Origin: Eledone cirrhosa
Lineage: Eukaryota
Assembly (NCBI GenBank): GCA_964016885.1
Contig: OZ024750.1
Span: 496,001 to 560,000, forward strand
DNA: 64,000 bases
Direction: 5' to 3'
Part shown: positions 1 through 64,000 of the stretch, piece by piece
How the letters are laid out: each line of letters begins with the position of its first letter
Numbering within the stretch: the stretch's first letter is position 1
Notes under the pieces: generated by a model
Databases searched by the model: none
What the model was told of the DNA's origin: nothing
Seen by the model: the letters and a program-made list of their open reading frames with translations, nothing else
Program-made: the position numbers and the translations under genes

Positions 1-17
1 ACATAGCAGAGTATAAC

Positions 18-148
18 AGTTTTAATATAGATGAGATTCTACAGGACTAGAACTGTTTCATTCATTAGAAATCATCAGGAAGATTCCTGATGATTTCTAA
101 TGAATGAAAACAGTTCTAGTCCTGTAGAATCTCATCTATATTAAAACT
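18..148. mobile_element. Palindromic non-autonomous element (Penelope-like pLTR fragment) abutting (TA)n
   Basis: Arms of about 63 bp (18-80 / 85-148) are reverse complements apart from one indel. The element carries an HHR motif and runs into (TA)n at 149. Confidence 0.6.
81..132 (+). ncRNA. Type I hammerhead ribozyme-like motif
   Basis: Stem I agattc/gaatct; core CTGATGA (87-93); stem II ttc-taat-gaa with U.U closure; GAAA(A); stem III cag-ttctagtc-ctg; GTA triplet. The minus-strand mirror copy has an exact GAAA but a shorter stem I. Confidence 0.55.
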
Positions 149-1448
<1,300 letters not shown>

Positions 1449-1815
1449 GATGAGTTCAACTCTTGCTAGCAAGGAATAATGATGATGATGATGACATATA
1501 TATATATTAAGAACAAAACGTGGTTTCACATTGAGGCTTTTATTGATCAGGCTCAGTTACAGAGTGCTAATATTGGTACCTGTCTGAGGAAACACAAATC
1601 GACTGAATCACTTATTATATATATGTGTGTGTGTACACATATGAGTCAGTTTGCTGCACAAATCTTCATATTGACAACATTTAAAGCAGCCAGTAACATT
1701 AGCTTGTTTCATGACAACATTACACCTTGCTACACAGCAGTATGACAAAAATGTGCAGTATATACCATACTTATAAAAACAAGTGTAGGTTGGTGTGAGA
1801 AGGGCATACAATTAT

Positions 1816-2020
1816 GTCTGATTTAGACACAAGGCCAACAATTTTAGGGGATGGGAATGTCGATTAAATCGACCCCAGTGCTTGTACTGTATTTTATTGA
1901 CCCCATAAGGATAAAAGGCAAAGCTAACTTCGGCAGGATTTGAACTCAGGAGGTGAAGGACCGTAACTCTGCCGCAAAGCATGTCCGACGCTCTACTGAT
2001 TCTGCCAATCCACTGCCCTG
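1816..2020 (-). mobile_element. tRNA-derived SINE, family A
   Basis: Minus strand shows an A-box-like head, B-box GAGTTCAAATCC, and a core gcctttYatccttayggggtcRataaaata. About 12 relatives occur in the window. Confidence 0.8.
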
Positions 2021-2909
2021 CACACAGTCATAACAAAACTATATTGAAGGTCTCATGAAGCTCATGTCACCATGGAAAAGTGGACATGATGATGATCTTG
2101 GTCAAGGGCATTTTACAACACTTGATCCATTGATCTTTTATCGATTGAATCTACATTATTCAGTGGTAGGTAACTTACAGGTTTCAATCATTGACTGGAA
2201 ATAGATCTGCTTCCACAATATTACAGTTACTACACAGTCTCTCTATCTATTGATCTATCTATATACAGGGTGTCCCCAAAAATATATAGACACTGTGTGT
2301 ATGTATATATATATATATATATATAAAATATATATATATATAAAATATGTATATATATAAAATATATATCTATAAAATATATATCTATAAAATATATATA
2401 TATAAAATATATATCTATAAAATATATATCTATAAAATATATATATATAAAATATATATATATAAAATATATATATATATATTATATATCTATAAAATAT
2501 ATATATATATATCTATAAAATATATATATATATATCTATAAAATATATATATATATCTATAAAATATATATCTATAAAATATATATATATATCTATAAAA
2601 TATATATATATATATATATAAAATATATATATATAAAATATATATATATATATAAAAAATATATATATATAAAATATATATATATATATAAAATATATAT
2701 ATATATAAAATATATATACATATATATATAAAATATAAATATATATATAAAATATATATATATATATAAAATATATATATATATATATATAAAATATATA
2801 TATATAAAAAATATATATATATAAAATATATATATATAAAATATATATATATAAAATATATATATATATATATATAGAATATATATATATATAAAATATA
2901 TATATATAA

Positions 2910-3004
2910 TTGGCGGTACTCAGTAATAGAGAAGACCCGCTTTACCTAAATACATAGTAAAACCTACTACAGTCAGTAGGCATCTCTAACAAAATACACC
3001 CCCG

Positions 3005-3005
<1 letters not shown>
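2910..3005 (+). mobile_element. RTE LINE 3'-region fragment
   Basis: Similar to 30578-30670 (agaagacccgc...aaacctac...agtaggcacctct). Confidence 0.65.
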
Positions 3006-3040
<35 letters not shown>

Positions 3041-3769
3041 TATATATATATATATATAAAATATATATATATATATATAAAATATAAAATATATATATAT
3101 ATGTATATACATAAAATATATATATATAAAATATACAATATATATATATATATGTATATATATAAAATATAAAATATATATATGTATATATATAAAATAT
3201 AAAATATATATATATATATATGTATATATATAAAATATATATATATATATATAAAATATATATATATATATATATAAAATATATATATATATATATATAA
3301 AATATATATATATATATATATAAAATATATATATATATAAAATATATATATATATAAAATATATATATATATATATAAAATATATATATATATATATAAA
3401 ATATATATATATATAAAATATATATATATATATATAATATATATATATATATAGAAATATATATATAAAATATATATTTATAAAATATATATATATATAT
3501 ATAAAATATATAAAATATATATATATATATATAATATATATATATATATATAAAATATATATAAAATATATATAAAATATATATATATATATAATATATA
3601 TATATATATAAAATATATATATAAAATATATATATATATAAAATATATATATATATAAAATATATATATATATATATATAAAATATATATATATATATAA
3701 ATATAAAATATATATATATAATATATACGATATTAAAACAAATGGAAACTATATTTATAAAACCATATT

Positions 3770-3835
3770 TATTTTGTTATATATATTTCTGGGATATCAT
3801 ATTAAAAATATGTTATGCCTTCCTCAGACAAAATA
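3770..3835 (-). ncRNA. Type I hammerhead ribozyme (mirror copy)
   Basis: Reverse complement of 3971-4036, with a fully Watson-Crick stem I tattttgt/acaaaata. Confidence 0.65.
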
Positions 3836-3970
3836 CAATACATAAGCTGTTTTATAAATAATTAGTGACATACCTTGTAATAATGCAACTTCCTTTTAAA
3901 AAGTTGATAAAAGGAAGTTGCATTATTACAAGGTATGTCACTAATTATTTATAAAACAGCTTATGTATTG

Positions 3971-4036
3971 TATTTTGTCTGAGGAAGGCATAACATATTT
4001 TTAATATGATATCCCAGAAATATATATAACGAAATA
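3971..4036 (+). ncRNA. Type I hammerhead ribozyme (minimal palindromic stem III)
   Basis: Stem I tattttgt/acgaaata; CTGAGGA 3979-3985; stem II 3986-4016 (11 bp with mismatches, A.A closure); GAAA 4017-4020; tatata; TA. Confidence 0.65.
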
Positions 4037-4255
4037 AATATGGTTTTATAAATATAGTTTCCATTTGTTTTAATATCGTAAACCTACTCCAGAAACTGTT
4101 GAGTGCTTTTATATCAGTTATAAAATATTTACTCGTTGTAACCCAACAATCTTAAATAAAACTTTTGCATATATATAATATATATATATATAATATATAT
4201 ATATAATATAATATATAATATATATATATAATATAATATATAATATATATATATA

Positions 4256-4286
<31 letters not shown>

Positions 4287-4295
4287 ATATATAAT

Positions 4296-4338
<43 letters not shown>

Positions 4339-4456
4339 TATATATATATATATATAAAATATATATATATATATATATATAAAATATATATATATATATA
4401 TATATAAAATATATATATATATATATATATAAAATATATATATATATATATATAAA

Positions 4457-4488
<32 letters not shown>

Positions 4489-4506
4489 TATATATATATA
4501 TATAAA

Positions 4507-4565
<59 letters not shown>

Positions 4566-4707
4566 TATATATATATATATAAAATATATATATATATATA
4601 TATATAAAATATATTAAAATATATATATATAAAATATATATATATATATATATATAAAATATATATATATATATATATATAAAATATATTAAAATATATA
4701 TATATAT

Positions 4708-4754
<47 letters not shown>

Positions 4755-4781
4755 TATATAAAATATATATATATATATAAA

Positions 4782-4813
<32 letters not shown>

Positions 4814-4828
4814 TATATATATATATAT

Positions 4829-4869
<41 letters not shown>

Positions 4870-5424
4870 TATATATATATAAAATATATATATATATAAA
4901 ATATATATATATATATATAAAATATATATCTCTTTTACTCTTTTACCTGTTTCAGCCATCCGGCTGAATATATATAAAAAAAATATATATATATATAAAA
5001 AATATATATATATAAAATATATATACATTTATAAAATATATATATATATATATAAAATATATATAAAATATATATACATTTATAAAATATATATATATAT
5101 ATAAAATATATATATATATAAAATATATATACATTTATAAAATATATATACATTTATAAAATATATATACATTTATAAAATATATATATATATATAAAAT
5201 ATATATATATATATATAAAATATATATATATATATAAAATATATATATATATATATAAAATATATATATATATATAAAATATATATATATATATAAAATA
5301 TATATATATATATAAAATATATATATATATATAAAATATATATATATATAAAATATATATATATATATAAAATATATATATATATAAAATATATATATAT
5401 ATAAAATATATATATATATATAAA

Positions 5425-5483
<59 letters not shown>

Positions 5484-5486
5484 TAT

Positions 5487-5517
<31 letters not shown>

Positions 5518-5525
5518 AAATATAT

Positions 5526-5557
<32 letters not shown>

Positions 5558-5584
5558 AAATATATATATATATATAATATATAT

Positions 5585-5616
<32 letters not shown>

Positions 5617-5663
5617 ATATATATATATATATAATATATATAATATATATATATATATAAAAA

Positions 5664-5695
<32 letters not shown>

Positions 5696-5944
5696 TATAT
5701 AAAATATATATATATATATATAAAATATATATATATATATAAAATATATATACATTTATAAAATATATATATATAAAATATATATATATATATAAAATAT
5801 ATATATATATAATATATATATATATATAAAATATATATATATATAAAATATATATATATATATAAAATATATATATATATATAAAATATATATATAGTAA
5901 ATATATATATATAAAATATATATATATATATAAAATATATATAG

Positions 5945-6865
5945 ATATATATAGATATACTTATATATATATATATATATACTTATATATATCATAAAAC
6001 ATGTCTATAGAATCACAAGATAAAATATATACTATTTCCTCTCCCAATTAGCATAATTAACTATATAAAAAATCGAATAGACCAGGCTATATGAATGAGG
6101 CTTCTATGAAGGAATCTCCGACAAATAACCAAAACTAGCGCCTCGCGTCGGCCATAGCGGAATATTTATCGAATATTTCGACAGCGTAATCGCCCAGATA
6201 TAGTCAACTAAACAGAATTAGGTTTAAAATAAACCAGGAGAAAATAGAATACATTTAAATACCTCTACCATGGTTTCGTCCGTGTTTTGAGATACAAATT
6301 TGGCTGTATTGTGCTGTGCTTTCTAGCAAAAATGCCACCAGTCGTAAGCAACTACCACACCCCTTCCAACTTGACCGTGACTACGTCACGATTTTTAGCC
6401 ATTTTGAAATGAATTCTCGGCGCGATCGCTTTGGAAAATTTAATGTCTAGATATGAGCGAGCTTCCTGAAGAATCCGGCGCTCGAGTTTATATAATTATT
6501 ACATAATTATTGGAAAACTCAAAACACGGACGAAACCATGGTAGAGGTATTTAAATGTATTCTATTTTCTCCTGGTTTATTTTAAACCTAATTCTGTTTA
6601 GTTGACTATATCTGGGCGATTACGCTGTCGAAATATTCGATAAATATTCCGCTATGGCCGACGCGAGGCGCTAGTTTTGGTTATTTGTCGGAGATTCCTT
6701 CATAGAAGCCTCATTCGTATAGCCTGGTCTATTCGATTTTTTATATAGTTAATTATGCTAATTGGGAGAGGAAATAGTATATATTTTATCTTGTGATTCT
6801 ATAGACATGTTTTATGATATATATAAGTATATACATATATATATATAAGTATATCTATATATATA
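5945..6865. mobile_element. Long inverted-repeat element (Penelope-like inverted pLTR) in (TA)n
   Basis: Arms 5979-6291 and 6518-6830 differ at about one position and the symmetry continues into the microsatellite. Spacer is 226 bp, with an HHR at the spacer/arm junction. Confidence 0.75.
6461..6548 (+). ncRNA. Type I hammerhead ribozyme with extended stem II
   Basis: Stem I gcttc/gaggt; CTGAAGA 6466-6472; stem II tccg/cgga extended by gagttt/aaactc and ataattat/ataattat; GAAA 6532-6535; palindromic ccatgg; GTA triplet. Confidence 0.7.
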
Positions 6866-6962
6866 TAAGTATATCTATATATATAAGTATATATATATAT
6901 AACTATATAAGTATATATATATATAACTATATAAGTATATATATATATATATATACATGTGT

Positions 6963-6998
<36 letters not shown>

Positions 6999-7574
6999 TA
7001 GCAAATATTGATGTGTTTGATAGTCAATTATTATAGACTGTAGAGAAGACTCATTAAATTACCAACCAGTATTTCTGACCTTTTAACTATATTTTATCAA
7101 ACAAAGGGTTTTTTGCTAAATATAGATTTGAAACCTAAAATTTGTACCTAAAATATATTCACTGTATAATTATTGTTAATGTTATCACTGTTCTGTCATT
7201 ATTATTACCTATTGCACATCTCTTATCAATATTAGATATAATTGCCAACACCAACACTGTCACCACCACCACCAATACCATAGCTGCAATCACCACCACT
7301 GTCACTACAACTACAACAACTACAACAACCTCATGACTATTATTCATCATTAAAAAAATAATAAAATAAAAATCTAGATGCTTTAAATAGATTGTAACTA
7401 TTTTCCATAACATATTATTTCAGAACTAAGTTGTACAGCACACCCAAATGCGCCTTAAGTGTAATACTACATAACAAGATGAGTCAGGCACTTGCTTTGA
7501 GCCAGTTAAGGAGCCTTTACATGGTCATTTGAACTGTTAGAAATAGTAGTTAAATCTCCCCTAAATCACATTTC

Positions 7575-7775
7575 ATCATCACCGTTTAACATTCAGTTTT
7601 CCATACTAGCATGGGTTAGACGAGCTGTCCTGTTGTAGTCAAGTCAGGTCAGATGACCATGTCTGCTCCTACAGAACTGTTTCTAGCTTGGTTTTTACAG
7701 CTGGATGCCCTTCCTAATGTCAAACACATTTACAGTGTGGACTGAGTGTTTTTTATTGTGTCACCAACATTAACA
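7575..7775 (-). mobile_element. SINE/RTE 3' tail fragment
   Basis: Minus strand reads ...taggaagggcatccagctgtaaaaacc...catgctagtatggaaa...(gat)n, as in 30810-30995. Confidence 0.7.
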
Positions 7776-8433
7776 AATGGAAGGAAGCATTAGATCAGTA
7801 TTTTCTACCTGTTTAACATGTTTTCTTCCATGTCATATGATGGCACCTCAACACAAATGAGATATTTTTCAGTATAACAACATTTTTGCTGTTAAAAAGA
7901 TATAAGGGGTAAAACTCAGAAACATTGTCCCAGAAAATAGTCAAATCTCTCCCAGATTAATATGAAGACATAAGAGGGTTGAAAGGAAGAAGAAATGGTA
8001 TCATGCCAGAATAAAGTTGTACCCAGTTTAGAATATGTACACTGTATCCCTACAAATCCTGTGAGGTGACTAAAATGGTTGGCACCAGGAAAGGCATTTG
8101 GTTTTCAAAAAGGACCCCATGACCAAAGATTTGTCTGCCATAGACCCCCCAGTCTTCAAATATTTGTCAGTAATCCATCTTTGCAAAAATGAATTACAAT
8201 AGAAATTGAAGCACTATTTCAGTAGGATTATATAAAGAAATTCTCTCATTTTTACAACTGTCTGTTAATAAGACAAACGTTTGAAAATCATAAAACTGTG
8301 AAACTGGTAAAGTTATTCTAAATAAATCTTCTTAAAGACTCCAATTGCATTTACATCTTTTTCCTATATATATATGTATATATATATATATAATATATAT
8401 ATATATATCCATGCCAGCATGGAAAATAGAAGT

Positions 8434-8472
<39 letters not shown>

Positions 8473-8799
8473 ACATATATATACACATACAAAGAGAGAG
8501 AGAGAGAGAAATTTTATTAGAATGAAAATGAAACCGAAATGTAAATTAAAGATTTAAGAGTGAGCTGTCTGACATGTACCATTTATAAAAGCTGAAGTGA
8601 AATATAATCATAAATCCAATCCCTTCAAAAAAACAAGAAAAATAATTAATTAACCGAGTCAATTTATTCCCATCATTACCATCGTTAGTTTATGTCATGT
8701 AACAGTCTTCAGGCTATCTTCTCTCGTAACAAATATGCATGAAATGCTTTGTAAAATTAGAAAGTCGAATAAATATAATTCGGAAAAAATATATATACA

Positions 8800-8890
8800 T
8801 ACAGGGTGTCCCAAAAATGTATACACATTTTGATGTATACACAGGCAATATTTATTAGTATGTTGTTGAAGTGTGTATACATTTTTATAT
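8800..8890 (+). mobile_element. Tc1/mariner-like mini-MITE (tacagggtgtcccaaaa) interrupted by a second MITE
   Basis: The same terminus is seen at 2264-2290 and 51127-51200. Confidence 0.5.
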
Positions 8891-8891
8891 T

Positions 8892-9072
8892 TATGAGGGT
8901 CGGCTGAAAAGTTCAGAATCTGACTATGAAGGATTGATGCTAGAGCTGTGAAATCTTGCATGCATTAATTTCAAATCTTTCTTTTTAATAACTGCATTGT
9001 TTCTTTCCAGGGACTATGTTGAAAAATAAACCTCATTTGGTCATTCCATGAACATTTCAGCCACCCCTCATA
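8892..9072 (+). mobile_element. Mariner-derived MITE (about 200-bp family)
   Basis: TIR TA-YgagggtcggctgaaaagttcataggctgAC with TA flanks; nine copies or partial copies in the window. Confidence 0.85.
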
Positions 9073-9320
9073 TATATACACACACACACGTGTGTGTGTG
9101 TATGTGTGTGTGTGCAAATAAAAAAGCAAAGTAAATCTCAAAATACACAAAAAAAACATTTAAAAAATTTTATTCTAAATTTTTTCTTCAAATTTTCAGA
9201 GAAATAATGTGAAAAAGAAAAAGAAAAAACCTGAAAAAATGTGAATTCTGACACAAAGAAGTTCTTGGACTAAACAAGAACTTCTAATTTGAAATAATTA
9301 CAACAATGAGTGTGATTAAA

Positions 9321-10000
9321 ATGTGTGTAGAGAAAGGTGTGTGTAGAGAAAGGTCTGTGCAGAGAAAGGTCTGTGTAGAAACAGGTGTGTAGAGAAAGGT
9401 GTGTGTAGAGAAAGGTCTGTGCAGAGAAAGGTCTGTGTAGAAACAGGTATGTGTAGAGAAAGGTGTGTGTAGAGAAAGGTCTGTGTAGAAACAGGTATGT
9501 GTAGAGAAAGGTGTGTGTAGAGAAAGGTGTGTGTAGAGAAAGGTTTGTGTAGAGAAAGGTGTGTGTAGAGAAAGGTGTGTGTAGAAACAGGTGTGTGTAG
9601 AGAAAGGTTTGTGTAGAGAAAGGTGTGTGTAGAAACAGGTGTGTGTAGAGAAAAGTGTGTGTAGAGAAAGGTGTGTGTAGAGAAAGGTGTGTGTAGAGAA
9701 AGGTCTGTGTAGAAACAGGTGTGTGTAGAGAAAGGTGTGTGTAGAGAAAGGTTTGTGTAGAGAAAGGTGTGTGTAGAGAAAGGTGTGTGTAGAGAAAGGT
9801 GTGTGTAGAAAAAGGTGTGTGTAGAGAAAGGTTTGTGTAGAGAAAGGTGTGAGTAGAAACAGGTGTGTGTAGAGAAAGGTTTGTGTAGAGAAAGGTGTGT
9901 GTAGAGAAAGGTGTGTGTAGAGAAAGGTGTGTGTAGAGAAAGGTGTGTGTAGAGAAAGGTTTGTGTAGAGAAAGGTGTGTGTAGAGAAAGGTTTGTGTAG
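9321..10000. repeat. 16-bp minisatellite (agagaaaggtgtgtgt)n
   Basis: Read directly from the sequence, about 42 units. Confidence 0.95.
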
Positions 10001-10399
10001 GTGAAGATATGTGTACACAGAAATATGTGTAGACAAAGAGAGTTTTTGTAGCTAGAGAATATAGTTATTACTGGTTGTTCATTAAACGAAACCCTGGGAG
10101 AGATGGTGTTGCTATTACAGTCTATGCTGGTTTATATGGTTTCCTCCTATGGTGTTGCATTTAACTGGAGTTTCCTTGATTGTTTTAATGATATTGGGGC
10201 CCCAGCCTTATCATAAAAAATTCCCACCTTGACTAGACACATGTCTGAAGCAGACATGTTAACCCCCAGATGGTACTAATTTTTTTTTTTTAGCTGATTG
10301 GACTGAAGCAACGTTAAATAAAGCATCTTATTCAAGGAAACAATGCAGCACCTGATGATGAGGAGTTCAACACCCTAAACACTGGGTCACATGACCAAC

Positions 10400-10560
10400 A
10401 ATTCTAGGGCAGGGAAAAGTCAATTAAATTGACCCCAGTACTTGACTGGTACTTAATATCAACCGAGGAAAGATGAACGACAAAGTTAAAATCAGCAGGA
10501 TTTGAACCCAGAATGTAAAGACTTGGAAGGAATGTCACATTCTAGGGATTCTACCAGTTA
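10400..10560 (-). mobile_element. tRNA-SINE family A copy
   Basis: gaccccagtacttgactggtac...ggatttgaacccagaa. Confidence 0.65.
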
Positions 10561-10837
10561 ACCCCCTCTAATTATTAATGTCCTGTATCACATGGAACCA
10601 CATTAGTAAGACATACTTGAAAAATATAAAATAGAACTATGACTGCATCACATTAAAAATTGAAGTCCTTGCTCTAATATTGTAAATTTTTATGACGATC
10701 TGTCTAATAGCAAAAACACTATAAACATTTGAATCAACAAAACTATCTTGACATATTCTCTGCTAAATTATTAAAAGTTACTGTATATACTTGAATCTAA
10801 GCCAAGGAATATGTGACCAAAGAATCGATGGTAGAAA

Positions 10838-10976
10838 GGTGTCGGCTTATATTCGGGGGTCAATATTTTGATGATTTTCATCAACTTCAAATTCTACGTA
10901 AATAAGGTTTAGATTTGTATCCCATTTCTCAGACATAAAATAGTGGGGTCGGCTTATATTCGAGTATATAAGGTAA
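10838..10976. mobile_element. Tc2/pogo-like MITE end
   Basis: Ends ggtcggcttatattcgagtatataaggta; related copy at 32565-32635. Confidence 0.55.
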
Positions 10977-11256
10977 ATATTTGTATTTTTTCATAGGCAG
11001 AAAGCCAGACATTTGGAGGGAGCAATTAGTTGATAAAATCAACATTAAATAATTTGAATTTAGAATACAATGAGATAAAACTAAGCAGCATAAGGCATTT
11101 TATTCTGTCAGTTCCTCACCATGCTAAAGCTGATAAAAAATAAGCATATAACATGGATATTAAAAACCTAAAATATATCTGGAAGATCTTTAGCTTTCTA
11201 ATTTTGGTAAAAAGTTTTATAAATGTTACAATTGAGCAATAAGTTTTTCTGTTGTT

Positions 11257-11379
11257 TCACATGAAAGTCGTATCATCCAAACTGGGTTTGTTCTGAGATC
11301 GAGATTCAAATAATTCTCTAATCAAGGCAGATTTTTCTTGTTCAAGCAACGTTATCTTGTCACATTTGGTTGAAATCTC
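11257..11379 (-). CDS. SAPCD2: SAPCD2-like exon 6 (last): EISTKCDKITLLEQEKSALIRELFESRSQNKPSLDDTTFM*
   Basis: ttttacag acceptor, phase 0, TGA at 11259-11257. Matches the recalled SAPCD2 C-terminus (ITQLEQEKSALIKQLFEAR...STFI). Confidence 0.93.
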   Translation of the reverse strand, partial: EISTKCDKITLLEQEKSALIRELFESRSQNKPSLDDTTFM

Positions 11380-11546
11380 CTGTAAAATCAATAAATAAAG
11401 ATAAATTGATTAGCCATTAAGACAGGCATCCAGCTATAGAAACCTTGCCAAAAAGAAACATTGAGCAAGAAGTGGTATTGCTATCTCAAACTGACTAGGA
11501 GCACAGAGTGGCTTTGATTAAATACTGACTTGGTCTGTACTGATCA

Positions 11547-11728
11547 ATGGTGGTGGTGGTGGTAGAGGTGGTGGTGGTGGTGGTGGTGGTGGTGGGCTTG
11601 ATGGTTGTGGTGGTGGTGGTAGTGGTGGTGGTGGTGGGCTTGATGGTTGTGGTGGTGGTGGTAGTAGTGGTGGTGGTAGTGGTGATGGTGGTAGGCTTGA
11701 TGGTTGTGGTGATGACACTGATGATGAT
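11547..11728. repeat. (GGT)n/(GAT)n compound microsatellite in intron 5
   Basis: Read directly from the sequence. Confidence 0.9.
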
Positions 11729-11846
11729 ATGTATGAGTGTATATGTTTCTATGTAGGGAGGTATTTATTTATAAGATTTATTCAACTCTAAATTGAAGGA
11801 AACCTCAACTAGAGGTTCACTATATGGCGCCATTATGGTTACTTGC

Positions 11847-11954
11847 CTGTGTTAGTTGCCTGTTCTGTTCTTTTAACATCTTCATACGTCCTTCTTCTGA
11901 TGGAATTGTCTGACCAACATTACTAACAGCTAAATTCATGTGTAGTGGGAAACC
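11847..11954 (-). CDS. SAPCD2: SAPCD2-like exon 5: GFPLHMNLAV...MLKEQNRQLTQ
   Basis: tttcag acceptor, 108 nt, phase 0/0, GC donor CAG|GCAAGT; LKEQNRxLTQ motif. Confidence 0.9.
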
Positions 11955-12009
11955 CTGAAATATAATTAGTGAATAGATAAATAAATGAATAAATAAGTAT
12001 TTCAAACCA

Positions 12010-12470
12010 TCATCATCATCATTTTATGTCCATTTTTCCATGGGTTTGATGGGTTTGGTGAGTCTTTTCCAGTCCTCTACATATTGCATCTCTTTGTATT
12101 CTCTTCTGTGAGGTTCAGCATTTTGAGATCAGCTTTCACCACTTCTACCCAGGTCTTCCTCTACTGCAGCTTCCTTCCACTTCTTTACTCAACATCATTA
12201 TCCATAAGTATCACTTGCCCATACCAACACAGTCTTCTCTCTTGCACACTACATTTGATTCCTCTTATGCCCAGCTTTCTCTCAGATCTCAGCTCATCCA
12301 TACTTTATTGTCCACACACATTAACATTATACCCATTTCTCTCAAACCTTTACACATTCTTTGCCTTCACCAGCCGTCATGGATGTGTGACATTACACTT
12401 TGCACACAAATATCATACAATCTACCCTTCACTTGCAGAGAAAATCCCTTTGTTATCAACAGAGGACTTT
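12010..12470 (-). mobile_element. RTE LINE 3' fragment (decayed)
   Basis: Minus strand resembles KGFSLQVKGRLYD...RRLCWYGQV; (gat)n tail at about 12010-12020. Confidence 0.8.
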
Positions 12471-13478
12471 AGAAAGTGTAGTGAGTGCATTTTATTGACA
12501 CCAACTACTACTTTACTGAGTGCACTCAGTATATTTTATCGTGGTACTAATACTAACATTTAACAGAGTGTTCTGAGTGCATTTTATTGCACCAACGCTA
12601 GAGAAGTTGTTGTCCTCAACAATTTCATATATTTACTTCTATCTCTGATAAAATCAAACTAATTAACCTACATGGGATAACACAGTTACCTGTATGATTC
12701 CCAAGTTTACCCCCACCCCCATCCACACACACCTTCCGCTAATTGTAGTTTCTTTCTTCAGTATTCAACATTATAACAAACAGTTACCAAACCCAGTTGA
12801 AAAGAAGAAACGAAGGAAAGAAAAGAAAACTACGTATTCTACGACTCCATCATTGTAATTCTTATGTAAGCAACTATTTAACTAAAACAAAATAATTAAC
12901 AGTTGGTATATCAGGTGCAATTGAATAATTAGTGAAGCAGAGGAATTAGTAAATGAAAGAGCTAATTAGAATGTTGTTCTTTTAGATTGAAACGTTGACA
13001 TTTAAAATACCAACCATATAATGTATATAACAAGTATCAACACAACAACAATCACCATAAATGTGATAAATTTTCCTAAAATTATAGATTTGTATATAAT
13101 TAAGTATTTAGATGATAATTTCAGTACAAATTACAACCTCAACTTTTTCTCCTTGAATTTATCCAGTTTAATCCATGCAAGCATGGAAAAATGGATGCTA
13201 AACAGTGATGGTGGTGTTGGTGGTGGTGGTGGTGGTGGTAATGATGATGCATCAACTATATTTTACAAAAAGAAGTTATACTTTTGTGTTCCTCTTATTT
13301 TAAATCAATAAACATTTATTATTACATAATTATAATACTGAACTGTGTGGTTGTTATGGGGGTTGGGTTTTTATTGGTTTCCTTGTTTCTTTGATACTCG
13401 ATACTTCCAGATAATTCTTTATTCACTGACATCAGACACTTTGTCTATTTCTGTCTTCACTTTTTTATGTATATGTGT

Positions 13479-13513
<35 letters not shown>

Positions 13514-13775
13514 AGAGAGAGACCAGTGTTGGAACTAATTGATTGACATGAAATGTCACAGTCGTTATATGAGACTAATTGATAAACAAAGTTTAGTTTT
13601 ATTAACGATGTAATGTAATTAACACCACACAAAGACAATAACTGTTAATTAAGAAGAGATACAGTGGAGTGTTGGGCTCTGGCTGAGGCCCTCTACAACA
13701 CATGTATACCCTTAAAACAAAACTTTTCAGTGGGGGAGGGGGGGTGAATATGTTGAGGTATTTGTTCATAAAATG

Positions 13776-13822
13776 ATTGATTTTGATAAGTCCCAATAAG
13801 GACGAAACAATTGTAAATCAAT
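13776..13822 (+). ncRNA. Minimal type I hammerhead ribozyme, U3-A8 core variant
   Basis: Stem I attgatt/aatcaat; core TTGATAA; stem II gtcc-caataa-ggac; GAAA; caattg; GTA triplet. Confidence 0.7.
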
Positions 13823-13825
13823 ACA

Positions 13826-13975
13826 TAATTATCTCACATAATATCGAATCTATGAGATTTTGATATCATTTATTTTGAGAAGAACATCTTAACATAAGTA
13901 TGAGTGGCCAGTTACAGCCGGTTTGAACAGAGGTGAGAGAGTTCTGGTTGGTTCAAATGGTAAAGTATTTTAAAC
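13826..13975 (-). mobile_element. piggyBac-like MITE fragment
   Basis: Matches the interior of 18327-18546. Confidence 0.7.
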
Positions 13976-14077
13976 TAAATTTTTCCATTTCTCATCGTCT
14001 TAGCCACCTTAAAACATCATTCTCTACATTAAATAAAAACAAAACTATTAAAACCAAATAATAAAACAATTAATTAC

Positions 14078-14179
14078 TTTCTCTGAGCTTTCAATGAGAG
14101 CTCTTAGTTGTTGATTGACTTCAGATATCCTCGTTTTCTGGAAACTCATTCGTTCTTGATTTGCTTCTAATGAAGAATC
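14078..14179 (-). CDS. SAPCD2: SAPCD2-like exon 4: DSSLEANQERMSFQKTRISEVNQQLRALIESSEK
   Basis: tttgtcag acceptor, gtaatt donor, 102 nt, phase 0/0; coiled-coil character. Confidence 0.88.
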
Positions 14180-14394
14180 CTGACAAAAAAAAAAATAATA
14201 ATAATAATTTCTTTATTATTGGCCACAAGTGGGGGACAGTGGGGGGTTTACATGCAACCAAGTAAAGAAATTAACAATAAAAATAATAAATAGCAAATGA
14301 TATCTTTAGGCAGTTTTTTTTTTTGTTGTTGTTTATTTTTAATCTAAAAATTCAGTTTCAGCCGTTTTTCATGGATTTTAGTGAAGTTTAATGA

Positions 14395-14595
14395 GAAGTT
14401 TTGAAATGTAAGATGTTGGAACTCTCAGAAGTTTTGAGATGTAAGATGTTGGAACTCTCAGAAGTTTTGAGATGTAAGATATTGGAACTCTCAGAAGTTT
14501 TGAGATGTAAGATATTGGAACTCTCAGAAGTTTTGAGATGTAAGATGTTGGAACTCTCAGAAGTTTTGAGATGTAAGATGTTGGAACTCTCAGAA
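14395..14595. repeat. 33-bp minisatellite x6
   Basis: Unit agaagttttgagatgtaagatgttggaactctc. Confidence 0.95.
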
Positions 14596-15039
14596 TAATA
14601 ATGTTTCAGAAATACATTGTAGTCTAACCGAATAAGTACAAATCTCTTTAGTTAGATTCTTTACAAAGTATACAATAAACATCATGTATGATGTTGATAA
14701 TGATGATGATGAGGGTGTTGATGATGATGAGGGTAATGATGATGATGATGATGATGAGGGTGTTGATGATGATGATGGTGATGAGGATTATAAGGATGTT
14801 GATGATGAAGATGACAACAACAACAAAACAATGCTTTTGTTTGTTTATTTTTGACAGAAATATATGTTAATAGGAAATTAAGACCTGCATTGTGAGTTAA
14901 GATATTTCTTTTGAGAAAAATAAAATAAAAGTAGCTGATCCTGAGACGGGAGAGAAGGAGACATGGAGACAAGGGGACAGGGAGAATCAGGGAGACAGGG
15001 AGACAAGGGGACAAGGAGATAAGGAGAGACAGGGAGAAT

Positions 15040-15220
15040 CAGGGAAAATCAATTAAATCAACCCCAGTGCATTACTGGTACTGTATTTTATCAACCCCAT
15101 AAGGATGAAAGGTAAAGCTAACCTCAGCGTGATTTGAACTCAGACCGTAAAGGGCCATAACTCTATGCTACAAAGCATGGTGTCCGACGCTCTACCGATA
15201 CTGCCAAACCACCGTCCTGT
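15040..15220 (-). mobile_element. tRNA-SINE family A copy
   Basis: Close match to 1850-2020. Confidence 0.8.
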
Positions 15221-15297
15221 ATATAATTAAATTAATAATAAAATTATATAACATGCTCTTTGTTTATTGTGTTTTGTTATACACATGACTAACACCA

Positions 15298-15365
15298 ATC
15301 CCCACCCCTTGGTCTGTGGAGAAATTGTCTCGCATGACACTGGACCGTGGCACAAAAAGGTCTGT
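15298..15365 (+). mobile_element. hAT (Charlie/MER1-like) terminal fragment
   Basis: ggtctgtggagaaattgtctcgcatgacactggaccgtggcacaaaaaggt resembles the recalled MER1-type right end. Confidence 0.45.
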
Positions 15366-16808
15366 AGGTCATCATAGAATCTTAGATCTCTTTACTGAGT
15401 CTGTTATTCTACTACAATATGTAACACATGTAAGATGATAATTTCATGAACCATGGGTTTTATAGTGGGTCAATATTTTAGTTCTAGTTTTGTTTTGGCA
15501 GTGTTAATCGAATGAAAGTTAAATCTTTCCCTGGGAAAGATGCCAAGACTATTACATGTAACTTTCCCTGAATATTTAGTACTAATTATAGAAAGTTAGT
15601 TGAAGTTAGTCACATGAAAAAAAACCCTCCAAAAACAACAAAACCTCAAAGACAAAATAAAACGTCTGCAGCATATTTTAACCAACAATTGCTATTTTGT
15701 TTTAAATTAATGAAAATTACTGACAAAAATAGCAGCTGATTTCATGTGAATAATAATGATTTCCCTTGACTGCATAAAGCTAATAATTGTAGGAGAGGGA
15801 GAAAGTAGAGTGATTCCAACATGGAATAACGTAAAATGAGGTTGATAATGATAACTTCTATAAAAAGGATCACTCTTTCTAGACAGTTTGCTATTGTCAT
15901 ATATTTCTGAAAGAAGGTATGATACACTCATTGCTTGCTGTAAACAGACATGAAGTCGAAGATTTTTAACTTTTTAACATTTAAACCGGTCGTATCTGGC
16001 CTGAGTTGAGTTCAGCAGCATTTCAACTGAGAATGTCAAGAAAGAGAACAAATCTAATTCTTTAACAATTCTACCAATTCTACCAACCAGGAATAACAAG
16101 TATTTTGTTTTCTTTAAGCTGAAAGTAAATTATTTTAATTGGTGGTCGTGTGGTGCTGGTAGTGGTGATGGTGGTGTTGGTGATGCAGTGGTCATGCTGG
16201 CGGTGATGTTGGAGATGATGATGGTGGTGATGGTGTTGGTGGTGATGATGGTTGTGGTAATAATGAGGAGGAGGAGGAGGAAATATTCTAGTCTAGTTCT
16301 GTAATGTCTGTCAATCTCATGTTATTAGCATCAGGTGGAACCTGAGGATTGGTTTTTGTAGAAGATAAGAATTGAAAAGTTGTGGTGATTGTAACTGTGG
16401 TATTATATTAAAAAGAAGACATTTAATAAAGTAACAATGGTGAGAATGAGGATCACCATCATCATCATGTCTGATTTCCCTGCTAACAAGAGAAGAAAGG
16501 TAGTATGTGTATGTGTCAATTAGATAGTAAAATGAGAGAGAGAGAGAGAGAGAGGCATTAAGTATAAAAGATAAGCATCTAACTAAAGAAATGGAGAGCT
16601 GCTGCTATGAAAAGAGATGCAGGGGTCAGCAATCCCTCATTATTTCAACTGGATGACAGAAGAGAATAAAGAATGACTTCACAGTTCCAGAATTTATTGC
16701 TTTTTCTCTGATAAATTTATTTCAATGTTATTTATTATATATAACATAATAATTCATCTTTTAATATTTATTTCTCATGCCTCACAAAGGACACAACACT
16801 CAAGTGTT

Positions 16809-17002
16809 GTAATGAGGCAGTGCTGGTGACATGATAAAAGGTACCCAGTTAACTCTGTAATGAGGTAGTGCTGGTGACATGATAAAAGGCACCCAGTTTA
16901 CCCTGTAATGAAGCAGTGGTGGTGACATGATAATAAGCACCTAGCCCACCCTGCAATAAGCAGTGCTGATGTTACAATAAAAAGAACCCAGTTCATCCTG
17001 TA
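16809..17002. repeat. 48-bp tandem repeat x4, probably SINE-tail derived
   Basis: Unit gtaatgaggcagtgctggtgacatgataaaaggcacccagtt..ct resembles 34070-34105. Confidence 0.8.
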
Positions 17003-17113
17003 GAATATATATATATATTCTCTTCTTTTAAATGAAATTAATATATATATATTGAAAAAAATCTAAGAAACCAGGTGTGGGTGTATACAAAATGAAATGT
17101 GAATTCCACCCAC

Positions 17114-17257
17114 ATTATATGATGACCAAGCAGCAACTTTCTGTTTATCTTCAACTGAAGTGATTTGTGTCTGATACCAACGTTTTGCAGACTGTACCAT
17201 TTCCATTCCTTCTTCCAGTATCTGTTTTTCTTCTTCCAGTTGTCGCATCCGTTTAAT
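17114..17257 (-). CDS. SAPCD2: SAPCD2-like exon 3: IKRMRQLEEEKQILEEGMEMVQSAKRWYQTQITSVEDKQKVAAWSSYN
   Basis: ctcag acceptor, gtgggt donor, 144 nt. Matches the Suppressor-APC motif (MKELEQEKEVLLQGLEMM..GRDWYQQQL). Confidence 0.92.
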
Positions 17258-17707
17258 CTGAGCAATCAAAGGCAACAATTGAAAAATGAAAGATTCTAAG
17301 TGTTTTGCTGTAAGAAACATGCACTGAACACAGACAGGCATTCCTTTTCTATATTTCAATCCAACAGAATACTATAGTCTTCCTCATACACTATACATTG
17401 CTATTCATTCATACATTCTTTTATTCATTCATAACTTTTTCACTAGAGTCTCTAACAGAAGAATCCAATTTCTAACTCAAGATTATTTCTAAAAATAACA
17501 TTTTCTTTCTTTATTTCTGTACTTATTTATTTATCAATTATATTCCCTTTCTTTCTTTCTTCCTTTCATTCCTTTCATTCACTGAGTCCCATTCACCGAC
17601 TTTTTAGCATCAATCCTTTGCAACAACAACAACATATTTGAGGCTGATTCAAATGAAAACAGTAAACATGAAAAGAGATTTTTAAAACGTGTGTATGTAA
17701 TATATGC

Positions 17708-17747
<40 letters not shown>

Positions 17748-17748
17748 A

Positions 17749-17784
<36 letters not shown>

Positions 17785-18309
17785 CCGTCTAAACCCATGC
17801 TAGTGTGGAAGATAGACGTTAACGATGATGATGATGATGATATATATATAAATATATGTGTGTGTATGTGTATATATATATCTATCTATATATGCACACA
17901 CACAAAACCAAATGGGAGGGTGGTATTTTCTCTGACAAAGAAACAAGAAAAATAAAAAGAATCCCAGAGAAAGAAAAAAAAACAACAAAGCAAAACAGAA
18001 AAGAACAGCTTTTAAAAGGGTTTATAGTAATTTTATTTGGTAGATGTGCATACACATACACAGACATACATACATATATACACACACATACATACAGACA
18101 GACAGACATACATACACACACACATATATACATAGACAGACATACATACATAGACAGACATACATACATAGATAGACACAGACACAGACACAATAGTGCT
18201 GGAGTGGCCAAGTAGATAATATATTCAATTACATGTTTTAGTTCCACGCTTTTGCTAACAACCTGCACTAAATCACGTCAGTGTTTTATCAGACAAAACC
18301 ACTCAGTTC

Positions 18310-18740
18310 AACCCTTTAGTATTTAACCCTTTAACATTTACATTACTCTATATATACTATTGTATTTTCACGGTAAAAGCTTTACCTCACATAGTATCTC
18401 ACATAATATTGAATCTATGAGACTTTGATATTATTTATTTTTAGAACAATACCTTAATATCAGTATGAGCAACCAGTTACAGCCGGTTTGAACAGAAAGA
18501 GGTGAGAGAATTCTGGCCGGATATGGCCAGTTTAAATGTTAAAGGGTTAAATTGGCCATATCTGGCCAGAATTCTCTCACCTCTGTCTGTTCAAACCAGC
18601 TGCTTATACTTATGTTAAGGTATTGTTCTCAAAATAAATAATATCAAAATCTCGTAGCTTCGATATTATCTGAAATAATTATGTGAGGTAAAGCCTATAC
18701 CATGGAAATATAATAAGTATAGAGTAATGTAAATGTTATG
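18310..18740. mobile_element. Nested piggyBac-like MITEs (inner copy 18327-18546 in opposite orientation)
   Basis: Inner copy is TTAA|CCCTTTAACATTTA...TAAATGTTAAAGGG|TTAA; the outer copy is split at that TTAA. Confidence 0.85.
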
Positions 18741-18794
18741 TGAGGTAAAGCCTTTACCACAGAAATAAAATGGTAAGGAATGTATTAATGGCTT

Positions 18795-19010
18795 CTGATT
18801 TAGGCACAAGGCCAGAAATTTGAAGGGAAAAGGGAAAGTTGATTAAATCAAGCCCAGTGTATTACTGGTACTTTATTTTATCAACCCTCGTAAGGAGGAA
18901 AGACAAAGCTAACCTCAAGTGGGATTTGAATTCAGAATGTAAACAGATGTAACTATATGCCACAGAGCATGTTGTCTGATGCTCTACCAATCCACCACCC
19001 TACCAATTAC
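18795..19010 (-). mobile_element. tRNA-SINE family A copy whose head merges into a minisatellite
   Basis: Matches 1816-2020. Confidence 0.8.
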
Positions 19011-19885
19011 TGCCAATCCACCACCCTACAAATTACTGCCAATCCACCGCCCTACCACTTACTGCCAATCCACTGCCCTACCACTTACTGCCCTACCACT
19101 TACTGCCAATCCACTGCCCTACCACTTACTGTCAATCCACCACCCTACCACTTACTGCCAAACCACCGCCCTACCAATTACTGCCAATCCACCACCCTAC
19201 CAATTACTGCCAATCCACCACCCTACCACTTACTGCCAATCCACCACCCTACCACTTACTGCCAATCCACCACCCTACCAATTACTGCCAATCCACCACC
19301 CTACCACTTACTGCCAATCCACCACCCTACCAATTACTGCCAATCCACCACCCTACCACTTACTGCCAATCCACCACCCTACCACTTACTGCCAATCCAC
19401 CACCCTACCAATTACTACCAATCCACCACCCTACCACTTACTGCCAATCCACCACCCTACCACTTACTGCCAATCCACCACCCTACCAATTACTGCCAAT
19501 CCACCACCCTACCACTTACTGCCAATCCACCACCCTACCACTTACTGCCAATCCACCACCCTACCAATTACTGCCAATCCACCACCCTACCACTTACTGC
19601 CAATCCACCACCCTACCACTTACTGCCAATCCACCACCCTACCAATTACTACCAATCCACCACCCTACCACTTACTGCCAATCCACCACCCTACCACTTA
19701 CTGCCAATCCACCACCCTACCAATTACTGCCAATCCACCACCCTACCACTTACTGCCAATCCACCACCCTACCAATTACTGCCAATCCACCACCCTACCA
19801 ATTACTGCCAATCCACCACCCTACCAATTACTGCCAATCCACCACCCTACCAATTACTGCCAATCCACCACCCTACCACTTACCA
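18984..19885. repeat. 26-bp minisatellite (ctgccaatccaccaccctaccaMtta)n, about 34 units
   Basis: Read directly from the sequence. Confidence 0.96.
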
Positions 19886-20149
19886 TAATAATGGAATCGA
19901 GATTTTAAAAAAAAGGATTCTAGCAACAAATACAAGGATGTGAAATTGTCACGTGGATAAGATATAACATCTTTTTCAACTGAAGGATTGTGAGATTGTT
20001 ATCACAGAAGTGGTATTTGGGGTAAGGTACTACAATTAACCTCAGTTATAGCAGCAGAGATCAGACTTAATACTGATAAAAGATAAAAGAATTCCTTCAC
20101 AATGAGTCTTTTAAACATTATAACATAAGAAATATATTATCATTATTAG

Positions 20150-20350
20150 TGTTGGTGGAAACATGAGAGTGTTGAACAAAATACTTTGTGGTAGTTGCAG
20201 CCGTTTACAGTCTCAGTTAAAATCTTACCAAGGTAAACCTTTCATCCTTCTGGGGATCAATTAAACAAAGTATTGGTCAAGAACTAGGGTCAATATCATC
20301 AATGTCCCCTCCCCCCCTCAAAATTTCTAACCTTGAGCCTAAATTAGAAA
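20150..20350 (+). mobile_element. tRNA-SINE family A-related, diverged
   Basis: cctttcatccttctggggatcaattaaa core. Confidence 0.6.
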
Positions 20351-20389
20351 TCATTGTTATTAATAAAATATAATTTTCAGGTTTACATG

Positions 20390-20588
20390 TACAAAGGCCA
20401 GCTGAAAAGTTCATAGGCTGACTGAGGAGTGATGCTAGAGCTGTAAAATCTTGCATGTGGTAATTTCAATTCTTCTTATTAATAACTGCCTTATTTCTTT
20501 CCATGGACTATGTTGAACAATAAGCCTCATTTGGTCATTCCATGAGAGTATCTTGGTCAACCTATAAACTTTTCAGCCAACCTTCATA
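20390..20588 (+). mobile_element. Mariner-derived MITE
   Basis: Same TIR and interior as 8892-9072. Confidence 0.85.
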
Positions 20589-20861
20589 ATATCAAGGTCG
20601 ATAGATGAAATTATAGTTATTGTATTACACCACCCCTTGGCTCTTGGGTACCTTTAGTGGGGTTGATTCTATGACAAGATTTAGGGAAAGGTCTCCAGTT
20701 TGAGGATACCTTCCTCTCAGTCTTGAGGGCCCAGAAAAGAGTCCTGGGCATTGTCTTGTCCTCCCTCACTAAAATAGCTTCGGAAAATGTCTGAAAAAAA
20801 CTAATTTGAAAACATGAAGTAAAAATATCTTCTCAATATTAACAAGTGAAGCGTATCTTAC

Positions 20862-20998
20862 CATGCTGTGGTCAACTCCACTCGTTAAGGTATGGCGACG
20901 TCCATCCCATCGTCGGTTGTTCTGTTTTGTGTCTCCCAACTTCTGAGGTTTTGTGTCAATATTTCTTTTTTGTTGAGATGTAATACTTTCGATGTTTG
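20862..20998 (-). CDS. SAPCD2: SAPCD2-like exon 2: (A)NIESITSQQKRN...RRWDGRRHTLTSGVDHSM
   Basis: tttttcag acceptor, gtaaga donor, 137 nt, phase 1->0 compatible with exons 1 and 3; RRHTxxSGVD motif. Confidence 0.9.
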
Positions 20999-21272
20999 CT
21001 GAAAAACACGATATTTGAAAGAAACAGTTGTCAACATGTCAACATGTTGAGAATTCATGTTTATTTATTAAAACATTTCTGCATCCTGTCCCAGTCTCAA
21101 TATTATCGAATGCAAACATTTATGTAAACACACACACACACAAGCCTCCCTGGTTATAACATTATGCCGTCTTTTTAAATATAAACAAACTCTTTGACTG
21201 TGAATTGTAGATTTATATATAATGATATATATAATTATAGAGATTTTATAATGAGATATTTACTTATGAATA

Positions 21273-21320
21273 ATTGATTTTGATAAGTCCCAATAAGGGA
21301 CAAAACGATCGTAAATCAAT
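21273..21320 (+). ncRNA. Minimal type I hammerhead, U3-A8 variant with G12A (probably inactive)
   Basis: attgatt TTGATAA gtccc-aataa-gggac AAAA cgatcg TA aatcaat; followed by a palindrome at 21328-21408. Confidence 0.6.
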
Positions 21321-22408
21321 ATTTAATGTAAAAACGTATTTGGTAATTACTTTAAGGTATATATATATATATATATACCTTAAAGTAATTACCAAATACG
21401 TTTTTACACACATACACATATATCATCACTGGTTAACGTCCATTTTTCTAGGCTAGCATAGGTTTGACGAGTTGTCCTGTTGTGAGAAGAGTCAGAATAG
21501 ATGACCGAGTCATATATATTTATATATTTATACTTGTCTGATTGAGCGTGATGTTTGCAGGGGACCTATCAGGAAAACACCCAAGAAACCTGGTTAAATT
21601 TATACAGGTGTTTACTGTAACAACAACAACAACAATACATTTCCTCATTTTTCCAACTTTGGTCCAGAGATTGAAATGAATCCCAGAATAAACCACATCT
21701 GCCATAAATCAGGTTAAATAAAACAGACAATATGGCTACCTCTAAAGTAGAGGATATAAATGGTAATATATAATCCAGAATCAATTAAATAAAGTAACAG
21801 TGGTGGGGGGTGAGGGAGGGCGGCGGTAGTGGTGAAGTGGGGGGGGGGGGGGAGATGATAATGATGATGATGATGCATATGCAATTATAAAAGAAGAGAT
21901 TAAATTAAATATGAGAGTCAAACACTTGCTTGCAGGGAAAAATGGATGTTAAATGATGATGATGATGATGATGATGATGAGTTTTTCAAGTGAAACTTAC
22001 ATTTCTCCCATAAGAAACCTAACAATCCTATCTTTTCTTACTACTTCGACTTTATCTGAGATAAAAGTTATTGGTAAGATTTTTATGGTGAACTGTAAAC
22101 ACTAAAGCTTTTAACTCAAATCCTGTCACTGTTATTGTATAGTAGATATTTAGCAAAGATTACCAAACTTTCAAATTTATATGACTTTCACTTTGGAAAC
22201 GTCCAACACAGAGTGGAATATGGTAAGAAATTATTATCTAGTTTGGTGAAAACAGTTAAGAACCAGCTTTATTGTTTTGAATTTAACTCTTTTGATATCA
22301 AATCACTTGAAACCACACCAGGTTCTATGATAAAAAAACTGTTTATTTTTAAATATTTATATTTATCTAAAGACTTTGCATCATAAACTTTATGTTCCAA
22401 ACACCAGT

Positions 22409-22709
22409 TTAACCCTTTAGCATTTAAACCGGCTGTATCCAGCCAGAAATCTCTCACCTCTTTCTATTGTAACTGGCTGCTCATACTTATATTAATAAAT
22501 AATATCAAAATCTCATAGATTCGATATTATGTTAGATAAAGCCTTTACCACAAAAATACAATAGTGTATATAGAGTAATGTAAATACTGATGTTAAGGTA
22601 TTGTTCTCAAAATAAATAATATCAATATCTCAAAGATTCAACATTATGTGAGGTAAAGCCGTGAAAATATAATAGTAAATATAGAGTAATGTAAGTGGTA
22701 AAGGGTTAA
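22409..22709 (+). mobile_element. piggyBac-like MITE with internal duplication
   Basis: TTAA-CCCTTTAGC...AAAGGG-TTAA. Confidence 0.85.
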
Positions 22710-23019
22710 ACTACTGAATGTACAACTGTTGAAAACACATACAAAAAGCTAAATATAAATAAAAAGATAAGGGATTTTTACTGTTATCTTTAATGATTCT
22801 CCAAGTGATAACCACGTACACATCTTAGATGGCGGCCTCCTATAAGTTTAGAAGCATCAGTTTTATCACTATCATAGACAGTAGACAGAAAGAGAATTTT
22901 GGCAACTAATTCAATTGTATAGCCCTACTTCATCTGAAAATGTATGGAGATTATTAACAGTACTGGTGAACCAGTACTGTTAATAATATATGTATATATG
23001 TGTATATGTGTATATGCAT

Positions 23020-23292
23020 TTTTTCTTCTAACTTTAATACCTAATTGTGTATGGTTGACGATATATTTAATCGATTTCCACGTGCTATTGAAATGCTGGG
23101 TAAATATTCTATAGCTGTTGATCGCGAATAGATGGCTGTCGTTTATTTATCTATTATTTCTTCATAGGTGCCTTTTAATCTTATAGCCTGGTTTAATTGG
23201 TTTTTTGTGTGGTTGATTATGATAAATGGGAGAGGAAATGGAGTATATATCTTATCAAATGATTCTATGGACATAATTTATAGTATATATAT
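23020..23292 (+). mobile_element. Diverged single-arm relative of the 5945-6865 element
   Basis: Collinear with 6565-6825 (tatagcctggt..., gggagaggaaat..., tgattctatRgacat); flanked by TA-rich repeats. Confidence 0.7.
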
Positions 23293-23524
23293 CAGCATCA
23301 TCATTTCATCATTTCATTTTACGTCCGCTTTTCCCTGCTTGCAAGGGTGGGACGGGAACTGATTTTGGCTTGATATATATATATACACACACTAGTGAAC
23401 CAGTGTTGTTGATAATGTATGGAGATATTATACATACATACTGGTGAACCAGTGTTGTCAATAATGTATAGATATTAGATATACACACTGGTGAACCAGT
23501 GCCATCAATAATGTATAGATATTA

Positions 23525-23746
23525 TACACAGAATATAAAGATGTGGTACACAGAATATAAAGATGTGGTACACAGAATATAAAGATGTGGTACACAGAAT
23601 ATAAAGATGTGGTACACAGAATATAATGATGTAGTACACAGAAAATAAAGATGTTGTACACAGAATATAATGATGTGGTACACAGAATATTATGATGTAG
23701 TACACAGAATATAAAGATGTTGTACACAGAATATAATGATGTGGTA
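23525..23746. repeat. 22-bp minisatellite (cacagaatataaagatgtggta)n
   Basis: Read directly from the sequence, about 10 units. Confidence 0.93.
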
Positions 23747-24041
23747 ATACAAAACAAAATTCAAATAGTAAATATTACAAAAGGTTATTAAACAAATATA
23801 ATATCAACTAAGAAAATAGAAAGGATTATTAAAATATAAATCACTCTTTAGTGGATCACATATTGAAATAAATATTGAAAATTATTGATTAAATATAATC
23901 AATTGCTTGCTGAAAATGTCTGCCACTGCTGTTGTTAGTGATAACAAGAAGAAATAAATACATAATGTATGTCCCATAACTCCTGGTAGTGTCAAGAAGG
24001 TGATGTATTGACATACAGCGTTTCTTGGACATTATTTAAGC

Positions 24042-24232
24042 CTGGCAGTGGATTGGCAGTATCGGTAGAGTGTCAGACACTTTGCAAAATAGAGTTACGG
24101 CCCTTGCCATTCTGAGTTCAAATCCCGCCTAGGTTAACTTTGCCTTTCATCCTTACGGGGTCGATAAAATAAAATACCAGTAATGCACTGAGATAATTGC
24201 TGGCCTTGTGCCAAAAGTAGAAACAATTATTA
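24042..24232 (+). mobile_element. tRNA-SINE family A copy
   Basis: ggcagtggattggcagtatcggtagag...gagttcaaatcccgcc...gcctttcatccttacggggtcgataaaat. Confidence 0.85.
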
Positions 24233-26054
24233 TTTAAACTTGGTGGAGCCCTTCCCTCTCCAGGCCTGAGTACAGCAGATTTCTTCCAGAGAAAGACAGA
24301 AAGTGAGAGAAAATGAGAAAGAGATATAGAAGAATCAACCCCAGTACTAGACTGGTACTTTTTTTTTATCAACCTTGAAAAGATGAAAGGCAAAGTTGAC
24401 CTCGACAGGATTTGAACAGTAGACTGTGATTTCAGGGGTATTTGACTCCTATTTCAAGTAAGTCAAAATTACCATGTAGTGGCTCTCCCATTTCCCATTC
24501 ACTCAAAAAAATAAAACTGTTGTTATTGTTGGAAGATGTTGGGTTTAATTAATAGTAGTGATGGTGGCATTTACAATAAATTTTCATTTAGTTTCTAAAT
24601 CAGCCACGAATCTTCACAAGATAAGAGTGAAAATTAATCATTTATATAGATCCAAAATAGAATAACTGTCAAGAATTTCCTTTTCTAGTAACATCCTGTA
24701 AAGATGTCTTACCTAAAAATAGTGATTGGCAAGATTAAAATAAAATAAATATACCTCCATCAATTTCTCAATGAAAACTGCTCCGTATGAGAAAGATGTG
24801 GTCACCTGACCAGTCAAGTCTCACTGTGACAATCTGTCTAACTTATGTAAGCAAGGAAAATAGATGTTAAGATGGGATGGTGGTGATGATAATGATGGTG
24901 GTGGTGGTGGTGGTGGTGGTGGTGGTGGTGGTGGTGATGGTGATGATGATGGTGGTAATGATGATGATGGTTGAATTCTATAGATATACACTCCATACTA
25001 GTGAAGGTGCACCACCTAGTGATTGGGGTATTAGTTTCATGATTATAAAGCTATGGGTTTGATCCCTAGACTGAGTGGTACTTTGAGTCTTTCAGCAAGG
25101 TAATTCATTTGCATTGCTCAAGTTTATTCAACTGAAAAAACTATGTAACTAGCAGCTAGGAGTTAATCTTGTGATGTCAAATGGAACCAAGATAATCTCT
25201 CACATAATGTGGCTCTTTAGAAAGACTTGAACCTTTAACTTCTTTCTACATTCTTACATTCTATCAAGTGGTTGCTGTTAGGAAGAACATCTAACCATAA
25301 AAAAATGTCTAAAGTCTGTCTCGAACCCAAAGGCTCATTAGGCTGGTGCTTATCTTGGTTTCCGTGGTGTTAAATGACAACTCATTCAACCCATGTCAAC
25401 ATAGAAAGTACTGTATGTGAAACTAGGCCAGTTAATAGCATCTATGGCATAACTTCTGGTCAACTACATCAGATAATTTGAGAAATACTTTGAGAAGGAA
25501 ATGTAGTGGTTAAAGTGTCGTTTAAAACCCTGTAGATAAAAAGTTCCAATTCCACTGCAGATATATTTTTAATTATTATCTAATTAATTAGCCATGCATA
25601 TATAACACTATTTTTAGCCTAATTGACTGCAGCACATTAAATATTAAAGTCTAATATTAAAAATGTTTACATGATTCTGTTGAAAAGTGAAGAAGTTATT
25701 AACATTTGAATTAAGAGACCATCTTTTAGACATTTCCAGCTAAATCATAAAATGTTAAGAACTAATGTTCATTTCCTTTGAATAAATAAAAAAAAACCCA
25801 GAAAACATCTACTTATTAATATCATATTACAAACTAATTAATATTATATACTCTTTACTAACCTATCAGTAATAATAACACAAATTAGTTCATAAAAACA
25901 CATCCATCATCTTTCTAATTGCCATAAGTCAAGTGGAATGTGGTAGATGTAGACTGTAAAGCTCTGGTGTCTAGTATATAAGTAGAAACATTGCTTTGTG
26001 TTTAAGGAGATTGCTTCACAACCTCATGGTCATCAGTTCAGTCTCATTGTGTGA

Positions 26055-26259
26055 TATAAGGGTGGGCTGAAAAGTTCATAGACTGACTTTTAAAGGAGTG
26101 ATGCTAGAGCTGTGCAATCTTGCATGCATACATTTTTCAACTCTTCTTATTAATAACTGCAATGTTTCTTTCCAGGGACTAGGTTGAAAAATAAACTTCA
26201 TTCGGTCATTCCATGAGAGTATCTTGGTCAGCCTATGAACTTTTCAACCCAGCCTTGTA
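26055..26259 (+). mobile_element. Mariner-derived MITE
   Basis: TIRs with TA flanks. Confidence 0.85.
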
Positions 26260-26334
26260 CTTAGGTTAAGTGTCTCCAACTATAGTCTCAAGCTGACCAA
26301 CACCTTGTAAGTCAAATTGTAAGCCATGCATCTA

Positions 26335-26505
26335 GCCTTTTACTGCTCCCAGTGTGCCAACCACAATCGGTACCACCTCTACGAGTCTGATTCTCCATAG
26401 TTTCCTGATTTCCCTCTTCAGCTCCTGGTATTTCTCAACTTTCCCACTTTCCTTCTTATGCACCCTGTGGTCCCACAAGGAAGCAATATCCACAATACTT
26501 GCCAT
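26335..26505 (-). pseudogene. Restriction-like endonuclease (RLE) fragment of an R4/Dong/Hero-type non-LTR element
   Basis: IVDIASLWDHRVHKKESGKVEKYQELKREIRKLWRIRLVEVVPIVVGTLGAV: K..KY..L and PIVVGxLG motifs. Confidence 0.8.
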
Positions 26506-27599
26506 GCAAACATTATAAATTAAAATAGAAACAACATACATTTAATAAAATATACACTTAATAAAATATACATTTAATAAAATATACACTACACATTGAA
26601 ATAACAGTGTACTATATTTAGTGCAAACATTATAAAATAGAAGGCAGACATATAGTGCTAGCAACATACTGTGAATCAGCAAGTTCATAGATTCAAACAA
26701 TTTGGCTTTATCATCATTAAGTGCCAATATACAAACATCAACATATAGATACTATTTGTTTTTTTTTCAATCACACACTGACAAACTTACACATTATTAA
26801 GAACTCATATTTCTCTTCCACTCAGCTAAGACGAAATATTATTTCCCTGACATAGTAAACATATGATAAAAATACAGGTGATAAACTATTTCTATCAACA
26901 CTTGTGGTACATAATTTATCAAATCTTAAACGGTTTTTATATGAGGGTCAGTTGAAAATTTCATAGGCTGAACAAGATACTCTCATGGAATGACCAAATG
27001 AGGTTTCAACATAGTTCCTGGTAAGAAACAATGCAGTTATTAATAAAAATAAAACATACTAACACATCTTTGGTACACAAGGAATGAAAGGTAAAAGATG
27101 TACCAGTATGAATTTGGCACTCAGATATTTAACCATTATTCTTTACTGTTAATTCTATAGAAGCAGCTGCATTTATCCGAATGTAATGATATTTTACTAA
27201 CTCAACAGAAAATTGCCAAATAAATCTAATTTTTGTCATGGCATAATTTAAATTGAATATTAATTTCTTTGAGAATGGATATGGAAATAAAAATAGTCAA
27301 TTAATATGAAAATAATGAAGAAAATTAAAAAGATGAAGGTTAATATGTCATCATCATCATCACCGTTTAACATCTATTTTCCAGACTACCAAGGGTTAGA
27401 CAAGCTGTCCCCTTGTGAGACAAGCCAGAACTAATTTTGGTTTGGTTTCTACAGCCAGATGCACTTCCTAATGCCAACAACCGTTCAACCCATGCTAGTG
27501 TGGAAGATGAATGTTAAATGATGATGACGATGATGATGATATGGCTTGAGCTCTGCCGTCGGGGTCATACTTTTTCCTATATATGTATATATATTTCTT

Positions 27600-27818
27600 C
27601 TCAAGTCTTCATTAGGCGTTAAGTGACTAAGAATACAAGACACCATCCTGGACAGGATGCTGGTCTATCAAAAGGTTAGCTCAAAGGTAGCCATTTTTAA
27701 ATGAGTGTAGTGGAGCAACATGAAAATATTTTGCTCAAGAACACAACACACAACCCAGTCCAGGAATTGAACCCACAACATAAGTCCAACACCCTTACCA
27801 CTAGCCCATGCGCTTCCA
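27600..27818 (-). mobile_element. tRNA-SINE family B copy
   Basis: Reverse complement of 44088-44300. Confidence 0.75.
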
Positions 27819-28075
27819 CGCACACACACGTGTGTGTGTCGGATGGTAGCTATGATGCTTCCATAGGCGGTATGCCGGTTGAGCACTCTATGCTCTTACA
27901 GAGCAGAGTATGATATAATATAAAACGAAAAATCAGTGATGCATCTGAACTCTATTGTGTGTTACAATTGTTTCGCCAGCGGACAGCTCAAGACGCGATC
28001 ATTGTGTGGATCTGTCTGATTCTGGACCCGCAGGTTTGATGGACACGTCTAATGATTTCGGAGCATATTCTCTCT

Positions 28076-28110
<35 letters not shown>

Positions 28111-28624
28111 GCCGTGGCTAATAAAGAAACATATATTATATATATATAAATAAATATATATATATATATAAATAAATATAATACTAGAAGCAGTCTACTT
28201 AAATCCATTCTGAGAATCAAATAATATATATTGCTCTAGTTCCAAAATTGCACCAAATGTAGGGGAAAATAGGAAAAAAATATTAAAATCATCCTAATCA
28301 ACAAATCCTTTGTTTTTCCACAATCTTGAGTTAAGAAGATTTTTGTCTCAGTAGAATTGACTTTAACAAATTAGATATGCTTCACTGATGCAGAATAAGG
28401 TATTTTACAGGAGTATATATCTTATTTTATTTCATTTTATTTATTTATTTAATCATCATCACCATCATCATCATTTAATGTCCATTTTTTTTATTTATCC
28501 ATTCTATTTCATCATCATCATCATCATCATCATCATTATTATTATTATCACATTATCATCATCATCATCATTGTTATCACAATATTATCATCACCATCAT
28601 CATCATCATCATCATTATTTAGCA

Positions 28625-29037
28625 ATGTATTGATAGATTTGTTAACATGTCGGACAAATGCTTCTTTCATAGTATTTGTTCTGAGTTCAAATCCCACTGA
28701 GGTCAAAACTATGCCTTTTATATTTCTGGGGTCATGAAAATAAAATACAAGGTACCAGTAAAGTACTGGGGTTGATATAACCAACCTTCCTCCTCACCCC
28801 ACAAAAAGTTCTTGTATTCTTGCCTCGAACTTAAATTAAAAGTCATTATTTCTTATTCATAATGGGCGGTGGAGGGTCAGACACCATGCTTTCCAGCATA
28901 GTTACGTCCCTTTACGATCTGAGTTCAAATCCCGCCGAGGTTGACTTTGACTTTCATCCTTACAGGGGTCGATAAAATAAAGTACCAGTAATGCACTGGG
29001 TCTTTGCTGGCCTTGTGCCTAAAGTAGAAACAATTAT
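28625..29037 (+). mobile_element. Two tandem tRNA-SINE family A copies
   Basis: B-box gagttcaaatccc at about 28683 and about 28921, each followed by the shared core. Confidence 0.75.
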
Positions 29038-29159
29038 TTCTTATTCATAAATATGTAATAGAATTTGTGTAAATGAAAGAATTTGAGAATGTATGGCTGA
29101 AGAATAAATTTAATACAACACAATAGCTGAATCTAGTGTTTGCTTTTGATTTACCAAAC

Positions 29160-29395
29160 TGAGAGAGAGTGGCGTATCACTGAGAGGGAGAGAGAAAGTG
29201 GAGTATAACTGAGGGGGAGAGAGAGAGTGGAGTATAACTGAGGGAGAGAGAGAGAGTGGAGTATAACTGAGGGGGAGAGAGAGAGTGGAGTATAACTGAG
29301 AGGGAGAGAGAAAGTGGAGTATAACTGAGGGGGAGAGAGAGAGTGGAGTATAACTGAGTGGGAGAGAGAGAGTGGAGTATAACTGAGAGGGAGAC
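29160..29395. repeat. About 30-bp GA-rich minisatellite (gagagagagtggagtataactgagggg)n
   Basis: Read directly from the sequence, about 8 units. Confidence 0.9.
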
Positions 29396-29849
29396 TGTAT
29401 AGATAAGTTAGGAGTAGTTATGACATATGGAATTAGGAACAGGATTTTTTCAATAAAAGTTTTTTTTAAATTTATTTTTCAAGCGAGTCAAACAATAATT
29501 TATTGCAGTGACTTGAGTGAATTTCTTTTAAAAAATCAGATCTTTTTTCTGAATGTTGTCATAACTGTGATTGTTCTGCTTCAACAAAAATATACACTGC
29601 GACATTGTTGTAGTATCATTTGAAGATCACGTGTTAGTTGTGGCATGATAAATGATATTTCGTTGTAAAGTATTTTACACTTTAAATATCACTTAATATT
29701 GACATTTCTACATCTAATTTTTGTGGGGTTTTTATCTAGAAAGATAATCAGGAGTTCTTCAAAATACAGAATGTGTACAAAGTAATGTGATGTAGTGCAG
29801 GATTATAGAGTAACTTATATACTTAAATGTGAGTGTTTTAGTGTATGTA

Positions 29850-30963
29850 TTGGAAATGGCCATGCTCAGTGTGAAGGAAAGGAGTAGGCATAAATTCCAT
29901 TTTATGTCCCAAATGCAAAGTATGGGTACATAAAAGATGTAGTGGGATCACAGGTAAACTATCTAAGAACGTAGACTTTATATGTGGCCAATGCTCAAGT
30001 GCAATAAGTAGCAAGTGTCCAAAGGATACTAGCTCCTTCTATTGCCCAGATGGTTCTATAGAAATAGTAGACACTTTCCGTTACCTGGGTGACGAAATCA
30101 GCAGTGGTGGAGGGTCTTCTGAAAGTACAGTAGCCAGAGTCAGCACGGGATGGAAAAAGTTCAGAGAGCTTATACCGCTGTTGGCCACAAAAGGTTTCTC
30201 TCTAAAAATGAAAGGCAGATTGTATGATGCCTGTATACGAACAGCAATGCTACATGGCAGTGAGACATGGGCATTACGTGCAGAGGACCTGCGTAGGCTG
30301 GAAAGGAACGAAGCATGCATGCTCCGTTGGATGTGTAATAGTAATATACGTGAACGGCAAAGCATAAATGAACTAAGTGAGAAATTAGGAATAAGAGGGA
30401 TCAGATGCTGTTTACTTGAGAGAAGACTACGTTGGTATGGTCACGTGATGCGCATGAAAAAGTGCAGGGCGATCAAAATTGATGGTAGTTTCAGAGTAGG
30501 TAGACCCAGAAAAACCTGGGATGATCTGATAAATTCCGACCTTACACACTTACACCTCTCTAAGACCGAGATCTTTGGTGCTACGCAGTAATACAGAAGA
30601 CCCGCCTTGCCTATGTACAAAGCGAAACCTACAGCCAGTAGGCACCTCTTAACCAAATATACATCCCAATCCACTACCCCTACCCTATCCTCCCACTCCC
30701 ACCAACAGCACGAGATAATGCGATCGAGATCGTGTAGGAGTCACGACAAAACACACAGTCCACGCTGTAATGTGGCCGTGTAGGTAACATGGTAAAAAGT
30801 TCCCAGTTCCACACTGTAAATGTGGTTGGTGTTAGGAAGGGCATCCAGCCGTAGAAAACCTGCCAGATAGTCCTATATGAGCGAGACACGGTCACCCGAC
30901 CAACCTTGCCTCAAACAACTCCCGTCTAACCCATGCTAGCGTGGAAAATGGACGTTAAACGAA

Positions 30964-30995
<32 letters not shown>
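29850..30995 (+). mobile_element. 5'-truncated RTE-clade LINE (PHD-like finger, RT C-terminus, 3' UTR, (GAT)n tail)
   Basis: WPCSV*RKGVGINSILCPKCKVWVHKRCSG...CGQC, then YLG...GWKKFREL...LHGSETW...RRLRWYGHVMR...GRPRKTW. Confidence 0.9.
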
Positions 30996-30997
<2 letters not shown>

Positions 30998-31260
30998 GGT
31001 GTGTGTACATTTGTATGTACATCTGTGTATGTATATATGAATATGTGTATCTCTGTGACGACAATGATGATAATGATGATGATAACAGCCATGTCTGCAT
31101 TTTACTATGTCTGAAAAAAAGACAGGATGATCATAGCTAATCAGAGAGTTGATCTTGATTAGGGCTGATAAGTGATTAATCCTTTTAATACCAAACTGCC
31201 TGAAACTAACCTTGATTCCATTATTTTAAATATTTATCTGGAAACCTTCAATTATAAGAA

Positions 31261-31420
31261 CATTCCCGGATTTAGGACAAATGAGGCCCTGTGCTGGTTA
31301 AATTAGGAGACCCCTTACTTGGGCCCTGAAGGTGGTAAAAACATTTTTTGTCAAGAAGATGGGCCCTGCTGGCCCATGGAGCCCTGTACACACCTAAGCA
31401 AAATGGTAAATCTGGCACTG
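31261..31420. mobile_element. hAT MITE (160 bp) with 8-bp TSD
   Basis: TSD tataagaa at 31253-31260 and 31421-31428; imperfect TIR cattcccggattta / taaatctggcactg. Confidence 0.8.
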
Positions 31421-33227
31421 TATAAGAACCTTTGTTAAGTTATGTTACAAAAACCAGTTTAATAATGAGAAAGTTAGTTATATTCCTAAATCCCTCTAAA
31501 TTCTTGATTATTTTCAAAATTATTTGAAATAAAATAGCACTTGTCATGAGAACTGTGGCAACAAAAGGATTAAACAACAACAACAGCAATAACAACAACA
31601 ACAGTGACAGCAGCAACAGCGACAGCAACAGTAGAATTTCTATGATAACTTTAAAAAGGAAAATAGAATCTGTGTGAATATCATCTGAACAACTCAGAAA
31701 AAAAGGTTGTTTTCTAACAAAGACATTTTCTGTGTGCCAAACATTTTTTTATGTGGCTTTTGAAAAGAAGTTGTGATGAAGAAAATATTTTATTTTTAAA
31801 TATTACAAGAAAAGAAAAAAATAATGGAGGCCATGCAAAAGACATAATGATGGAAGAAAAAGAAGCTTCTAATAATAAGATATAATAAGATATACTGGTG
31901 AAATATAATATGCAAAACATATGTTATTTGTCTAGAGAATGTTGAGCTAAAGAGAACAAGAGCAAATAAAGTTGTTACAAGGTTCTAAAAATGTAACTAT
32001 GGAGCTTTTAAAGTTAAAAACCATTTGTATGTTGTGTATATGAAGTTAAATAACCAATAATATTTCTGGGGGTTATGGTGGGGGGGGGGGGGGAAGAGGC
32101 AACAACAACAACAACAACAGCAACAAGAATATAAGAAAGTTGCGAGCCACCAGCCTGACTGAACACTCGATAGGGTGCAGGAGTATATGTAAGGGAGAGG
32201 AAACCCTATCTTGGGGTCAGCAGCCTTGAATACCAACCTAGTCTGTGGATGACCAGTCTCTGTTAGCAAGGAAAGTGATTGTTAAATGATGGTTATGGTG
32301 ATGATGGTGATGATGATGGTGATGGTTATGACAATGATCTGTTTTTCTTACAGTATTTCTATGAGTTTCAAATGAATACGGCCTTCAAAACAGCAGGAGT
32401 TTAGTAGGAATTGTGAAACTAAAACTATATTCTAAAAAACACTTTAAACATTTTAAATATTAAAATATTAAAACTTCACAAGTATATTCTCCACTCATGA
32501 GAATTTCAACACCACATTATCTAAACATGTTAATTAGCTGCCTTGGTTTATACACAGAGTTGGATTTTTACCTATTTCTCAGACATAAAATGGGGGGGGG
32601 GGGGGGGGGGGGCTTATATTTGAGTATATACGATAGTTCTTGGAAAAGGTGAACAGATGTTCAAGAGTGAAGTATTTCTCATTTTAAAGAAACCACACAC
32701 ACACACACACACACACACTCATACATACAATTAAATATTGTCTTTTATTTAAATTACAAAACTGCAGTTCTGTGAGTAGCAACCATTATTAGATTGATTT
32801 CACTTGATTCAACCAATTTCAGTTTTCTATAAATTGGAATGAGAGTTACATAAAAGATCAATCAATGTATATTGGAATTCAATAGTAGAAATATTTTACC
32901 AAAATTAACCTCTCCCTAATTAAACTACAATATTAATTAAATCATTACATTCTTCATATATTTCTCTCTAATTAATTAGTTCTTCTGACTTGTTAACAAT
33001 ACTGAATATGTTTTCATTTTTTTCTTAATTATTTAAGCAATTAGTAAAGAAATGTTGATAGTGCCAATTCACAGAATTTCAGTAATAATTTACCTCTGTG
33101 AGACCACACAGGTAAAAATTCCAAAATGATTAATTAGTAAAATAGGAAAGAAGATGATTATAATTGATATTATATCTTAATGACAAAAAGAAAGAAAAAG
33201 ACAAAGAAAAAGAATAAAAAGGGGAAG

Positions 33228-33428
33228 ACGAAGGTCGGCTGAAAAGTTCATAGGTTGACTATGAAGGAGTGATGCTAGAGCTGTGAAATCTTGTGTGCAT
33301 TAATTTCAACTCTTCTTATTAATAACTGTATTGTTTCTTTCCAGGAACTATGTTGAAAAATAAATCTCATTTGGTCATTCCATGAGAATATCTTGGTCAG
33401 TCTATGAACTTTACAGCCAGCCCTTGTA
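33228..33428 (+). mobile_element. Mariner-derived MITE
   Basis: Same family as 8892-9072. Confidence 0.85.
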
Positions 33429-33768
33429 TCTCAGCTACACTCTACAGATACAATTGTGAAAGTGTTGCTGAGGAGAACAGCCAGCAATAGCCGCTACATT
33501 AGTCATTTCACCCCCGTAGTGCTCCTTTCTCAGGTATGATGCTCTTGTTCTACTTTAGAAGAGGACAATGGAAGTGTGGAGACTGAGGACAAGAAAAGTC
33601 TCAATGATGAAATAACAAAATGATAAAAGTGTCTGGTTCTAAATATGGTAATGGGTAGATCAATCAGTTTGGCCAATAGATCAGAAAGATAGATGGAAAT
33701 TAGTATTGTGATGAGGAGAAAATTAGTGACTAAGCTACAAAAATCTCCTTTGTAATATGACTAGAAGT

Positions 33769-34380
33769 GGAGGCATGTGGCCTAGTGGTTAGGATGTTAC
33801 AATTATAATGCCATGGGTTTGATTCCTGGACTGGTTGTGTGTTATGTTCTTAAGCAAACCATTTCATTTTACATATGGAGGTACTTGGCTTAGTGGTTAG
33901 AGCATTGGCCTTGCAATCGAAAGGTTGTGAGTTCAATTCTCAGACCAGGTGATGTGTTGTTTCCTTGAGCAAGACACTTTATTTCACATTGCTCCAGTTT
34001 ACTCAGCTGTAGAAATGAGATGATAGGGACTGGGGTCCCTATCATTCCACTGCAAAGTGGTCGTGGAGGTACCACGGCAAAAAAGCACCCAGCACTCACT
34101 GTAAATGAGGTTGGTGTTAGGAAGGGCATCCAGCTGTAGAAATCAAGCCAGAATCAGCTTCCGTCCCACCATTGCAAGCAGGGAAAAGCGGACGTAAAAT
34201 GATGATGATGATTGCTCCAGTAGACTCAGTTGAAAATGAGTACCAGTAATAGCTGGAGATTTAACTCTGTGATGTACTGGTGTCCTGTCCAGGGGGAAGT
34301 CTTGTAATCTCAGTCACTTAACGCCACAGAAACAGGGTAGACATCGGCCTGATGTACCTCAGGGCTTCAGATAGAATATG
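33769..34380 (+). mobile_element. Nested tRNA-SINEs: an RTE-tailed SINE (33877-34211) inside a family B SINE
   Basis: Two tRNA heads (tggcctagtggttag...gttYgattcc). The inner copy ends with (gat)n and the outer resumes at ttgctccagt. Confidence 0.8.
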
Positions 34381-35828
34381 ACTTTTGATACCAAACCACC
34401 TGAAACCATCCTGGATTTATGACACAAAACTGCTAATATGTAAAATATTTATCCTTATATTGAAATGTTCCATCATAATTTTATTTAGAATTTTTTGTTA
34501 AATAAAATTATAAATATCAGCTTGCTAACGAAAAACTTACGTATATTAAATTCCTTGAAAATTATAGATTGTGTCTTTCATTGGAAATAAGGTAATGATA
34601 GAGTTAAACAAACATACTGTGGGGAAATAATATTAATTTATGCAAGCTGTGATTCTAAAGGAGAGAGGGGGATAGGGGAGAGAGAGAGATAAGAGGGGGG
34701 TAAGGAGAGAGAGAGATAAGAAGGGGGTAAGGAGAGAGAGAGAGAGATAAGAGGGGGGTAAGGGGAGAGAGAGGGGGAAGAAGGAGAGACATACATACAG
34801 AAGAAAGAAAGAATTAGATTAAGGTAAGTTGTTTTAAATGTTTCAAATTGATTCAAAGAGATTTGTTGTTAAGCAGACAAAACCAATTCCAATAATGATT
34901 TAGAAATAGATTTGTTCATTTTGCTATTTTGAAACCTTCTTCATCTTATAAAAACTCAGCCTAAATAACTTATTCCAAATATAACTTGTTCCTTTCTTCA
35001 TTGGCAATTTTATGTGAGATTGTGTGTCAAAACTAAAACAAATGCACCTTGCTAAACTTATTCATTTTACTCATTTAAAACAAAATATTTATTATTTTTT
35101 ATTTATTATTTTATTCATATTTCATTTATTTATTTATTATTTTATTTATTATTTATTTATTGTTTGTTATTTGCAATAGTATAGATATATCATTAAGATG
35201 TCTTTCATGGTAAAAATGATTAACATTTCGGTCACTTCAACATATTGTCAGAAATCAGATAGTATAGGCTGTTATAGACATTTTTTATTACTATTGGGAA
35301 TTTAGTCTTGCTATTTCATATTTTCCTCTTCTCTCCATTTTTCTCTCCTGTACACACACACTCTCTCTCCTGTACACACTCTCTCTCTCACTCACACCCT
35401 CTCTCTCTCTCCTGTACACACTCTCTCTCACTCACTCCCTCCCCTGTACACACTCTCTCTCTCTCACTCACTCCCTCTCTCTCTCCTGTACACACTCTCT
35501 CTCACTCACTCACTCCCTCTCTCTCTCTCCTGTGCACACACATTCTCTCTCTCTAATTCTACTCCCATTATAACCATCTCTCGCATCTTTTCGTTCTTCC
35601 TCTTCTACAACAATCTTAAACACAAAGGTAGACTGAAAAGTTCATAGGCTGACTAGTGATGCTAGAGCTGTGAAATCTTGCATGCATTGGACAGAAAGAC
35701 AGATACAAAAGTGTTAATAACCAAAGAAGTAGTTACAAGAATGGTGAATAGAGCAGTGAAGTAGATTAGGTGGCAATTGTAGAATTTAACCGTTTTCATA
35801 CTAAAGCACATGAAGCCACCCCTGCTTC

Positions 35829-36965
35829 TATGATACAGCAATGTCTGATAGACAACAATGATACAGCAATGTCTGATAGACAACAATGATACAGCAATGT
35901 CTGATAGACAACAATGATACAGCAATGTCTAATAGACAACAATGATACAGCAATGTCTGATAGACAACAAGATACAGCAATGTCTGATAGACAACAATGA
36001 TACAGCAATGTGTAATAGACAACAATGATACAGCAATGTCTAATAGACAACAATGATACAGCAATGTCTGATAGACAACAATGATACAGCAATGTCTGAT
36101 AGACAACAATGATACAGCAATGTCTAATAGACAACAATGATACAGCAATGTCTGATAGACAACAATGATACAGCAATGTCTGATAGACAACAATGATACA
36201 GCAATGTGTAATAGACAACAATGATACAGCAATGTCTAATAGACAACAATGATACAGCAATGTCTGATAGACAACAATGATACAGCAATGTCTGATAGAC
36301 AACAATGATACAGCAATGTCTAATAGACAACAATGATACAGCAATGTCTGATAGACAACAATGATACAGCAATGTCTGATAGACAATGATACAGCAATGT
36401 CTGATAGACAACAATGATACAGCAATGTGTAATAGACAACAATGATACAGCAATGTGTAATAGACAACAATGATACAGCAATGTCTGATAGACAACAATG
36501 ATACAGCAATGTCTGATATACAACAATGATACAGCAATGTCTGATAGACAACAATGATACAGCAATGTCTAATAGACAACAATGATACAGCAATGTCTGA
36601 TAGACAACAATGATACAGCAATGTCTGATAGACAACAATGATACAGCAATGTCTAATAGACAACAATGATACAGCAATGTCTGATAGACAACAATGATAC
36701 AGTAATGTCTGATAGACAACAATGATACAGCAATGTCTGATAGACAACAATGATACAGCAATGTCTAATAGACAACAATGATACAGCAATGTCTAATAGA
36801 CAACAATGATACAGCAATGTCTGATAGACAACAATGATACAGCAATGTCTGAAAGACAACAATGATACAGCAATGTCTAATAGACAACAATGATACAGCA
36901 ATGTGTAATAGACAACAATGATACAGCAATGTCTGATAGACAACAATGATACAGCAATGTCTAAT
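35829..36965. repeat. 28-bp minisatellite (atgatacagcaatgtctRatagacaaca)n, about 40 units
   Basis: Read directly from the sequence. Confidence 0.97.
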
Positions 36966-37485
36966 ATACCGGTATATGAAGTATATCAAAGGTAATTGTT
37001 ATTTCAACTTTGAATGCATGTTAACAGTTGGTTTTTACTATGAAAAATAGTTAGGTATGTAAGTCCCTAGGGAGGGAAAATAGTGGACAGTGTTGCCTGT
37101 GGTACTCAAACTCACAGCAAGTGATGCTGTCCCTGTTTTTCTATCTCTAGGGGTTTATATATCCAACTTGTTTGGCTTTTCATAGTGAAATAAACCTCTG
37201 CTGAAACAACATACATTCAAAATTCATAATTTGTTCGACGCTTCATTAAAATATGATTGATTCATATTTTAATTAAATGTTTACAATCAAATCATTTCAG
37301 CAGGCTTACTGTTCTGTTAAGAGGATAAATATCCTGCCACTTATCTATTATTTGCAGCACCACAGAAGGTGTTTCTATGTTGTTTATATAAGACAAATCA
37401 GCCTAAGGGAGAAGATAAACATAAAAATATTTGAGCTTAATGACAAGCTGGCAAAGCTGATATCAATTATAATACTCCAGCTGTT

Positions 37486-37770
37486 GACAGTGGACAGTGG
37501 ACATTGACACCTGTTTAGGATTAGGTTGACAGTGGACATTGACACCTGTTTAGGATTAAGTGGACAGTGGACATTGACACCTGTTTAGGATTAAGTGGAC
37601 AGTGGACATTGACACCTGTTTAGGATTAAGTGGACAGTGGACATTGACACCTGTTTAGGATTAAGTGGACAGTGGACATTGACACCTGTTTAGGATTAAG
37701 TGGACAGTGGACATTGACACCTGTTTAGGATTAAGTGGACAGTGGACATTGACACCTGTTTAGGATTAGG
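37486..37770. repeat. 35-bp minisatellite x8
   Basis: Unit tggacagtggacattgacacctgtttaggattaag. Confidence 0.95.
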
Positions 37771-37942
37771 TGAACTCGACTATTGTTTTATCCATCAGGC
37801 TTAAAAATATTGAACATAAAATATTTCAATCTCTATATTGAGAAATAGAAACAACTGAGAGAAGTTAAGGAAGTCTGTGTAGCTATGCCAAGAGGTTAAA
37901 ACTTCACTTCATTACCCCATGGTTGCATGTTGAATCTCTGTA

Positions 37943-38144
37943 TATGAGGGTAGGCAGAAAGGTTTATAGGCTGACTATGAAGGAATGATGCTAGAGCAGT
38001 GAAATCTTGCATGCATTAATTTCAACTCTTCTTATTAATAACTGCATTGTTTCCTTCTGAGGACTATGTTGAAAAATGAACCTCATTTGGTCATTCCATG
38101 AGAGTATCTTGGTCAGTCTCTGAACTTTTCAGCTGACCCTTGTA
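37943..38144 (+). mobile_element. Mariner-derived MITE
   Basis: TIRs with TA flanks. Confidence 0.85.
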
Positions 38145-38226
38145 TATAAAAAGAACTTCATTTTCAAATATAAAAACTGGAAAGAAGAAAGTAAAGAAAT
38201 TATATCAGCTTAAGGTTCATAATGAA

Positions 38227-38290
<64 letters not shown>

Positions 38291-39506
38291 TTCATTATGT
38301 ATGTTTTGTTGGCCTGGAGAGCCAAACTTTATCAACCTGTGACGGTGGAAATGAACCAGAAATTGTTCCCTTTTTAAATTATTTAGGTCACCATTTAACC
38401 TTTTTTTGGAAAGAGAATGTTTGTGGAAAGTGATGTTTGCTACTAGAATAAAAAAATTTGGATTCAAAAGAAGCGAGGTCATTGACTTGGGGTGGGTATT
38501 TAATTGTTTTCAGGTTAAAAGTATGTATTCACTGTGCCAGATAATGTTCTATTATATACTAATGCCTGTCATATTAGAACTTGCCCTACAGGCTCGAGTT
38601 GCTCTCTACCTTGGATATTTCTACCAAGTTTTTACGACTATATATAATATATTTCTACCATTAAATACCCTCTGTAATGTGTACTTATCTAGTTTCCATG
38701 GTAATTGTTTTATAATGTATGCCCTCTCAGTCAACGCTTTAATTGGAACAATTGACAAGAAACAACTTTCTGTTCACTAGTAATTACTATAAATTTGATA
38801 GTAATGTCACAACAGATCCATGCAAGCTCTAAGGTGCAATTAGAGACTCTATCGCCATCATGCTTGTCAATATAATACTTGGCATGTTATTATTTTTTGT
38901 GTAGTTTCCACAGCTAATAATGCAATTTCGTTTTCCGGTATTATTGATTCGTCTCAAAACTACATTGTTTTCATTATGTTTTTTATTTTATGGAAATAGC
39001 AGCACATCTCCATTACAGTTTACGTCATTGACTTGCTTGTAAATTAGTCATTCTTTTCATGTACATTCTCCATATAGACACAGAACACTATCCATTTAAC
39101 CAACTATCATATGAGCAAGCTTCCGTGTAGGTAGATAGACATTTAACTTGCCAATCTAGCAACTAAATTTCCCTTAACAAACACCCTGCCACTTTTTAAA
39201 TGGATGTCATACATTCAAGTCCTAAATTTTAAGATAACATTTTCCTAATAGACACAGGATGGTCATGTCAAAAATATCGTTTACATAAAGTTTGGCCTAA
39301 ATTGGACAATTAATATTCAGCCAGCTTGCAATAAGGTCATTGCTACACTAGATAAAGTGCAACATATATACTACGATAAACCTGCAGGTCACATAAAATA
39401 GATCTGATTCAGCATGCTAGTAGTGTGGATATATATATAAAGAGAGAGTGTTAGTCTACAAGTCAATAAGTTGTGAGTTCAAATCATGTTATAAGTATAA
39501 ATCTAT

Positions 39507-39652
39507 TTTAACCTTATCACATTTACATTACTCTATATATACTATTTTGATTTTATTTATTTTGAGAACAATACCTTAACGTAAGCATGAGCAACCAGTT
39601 AAGGCTGGTTTGAAGAGAAAGAGGTGAGAGAATTCTGGCCGGATATGGCTGG
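39507..39652 (-). mobile_element. piggyBac-like MITE fragment
   Basis: Matches 18327-18530 with an internal deletion. Confidence 0.7.
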
Positions 39653-39774
39653 TATACTTCTAGAGTTTTCCAATACTTTCAGAGGTTTAATAGAGAGAGA
39701 GAGAGTGTTAGTCTAGAAGTCAACAAGTATAAATGTATTGTCTTTAAACAATGAACAATACATTCTATATATAA

Positions 39775-39975
39775 TAATAATTGTTTCTACTTTAGAGAAA
39801 CACAAGGCCAGCAATTTGAAAGAGAGGGGAAAGTCGATTAAATCAACTCCAGTGCATTACTGGTACTTTATTTTATCGACCATGTATGGATGAAAGGTAA
39901 AGCTAAGCTCGGCAGGATTTGAATTCAGAATGTAAAGGGCCGTAACAATATGCCACAATGCATATGGTACAGTGC
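39775..39975 (-). mobile_element. tRNA-SINE family A copy
   Basis: Matches 1816-2000. Confidence 0.8.
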
Positions 39976-42079
39976 TCTGGTGCACTACAACTCTATACTT
40001 CTAGAATGTTCCAATACTTTCAGAGGTTTTATATAAGATATATAAAACATATCCTAAATAAAACTCATACTTGTGAGCTGTTTGTCAAGAATATATATCC
40101 CCTCAATATAAATGGGAATAATGCAAGATAAAACACTGAAATAGTTTGATAAAGAACGGTAAAAAAAACATGGAATGTTCAGAAAAAACATCATGTTGGA
40201 TTTTTTTTTTGGGGGGGGGGGGGGGTCACGATCTGAAAGGGAGAAAAATTGTGGATTAAAAACATTAAAAAAAAAAATCTTTGAATATTTCAAAACCTGC
40301 ACTAATGGATTCTTTTATTGTCCCAGCTTCCTCCAAGTACAGTCACTATTTTACTCTTTCATTCCCTTTCTTTTATCTTTATTATTTTTTTTGGTAATAT
40401 TTTTTTTACTTTTTACTTCTTTTATTAGCCATCTCTTTCTAATACATTTTTATGCAAACATTTAATTTAGAAATATTAACCTGTATAATCTTGATGCTGT
40501 TGTCAAGTTTTGCGGTTATATTCAACATCTGTTTTTGCATTCTTTCATGGCTTGCTGGATTTGTAATTTACCATCTCTCCATGCATTCACTTTCATTTGC
40601 ATCAACATTTCATTTGTGAAATTCAACATTCTCAGATCTGACAAATTTATTTTCTATGAAGCCTTCCTTTGTATAAATAATTATAGCACAGCTAATGTAT
40701 GTTATGTATGTATGTACCTGTAACAACCAGATGGAGTTATTGGGGTGTTGTTGCGACAATTTTGAGGCCACTTTAAACCTGGTGAAGCATATCTCCTCTC
40801 CAGGTTGGAACATGGCCAATTTCTTCCAGAGAAGGGGGTATTTTATTTATCAACCATGAAAAATATGAAAGACAAAGTTAACTTTGGTAGGATTTGAACT
40901 CAGAACATGGAGAACTGGAACGAATATTTCAAATCATTCTATCTGACGTTTGCCAGTTCCCTGTATACCACATCTAATATTTACTTCCAACTCAGAGTAA
41001 AGACTATCCATGGTGGAGTCTGTAAAGGACACATTAGATAATGTAATCCCAGATAAGATGTAGTAACTCTCTAGAATCAATATAATCCTGCTAGCTTCTT
41101 TTACAATATAATATCAGTGACATTGGAATGGTAAGATATGGGAGGGGTGGAAGGTAGTGCATTTACACTGTTACACTTCATTGCAACATGTGCACATGTG
41201 TATATACGTGTGTGTATGCGTGTGTGATATATGTGTGTGTGTATGTGTGTGTATGCATACTATTACATTTCAATGCAACACACATACATGCTTGTATTGC
41301 AGCACACATACACACCTGTATACCTACTATTACACTTCCTATATCTTAGATACTCACACATATTCATACGATCATATCAGCAGGTATACACACCCATACA
41401 GTTACTTATACACATATATACACATACAAACTTTATTTTATCATACTCATACACACAGTTACTTATACACATATACATACATATATACACATAGAAACTT
41501 TAGTTTATCACTCATACATACACATGCACACACTAATATACATATATACAATATTATATATTATATACACATATAATATACACATATACATATATACAAT
41601 ATTATACATACACACAATATTACATATCCACATATATAATATATACACATATACAATATTTTATACAATGTTTATACACTATATATACATGTAGAGTTAT
41701 ATACATGATGCATGCAAATAATACTTTTGCTAAGCAACTGCAACATTATCTGCAGAAGCTGCACAATGGAACTGGTAGTGATGGAACGGCATCACAATAT
41801 TCAGCAGATATGCATGTTTCACGTAAGATTATTATCAGGGCTAATTAAAAAACATTAGAATATAGATTGTGTTTTTATGTTTTGTTCCATACTGGCATGG
41901 GTTGGACGGGAAGATTTGGGGCAATGTTTTACAACTGGATTCAGTCGATTTTATGACACAGAGATATATATAGGGAAAGAGTCAGAACCACGACGAGCTC
42001 AAGCTATTTCAACAGCTATTTCTGGACTGGTACTCTGGTGCATTAAGGTCCACCTGGTTCTTTACCACACTTCATTATA

Positions 42080-42742
42080 TCATCATCATCATCATCATCG
42101 TTTAACGTCCATCTTCCACGCTTGCATGGGTTTGGAAGGGAGTTTTCCCACTTGAGGCAAGAGTGGTTGTCTTGCTTGCATAGGACTGTCTGGCGGGTTT
42201 TCTACGGCTGGATGCCCTTCCTAACACCAACCACGTTTACAGTGTGGACTGGGAGGTTTTTACCGTGTTACCTACACGGCCACATTACAGCGTGGACTGT
42301 GTGTTTTTTTGTCGTGACACCTACACGACCTCATTTGTTTCGGCCTGGATGTTGTGGTACCAACATAACTTTACATTGAAAGAGGTGGTGTGGATGGGGT
42401 GGGGGTAGTGGAACGGGGGTGTATTTTTGTTAGAGGTGCCTACCTACTGTAGTAGGTTTCACTTTGTACTTAGGTAAGGCGGGTCTTCTGTGTAGCGCCA
42501 AAGATCTCGGTCCAGTGACATTGTCTTAGAGAGGTGTAAATGTGTGAGGTCGGAATTTATCAAGTCGTCCCAGGTTTTTCTGGGTCTGCCTACTCCGTGG
42601 CTACCGTCTATTTTTATTGCCCTGCACTTTTTATACAGCTGTCGTCTTTCATGCGCATCACGTGACCGTACCAACGTAGTCTTCTCTCGAGTAAACAACA
42701 TCTGATCCCTCTTATTTCTAATTTTTCCCTTAGTTCGTTTAT
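42080..42742 (-). mobile_element. RTE LINE 3' fragment (same family as 29850-30995)
   Basis: KCRAIKIDGSHGVGRPRKTWDDLINSDLTHLHLSK; same 3' UTR and (gat)n tail. Confidence 0.9.
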
Positions 42743-42894
42743 GCATATATATATGGAATTAGAATTGGTGCTCTGAAATAGCGATGTATACATGAATGTA
42801 TGTATAGTATATTTGGCAATATACAGTATGTTTAATTAAAAACATTTAGAAGACCTTGCGCTATCAGTTTTAAAGTAGTGACTATGTCACTTAT

Positions 42895-42983
42895 TTTCGG
42901 CGAAAGAAGGGAGAGAAGCTGACAGTCTGTTTCACGCTGGTTGGTGTTCATCAGAGCCGCGCACTCCCCTGCTTCCGCCGAAA
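42895..42983 (-). ncRNA. Type I hammerhead ribozyme with long extended stem I
   Basis: Minus strand: tttcggcggaag-c-aggggag-tgcgc-ggct CTGATGA acac-caacca-gcgt GAAA cagactg TC agct-tct-ctccctt-ctttcgccgaaa. G.U pairs favour the minus strand. Confidence 0.75.
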
Positions 42984-43195
42984 GTTATAGAAGCTGGATT
43001 CTTATAGAATTCCAGTAATAATCAGGAGCTGATTATACAGAGCAATTGCTGGTCCAACACAAATTAGGTATTAGGATTGGTGCTCCGAAATAGGACTAGA
43101 ACTGTAGAAGCCATTTCTATATTAAAAATGTATACTCTGCTATGTATTGAGTACCTTACTTACTGTGGTTACCCCCGATTGAACCCGGGATACAC

Positions 43196-43229
<34 letters not shown>

Positions 43230-44087
43230 TTATACATATATATCCATAAAGAGGGAGGGAAAAAGAGGTGAGGAGATGAAAACTAATTGATTTTGTTTCA
43301 CTTGAAACCATCTGTGCATTACTGCCTACCAAAACCAATAAATCCTTTAGATTAGTAGAACCAATACAACACTTTCCCATTAATAAACAGCAATGAATTC
43401 ATAGACTTACCAGATATTCATCACACAACATAACTTTCATGATAATAGTAATTAGTAAGACTTTCATGGTAAATTATACTTCCAACAAAGACAATCTTTT
43501 CCTCAGCAAAATATTTTCCTATAATATAATATACATATATATCGGTGTGTGTGTGTATACATACATACATACACATATATACATACATACACACATATAT
43601 ATATATATATACACACATACATACACACATATATATATACACACATGCATATATATACATTCATACGCACATATATATATATATAAAAATACACATATGT
43701 ATATATGTGTGTGTGTGTGTGTGTGTCTGTGTGTGTGTATTTGGGTGTGTCTGTGCAGGATATCCATAAATAAAAGTGAAGGAAAGCAATGCTCAATCTA
43801 ATGCAAGAGAGTTTATTTAGTATAAATAAAGTTTCATACATTTAACTTATACTCTCAGGTCCCAAATAAAGGAGGTGGGTGGAATAAACAGGGGGGTTGG
43901 GAAATCTGTAATTGTATAGTGTACAGTCGTAACTTCTTGTAATGTTCTTTTTTTTTTCATACATAATATTTTTTAATGTAAATAAAATTATTAGATTCTC
44001 CAGCTGGTAGCCATGACACAGGTGCAAACTAAAGTTGCTGAACAAATCAGAGTTGAGGTAAATTTACATTTTAAAGAATTGCTATAG

Positions 44088-44355
44088 TGGAGGCATGTGG
44101 CTACCTAGTGGTAAGGTGTTGGACCTACAATCATAATGTTCCTGGATTGTGTGTTGTGTTCTGGAGCAAAACACTTCATTTCATGTTGCTCCAATATACT
44201 CAGCTGAAAGTGAGTACCAGTAATAGCTGGAGGTTTAACCCTGTAATGGACTGGTGTCCTCTCCAGGGGAAGTTTTGTACTCTCAGTCACTTCATGTCCC
44301 AGAAACCACGATAAGCACCGGCCTGATGAGCCTCCAGAGTTGAGACAGACTTTAG
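44088..44355 (+). mobile_element. tRNA-SINE family B copy
   Basis: ggaggcatgtggctacctagtggtaagg...ctggagcaaaacacttcatttcatgttgctcc... Confidence 0.8.
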
Positions 44356-44921
44356 ACTTAGGATAAATGGAATGAAAAACATTGTTAATAGCTGTTATAG
44401 AGAGTATCAATGGAGAGGTAGACATCAGATTTCTATAAAATTTTGTTTCACTTTTGAATAAAACAGAATTTCCTGATGGCTTGTTTCATTGTTTCAATAA
44501 CCATTCTGATACCAGCCCATCTGAAACTGCCCCTGGTTTTATGATGCACAACTTGTGTCATAATGTTGCAGTGTATTTCTTCATTAAAAATCTGGCAAGA
44601 GAAGTGTTAACAACATACCTCCATCTTGCAAAGTAAGACTAGCTACAACATCTTTTCACATTCACAGAATGTGAACATAGAACAAATAATACAAAAATTC
44701 AAACAAAAACAAACAATAGTGATGAAAAATCTAATAAATCAAATGAAATAGAATTATGTTGATGCAGGTGTTGTATTTCATTTTCAGATTTGACTTTTGC
44801 AACTTCTTTAATTTTTTCTATTCTTGACATCGTTCTAAATGTCTACCAATAATAAATAGTGAATATGTGTGTATGTGCATGTGTATATACACACACACAC
44901 ACGTTTATGCGTGTGTGTATG

Positions 44922-44968
<47 letters not shown>

Positions 44969-45289
44969 ATACACATATGTTTATGTATATGTACACACAT
45001 CCTAATTTAACACACATTTTTCCATGCTGGCATTAGATATATACATATATATATATTATTTACTTTCTGGAGTTTTATAAAAGTACTTTTGTTTCGAATA
45101 TAATGAAATTTATATTGACAATAAAAGTCCAACTGTAAAAGTCAAGAAAGTAATTAGATTTAACCAGTCTTCTACTGTATGAGGCTGTGATTTAGTTGTC
45201 ATTAAGGTGTTGCATTAAAAACACCTTGCTATTGGTTCCAGCTTGGAGTTTGCCTCTCATCCAGGTTTAAAATTCTTAAGACAGGCAAT

Positions 45290-45724
45290 ATGTCGGGAGT
45301 TAGCCCCGGTCCATGTCAGGCGTTAGCCCCAGTTCATGTCAGGAGTTAGCCCCAGTTCATGTCAGGCGTTAGCCCCAGTTCATGTCAGGCGTTAGCCCCA
45401 GTTCATGTCAGGAGTTAGCCCCAGTTCATGTCAGGCGTTAGCCCCAGTTCATGTCAGGCGTTAGCCCCAGTTCATGTCAGGAGTTAGCCCCGGTCCATGT
45501 CAGGCGTTAGCCCCAGTTCATGTCAGGCGTTAGCCCCAGTTCATGTCAGGAGTTAGCCCCAGTTCATGTCAGGCGTTAGCCCCAGTTCATGTCAGGCGTT
45601 AGCCCCAGTTCATGTCAGGAGTTAGCCCCAGTTCATGTCAGGCGTTAGCCCCAGTTCATGTCAGGAGTTAGCCCCAGTTCATGTCAGGAGTTAGCCCCAG
45701 TTCATGTCAGGAGTTAGCCCCAGT
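45290..45724. repeat. 23-bp minisatellite (ggMgttagccccagttcatgtca)n, about 19 units
   Basis: Read directly from the sequence. Confidence 0.96.
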
Positions 45725-45889
45725 ACATTTCAAGAGTCAGACCCAGTAGAAGTCAGGAGTGAGACCCAGAATATGAGTGGTGTCTTATTAACTCTAAAAT
45801 GAAGAGTAGCAGAGTTGACCTCAGAGCAGAGAGAACCAGAATGAATACCACAAGGCATTCTTTTGAAGCATCTAATGACTCTGCCAATG

Positions 45890-46038
45890 ATTATCTCACA
45901 TAATATCGAATCTATGAGATTTTGATATTACTTATTTTGGGATAACAAAAGTATGAGCAGCCAGTTACAACCAGTTTGAACAGAAAGAGGTGAGGGAATT
46001 CTGGCCGGATATGGCCAGTTTAAATGCTAAAGGGTTAA
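45890..46038 (-). mobile_element. piggyBac-like MITE fragment
   Basis: Ends taaatgctaaaggg-ttaa. Confidence 0.75.
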
Positions 46039-46529
46039 ATGATGATAGAGTTTCATGGCTATTTTTATTTCAAGAAAATTTGGAACTATTTTCAAAGAAG
46101 TTACTTGCAGAAAATATAAAATAGTTTCCGATTGTATACAGTGTGTTGTGTCTATCTCTCTCAGTGTGTTGAAGATGAAATTTAGTTCAAGCTAGAGATA
46201 TATGAGGTAAACAGGATCCACATATTTTGTTGATAAACAAACAAAAAAGATGTCCAGCTGTGATTAGGAGTTCACTTTTACTTTCACGAATGAAACAAAA
46301 ATAAAACATTGCACATGTGTGTGTGTGTGTGTATGTAGATTCACACACACTATGTGTGTGTGTGTGTATATAGATTCACACACACACACACACATGCTTG
46401 CACAGACCTACACAGACACATATACATATAAGTTGTTACTGATAGCTATGAATAATTCTAAATCTTGGATTCATGTTGGCAACAAATCTCTGCAGATATA
46501 ATAGTACCTCAAAATAGAAAAGAATAATA

Positions 46530-47040
46530 TACAAGGTTTGTCCTAAAAGTAAGGGTACTGGTGTGTTATTTACATGTATATCAGACATACATGAAATTAC
46601 AAGTTTTCTCCTTCAAAATATCACCCTTGGGAAGTCATACAGTGGTTCTCACATTCTTCCATTTAATGTAGCAATACTGGAAGCCATTTTCTGTGAGTGT
46701 CCTTAGCTCATCAGTTACAATTTTTTGTATGTTTTTCACAGTCCCAAAATGATGACCCTTCAACTTTGATTTCAACTTAGGGAAAAGGTAGAAATCACAT
46801 GAAAGTAGATCTGGGCTATAGGGAGGATATGGAAGACTGGGAATGTCTTTCTTTGCCAGAAATTCTCTAATTGAAATACTGCATGAGCAAGTACGTTATC
46901 GTGGTGCTGTACCCAAACTCCTGTAATGTCCTTTCCAAACAACAGAAAGATGGACAGTCCCATCTCTTCAGTCAACCTTATGAAATCACTACAGTTTCGG
47001 TTCATTAAGGTTGATACCATTCATTCCAGTACACATTGGG
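46530..47040 (-). pseudogene. Mariner transposase 3' fragment with terminal repeat
   Basis: HHDNVLAH then, after a frameshift, PYPPYSPDLLSCDFYLFPKLKSKLKGHHF (YSPDL motif); end tacaaggtttgtcctaaaagt. Confidence 0.85.
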
Positions 47041-47044
47041 ATAT

Positions 47045-47485
47045 GATATATATGGTAGTGAGACATAGGCAGCAACTGCAGAGGACATGCGACGGCTGGA
47101 GAGAAATGAAGCAAGTATGCTCCATTGGATATGCAATGCCAATGTGCGTGAACAACCAAGCATAGACGAGTTGAGAAAGAAACTGGGTATAAAAGGGATA
47201 AGTTGTGGCGTGCATGAGAGAAGGTTGAGATGGTATGGACATGTGATACGCATGGAGGATGTCCGGTGGGTAAAGAAGTGCCAAGAAATCCCAGTAGAAG
47301 GAAGATGCAGTAGAAGTAGACCACGAAAAACATGAGCGGAGGTGGTGAGAGCAGACCTCAGATCGCTGAAACTCACCGAGGGAGGAGATGCCGAAGGACT
47401 GTGACAAGTGGAGAGATGGTGTGCTGAATAGGACCCGTCCAACCCTTGCAAGCAGGGAAAAGTGGACGTAAAATGATGATGATGA

Positions 47486-47488
<3 letters not shown>
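47045..47488 (+). mobile_element. RTE LINE 3' fragment
   Basis: YGSET...RRLERNEASMLHWIC...RRLRWYGHVIRMED...RPRKT; (gat)n tail. Confidence 0.88.
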
Positions 47489-47524
<36 letters not shown>

Positions 47525-47882
47525 ATCATCATCATTATTTTATGTCCACTTTCCTTGTTAGGAAGAATTGGTTGGGTCTTCACAGACCAAGTCTGTACAA
47601 AAGTGGGGTTAGTGACCTCCCGGATAGGCTAGGAATTCACATCTCTCTTACATATAGTTTCATGTCCTACTAAGTACAGTTTATAATGATTCTAACACAA
47701 GAGAGGTAGTCATGTATTTAACACAACTACAGGGTCCACCCAACCCTTTTTGGCATAGTTTCTACAGCAGGGTGCCCTTTCTATCACTAATCACCCTACA
47801 CATATAATATTGTTTGCTGTCTTGATCATGATGTGTGTGCACAGAAAAATGTTTATTATCAACAAAAAGTATGTGTACTATA

Positions 47883-47913
<31 letters not shown>

Positions 47914-48779
47914 ATGTGTGTGTGTTTGCATGTGAGTGTATATGATATATGTGTGTGAGAGAGAGAATATGTGTGTGTATATGATATATATATGTGTGTG
48001 TGTGAGTGCATGTAAACGGGGAGAGAGAGAAAGAGAGATGATAGGTAGATAAATAGATATAGATGCAACCACAATAAATTGACTGCTTAAATCTTTCACT
48101 AAAAATAGCTCTGACCACTTAAAATAGCGTGCAGGTATCAATTTTATAAAGAAAAAAAAAGAAGAAAAAACAGATTAAATTTTATACTTTACTTATATTT
48201 TTATTCTCATAAAAATATCTATAAGGTTTGTTGTTTAGATATGAAGCAGATTTATTTTACTGAAAATAATCCACATTTCTACAAATATTCTTTATCAGAT
48301 TTTACTAAGTGTACTAAATGTGGGTTGTTTTTCATAAGAAGTTAAAAGGAAAGAAGTCAATTATATCAAGGATTCCACTGGTCTTTCCATTACTAAGCAT
48401 GTTTAACTCTACTTCGGTATTGAGTACTCATTCTCACATCCATCAGTATCACATACATATATATATATACACACACAAGCATATTCATATATGTTTCACT
48501 GAATGTGCACTGTAAATGGGAGAGAAATTGTCTATTATTTATATTGTTTTCACAAAATTTGAAGACAATAGAATTTGAGTCCAATAGAATGTTGGCTGTG
48601 TTGCTTCAACATAACACAGCACAAGTTCACAACCCTCAGCTCTCAAAGCTTATCATTACTTAATATGACTTCAGACTGCTACGTCATTTAGTGTATTCAC
48701 CAGATCTTGTTCTCTAAGACTTTCACTTCTTTCCTAATATAAAACAGAATTTGAAAGGCAGCTACAGTTAAGTAAAGGA

Positions 48780-50378
48780 CAGCTGTTGACTGAACCAGAC
48801 AAAGAGTTCTCTTTGACAAGAATTGAGCTGTGGTAGATAGGAATGGTAGATACAGCAGTTGACTGAACCAGACAAACAGTCTTTCAATAGAATTGAGCTG
48901 TGGTAGATAGGAACAGTAGATAAAGCAGTTGACTGAACCAGACAAACAGTCTTTCAATAGAATTGAGCTGTGGTAGATAGGAACAGTAGATAAAGCAGTT
49001 GACTGAACCAGACAAACAGTCTTTCAATAGAATTGAGCTGTGGTAGATAGGAATGGTAGATAAAGCAGTTGACTGAACCAGACAAACAGTCTTTCAATAG
49101 AATTGAGCTGTGGTAGATAGGAATGGTAGATAAAGCAGTTGACTGAACCAGACAAACAGTCTTTCAATAGAATTGAGCTGTGGTAGATAGGAATGGTAGA
49201 TAAAGCAGTTGACTGAACCAGACAAACAGTCTTTCAATAGAATTTGAGCTGTGGTAGATAGGAATGGTAGATAAAGCAGTTGACTGAACCAGACAAACAG
49301 TCTTTCAATAGAATTGAGCTGTGGTAGATAGGAATGGTAGATAAAGCAGTTGACTGAACCAGACAAACAGTCTTTCAATAGAATTGAGCTGTGGTAGATA
49401 AGAATGGTAGATAAAGCAGTTGACTGAACCAGACAAACAGTCTTTGAATAGAATTGAGCTGTGGTAGATAGGAATGGTAGATAAAGCAGTTGACTGAACC
49501 AGACAAACAGTCTTTCAATAGAATTGAGCTGTGGTAGATAAGAATGGTAGATAAAGCAGTTGACTGAACCAGACAAACAGTCTTTCAATAGAATTGAGCT
49601 GTGGTAGATAGGAATGGTAGATAAAGCAGTTGACTGAACCAGACAAACAGTCTTTCAATAGAATTGAGCTGTGGTAGATAAGAATGGTAGATAAAGCAGT
49701 TGACTGAACCAGACAAACAGTCTTTCAATAGAATTGAGCTGTGGTAGATAGGAATGGTAGATAAAGCAGTTGACTGAACCAGACAAACAGTCTTTCAATA
49801 GAATTGAGCTGTGGTAGATAGGAACAGTAGATAAAGCAGTTGACTGAACCAGACAAACAGTCTTTCAGTAGAATTGAGCTGTGGTAGATAGGAACAGTAG
49901 ATAAAGCAGTTGACTGAACCAGACAAACAGTCTTTCAATAGAATTGAGCTGTGGTAGATAGGAATGGTAGATACAGCAGTTGACTGAACCAGACAAACAG
50001 TCTTTCAATAGAATTGAGCTGTGGTAGATAGGAACAGTAGATAAAGCAGTTGACTGAACCAGACAAACAGTCTTTCAATAGAATTGAGCTGTGGTAGATA
50101 GGAATGGTAGATAAAGCAGTTGACTGAACCAGACAAACAGTCTTTCAATAGAATTGAGCTGTGGTAGATAGGAACAGTAGATAAAGCAGTTGACTGAACC
50201 AGACAAACAGTCTTTCAATAGAATTGAGCTGTGGTAGATAGGAACAGTAGATAAAGCAGTTGACTGAACCAGACAAACAGTCTTTCAATAGAATTGAGCT
50301 GTGGTAGATAGGAATGGTAGATAAAGCAGTTGACTGAACCAGACAAACAGTCTTTCAATAGAATTGAGCTGTGGTAGA
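48780..50378. repeat. 70-bp homogeneous satellite array, about 23 units
   Basis: gactgaacca recurs at 48861, 48931, 49001, 49071 and 49141. Confidence 0.97.
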
Positions 50379-50703
50379 AACCAAGAGTAGTTTGGAGTTA
50401 ATAACAGCTTGGTCAAGCAATAAAAGAGATAATCAAATCAATATAGTTTTTGCCTGTTGTCATGTCATGTTGAACTTAAAACTTTTAGGACACCCTTCAG
50501 ATGTATGGCTTAGGAGCTCGTCAGTTCAAATCCCAGATTGGGTGTTGCATTGTGTTCTTGAGCAACACGCTTCATTTCAAGTTTTTGCCATGCTAGAACT
50601 GAAGCCCCATCATGAAAAGAAACTTCCTATACGATACAACTTTGTAGGAGGCCAGCTAAACCTGCAAAGGTGAGCGTTGTAAATTTCATTCCTTTTTTTT
50701 TGT

Positions 50704-50759
<56 letters not shown>

Positions 50760-51081
50760 CATCATCATTATCCTTGTTTAACCTCAGCTTTCCCTGCTAG
50801 CAACAACTGGATGGGTCTTTATAGACCATATCAGAAGTGAAGCCCCTAACCTCCCAGACAGGTATCTTCCTTATGTACATAATGTGTATACACACACACA
50901 CAAACATAAACCTCACACACGTTTGTATGTGAGGTTTATGTGAAGTTTATGTCTGGTATACTTGTTCAATCAATATCCACAGGAAAGTATGAATTGTGTG
51001 ACTTAAGTGCTTTGTTGTTTTGTAACTATACACTTAGAAACCATGTCACTGGTGTAGACTTAATTGTATATGCCAACTAGC

Positions 51082-51351
51082 CTATATATATATGTGTGTG
51101 TGTGTATAATCACTATATATATATATAGTGTCCCCCAAAATATATACACCTTCAACAGCACAGCATTCTAATCAAAGTGTGTATACATTTTGGGAGGACT
51201 AGATCCCGTTAAAGCTATATATATGTGTGTGTGTGTATAATCACTATATATATATATATAGTGTCCCCCAAAATATATACACCTTCAACAGCACAGCATT
51301 CTAATCAAAGTGTGTATACATTTTGGGAGGACTAGATCCCGTTAAAGCTAT
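51082..51351. repeat. About 134-bp tandem duplication containing a Tc1-like mini-MITE
   Basis: Two near-identical copies differing only in (TA)n lengths. Confidence 0.85.
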
Positions 51352-51381
51352 TCTTTGCTTAAACTTTAATCTGTTATTTTA

Positions 51382-51533
<152 letters not shown>

Positions 51534-52648
51534 TGTGTAAATATTCTTCTGGGTGTGTGTGTGTTCAGCAACTGAGAAATATTAATTTTCAATAATTATC
51601 AGATAATCAAAATAGTGTTACAGAGTTATCGGCCTTGAGCTTAATGAGCAGGTAAAATGACATTTTCTGGATTGTATAAGGAATAGTTTCAAAGTGTCAC
51701 GATGATGATGGTGGTGGTGGTTATGATGATGATGTATATGATACCATATTTTTAATAAATTATTTTGGTTAATAAAAGAAAATAGCGATATGTATTAATA
51801 AAGAACTAAAATTTCCAATTTGTTTTGTTTAGTTTTTTTTTTTAATCCTGAAATGGGCAAAACTTTTTTTCCACTAGTTATTTGTAGAATACTCCAAATC
51901 TTGGAACCCTGTTTGGAACCCATTTTGTTACTCTAAGAAATGGCTATTTGTAAATCGTAGAGACTTAAAACGAATTCCAGGAGTTTATTTTTAAAAAAAG
52001 AAATTTTTTTCATCTAAGAACTGAACCTTATATAGATGAAACCTTATATAGATAAAACATGTTTTTCTTTGTTTTTTTTTGGTAACTCAACCAATAGTGT
52101 AAAAGACAACAGGTGATTGAACAGGTATTAGAAGACCAGAAACAATTCTAGATGTCAAAACAGAAAGAACATAAAAGATTGAAGAAAACAAGGAGATGCA
52201 CTGAAAATTTAAGAACGGTCAATAATTGATTTAAAGAACTGATATTATTAGTTGTAATATATTTATCTCGCACAAAACTAATGAAGAAATCCTAAGATTA
52301 TGGCTGAAAACAAAAAATATGGATTACAATATAATTCTAAAATTGTATACGTAATTTTATCCTAAAAGGTATGTGCAGATAATATATATGAAGAGTTAAT
52401 ATATTTATATAAGACTTTCATAGAAAATATGCAAACTATAATTTATCCATTATGGGTGGAACATATTTTGGGAATAATGCAAAATATTTACTGAATATAG
52501 CATTGGGTCTTTTAAGACTTTGAAACAAGACAGAATATGTTTTAAATTGAAAGAGAAATGTTTTGCTAAAAATATCATAGGAATGTAGAAATATTGTAAA
52601 AGTTCGATTTTATGAGTGAAATACAATATTAATAAGTTAAATTCTTAC

Positions 52649-53840
52649 CATATATATTCCTGTCCACATCTTTGCTTTCATTTACAGGTATATTTCGTCC
52701 AGAATTCCATTTGGACGATGAGTAACGATTTGTATTCTGAGATTCTACAGTAGCTGAGGGTACCTGTTTCATGCGCTGTTTTTGCCATATTTTTAATTCG
52801 TTGAGAATATTGGTTTTGCTTTGGTCTCTTGGTGGCACTTGGGGTGGAGACAAAGAACGTTGGTGTGCATTAGATGCAGGTGTCGGTAAAGATGCCCGAT
52901 CAAGTACAAAAGGCTCTTGTGCTTCAATATTATATTGAAGGTATGTATGGCTCACCTGTCGTGATTGAAGGGGTGGCCTATCGGTAGATCTTGTAAGACA
53001 AGGTAAATGTTGGTTGTTAGAATATTTATCATTAGATACAGAATTGTTTCCTAATCCAGTTCCAACAGAATGAAGGTTGTTATGGTGTCGGCCAGTATCA
53101 TGGTTACTATTAACCGGGATATTGTAATGTGTATTGTTTGGATTGTAATGACTAACTGATGAGTGATGTGCATGACCACCGTTATGGGCAGAAATATTGC
53201 TAGTAGCACTTGCCACACTGTTCTGATGGCCTAACGTAGTGTGCTGACTGCCATGTCGGCCAGTTACGGTCGCTATACCAGTTGCTGGAGTTAAGCTGCT
53301 GTTTAAGACATCCGCCGTAGTGTTGTTGAGATGCCGATTGAAAAACTGACCATTTGTGTTTGGCGAAGGATTTGCTGTACGGCCGTACGGTTCTTGTGAC
53401 CCAGTGAAGTTGATAGGTTTTTCATCAATATAATGGTTTGATTTGTTTTCCTTACCCAAGAAAACCTCATCCTGATCTAATTGCTCAACATCAGAGCTGT
53501 TATGAGAATCATTTATTCTATTTCGCCACAGAACAAGTTTAAGACCGGCTACAAATCTATCAAAATTCAAATAACCGTTCGGAGGTGTGACATTTCTGAG
53601 AGCATCTACAACACCAGGCGGAAGGCCTTTAACACCGTCTTCCTTCCATCGGCTTTCGATATCCAATAATCGAACATAACCACTGTGGTTCTCATCAAGA
53701 ATATCGAAAAGAATTCTCAAAGAAGACACAAACTGTTTGGGAAGATCATCAGTGGTGTTACTATTTTTAAGGCTACATAAAGAAGTATTGCTGTTAATCG
53801 ATTGTTGTTGTTGTTGGTAAGAAGTGAGGATATGAGACAT
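52649..53840 (-). CDS. SAPCD2: SAPCD2-like exon 1 (397 aa + 1 nt): N-terminal EF-hand-like SAPCD2 domain and long N/H/S-rich linker
   Basis: ATG at 53840 in context aaagccATG; LPKQFVSSLRILFDILDENHSGYVRLLDIESRW...GYLNFDRFVAGLKLVL matches the SAPCD2 N-terminus; donor G|gtaaga at 52648. Confidence 0.93.
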
Positions 53841-54159
53841 GGCTTTGAAACAGCAAATACAGCTATTCAAATCAACAAACACTAACAATTAAACAAATAA
53901 TTATTTCTAACATGTAACAATGAATGAAACATAAAAAATTCATAAATCAGCCGATTTAGTCGGCAGATGATTTTAAATGAAAACGTGCGTGAGAGTTTGT
54001 TGATGTTTTCTTTTTGACGTTCCTGTACTTTCCAGATATAAATAACGAATGTAAAGAAATCATACATAAATTTACGGAAGTATTGCGAGAGAAAAAAGAA
54101 TAGGTAACTAAAAATAGAAAGGAGTAAATCAAGTTCAAAATATAACCCACGGTAGGCAT

Positions 54160-54280
54160 AGAGTGCGCGAATAACGATTTCAAAGTGGGTTTAGGTCAGA
54201 CTAACGAAGGCTCGACGACATTTTTGATTGGTCAGGTCAGACGAACGAAGGCCCGACGACACTTTTGATTGGTCAGGTTG
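54160..54280 (-). promoter_or_regulatory. Putative SAPCD2 promoter: two CCAAT boxes and a CHR (TTTGAA)
   Basis: Minus-strand CCAAT at 54272-54268 and 54231-54227 inside a 41-bp direct repeat; TTTGAA at 54184-54179; locally CpG-rich. Confidence 0.55.
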
Positions 54281-55382
54281 TTTGGTTAATTTGGCTGTAT
54301 GAGCAAAACAAAATTATGAGCGGAACAAACGAAACGAGAGATTTAAATTAATTCAATTAAAAAATATCTAAGCATACAATTTTTTGCGTTGTTTTTATAA
54401 TGTAACTGTTTTCTTTACATTTCTTTAAAGAAATTAAGAAACATATATTTATATTTTATTATCCAACTGTTAATTAACAATGTTTTAAGGTAAGAAATCA
54501 AAAAGTGCAAAAGAAAACAAATCAATAAAAACTGTCGGATCGTTGGTCACATTTATTAATTTTAGACTCTCAGTACGTCAAGAGGCAGTGTAATTGTAAT
54601 GAAGCAGTTTGTCAAACGATTTCTTTGATACTTAGATAAAAATACACTTGAGAAAAGCAGATTCTTAAAAAAGTACCGTTTTGTATAATTTTAAAAAAAT
54701 CATTATAAATAATAAAATAGAAATAAAAAAGTATCTTTTCAAAGTTTTTATGTAACTTTATCACATATCTTATTTACGCCGTGAAAGTTTCCCTTCCTCT
54801 TTCTCTCTTTATTTCATTCATATATTATCAATTTCTTATACTGGCTCAAGGACACACTATTATAAGGAAAGGCTACGATCAATTGTATCAATACAGAATG
54901 TAATATATACTATTTATAGTTAACAAAACCACAAGAGATGAAAAGTACGTCCGTCTCGGAGGGATTTGAACATCAATTTGTTGTTTAAAGGATTATTCGT
55001 CGTATTCATGTCAACTAATAAAATATTTGTATCTTCATCAAAGAACACTGGATTAATCGCTGAAATATAAAGATTATTGTTAAATAATGTACTCTCTCTT
55101 TCTCTCATTTCCTCTCACCCCCACTACTCTGGAAGAATTGGTCGTGTTCCAACCTGGAAAGTGAGATCGGTGTTAATATTCACCTATTCACCTTCAAAGT
55201 GAAACTGGTTTAATATTCAACTCCAAAGCAAAAATATTTTAGCTCCTCTTGAACTTGGTAAAAAAAATGGCAAAATATTGATCTTGAATATAACCGACCC
55301 CACCCCCATTTTACCATCGGTTTTGTGTGTGTGTGTGTGGGGGGGGGGGGGGTCACATATTTCTTGGCTTGGGGTATATATG

Positions 55383-55575
55383 GTAATTCCTTGGCAGATT
55401 CATCCACAACAATGCCTATCTCATAAAATACAACAGAGAATGTGAGTACTTTGGTAGGGTGCTGATCAATTTGGATCAATTGGAAGCTTTTAGTGGAGTT
55501 CAAACATGGCAGCTGTTCTCAGAGCAGTCAAATTTGGTCATGATTTCAGAATTTGACATCTTGTTGGTTAAATAA
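55383..55575 (+). pseudogene. Old Tx1/L1-type RT fragment
   Basis: GRFIHNNAYLIKY...GRVLINLDQLEAFSGV...AAVLRAVKFG aligns with DRSIHDNLHLMRY...GGSLINLDQSKAFDRV...AAVLRATGFG of the element downstream. Confidence 0.7.
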
Positions 55576-56032
55576 TCTCCTATTGGGATTGTTTTGATTT
55601 CCAATCTAGGTCTCACTCAACTCTGTACTGACACGACTACTGCTGTGATACTAGAGGCAGGAAAAATCTATTTGAACTGAGAAACTGGAGAGAATCATAC
55701 TGTCATATGAAGACATCACAATAATGAACTAGTTAAGTTGCTTGAGGTCTGTCTTGGTTGGGACTTCCAGGTGGAATTGAGATGAAGTTATCAGCAGTGT
55801 AGTCACTCCAACCTAGAAATGGGATAAAAGGTTGAACAGAGGTGGTGAATGTGTACATTGCCTCTGTTATATATTACTGCTTGACCATTGTACCTTATCC
55901 CAGTTCTCATCTGACCAGATCAGAGAGAGTTAACCAGGGTTGTTGTACAAGGTTTTCCCTATTGGGAAACTTTCCTAGTTGACTTGTTTTTATATTGTTA
56001 TCATTACTTTTTATTGCCATTACTGTTATTGT

Positions 56033-56235
56033 TACAGGAGTGTGGGCTGAAAAGTCCATAGTTGACTATGAAGGAGTGATGCTAGAGCTATGAAATCTTG
56101 GATACAGCAATTTCAATTCTTCTTATTAATAACTGCATTGTTTCTTTCCAGGGACTATGTTGAAAAATAAACCTCATTCGGTCATTCCATGAGAGTATCT
56201 TGGTCAGCCTATGAACCTTTCAGTCGACCCTTGTA
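56033..56235 (+). mobile_element. Mariner-derived MITE
   Basis: Same family as 8892-9072. Confidence 0.85.
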
Positions 56236-56357
56236 TCTATTGTTTTCCCATGCCTAATGTCCCCTTCTCTGTAATCGATGTAAACCCTATTTTGAACTAT
56301 CAACATTACATGTAGTTGCAGCCAACAAAAAAAAACCACCACCACCTCCACCATCAC

Positions 56358-56391
<34 letters not shown>

Positions 56392-59300
56392 GGCGACCTA
56401 CATAGTAAATCGTATCATCGTGAGCTCCGCAAAGGTTTGTTGTTTTCGTTTGTTTAAAATTGCCATTTATGGAAAATTTTTATTGTTAACTGTATATAAG
56501 TGCACATACATTGTTTTCCGAAAAGGACACTCAAAAAGATTGGGGCCTTGAGCCCAAAATTTAAACTTTTATAATTATCAAAAAAAAACTTTCTTCGAAA
56601 AAAACATGGACTCACAGCCACATGAAGCTGACAGCCTTCCTCACAAACTAACACCTCACTCTGACACCACCATTGTAAATATTACTACGTTTGCCAACAC
56701 TAAAAATATAAGCAGTAGCAATATTTTAAATTTGTCTCAGGCAGATATTCATTTCCTGCCATTACCAATGACTGCAAGTGTAAAAGCCGCCACCACCACC
56801 ACCACCGCGACAACCACCACCCCACCACCACCGTGACAACAGAAACAAAAGAAAAAAATAAATTAACTCGTGATATTGAAATGAATTCAACCAAAATGAA
56901 CTCTTCCACACCGAACTCTACTGACGCCACCACCACCACAACTGAAACTAAAATTAATAATAACAAAAATAACGATAACAACAACAGCAACAATGAAATT
57001 AAGAAAACCACCCTGAGTTTTGCCAGAGTAGCAAAACAGTGCGAAGCATTTCAGGTAACTCAGGAGGAATTAGAAGAAGCCAAAAAAATGGTAAAGAAAG
57101 ATGGGTACAGGGTCAGCCCCCCCCCCCCACCTAATAAAATGGAGCATCGGCGCCTATGCACCGTGTCTTATCAAACAATTAATATAAAATCGCGCCGAGT
57201 GGAACGGGCATCCGAGTCCCAAATCCAAAAAGCTTTGGGACATGTGTGGGCAAAAAAAACCTACATCAGATGTGGGCAGAAATATGGAACCGTGGACATG
57301 TTCTTTGAAACACCACAGGAGGCTAGAGAACACTCTATGGCCTCATTAAGAAGTGACGACTTCACACTAGTCCCAAGCTATTGTGGCCAGAGACTCGTAA
57401 AGATCAGGGTCACCCATGTTCCACCGGCCATCGAAATTCCCTGGCTAATAGCTGCCGTCCTCGCCGGCATCGAAGCCAACACCAAGATAATCGAATAATC
57501 GAAATAGCGAAAGAAAAGCAGGAGAACTGGTCCGGATCTGGGATGGAGCTCCTGTTCCAAGTGGACCAAAAAAGCATTGAGGAGATCCCAGAGGTAATAG
57601 GCCTCACTGACGGCAGCCACCTCACCGTAATTGTCGAGGGCAGAAGGCCTAGGTGTGTCGTTTGTGGTGAAGGAACCCACTTAAGGGCTTTCTGCCCTCA
57701 GGCTAAAAGGTTGAGGCCACCTCTCCTACCCACCCCAGTGACTCAACCATCAACACCACCAGCAGCAGAGATGGCAGCAACAACTGTAGCAGCAACAACA
57801 GAAGCAACTGTAACAGCAACAACCCCAGCAACAGTAGCAAAACCAACACCACCACCACCCAACGCGCCAGAACTAGCACCAGCGCCTACACCATCCACCA
57901 CGCCACAACCAAAACTAATGCCTGTGGAGGATTTTCCACTCCCCGGCCTATCACAACTGGAGACAGATTGTGACGACGAGGAGTGGGAAACGGTATCAGG
58001 AAAAAAGAAAAAAAGAAACCAAAAAAGAAAAAATTCTCTTCCTTCCCCCTCCAAAAACAAAATACAGAGGGAAACAAATAAACTATCAAACAAAAAAGTT
58101 AGGACAGATATGCCACCATCCACACCAGCATCACCAACCCCATCACCCAAAACACCAACACCATCACCATCATTAACCCCAACACCACCATCACCTACAC
58201 CACAAAAGTCACCAAAAAGCGAAACAGAAACAAACCCACAACGAACACAAACAAAACAAAACAACCAAAACGATACACACTACACAGCATTAAATTTGAA
58301 CAACAACCAATTATTACACTACATCCAACACAACACCAGCATCACAGAAAAAGACTACACAACAACCCAAAAGTTCACACCACCTCCACTCAGAATAGGC
58401 AGCATAAATGCACGTGGCTTGGGGTCGTCATGGAAGCAGGGCCACCTGCTCAATGACCTCAGGTCACTAAACATAGATGTAGTGGCCATCAGCGAGACCA
58501 GAATCTCCGAAGCACGGGCCTTCGCACCGATCTTCAGCGGCTACGATGTGGGAGTTGCTGTGCTTTTTCGGAGAGGTTTGGATCTCGCCATACGGGCCAT
58601 CTTCCTGGACCCAGAAGATAAGTTGGTGGTACTGGACATGACCAGCGGAGACGGACAAGCTTTCAGGCTAGTGGCCGTCTATGCCCCGACAGGAGCAGGG
58701 CGCCCTTTTTTCTTCCGGCGTCTGGAGACCTTTCTTGGAACGTCCCGCTCTTTAGTGTTAGTGGGCGACTGGAACGGGATCTTAGATGCACGCTGGGACT
58801 GTGTGGGATTAGCGGATAGGGGAGGAGGGTGCAAGAGTCTCACCAACCTGCTCAGGCGTTTTGAACTGTCTGACAGTTACCGATTGGATTTCCCGAATGT
58901 GACAATGTGGACTTGGACAAATCGCATAGGGTCATCCAGATCATATCTAGATAGAGTATTTTGTAGGGAAATAGATAGGTCTAGCATAGGCTGTCCACAA
59001 TTCAAGATAGTCAGCTACATGGACCACAAATTCGTGATCTGTGTGCTTGACTTAGATAGGCTTCATAGACGAGGACCCGGCTACTGGAAGCTAAACACGT
59101 CCTTACCAGCGCGCAAGGCCTACAGAGACCGGATTAGCAAACTAGTTAAGTGGGCGTTGACGGGGGTCATCGTTAACAACAAGTGGTGGTTTACTCTGAA
59201 AAGAGCAATTAGAATAGAGTCCATTAGGTTTAGTAAGGCTTTAGCAATAGAGAAAAATAGAGCAGAGGGAGAATTAGTTAGAAAATTAGACGAGGCGCTT

Positions 59301-61962
59301 AGCAAAGGCATCGCGACCGACGTACTTGCGGCGAAATTGGCCCTTGACCAATTCTTCAATGCAAAGCACGAAGGCTGCGTTGTCAAAGCTAGGGTGCGTG
59401 CTCTCAGACACGAGGGGACGAAAGCCGTTCAATGGGCCCGAGTGGAGGAGGTGCCTCGTGGCAACAAAGCCACGATCCGGTCTTTGGTGGACCACGATGG
59501 CCGCATGCTATTAGATCCCGGGCAAATGTGTGAAGCTTTCCAGCGACACTTCGCCCAGCTGTTCGGGGGCAGCGGCGGGCCGAATCGAGGGATGGACTTT
59601 AGTGTCTACCTCGACGGACTGCCACGGCTCTCGGCCACTGAGGCGAAGTGTTACGAAAAGCCGATAACAGCCGCTGAAGTACGGGAGGCAATGACTGGCT
59701 GCACAAGGGGTAAATCGCCTGGTTTGGATGGTCTGCCCTATGAACTTTACGTACAAATGCCAGACTTGTTCGGAGGCCTCTTGGCGGACGTCTACTGCAA
59801 CTGGCAACAGAATGGGAGAATTCCCAGCTCTGTGAGCCGAGGAGCGGTGGTGCTGCTGAGAAAGGATCCGAACAAGGGGGATAACATAGATAATTTCAGG
59901 CCCATAACTCTGCTAAACACAGAGTTCAAGATTTTGGCCAAGGTGCTAGCAAAGAGGTTGGCGCTTGTCGTTGGTGGTCTGGTGGGAGAGGCGCAGACAT
60001 GCGCCATTCCCGACAGATCCATCCACGACAACCTCCACCTCATGCGATACATCGTAGAGAGGGTAGCTAGGGAACCTGGCACGGGTGGGTCCTTGATCAA
60101 TTTAGATCAGTCGAAAGCTTTCGATAGGGTCGACCATCGTTACCTAGCGGCAGTCCTGAGGGCGACTGGCTTTGGGCCCGTCTTCAGAGGCTGGATCGCT
60201 GCCATGCACAGCGACATCTGCTCTGTGGTGAGAGTGAACGATCACCTTTCGGAACCATTCAACATCATGCGCTCGGTCCGCCAAGGATGTACCCTCTCGT
60301 TCCTCTTGTACGTATTGACTCTCGAGCCATTACTGCACAAACTGGAGACGTTGAGGGGCATCCCACGCGAACTAGGATGCGGAAGATCCGTGTCAGCATA
60401 TGCGGACGATGTCACCGTAGTGGTGTCGAACGCCAAACACATCGAGGCGATCGGCACTACACTAAGAGAATACGAAGCGGTGACAGGAGCAATGATCAAC
60501 CAGGAAAAATCAGTGGGCCTGCAGCTCGGCACCTGGAGAGGCAAGTCCATGCCGTTCAACAGCATCGTCGGGTGCTGGACAGACAGACCGGTTAAATTGC
60601 TAGGGGTCTGGTTCGGTCCGGACCTCCAGACGGACAAAAACTGGGACAAGGTGACAAGCAGGGTGGCTTCTCTCACCCAGAAATGGGCGGAGAGGAAGCT
60701 ATCCCTGAAAGGTCGAGCGGAGGTGGCTAACGCGTACATCGCGTCCGTCATCTACTACCGCCTGACCGTCGTACCTTGTCCTAAGCCCCGCCTGACTGAG
60801 CTGGAGCGTTTGCTCTTTCGCTTTTTGTGGAAGGGACGCGCTCCGATGGTCAGGCGGTCCATCTGCTGTCAACACCCGCTCAGGCTACGACATCTCCACC
60901 TCTTCCTCGACGGTGATCAGGTGTGGTCACCGTTTGCTAGACACGTCTTTCCCCAGCTCGTCTCCTTGATGGAGCTGCAGTCCTGGGTCAAGCGAAGACC
61001 GAGAGGGAGCGCTTGGAGACTGGAATGTCTTCAGGCGCTCACAGCCCTCGACCAATCGGGCAATGTGATCGGTGGAAACTCCACCTTGGCGTTCTATAGA
61101 GGATTAGTGGAGGGGAAGAGCGACGACGTACTTGGAGAAACTCTAGGCGTCGACGAAAATCAACTAGCCAATCTCTTCGGACGGACTTTCGGGCCGGGGC
61201 CTATGGACAACTTCCAGAAATCCCTGGCCTGGCAGTGCTACCGGGGAGCTTTGCCAGTTCGGGATAAACTCTACAGGCATGGAGGTGCCGTCAGCCGGGC
61301 ATGTCCGAGATGTGCGCAGGGCGACGAAACCGTCCTGCACGCACTCGTCCAGTGTCCGAGCATTGCTGACTTGTGGGTTTATGTCGAACACCTGCTGTCA
61401 CGTGTAGGACGGATCCAGCTATCAGCTGAGTCCATCGTGAGGATTGCTCCGCCCTCTTCCTTTAGCCGGGAAGGGCAGGCAGTTTTTATCTATCTGGTGG
61501 CCATGGCAAAAGAGATAGTATGGTGGACACGTTTGAAAGGGCTGAAGATGAGCACTTACCTCTTCGGTGATGCCCTGATTAACTTTTTCAAATTTCATTT
61601 GAAAAGGAAAATCAGGGTAGAGAGGGAAGTGCCCTCTTCCCAGCATTTTGTTGAAAGATGGGTGAGAGAAGCAAGTATGGCCCGAGTGAATGGGCCTACT
61701 CTGAGTATGTGTCTGTAAATTAAAGGTGGAAAACTGGGAGAGGGCACTTGCCCTGGTGGTCAGGGTCACTGTGGTCTTTTAATGGGCTTTCTCCACAAAT
61801 GTCCCTCGGAAGTCTCCCCCCTATTGGGGAATTTTTCTTTGTTATTTTATTACATCCTCTGTTTTTTTTTACACGCAGAAATGCCCATTTGTACCATCCT
61901 GTATTGTCCTGTACTGTCCTTAATGTCTACTTTATGTAAACCCTTGTGGTTACTAAAGAAAA

Positions 61963-61963
<1 letters not shown>
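56392..61963 (+). mobile_element. Near full-length Tx1/L1-clade non-LTR retrotransposon inserted in (ATT)n
   Basis: (ATT)11 at 56359-56391 and (ATT)10 at 61964-61993; gag-like region, APE endonuclease, RT and C-terminal zinc finger. Confidence 0.92.
56606..61718 (+). pseudogene. Tx1-like polyprotein (gag-like/CCHC - APE EN - RT - CCHC) with two frameshifts
   Basis: CVVCGEGTHLRAFC knuckle 57654-57695; EN from about 58389 (SINARGL, ISETR, VYAP, GDWN, YLDR, DH); RT (KSPGLDG, FRPITLLN, KAFDRV, RQG, YADD 60399-60410); CPRC..H..C 61302-61355. Frameshifts at about 56820 and 57487-57502. Confidence 0.88.
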
Positions 61964-61996
<33 letters not shown>

Positions 61997-62531
61997 AACA
62001 GAGTTTCGGCTTGTCTTAATAAATCCAGAAATAAGATTTAGCTGCAATAAGATTTTGATAATCTGAAAATCTTTGGCTGGAGGCCAAATAGCCATAAGAC
62101 AGCAACATAAATCACTTAAGTACAGATGTCAGGATAGATTTGTGTAAAACCAAAACTATAAACTTTCTTCTCAAAATAAGATAGAAAAATTATTTATAAC
62201 AATTTTAATGAAGTTATAAATGTATTTATTATTAATGTTTGTGGTTCGGTTTATAGAAACATTGTCACCATGTGTGTATGTGTGTGTGTATGTGTGTCTG
62301 TGTGTGTATGTGTGTATGTGTATAATGTCAGCATGGAAAACAGACATAAGATTGATGATGATATATATAATTAGTTACAACAGTAATATATACAGGTACT
62401 TAAGTTTCGTTGGTTATGCACCCCGACTCATTCAGCCTCTTTTGGGAAGATTATCTGAGAGCTCATCTCCATGATTTGTTGTCTCTTTGGTCTCAGCACC
62501 ACAGACTCCCTTTCTCTCTCTCTATAGTGTG

Positions 62532-62575
<44 letters not shown>

Positions 62576-62845
62576 GTCAGCATGTACAACTTATTCTAGT
62601 TGCCACAGTAAATATTTGCCTGATGAAAAGAGCAAAGAATGTGGTAAAATGGATCACAGCAAAAATATTCTGTTTTAAGTGGTGAGAAATGTCATTGAAA
62701 ATGTCTTGTTCTTGATAAGAAGGGGTGGGGTGTATAACAACAGTTGACAGATATCTCAATAATGTCTGAAATATTTACAACCAAACAACCAACCAATTCA
62801 CTATGGAGATATTTAAAGACATGTTATATACATAGATTGATATTA

Positions 62846-63062
62846 CATGAGGAAAGGCTGAAAGGTTCATAGGTGGAAAGTTCATAGGCTGACTAAGATA
62901 CTCTCATGGAATGACCTAATGAGGTTTATTTTTCAACATACTTCCTGGAAAGAAACAATACAGTTATTTATAAGAAGAGTTGAAATTAATGCATGCAAGA
63001 TTTCACGGCTCTAGCATCACTCCCTCATTGTCAGCCTGTGAACTTTTCAGTCAACCCTTGTA
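62846..63062 (-). mobile_element. Mariner-derived MITE (reverse orientation)
   Basis: Reverse complement of the family consensus. Confidence 0.85.
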
Positions 63063-63569
63063 GCAGCCAAACTTCAGACAAATTGTATTTTAAGTATGGA
63101 AATAACACATTGAATAATGTAATCTTCAATAAACTCCTAAAAAGATGGGGTGGTCACAGCTGGAATGTCTTTGATAATAGGTCTTCTTGAGTTAATATGG
63201 GGCTACACAACAACAACAAAATTAAGAGATCTGAGAAAGTTAATTGTAATTTCGAAAGAATTACGTCTAGTGCTGACATCTACAGGAGATATGTGATATT
63301 TCACTAAATTGAAGCAATAAAGGGAATTAATAAATGGCAGTAACAGGAAACAAGTATAATGTCAACTGCCAACAGGATTTAATGTTTCACCAATTCTCTT
63401 TACTTCAATGTCTTATATATTAGATCAGGCGTAGATTTTTGTTGTGACGTCTACAATATCTTTCAATTTAACTCTTCTTTTGTTTCATTTAATGACAGTA
63501 TTTCTCTTTGCACAGTAACTTAATTTTTAAGGTCTTACTTTAGTTACCAACCCAACCCCCAGGACATAA

Positions 63570-63700
63570 CTGGTAGTTTATTACATTGACCCCTAGGACG
63601 TTACTAGTACTTTATTTTATTGACCCCCGTAACTTTGGCACGATTTGACTTCAGAACGTAACTCTATACTGCAAAACATGGTGTCCGACCCTCTACTGAT
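63570..63700 (-). mobile_element. tRNA-SINE family A fragment
   Basis: tagtactttattttattgacccc...gatttgacttcagaa...catggtgtccgaccctctactgat. Confidence 0.65.
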
Positions 63701-63724
63701 ATAGAATAATAAATAATAATAATA

Positions 63725-63850
63725 ATGCTGGGAACAGCAAGAACCCTCCAAAACGTCCTGAATATCTGAGGCTGTAGGTAGCGGCTTTATGTTCATTTGA
63801 ACAAACTTTCCAGTTAAATAACATCAATGACTGAGACTCCAAGAATAATA
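63725..63850 (+). mobile_element. 3' stub of an RLE (R4/Dong-like) non-LTR element after (TAA)n
   Basis: MLGTARTLQNVLNI* resembles the terminal LLGTARILRxVL motif; preceded by (taa)n and followed by aataataat. Confidence 0.55.
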
Positions 63851-64000
63851 ATATTTATAATACTTATTTTGTTTAGTTCTATTATTAATGTCATATTTAT
63901 CATTTGTCATTTTATCTGTCTATCATTAAATGATAACAACTGTTGCAACAAACAACACATTCAGTTATGTCACCAATAACAACTGTTGTAACAAACAACA

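What the first reader, a model, noticed from the sequence alone, without database searches (positions are those of the whole stretch)
5945..6865. Inverted-arm element: HHR with large stem II insertion, and arms that include flanking microsatellite
It looks like a foldback DNA transposon (313-bp arms), but an HHR straddles the spacer/right-arm junction. The left arm is an inverted copy starting inside the HHR stem II. The symmetry extends about 35-50 nt into the interrupted (TA)n flank, which fits copying of a read-through 3' flank by a PLE-like retro-mechanism better than TIR cut-and-paste. The spacer is CpG-rich and contains a small palindrome cgtgac-tac-gtcacg, possibly a promoter.
Basis: partly seen in the sequence, partly recalled or inferred. 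Interest (0 to 1): 0.75.

Follow-up and report, generated by a model that had tools for sequence, protein, structure and literature searches.

The report
Penelope-footprint retrozyme with snapped-back arm
This is one copy of an abundant, protein-free 659-base repeat that carries a predicted self-cutting RNA motif and was likely pasted into TA-repeat DNA by a Penelope-type jumping-gene enzyme; its mirror-image left arm was probably copied from the newly made DNA itself rather than from a read-through RNA, and the whole is a new member of a known kind.

Summary
The inverted repeat (347 nt clean mirror, 226-nt spacer), the type I hammerhead and the 41-nt mirrored TA flank are real. The right part is a 5'-truncated copy of a 659-nt non-coding unit. 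Its hammerhead pattern occurs 2,199 times genome-wide (control 0). In 104 insertions of this subfamily, 5' ends and inversion points vary, while 3' ends sit at two fixed sites 107 nt apart. Of 31 inverted copies with canonical ends, 29 have the 'tail' on one arm only: the published Penelope footprint, not a DNA transposon. Pieces within one insertion share one haplotype and read through the cleavage site, as expected for a circular or uncut multimer template. This copy is the exception: both arms end at the same site, and it alone (1 of 42) mirrors its flank. No donor with that flank is in the assembly, so cDNA snap-back at a 5-nt microhomology fits better than 3' read-through. The hammerhead has a long stem II and a covarying pseudoknot. 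No autonomous partner was found by sequence; cleavage and expression are untested. The scan reported the same footprint for other families in this genome.

The parts
5945..5985 (-). Inverted copy of the first 41 nt of the right-hand interrupted TA flank (one mismatch, 5975); loose match continues to 5935
   Evidence: unique to this locus in the assembly
5986..6291 (-). Left arm: inverted copy of monomer positions 355-659, lacking the 5' half of the hammerhead; ends at the tail-less site 'a'
   Evidence: shares the right copy's three private A>G changes; 1 difference in 293 nt
6287..6291 (.). 5-nt microhomology TTGAG at the inversion junction; complementary to CTCAA 6518-6522
   Evidence: the only TTGAG on the cDNA strand of 6287-6820
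6287..6823 (+). Main copy: 5'-truncated monomer, positions 124-659 of the 659-nt unit, non-coding
   Evidence: longest stop-free frame in the circular monomer is 48 aa
6376..6390 (.).
   Evidence: 3 of 71 copies
6454..6548 (+). Predicted type I hammerhead: pseudoknot leader 6454-6459, stem I 6461-6465 with 6544-6548, core CTGAAGA 6466-6472, A.C mismatch at 10.1-11.1 (6473/6531), stem II 6474-6477 with 6527-6530, pseudoknot strand 6479-6484, extension hairpin 6485-6520, GAAA 6532-6535, palindromic stem III, predicted cleavage after 6543
6794..6823 (+). Reverse-transcription start site 'a' (inferred); best conserved block across subfamilies besides the ribozyme core
   Evidence: m631-658 at least 90% conserved in 11 units of 67-96% identity; 2,457 exact matches, control 0
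6824..6997 (.). Interrupted (TA)n tract with AAG/AAC interruptions; inferred target DNA
   Evidence: these motifs occur only here and in the mirrored piece within window plus 9.9 kb upstream
4165..5944 (.). Left TA array with AAAA-type interruptions, unlike the mirrored piece

Best explanation
The element is a 5'-truncated copy of a 659-nt protein-free hammerhead repeat (a non-LTR retrozyme) that was likely inserted into a TA tract by a Penelope-like reverse transcriptase/GIY-YIG endonuclease acting in trans, and its inverted left arm was probably made by snap-back of the new cDNA. Steps: (1) tandem copies are transcribed (inferred); the hammerhead would cut once per unit and give monomers that circularise (inferred by analogy, untested). 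(2) The enzyme cuts (TA)n on both strands and starts reverse transcription at one of two fixed internal sites, 'a' (6823) or 'b' (107 nt further, the tail). The end pattern is shown; the enzyme is inferred. (3) Normally the two target ends start at a and b on one template haplotype and the two cDNAs join head to head (pattern shown). (4) Here the cDNA started at a and stopped at 6287. Its 3' end CTCAA likely folded back onto TTGAG 226 nt away and was extended on its own strand through the element end and 41 nt into the target flank, then annealed to the left TA array (inferred).
For: Family: 2,634 candidates; 245 exact subfamily 21-mers; 2,199 hammerhead patterns, control 0. In 104 insertions the long-arm 3' ends are a 68, b 29, other 6, off-locus 1; 43 are inverted (29 a/b, 2 a/a, 12 with a non-canonical end); 50 different 5' starts in 61 non-inverted copies; 70 long arms exceed one monomer. 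One template per insertion: minor alleles agree within a locus in 109 of 126 tandem and 49 of 63 inverted comparisons, against 15.5% between loci; 5' ends do not pile up at the cleavage site (1 of 147, 2.5 expected). A young RT+GIY-YIG element in the same genome has the same footprint: 41-nt tail, 5 a/b of 7 tail-out pairs. Published Penelope features match: inverted 5' copy, tail at one end, (TA)n bias (PMC8557442, passages); two internal RT starts and extension of both strands (PMC11167929, parts 1-2 of 4). Snap-back: same end on both arms, mirrored flank in 1 of 42, no donor, unique 5-nt microhomology, lowest arm divergence of 18 loci (0.3%). L014 has a 49-nt exact inverted copy of its own flank at the 5' junction while other copies of that sequence are 91-100% alike over 21-34 nt. 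In L283 a Penelope arm with the same end on both sides runs about 95 nt past its own end into the neighbour.
Against: No autonomous element shares this unit by sequence. In 50 GIY-YIG loci the two strong hits were separate insertions beside a PLE; for L115, 0 of 29 other copies of that PLE had the unit joined to their 3' end. No family locus showed an ORF continuous with the unit. Position 10.1-11.1 is A.C in this subfamily (A in 104 of 104 loci), against G-C in 17 of 33 sister copies, and the free fold does not form the hammerhead (z -0.53; -13.4 constrained against -17.5 free), so cleavage may be slow. Shared private variants are the family norm, so they do not single out snap-back. Within-locus agreement is not complete (14 and 17 discordant comparisons). 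L017, L018 and L250, first counted as flank copies, lie in other repeats' inverted structures and are ambiguous. The sample was chosen for a hammerhead or high similarity, so short copies are under-counted.
Confidence: 0.7

Rival explanations
1. One reading: a read-through RNA from a donor copy carried the interrupted TA flank, and both target ends primed inside that flank (3' transduction with twin priming).
For: The AAG-type tract differs from the left array and is found nowhere else in the window or 9.9 kb upstream. Both arms share private changes, as one RNA would give. [quoted passage not shown]
Against: No donor in the assembly. A tail-less read-through RNA lacks the conserved tail block m2-57. 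97 of 104 long arms start at a or b. No other mirrored flank in 41 inverted loci.
Confidence: 0.13
2. Ordinary insertion followed later by a replication or repair template switch at the TTGAG/CTCAA microhomology, which duplicated the 3' half plus flank in inverted orientation. Same geometry as snap-back, but unrelated to the insertion step.
For: It explains the same-end arms, shared variants and flank copy equally well. The arms differ at only 1 of 293 positions. TA arrays are self-complementary.
Against: The right copy's 5' end coincides with the junction, with no left-over 5' part. Its three private changes are all shared and only one difference separates the arms, which leaves little time between the events. 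Flank inversion at a 5' junction is seen at L014.
Confidence: 0.12
3. The template was an uncut linear multimer from a homogeneous tandem array and the hammerhead is weak or irrelevant, so no circle is involved. This concerns steps 1-2 only and is compatible with snap-back.
For: A tandem array of about 21 units of a 72% relative exists. The A.C mismatch is fixed in this subfamily. In PAc, hammerhead mutants did not affect insertion in vitro (PMC11167929). Only 1 of 9 Xenopus dimers cleaved (10.64898/2026.07.22.740005).
Against: Core, stems and pseudoknot are conserved with compensatory changes across subfamilies of 67-96% identity. 14 of 29 tandem loci share locus-private variants between units.
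Confidence: 0.3
4. Foldback or MITE-like DNA transposon with long terminal inverted repeats.
For: Long near-perfect terminal inverted repeat at this one locus, in TA-rich DNA.
Against: 61 of 104 copies have no inverted arm; arm starts differ from copy to copy; head-to-tail tandems and 5' truncation are the rule.
Confidence: 0.02
5. The flank-inclusive mirror is an assembly or long-read chimera.
For: The arms are almost identical.
Against: Two arm mismatches, a 226-nt loop with microhomology, and 43 of 104 relatives with comparable inverted junctions.
Confidence: 0.03

Closest known systems
Metazoan non-LTR retrozymes (Cervera and de la Pena 2020, PMC7229834: passages plus sections 14 and 17 read; Li, Clavereau and Pollet 2026, 10.64898/2026.07.22.740005: parts 1-3 of 5 read, supplements closed)
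   Same: Protein-free tandem unit with one type I hammerhead, low GC, dispersed monomers, dimers and arrays, coexisting with PLEs.
   Different: 659 nt against 170-400 nt RNAs in the 2020 paper (within the 51-972 bp of the 2026 preprint). 'inverted' and 'microsatellite' do not occur in the 2020 main text. Long stem II with a pseudoknot. Circular RNA and cleavage not shown here.
Insertion unit of endonuclease-bearing Penelope-like elements (PMC8557442 and PMC3846280, passages; PMC11167929, parts 1-2 of 4)
   Same: Inverted 5'-truncated copy, partial tandems, tail on one end, (TA)n targets, microhomology at 5' junctions, hammerhead with short palindromic stem III.
   Different: No RT/GIY-YIG ORF and no partner found by sequence. 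Tail 107 nt against 30-40 nt. This copy has no tail on either arm and mirrors target DNA.
Pseudoknot-stabilised hammerheads (Perreault et al. 2011, PMC3088659, passages)
   Same: Base-paired contact between the stem I side and stem II, predicted for about 40% of hammerheads in that study.
   Different: Here it pairs the 5' leader with an internal loop of a 47-59-nt stem II, and 10.1-11.1 varies (A.C, U-A, G-C, A-U).
L1 twin priming and cDNA self-annealing foldbacks (PMC11702581, passages)
   Same: Second priming from the other target end; hairpin by cDNA self-annealing; inverted duplications at the target.
   Different: L1 inverted pieces abut with 1-10 bp deletion or duplication; here the arms overlap by hundreds of bases and start at fixed internal sites.

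Membership tests
Non-LTR retrozyme | Type I hammerhead in each unit | tested here: met
   Core m303-309 invariant in 46 of 46 loci; stem I pairs 1-3 formed in 96, 98 and 97 of 99 distinct sequences. By sequence only.
Non-LTR retrozyme | Head-to-tail tandem repeats | tested here: met
   70 of 104 long arms exceed one monomer; dimers to an array of about 21 units.
Non-LTR retrozyme | No protein-coding capacity, GC below 50% | tested here: met
   Longest frame 48 aa; GC 0.34-0.40.
Non-LTR retrozyme | Monomer of a few hundred bases | tested here: met
   659 nt: above 150-450 bp, inside 51-972 bp.
Non-LTR retrozyme | Self-cleavage at the NUH site | not testable with these tools
   Needs an assay; A.C at 10.1-11.1 makes the rate uncertain.
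Non-LTR retrozyme | Expression as linear and circular RNA | not testable with these tools
   Only indirect: one haplotype per insertion and read-through of the cleavage site.
PLE-type insertion footprint | Two alternative 3' ends, tail on one arm only | tested here: met
   29 of 31 inverted copies with canonical ends; 44 of 58 inverted loci across subfamilies were a/b, 1 a/a, 13 unresolved. This copy itself is an exception.
PLE-type insertion footprint | Variable 5' truncation and inverted 5' copy | tested here: met
   50 distinct starts in 61 non-inverted copies; 43 of 104 inverted.
PLE-type insertion footprint | AT-rich or (TA)n target | tested here: met
   26 of 26 located ends in the first 30 loci are followed by a TA run, by tail plus TA, or by the next unit; 4 ends were not located by the motif.
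Autonomous PLE | RT plus GIY-YIG ORF | tested here: not met
   No ORF in the unit; none continuous with family copies.
pLTR derivative of an identified PLE | Sequence similarity to the pLTR of an autonomous element | tested here: inconclusive
   None in 50 of 150 scored (10,597 candidate) GIY-YIG loci beyond two separate insertions.
Foldback/MITE DNA transposon | Fixed terminal inverted repeats in all copies | tested here: not met
Foldback/MITE DNA transposon | TA target-site duplication | tested here: inconclusive
   Ends lie in TA runs, so a 2-bp duplication cannot be read.
Foldback/MITE DNA transposon | Autonomous DDE transposase partner | not tested
   No search run.

The most novel reading that the evidence does not exclude
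The family records rolling reverse transcription of one RNA circle from both ends of a double-strand cut at two fixed internal sites. A pseudoknotted hammerhead is kept but damped at 10.1-11.1 so that circles stay closed. This copy captures the fallback route, cDNA snap-back running into target DNA, by which Penelope enzymes create inverted duplications of host sequence.
Probability: 0.3. Interest if true: 0.6.

Novelty: new member of a known kind. Interest (0 to 1): 0.37.

Why it matters
That animal retrozymes are spread by Penelope enzymes is proposed in print from co-occurrence and pLTR similarity. This family adds insertion-level evidence (tail on one arm, one haplotype per insertion, read-through of the cut site) and defines the two start sites and a conserved cis block that can be assayed with a purified enzyme. 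The copy in hand shows that inverted arms have at least two likely origins, twin priming and snap-back. It is a rare variant of a known footprint rather than a new system.

Tried and rejected
Rfam scan: no hammerhead model hit, only weak miRNA hits on TA runs. Donor search: only the two arms. L115 as autonomous partner: rejected, the unit follows that PLE in 1 of 30 copies and that PLE's own inverted arm ends before it. L283 as autonomous partner: rejected, a TA run separates PLE and unit. A-to-I editing: the three private changes are A>G in TAG, TAG, AAG, but the family shows no strand bias (15 A>G against 13 T>C; 43 against 51 singletons and 11 against 7 template-borne in 104 loci); kept only as a lead. 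Editing to repair 10.1: no G at 10.1 in 104 loci. Palindrome as promoter: minority allele; no Pol III B box match. First mirrored-flank metrics counted mismatched or chance letters and were replaced. L240 (second a/a copy) and L017, L018, L250 are not clean snap-back cases. Hairpin junctions with arm start near main start are about as frequent as chance and were not used. Expression: no RNA holder listed. Contigs of runs X1-X4 did not cover the TA flank, and no listed contig of X1-X3 bridged the junction, with 150 pieces not shown; neither is evidence. Literature searches listed no paper on this family or on flank-copying arms of retrozymes; most listed papers were seen only as listings, and the bioRxiv supplements could hold related families.

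Full report
Observation. The inverted repeat is real: arms 5935-6291 and 6518-6874, 99%, 226 nt apart. The clean mirror is 347 nt (5945-6291 / 6518-6864) with two mismatches. A type I hammerhead lies at 6466-6543 with a 59-nt stem II, and the inversion point falls in the 3' strand of that stem. The mirror includes 41 nt of interrupted TA flank. CpG enrichment covers the whole element, and the small palindrome is a minority allele (3 of 71 copies).

The family. A search of the own genome (3.0 Gb, a large animal-type assembly) gave 2,634 candidates; the best ones match 6287-6815 at about 98% but not the left arm in place. Tandem copies define a 659-nt monomer, of which the window holds positions 124-659. 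It has no frame over 48 aa. The hammerhead pattern occurs 2,199 times, the exact subfamily 21-mer 245 times and the 3'-end 27-mer 2,457 times, each with control 0. Relatives at 67-96% identity share the architecture, and one forms an array of about 21 units.

Insertion grammar. I analysed 104 insertions of this subfamily: 46 best DNA hits and 58 taken in genomic order from the 100 listed of 245 pattern hits. Long-arm 3' ends are site a 68, site b 29 (107 nt further on), other 6, off-locus 1. Forty-three have an inverted left arm: 29 a/b, 2 a/a, 12 with a non-canonical end. The 61 others have 50 different 5' starts, and 70 long arms exceed one monomer. Of 22 inversion junctions listed, 18 overlap by 1-10 nt, 2 are blunt and 2 have gaps. 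This is the Penelope pattern: inverted 5' copy, partial tandems, tail at one end, (TA)n targets (PMC8557442, passages; PMC3846280, passages). The tail was traced to two internal RT start sites by an enzyme that cuts and extends both strands (PMC11167929, parts 1-2 of 4). A young RT+GIY-YIG element in this genome shows the same grammar with a 41-nt tail. A DNA transposon is excluded by the variable ends.

Template. Within a locus, minor alleles agree in 109 of 126 tandem and 49 of 63 inverted comparisons, against 15.5% between loci. 14 of 29 tandem and 4 of 18 inverted loci share locus-private variants. 5' ends are not enriched at the cleavage site (1 of 147; 2.5 expected). So one haplotype is copied repeatedly and through the ribozyme site: a circle, or an uncut multimer from a homogeneous array. 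These data cannot separate the two. The sample was chosen to contain the ribozyme, so the 102 of 104 arms that cross it overstate the share in all copies.

The ribozyme. Across 99 distinct sequences from the fetched loci, stem I pairs 1-3 hold in 96-98. A hairpin of at least 6 bp extends stem II in 93 of 95. The leader GAGY pairs with RCTC in the stem II loop: the variable pair is Watson-Crick in 87 of 92 (shuffle mean 48, maximum 63); 7 sequences could not be anchored. On an unfitted alignment of 22 sequences, 13 cells changed on both sides (0 of 500 shuffles as high), but only 2 pairs did so (451 of 500 as high). The sequences are related, so these are few independent events. Pseudoknots of this kind are common in hammerheads (PMC3088659, passages). 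Position 10.1-11.1 is A.C in this subfamily and G-C in 17 of 33 sister copies; a U.U mismatch there is known in an axolotl retrozyme that cleaves weakly as monomer. The free fold does not give the hammerhead. Activity is predicted, not shown.

Why this copy mirrors its flank. Both arms end at site a, and it is the only one of 42 inverted loci with a mirrored interrupted flank. The junction plus flank occurs only at these two arms in the assembly. The cDNA 3' end (CTCAA) has one complementary site on its own strand, exactly at the breakpoint. Folding back there and extending would copy 6523-6823, run through the primer junction into target DNA and end in TA repeats that can anneal to the left array. 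That gives the same end, the shared variants, the low divergence (1 of 293) and the flank, with no donor needed. L014 carries an exact 49-nt inverted copy of its own flank at the 5' junction. In L283 a Penelope arm with the same end on both sides runs about 95 nt into its neighbour. Three other apparent cases are ambiguous. Read-through transduction remains possible if the donor is missing from the assembly, and a later template switch would look alike.

Partner. No autonomous element with this sequence was found among 50 GIY-YIG loci (of 150 scored, 10,597 candidates) or next to family copies. Mobilisation by a PLE is inferred from the footprint only.

Comparison and verdict. It works like a non-autonomous PLE and meets the sequence-level features of a non-LTR retrozyme (PMC7229834; 10.64898/2026.07.22.740005); cleavage and circles are untested. 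Earlier notes of this scan report the same footprint for other hammerhead families in this genome and a snap-back patch in another genome; none matched this sequence. These notes are unchecked and were seen after my reading was set. New member of a known kind; interest 0.37.

Noticed in passing
window 75-146: A second, unrelated hammerhead-like motif (CTGATGA at 87, short stem II), close to motifs seen in L070, L074 and L078; it has an extra A in the GAAA stretch.
   Followed up: no
window 3726-3898 / 3908-4080: 173-nt, 99% inverted repeat with a 9-nt loop inside the TA array; similar sequence flanks L015, L104 and L126, so probably another retro-insertion with an inverted arm.
   Followed up: no
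window 57357-61718 (+): Open 1,453-aa frame with endonuclease, RT and zf-RVT matches: a LINE-type element.
   Followed up: no
window 52629-53888 (-): 419-aa open frame with a SAPC2_N match, E 1.4e-37.
   Followed up: no
window 6574, 6614, 6667: The three private changes of this copy are all A>G in TAG/TAG/AAG context and present in both arms; they resemble A-to-I editing of the template (context preference recalled), but the family shows no such bias.
   Followed up: partly
window 6402-6424: TTTGAA...GGCGCG motif kept in 8 of 11 diverse units; related short motifs and CCAAT boxes occur in the most distant subfamily and in the L115 PLE end. Resemblance to cell-cycle promoter elements is recalled and untested.
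   Followed up: partly
L297:5117-9901 and L298:1-9900: Array of about 21 head-to-tail units of a 72% relative, preceded by an inverted tailed arm; it runs off the fetched region.
   Followed up: no
L115:2310-6774; L119-L148: Young RT+GIY-YIG Penelope-like family (2,187 candidates) with a 41-nt tail and TA targets; the copy in L115 is broken.
   Followed up: partly
L115:6774, L283, L321: Three cases of that PLE's 3' end followed, across a TA run, by a retrozyme copy in the same orientation; enrichment over chance not shown.
   Followed up: partly
L066:1988-6720: 844-aa PLE-like ORF followed by two hammerheads 459 nt apart with long stem II and U.U at its base.
   Followed up: no
L267:1925-2211: Inverted arm ending at monomer position 384, four bases past the predicted cleavage site, in non-TA flank; single case.
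   Followed up: no

What the first reader, a model, noticed from the sequence alone, without database searches (positions are those of the whole stretch)
42895..42983. Canonical GUC hammerhead on the sense strand of SAPCD2 intron 1
This is the best-formed HHR in the window: exact CUGAUGA, GAAA and GUC, with a stem I extended by about 19 bp beyond an internal loop that could dock with loop II. It is on the strand of the SAPCD2 pre-mRNA, so activity would cut the 31.6-kb intron co-transcriptionally between 42921 and 42920. Stem II has one A.C mismatch.
Basis: partly seen in the sequence, partly recalled or inferred. Interest (0 to 1): 0.7.

Follow-up and report, generated by a model that had tools for sequence, protein, structure and literature searches.

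The report
Decayed retrozyme copy in SAPCD2 intron
The hammerhead motif is real and lies on the SAPCD2 strand inside a 31.6-kb intron, but it is one slightly damaged copy of a 312-base repeat present thousands of times in this genome, likely a parasitic self-cutting RNA pasted in by Penelope-type enzymes, and it is predicted to cut poorly on its own, so it is likely an ordinary passenger rather than a control switch for the gene.

Summary
Confirmed: a type I hammerhead on the minus strand (CUGAUGA from 42954, GAAA 42933, cut site 42921/42920, 19-bp outer stem, A.C in stem II), sense to SAPCD2 in a 31,650-nt intron. It is not a unique intronic ribozyme. It lies in a 339-nt insertion (43093-42755), one 312-nt unit plus 27 nt, ending in (TA)n. 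Two 23-mers of the unit have 2,310 and 3,189 exact genome hits (about 6,700 copies estimated). Copies are permuted, often longer than one unit (52 of 95) and often have an inverted arm (42 of 95): the Penelope footprint. Across six subfamilies the stems change in pairs, including C3-G8 to U3-A8 in two lineages, so the fold was selected in the replicating RNA. This copy is decayed: its A.C is a CpG mutation of a G-C pair (156 exact copies paired, 16 mismatched), and its subfamily has a weak 3-bp stem III predicted to need a partner. Verdict: non-LTR retrozyme, new member of a known kind; regulation of SAPCD2 unlikely. No RNA data. The scan reported such families before, in this genome and others.

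The parts
42755..43093 (-). Retrozyme-like insertion: one 312-nt unit (43093-42782) plus a 27-nt repeat of its start
42895..42983 (-). Type I hammerhead with extended stem I
42948..42954 (-). Core CUGAUGA (C3 at 42954, G8 at 42949)
42934..42947 (-). Stem-loop II; A42945 is a CpG-type change from the family G and leaves an A.C mismatch
42921..42933 (-). GAAA, 3-bp stem III with 3-nt loop (near-palindrome), GUC; predicted cut 42921/42920
42755..42781 (-). 27-nt terminal repeat ('tail' end, one of the two preferred 3' end zones of the family)
42745..42754 (.). (TA)n target next to the 3' end
43094..43186 (+). Abutting piece of a second hammerhead-bearing repeat family: remnant of its inverted arm, then the part downstream of its predicted cut site; no complete core
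52649..53837 (-). SAPCD2 first coding exon (SAPC2_N); start taken from the first Met of the open frame
20999..52648 (-). Host intron, 31,650 nt, GT-AG, inferred from DNA
17135..17263 (-). Suppressor_APC match in a downstream SAPCD2 exon

Best explanation
This is one of thousands of dispersed copies of a 312-nt non-coding, hammerhead-bearing repeat, likely a non-LTR retrozyme copied into (TA)n runs by a Penelope-like enzyme, and this single mutated copy is predicted to be a weak or silent passenger in the SAPCD2 intron. Shown: copy number, permuted and over-unit-length copies, (TA)n ends, inverted arms, paired stem changes between subfamilies, the CpG mutation here. Inferred: rare loci with two cut sites in tandem are transcribed, cut into 312-nt monomers (probably as double hammerheads through the near-palindromic stem III) and closed into circles; a Penelope-type GIY-YIG/RT protein nicks (TA)n, primes at AT-rich spots near unit position 310 or 24-35 and copies round the circle for about 0.2-1.5 turns; copies then decay neutrally. 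One such copy landed sense in this intron.
For: 1,942 candidates, best 40 scored at 94-100% identity. Exact 23-mer hits 2,310 and 3,189, split evenly by strand, controls 0. Of 95 copies picked by a non-ribozyme word: 52 longer than one unit, 42 with an adjacent inverted piece, 3 reaching a second cut site; 64 followed by (TA)n or (CA)n, 29 ending at position 310, 16 at 24-25, 6 at 35. 67 of 99 copies picked downstream run through the cut site, with no pile of 5' ends there (4 of 75 at 170-177). Alignment of 90 distinct rows: 88.3% of cells paired, 18 of 34 pairs changed on both sides, score 0.261 against 0.057-0.097 for slid partners, C3-G8 65 and U3-A8 15. U3-A8 rows are rejected as one clade on the non-ribozyme part (p-AU 0.001). 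The unit folds as a circle at z -6.6 (60 shuffles). GIY-YIG loci with a Zn-finger-like linker are abundant and those seen end in (TA)n. This copy: paired stem II 156 exact copies against 16; stem II probability 0.27 against a median 0.995 in 10 intact subfamily A copies. Models: PMC7229834, PMC8557442, PMC4209133, bioRxiv 2026.07.22.740005.
Against: No RNA, cleavage or circle was observed. No Penelope end homologous to the unit in 20 of 150 scored GIY-YIG loci: the one strong match is a separate two-armed insertion beyond the element's TA end, and one 46-nt match is weak (E 0.002). Long tandem arrays, typical of published retrozymes, were not seen in the loci fetched. An uncut linear multimer fits the ends as well as a circle. 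Covariation counts copies, not events, and the structure was drawn from these sequences; only 18 pairs against 13.8 in shuffles (18 of 500 as high). Folding energies ignore tertiary contacts and Mg2+, and intact subfamily A copies score as badly as this one (median 10.0 against 10.3 kcal/mol), so the model may understate activity.
Confidence: 0.8

Rival explanations
1. The unit is the pseudo-LTR of an autonomous Penelope-like element not yet found, and the copies are 5'-truncated insertions of it.
For: Same footprint of tail, inversion and (TA)n (PMC8557442 passages); bioRxiv 2026.07.22.740005 derives retrozymes from pLTRs.
Against: Upstream of unit position 1 the copies continue into the unit's own end (52 of 95), not into coding sequence; no homology to Penelope 3' ends in 20 GIY-YIG loci. 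Only 20 loci were examined.
Confidence: 0.1
2. Retrozyme origin, but this copy still cuts the nascent SAPCD2 RNA enough to lower mRNA as a tolerated side effect, alone or paired with family RNA from elsewhere.
For: All core letters intact and sense to the gene; about 21.9 kb remain to the acceptor, so there is time to cut; natural-type hammerheads placed in a zebrafish intron lowered mRNA by under 3-fold, an engineered one 20-fold (PMC11856399 passages).
Against: A.C in stem II, 3-bp stem III and a competing fold; 8 of 9 predicted Xenopus dimers did not cut in vitro; axolotl monomers with short stem III cut 6-22% in an hour.
Confidence: 0.12
3. A co-opted regulator of SAPCD2, like the conserved intronic ribozymes of vertebrates.
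For: Sense orientation in a long first coding intron; precedent of the CPEB3 intronic ribozyme (PMC10919898, search listing only).
Against: Young repeat, 3-4% from its subfamily majority; carries a stem-breaking change rather than improved pairing; half of intronic insertions are expected to be sense by chance.
Confidence: 0.03

Closest known systems
Metazoan non-LTR retrozymes (Cervera and de la Pena 2020, PMC7229834, parts 2-4 of 6 read; Li, Clavereau and Pollet 2026, bioRxiv 10.64898/2026.07.22.740005, parts 1-3 of 5 read)
   Same: Non-coding unit in the 150-450-nt range, low GC, one type I hammerhead per unit, self-paired circle, thousands of copies, short stem III, a subfamily with U.U at the base of stem II like axolotl HHR_Amex2.
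   Different: Almost all sampled copies are 0.2-1.5 units with one hammerhead, dispersed, not arrays; (TA)n target, paired ends and inverted arms; no matching pLTR found; expression untested.
Insertion unit of endonuclease-positive Penelope-like elements (Craig et al. 2021, PMC8557442, passages read)
   Same: 5' truncation, partial tandems, adjacent inverted copy, 30-40-bp tail at one end, (TA)n preference.
   Different: No RT or endonuclease frame in the unit; the hammerhead is a full-size type I with a long stem I, not a minimal one.
Dimer-dependent type I hammerheads of animals (Cervera and de la Pena 2014, PMC4209133, part 1 of 4 read)
   Same: Short stem III with palindromic loop; U3-A8 core variant.
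   Different: Stem III length varies between subfamilies here (9 to 12 nt), with perfect palindromes in two of them.
Intronic hammerhead HH9 of amniotes (Rfam RF02275)
   Same: Type I layout, similar loop II and internal loop, intronic sense position (alignment).
   Different: 17.6 bits against a cut-off of 52; HH9 is recalled as single-copy and deeply conserved, this is a young high-copy repeat.

Membership tests
Type I hammerhead ribozyme | Conserved core CUGANGA, GAAA, NUH around three stems | tested here: met
   family core intact in 54 of 91 rows
Type I hammerhead ribozyme | Stems kept by compensatory change | tested here: met
   stem III pairs do not covary, only its length changes
Type I hammerhead ribozyme | Score above an Rfam gathering threshold | tested here: not met
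   (HH9 17.6 of 52 bits)
Type I hammerhead ribozyme | Self-cleavage | not testable with these tools
   predicted weak for this copy
Non-LTR retrozyme | Non-coding unit of 150-450 nt with one type I hammerhead | tested here: met
   312-nt unit; no frame of 110 aa over it
Non-LTR retrozyme | Tandem, head-to-tail arrangement with two hammerheads | tested here: inconclusive
   partial tandem in 52 of 95, a second cut site in 3 of 95; this copy has one; no long array seen
Non-LTR retrozyme | Many genomic copies, no LTR structure | tested here: met
   permuted ends
Non-LTR retrozyme | Expressed as monomeric linear and circular RNA | not testable with these tools
   no RNA holder listed
Penelope-mobilised element | 5' truncation, inverted arm, 30-40-nt tail, microsatellite target | tested here: met
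   of 8 two-armed loci, 4 pair an end at 302-310 with one at 24-26 and the other 4 do not
Penelope-mobilised element | Sequence shared with the end of an autonomous element | tested here: not met
   20 GIY-YIG loci examined of 150 scored
Conserved intronic regulatory ribozyme (HH9, CPEB3 kind) | Single copy | tested here: not met
Conserved intronic regulatory ribozyme (HH9, CPEB3 kind) | Conserved at the orthologous site across species | not testable with these tools
   the genome has no relatives in the search tool

The most novel reading that the evidence does not exclude
The family is a fossil record of a replicating RNA tuning its own ribozyme: the hammerhead hairpin has diverged several times faster than the rest of the unit while keeping its pairs, U3-A8 arose twice, and about half of all copies (50 of 91) come from lineages whose short stem III lets the core fold shut. 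Attenuated, partner-dependent ribozymes would then have been favoured because they keep circles intact for copying and spare the host introns they land in, and family RNA could switch on cutting of thousands of intronic copies such as this one in trans.
Probability: 0.1. Interest if true: 0.6.

Novelty: new member of a known kind. Interest (0 to 1): 0.18.

Why it matters
As a SAPCD2 switch it would be a rare natural case of a ribozyme throttling a host gene, but the evidence points to a passenger. The family has modest value: roughly 3,400 copies with the whole hairpin (rough estimate) in six subfamilies form a natural mutation panel for hammerhead activity, and allow a direct test of whether sense intronic copies are purged or weakened.

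Tried and rejected
Rfam at gathering score found only a tRNA-like match at 33880. A Pfam accession I recalled for Penelope proteins is not in the library; GIY-YIG was used instead. A-to-I editing scars: none; in the hairpin A>G 60 of 1,977 against T>C 62 of 1,921. Linear monomer starting at the cut site as template: no pile of 5' ends there (the excess at unit 178-203 is partly an artefact of aligning diverged subfamilies to this copy). Shared changes between the two arms of one locus: 24 shared against 95 differences in 8 loci, so most divergence is after insertion. Selection on the core after insertion: none seen; in 25 copies picked by a non-ribozyme part the core differed at 27 of 298 sites against 252 of 4,215 elsewhere, though this mixes subfamilies. 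The forced folds for subfamilies C, D and E used wrong offsets and are replaced. No RNA holder listed; contigs of two unlabelled runs laid on the stretch were swamped by other copies and said nothing on expression or an empty allele. Splicing of the intron was not confirmed from reads. A sequence look-up in earlier findings gave nothing. Paper searches for octopus with retrozyme, with hammerhead ribozyme, and with hammerhead plus Penelope listed no paper on this family by title or abstract; the taxon in those searches was my guess, and supplements of PMC7229834 and PMC8557442 were not read and may list it.

Full report
Observation. On the minus strand CUGAUGA starts at 42954, GAAA at 42933 and C17 is 42921. 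Stem II has the stated A.C, and the outer stem I has 19 pairs around one bulge (read from the sequence). Stem III is only 3 pairs with a 3-nt loop. The strand folds well (z -4.5), but the lowest fold pairs the core CUG with stem III letters instead of forming the hammerhead. Rfam gives HH9 at E 0.12 only, and a loose descriptor finds 3 motifs in the window against 0.9 in 30 shuffles, so the reality of the motif rests on the family, not on the single match.

Host gene. A minus-strand frame at 52632-53888 matches SAPC2_N and Suppressor_APC matches at 17135-17263. A GT at 52648 and an AG at 20999 keep the frame and give 31,650 nt. The motif is sense, 9.7 kb after the donor. No RNA evidence was available, so small exons inside cannot be excluded.

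It is a repeat. The 101-nt motif has 1,942 candidates in the 3.0-Gb genome; the 40 scored are 94-100% identical. The window copy spans 43093-42755: a 312-nt unit and 27 nt of its start again, ending in (TA)n. Two 23-mers outside the ribozyme have 2,310 and 3,189 exact hits; 42 of 88 copies keep the second word exactly, which gives about 6,700 copies, about 3,400 with the whole hairpin (rough).

Insertion anatomy. I fetched 90 loci covering 95 of the first 100 listed hits of the upstream word, all on contig C1. Of the 95 copies, 29 end at unit position 310, 16 at 24-25 and 6 at 35, and 64 run into (TA)n or (CA)n. 52 exceed one unit, 42 have an inverted piece at the 5' side, and 3 reach a second cut site. 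In 99 copies picked by the downstream word, 67 run through the cut site and 5' ends do not pile there. The template was therefore continuous across the cut site and past its own start: a circle or an uncut multimer. Truncation, inverted arm, 30-40-nt tail and TA target are the Penelope footprint (PMC8557442 passages). GIY-YIG loci are abundant (150 scored); 18 of 20 translated belong to related families with a Cys-rich linker and the stop just after the nuclease, which fits Neptune or Nematis as described in that paper, and the ends I saw run into (TA)n (the output of 37 was cut). None shares its end with the unit, so the partner is inferred, not identified.

The ribozyme was under selection in the family. 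Ninety copies with the hairpin were aligned with the window copy (5 of 95 lacked it or were cut short). 88.3% of cells pair, 18 of 34 pairs change on both sides, and C3-G8 is U3-A8 in 15 of 90 rows. Six subfamilies, defined by me from stem letters, differ by 4-45% in the hairpin and 2-11% in the downstream body (G has only 4 rows there). On a tree of the non-ribozyme parts (83 rows; 2 of 85 dropped for very long branches) C plus D form one side of a branch (96/85) and the 12 U3-A8 rows are rejected as one clade (p-AU 0.001; bootstrap not settled, recombination not excluded). Stem III stays palindromic or nearly so while its length changes, as in hammerheads that cut as pairs (PMC4209133 part 1); the 11-nt word of this copy pairs with itself at -8.3 kcal/mol and forms no hairpin alone.

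This copy is decayed. The family has G at 42945: 156 exact 34-mers with the paired stem against 16 with the A.C, a CpG-type change. Stem II probability is 0.27 against a median 0.995 in 10 intact subfamily A copies, and the active fold lies 10.3 kcal/mol above the ensemble, rank 37 of 53 core-intact rows; subfamily C has a median of 2.0. Intact A copies are equally blocked in this model (median 10.0), so either the lineage needs a partner or the model understates it. 22 of 91 rows have intact core and stems; this copy is not among them. It is 3-4% from its subfamily majority, in line with other copies at 4-8% for subfamily A and C means, and it is the only copy of the unit in the window.

Effect on SAPCD2. 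Intronic hammerheads can lower mRNA: under 3-fold for N79, N107 and N117 and 20-fold for an engineered one in zebrafish (PMC11856399 passages). Natural short-stem-III monomers cut poorly (PMC7229834), and 8 of 9 predicted Xenopus elements did not cut. A small side effect is possible (about 0.12); co-option is unlikely (0.03).

Comparison and verdict. It works like, and most likely is, a metazoan non-LTR retrozyme with a Penelope footprint. Expression, circles and cleavage are untested, and arrays and a matching pLTR were not found. Earlier notes of this scan describe similar families here and elsewhere; I reached the reading before seeing them, and they are not independent support. The paired-ends idea came from those notes and held in 4 of 8 two-armed loci. 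New member of a known kind; interest 0.18.

Noticed in passing
window 13770-13830 (+): U3-A8 hammerhead motif with 4 of 4 stem II pairs, palindromic stem III and a GUA site, antisense to SAPCD2.
   Followed up: no
window 43094-43186 (+) and 1-155: A second two-armed, TA-targeted repeat family with its own hammerhead; a fragment abuts the 5' end of the finding's element and a palindromic pair lies at the window start.
   Followed up: partly
window 57357-61718 (+): 1,453-aa open frame with endonuclease, RT and zf-RVT domains: a near-intact LINE upstream of and divergent from SAPCD2.
   Followed up: partly
window about 42400-42740 (-), 29875-30591 (+), 47005-47628 (-): 3' fragments of an RTE-like LINE (family named from recall); one lies directly downstream of the element's TA end.
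   Followed up: no
window 33880-33947 (+): tRNA-like match at 30.2 bits, probably a SINE head.
   Followed up: no
L063, L067, L073 (about 500 nt downstream of the GIY-YIG stop): Neptune-like elements carry a U3-A8-type minimal hammerhead-like motif with a CCGG palindrome, end in TTCAT before (AT)n like the commonest end of this family, and L067, L073 and L081 show a tail of about 35 nt beyond the TA run (read by eye).
   Followed up: partly
L119 (both arms): Both inverted arms share a 9-nt deletion in stem I, so the template already carried a damaged hairpin or the arms were homogenised later.
   Followed up: no
L158, L155, L147, L041, L008, L023, L141: Loci with two same-strand passes through the unit; candidates for source loci that could release a monomer.
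   Followed up: no
L067:2711-2754: Weak 46-nt likeness (78%, E 0.002) between the unit's conserved body and sequence next to a tRNA-like SINE.
   Followed up: no
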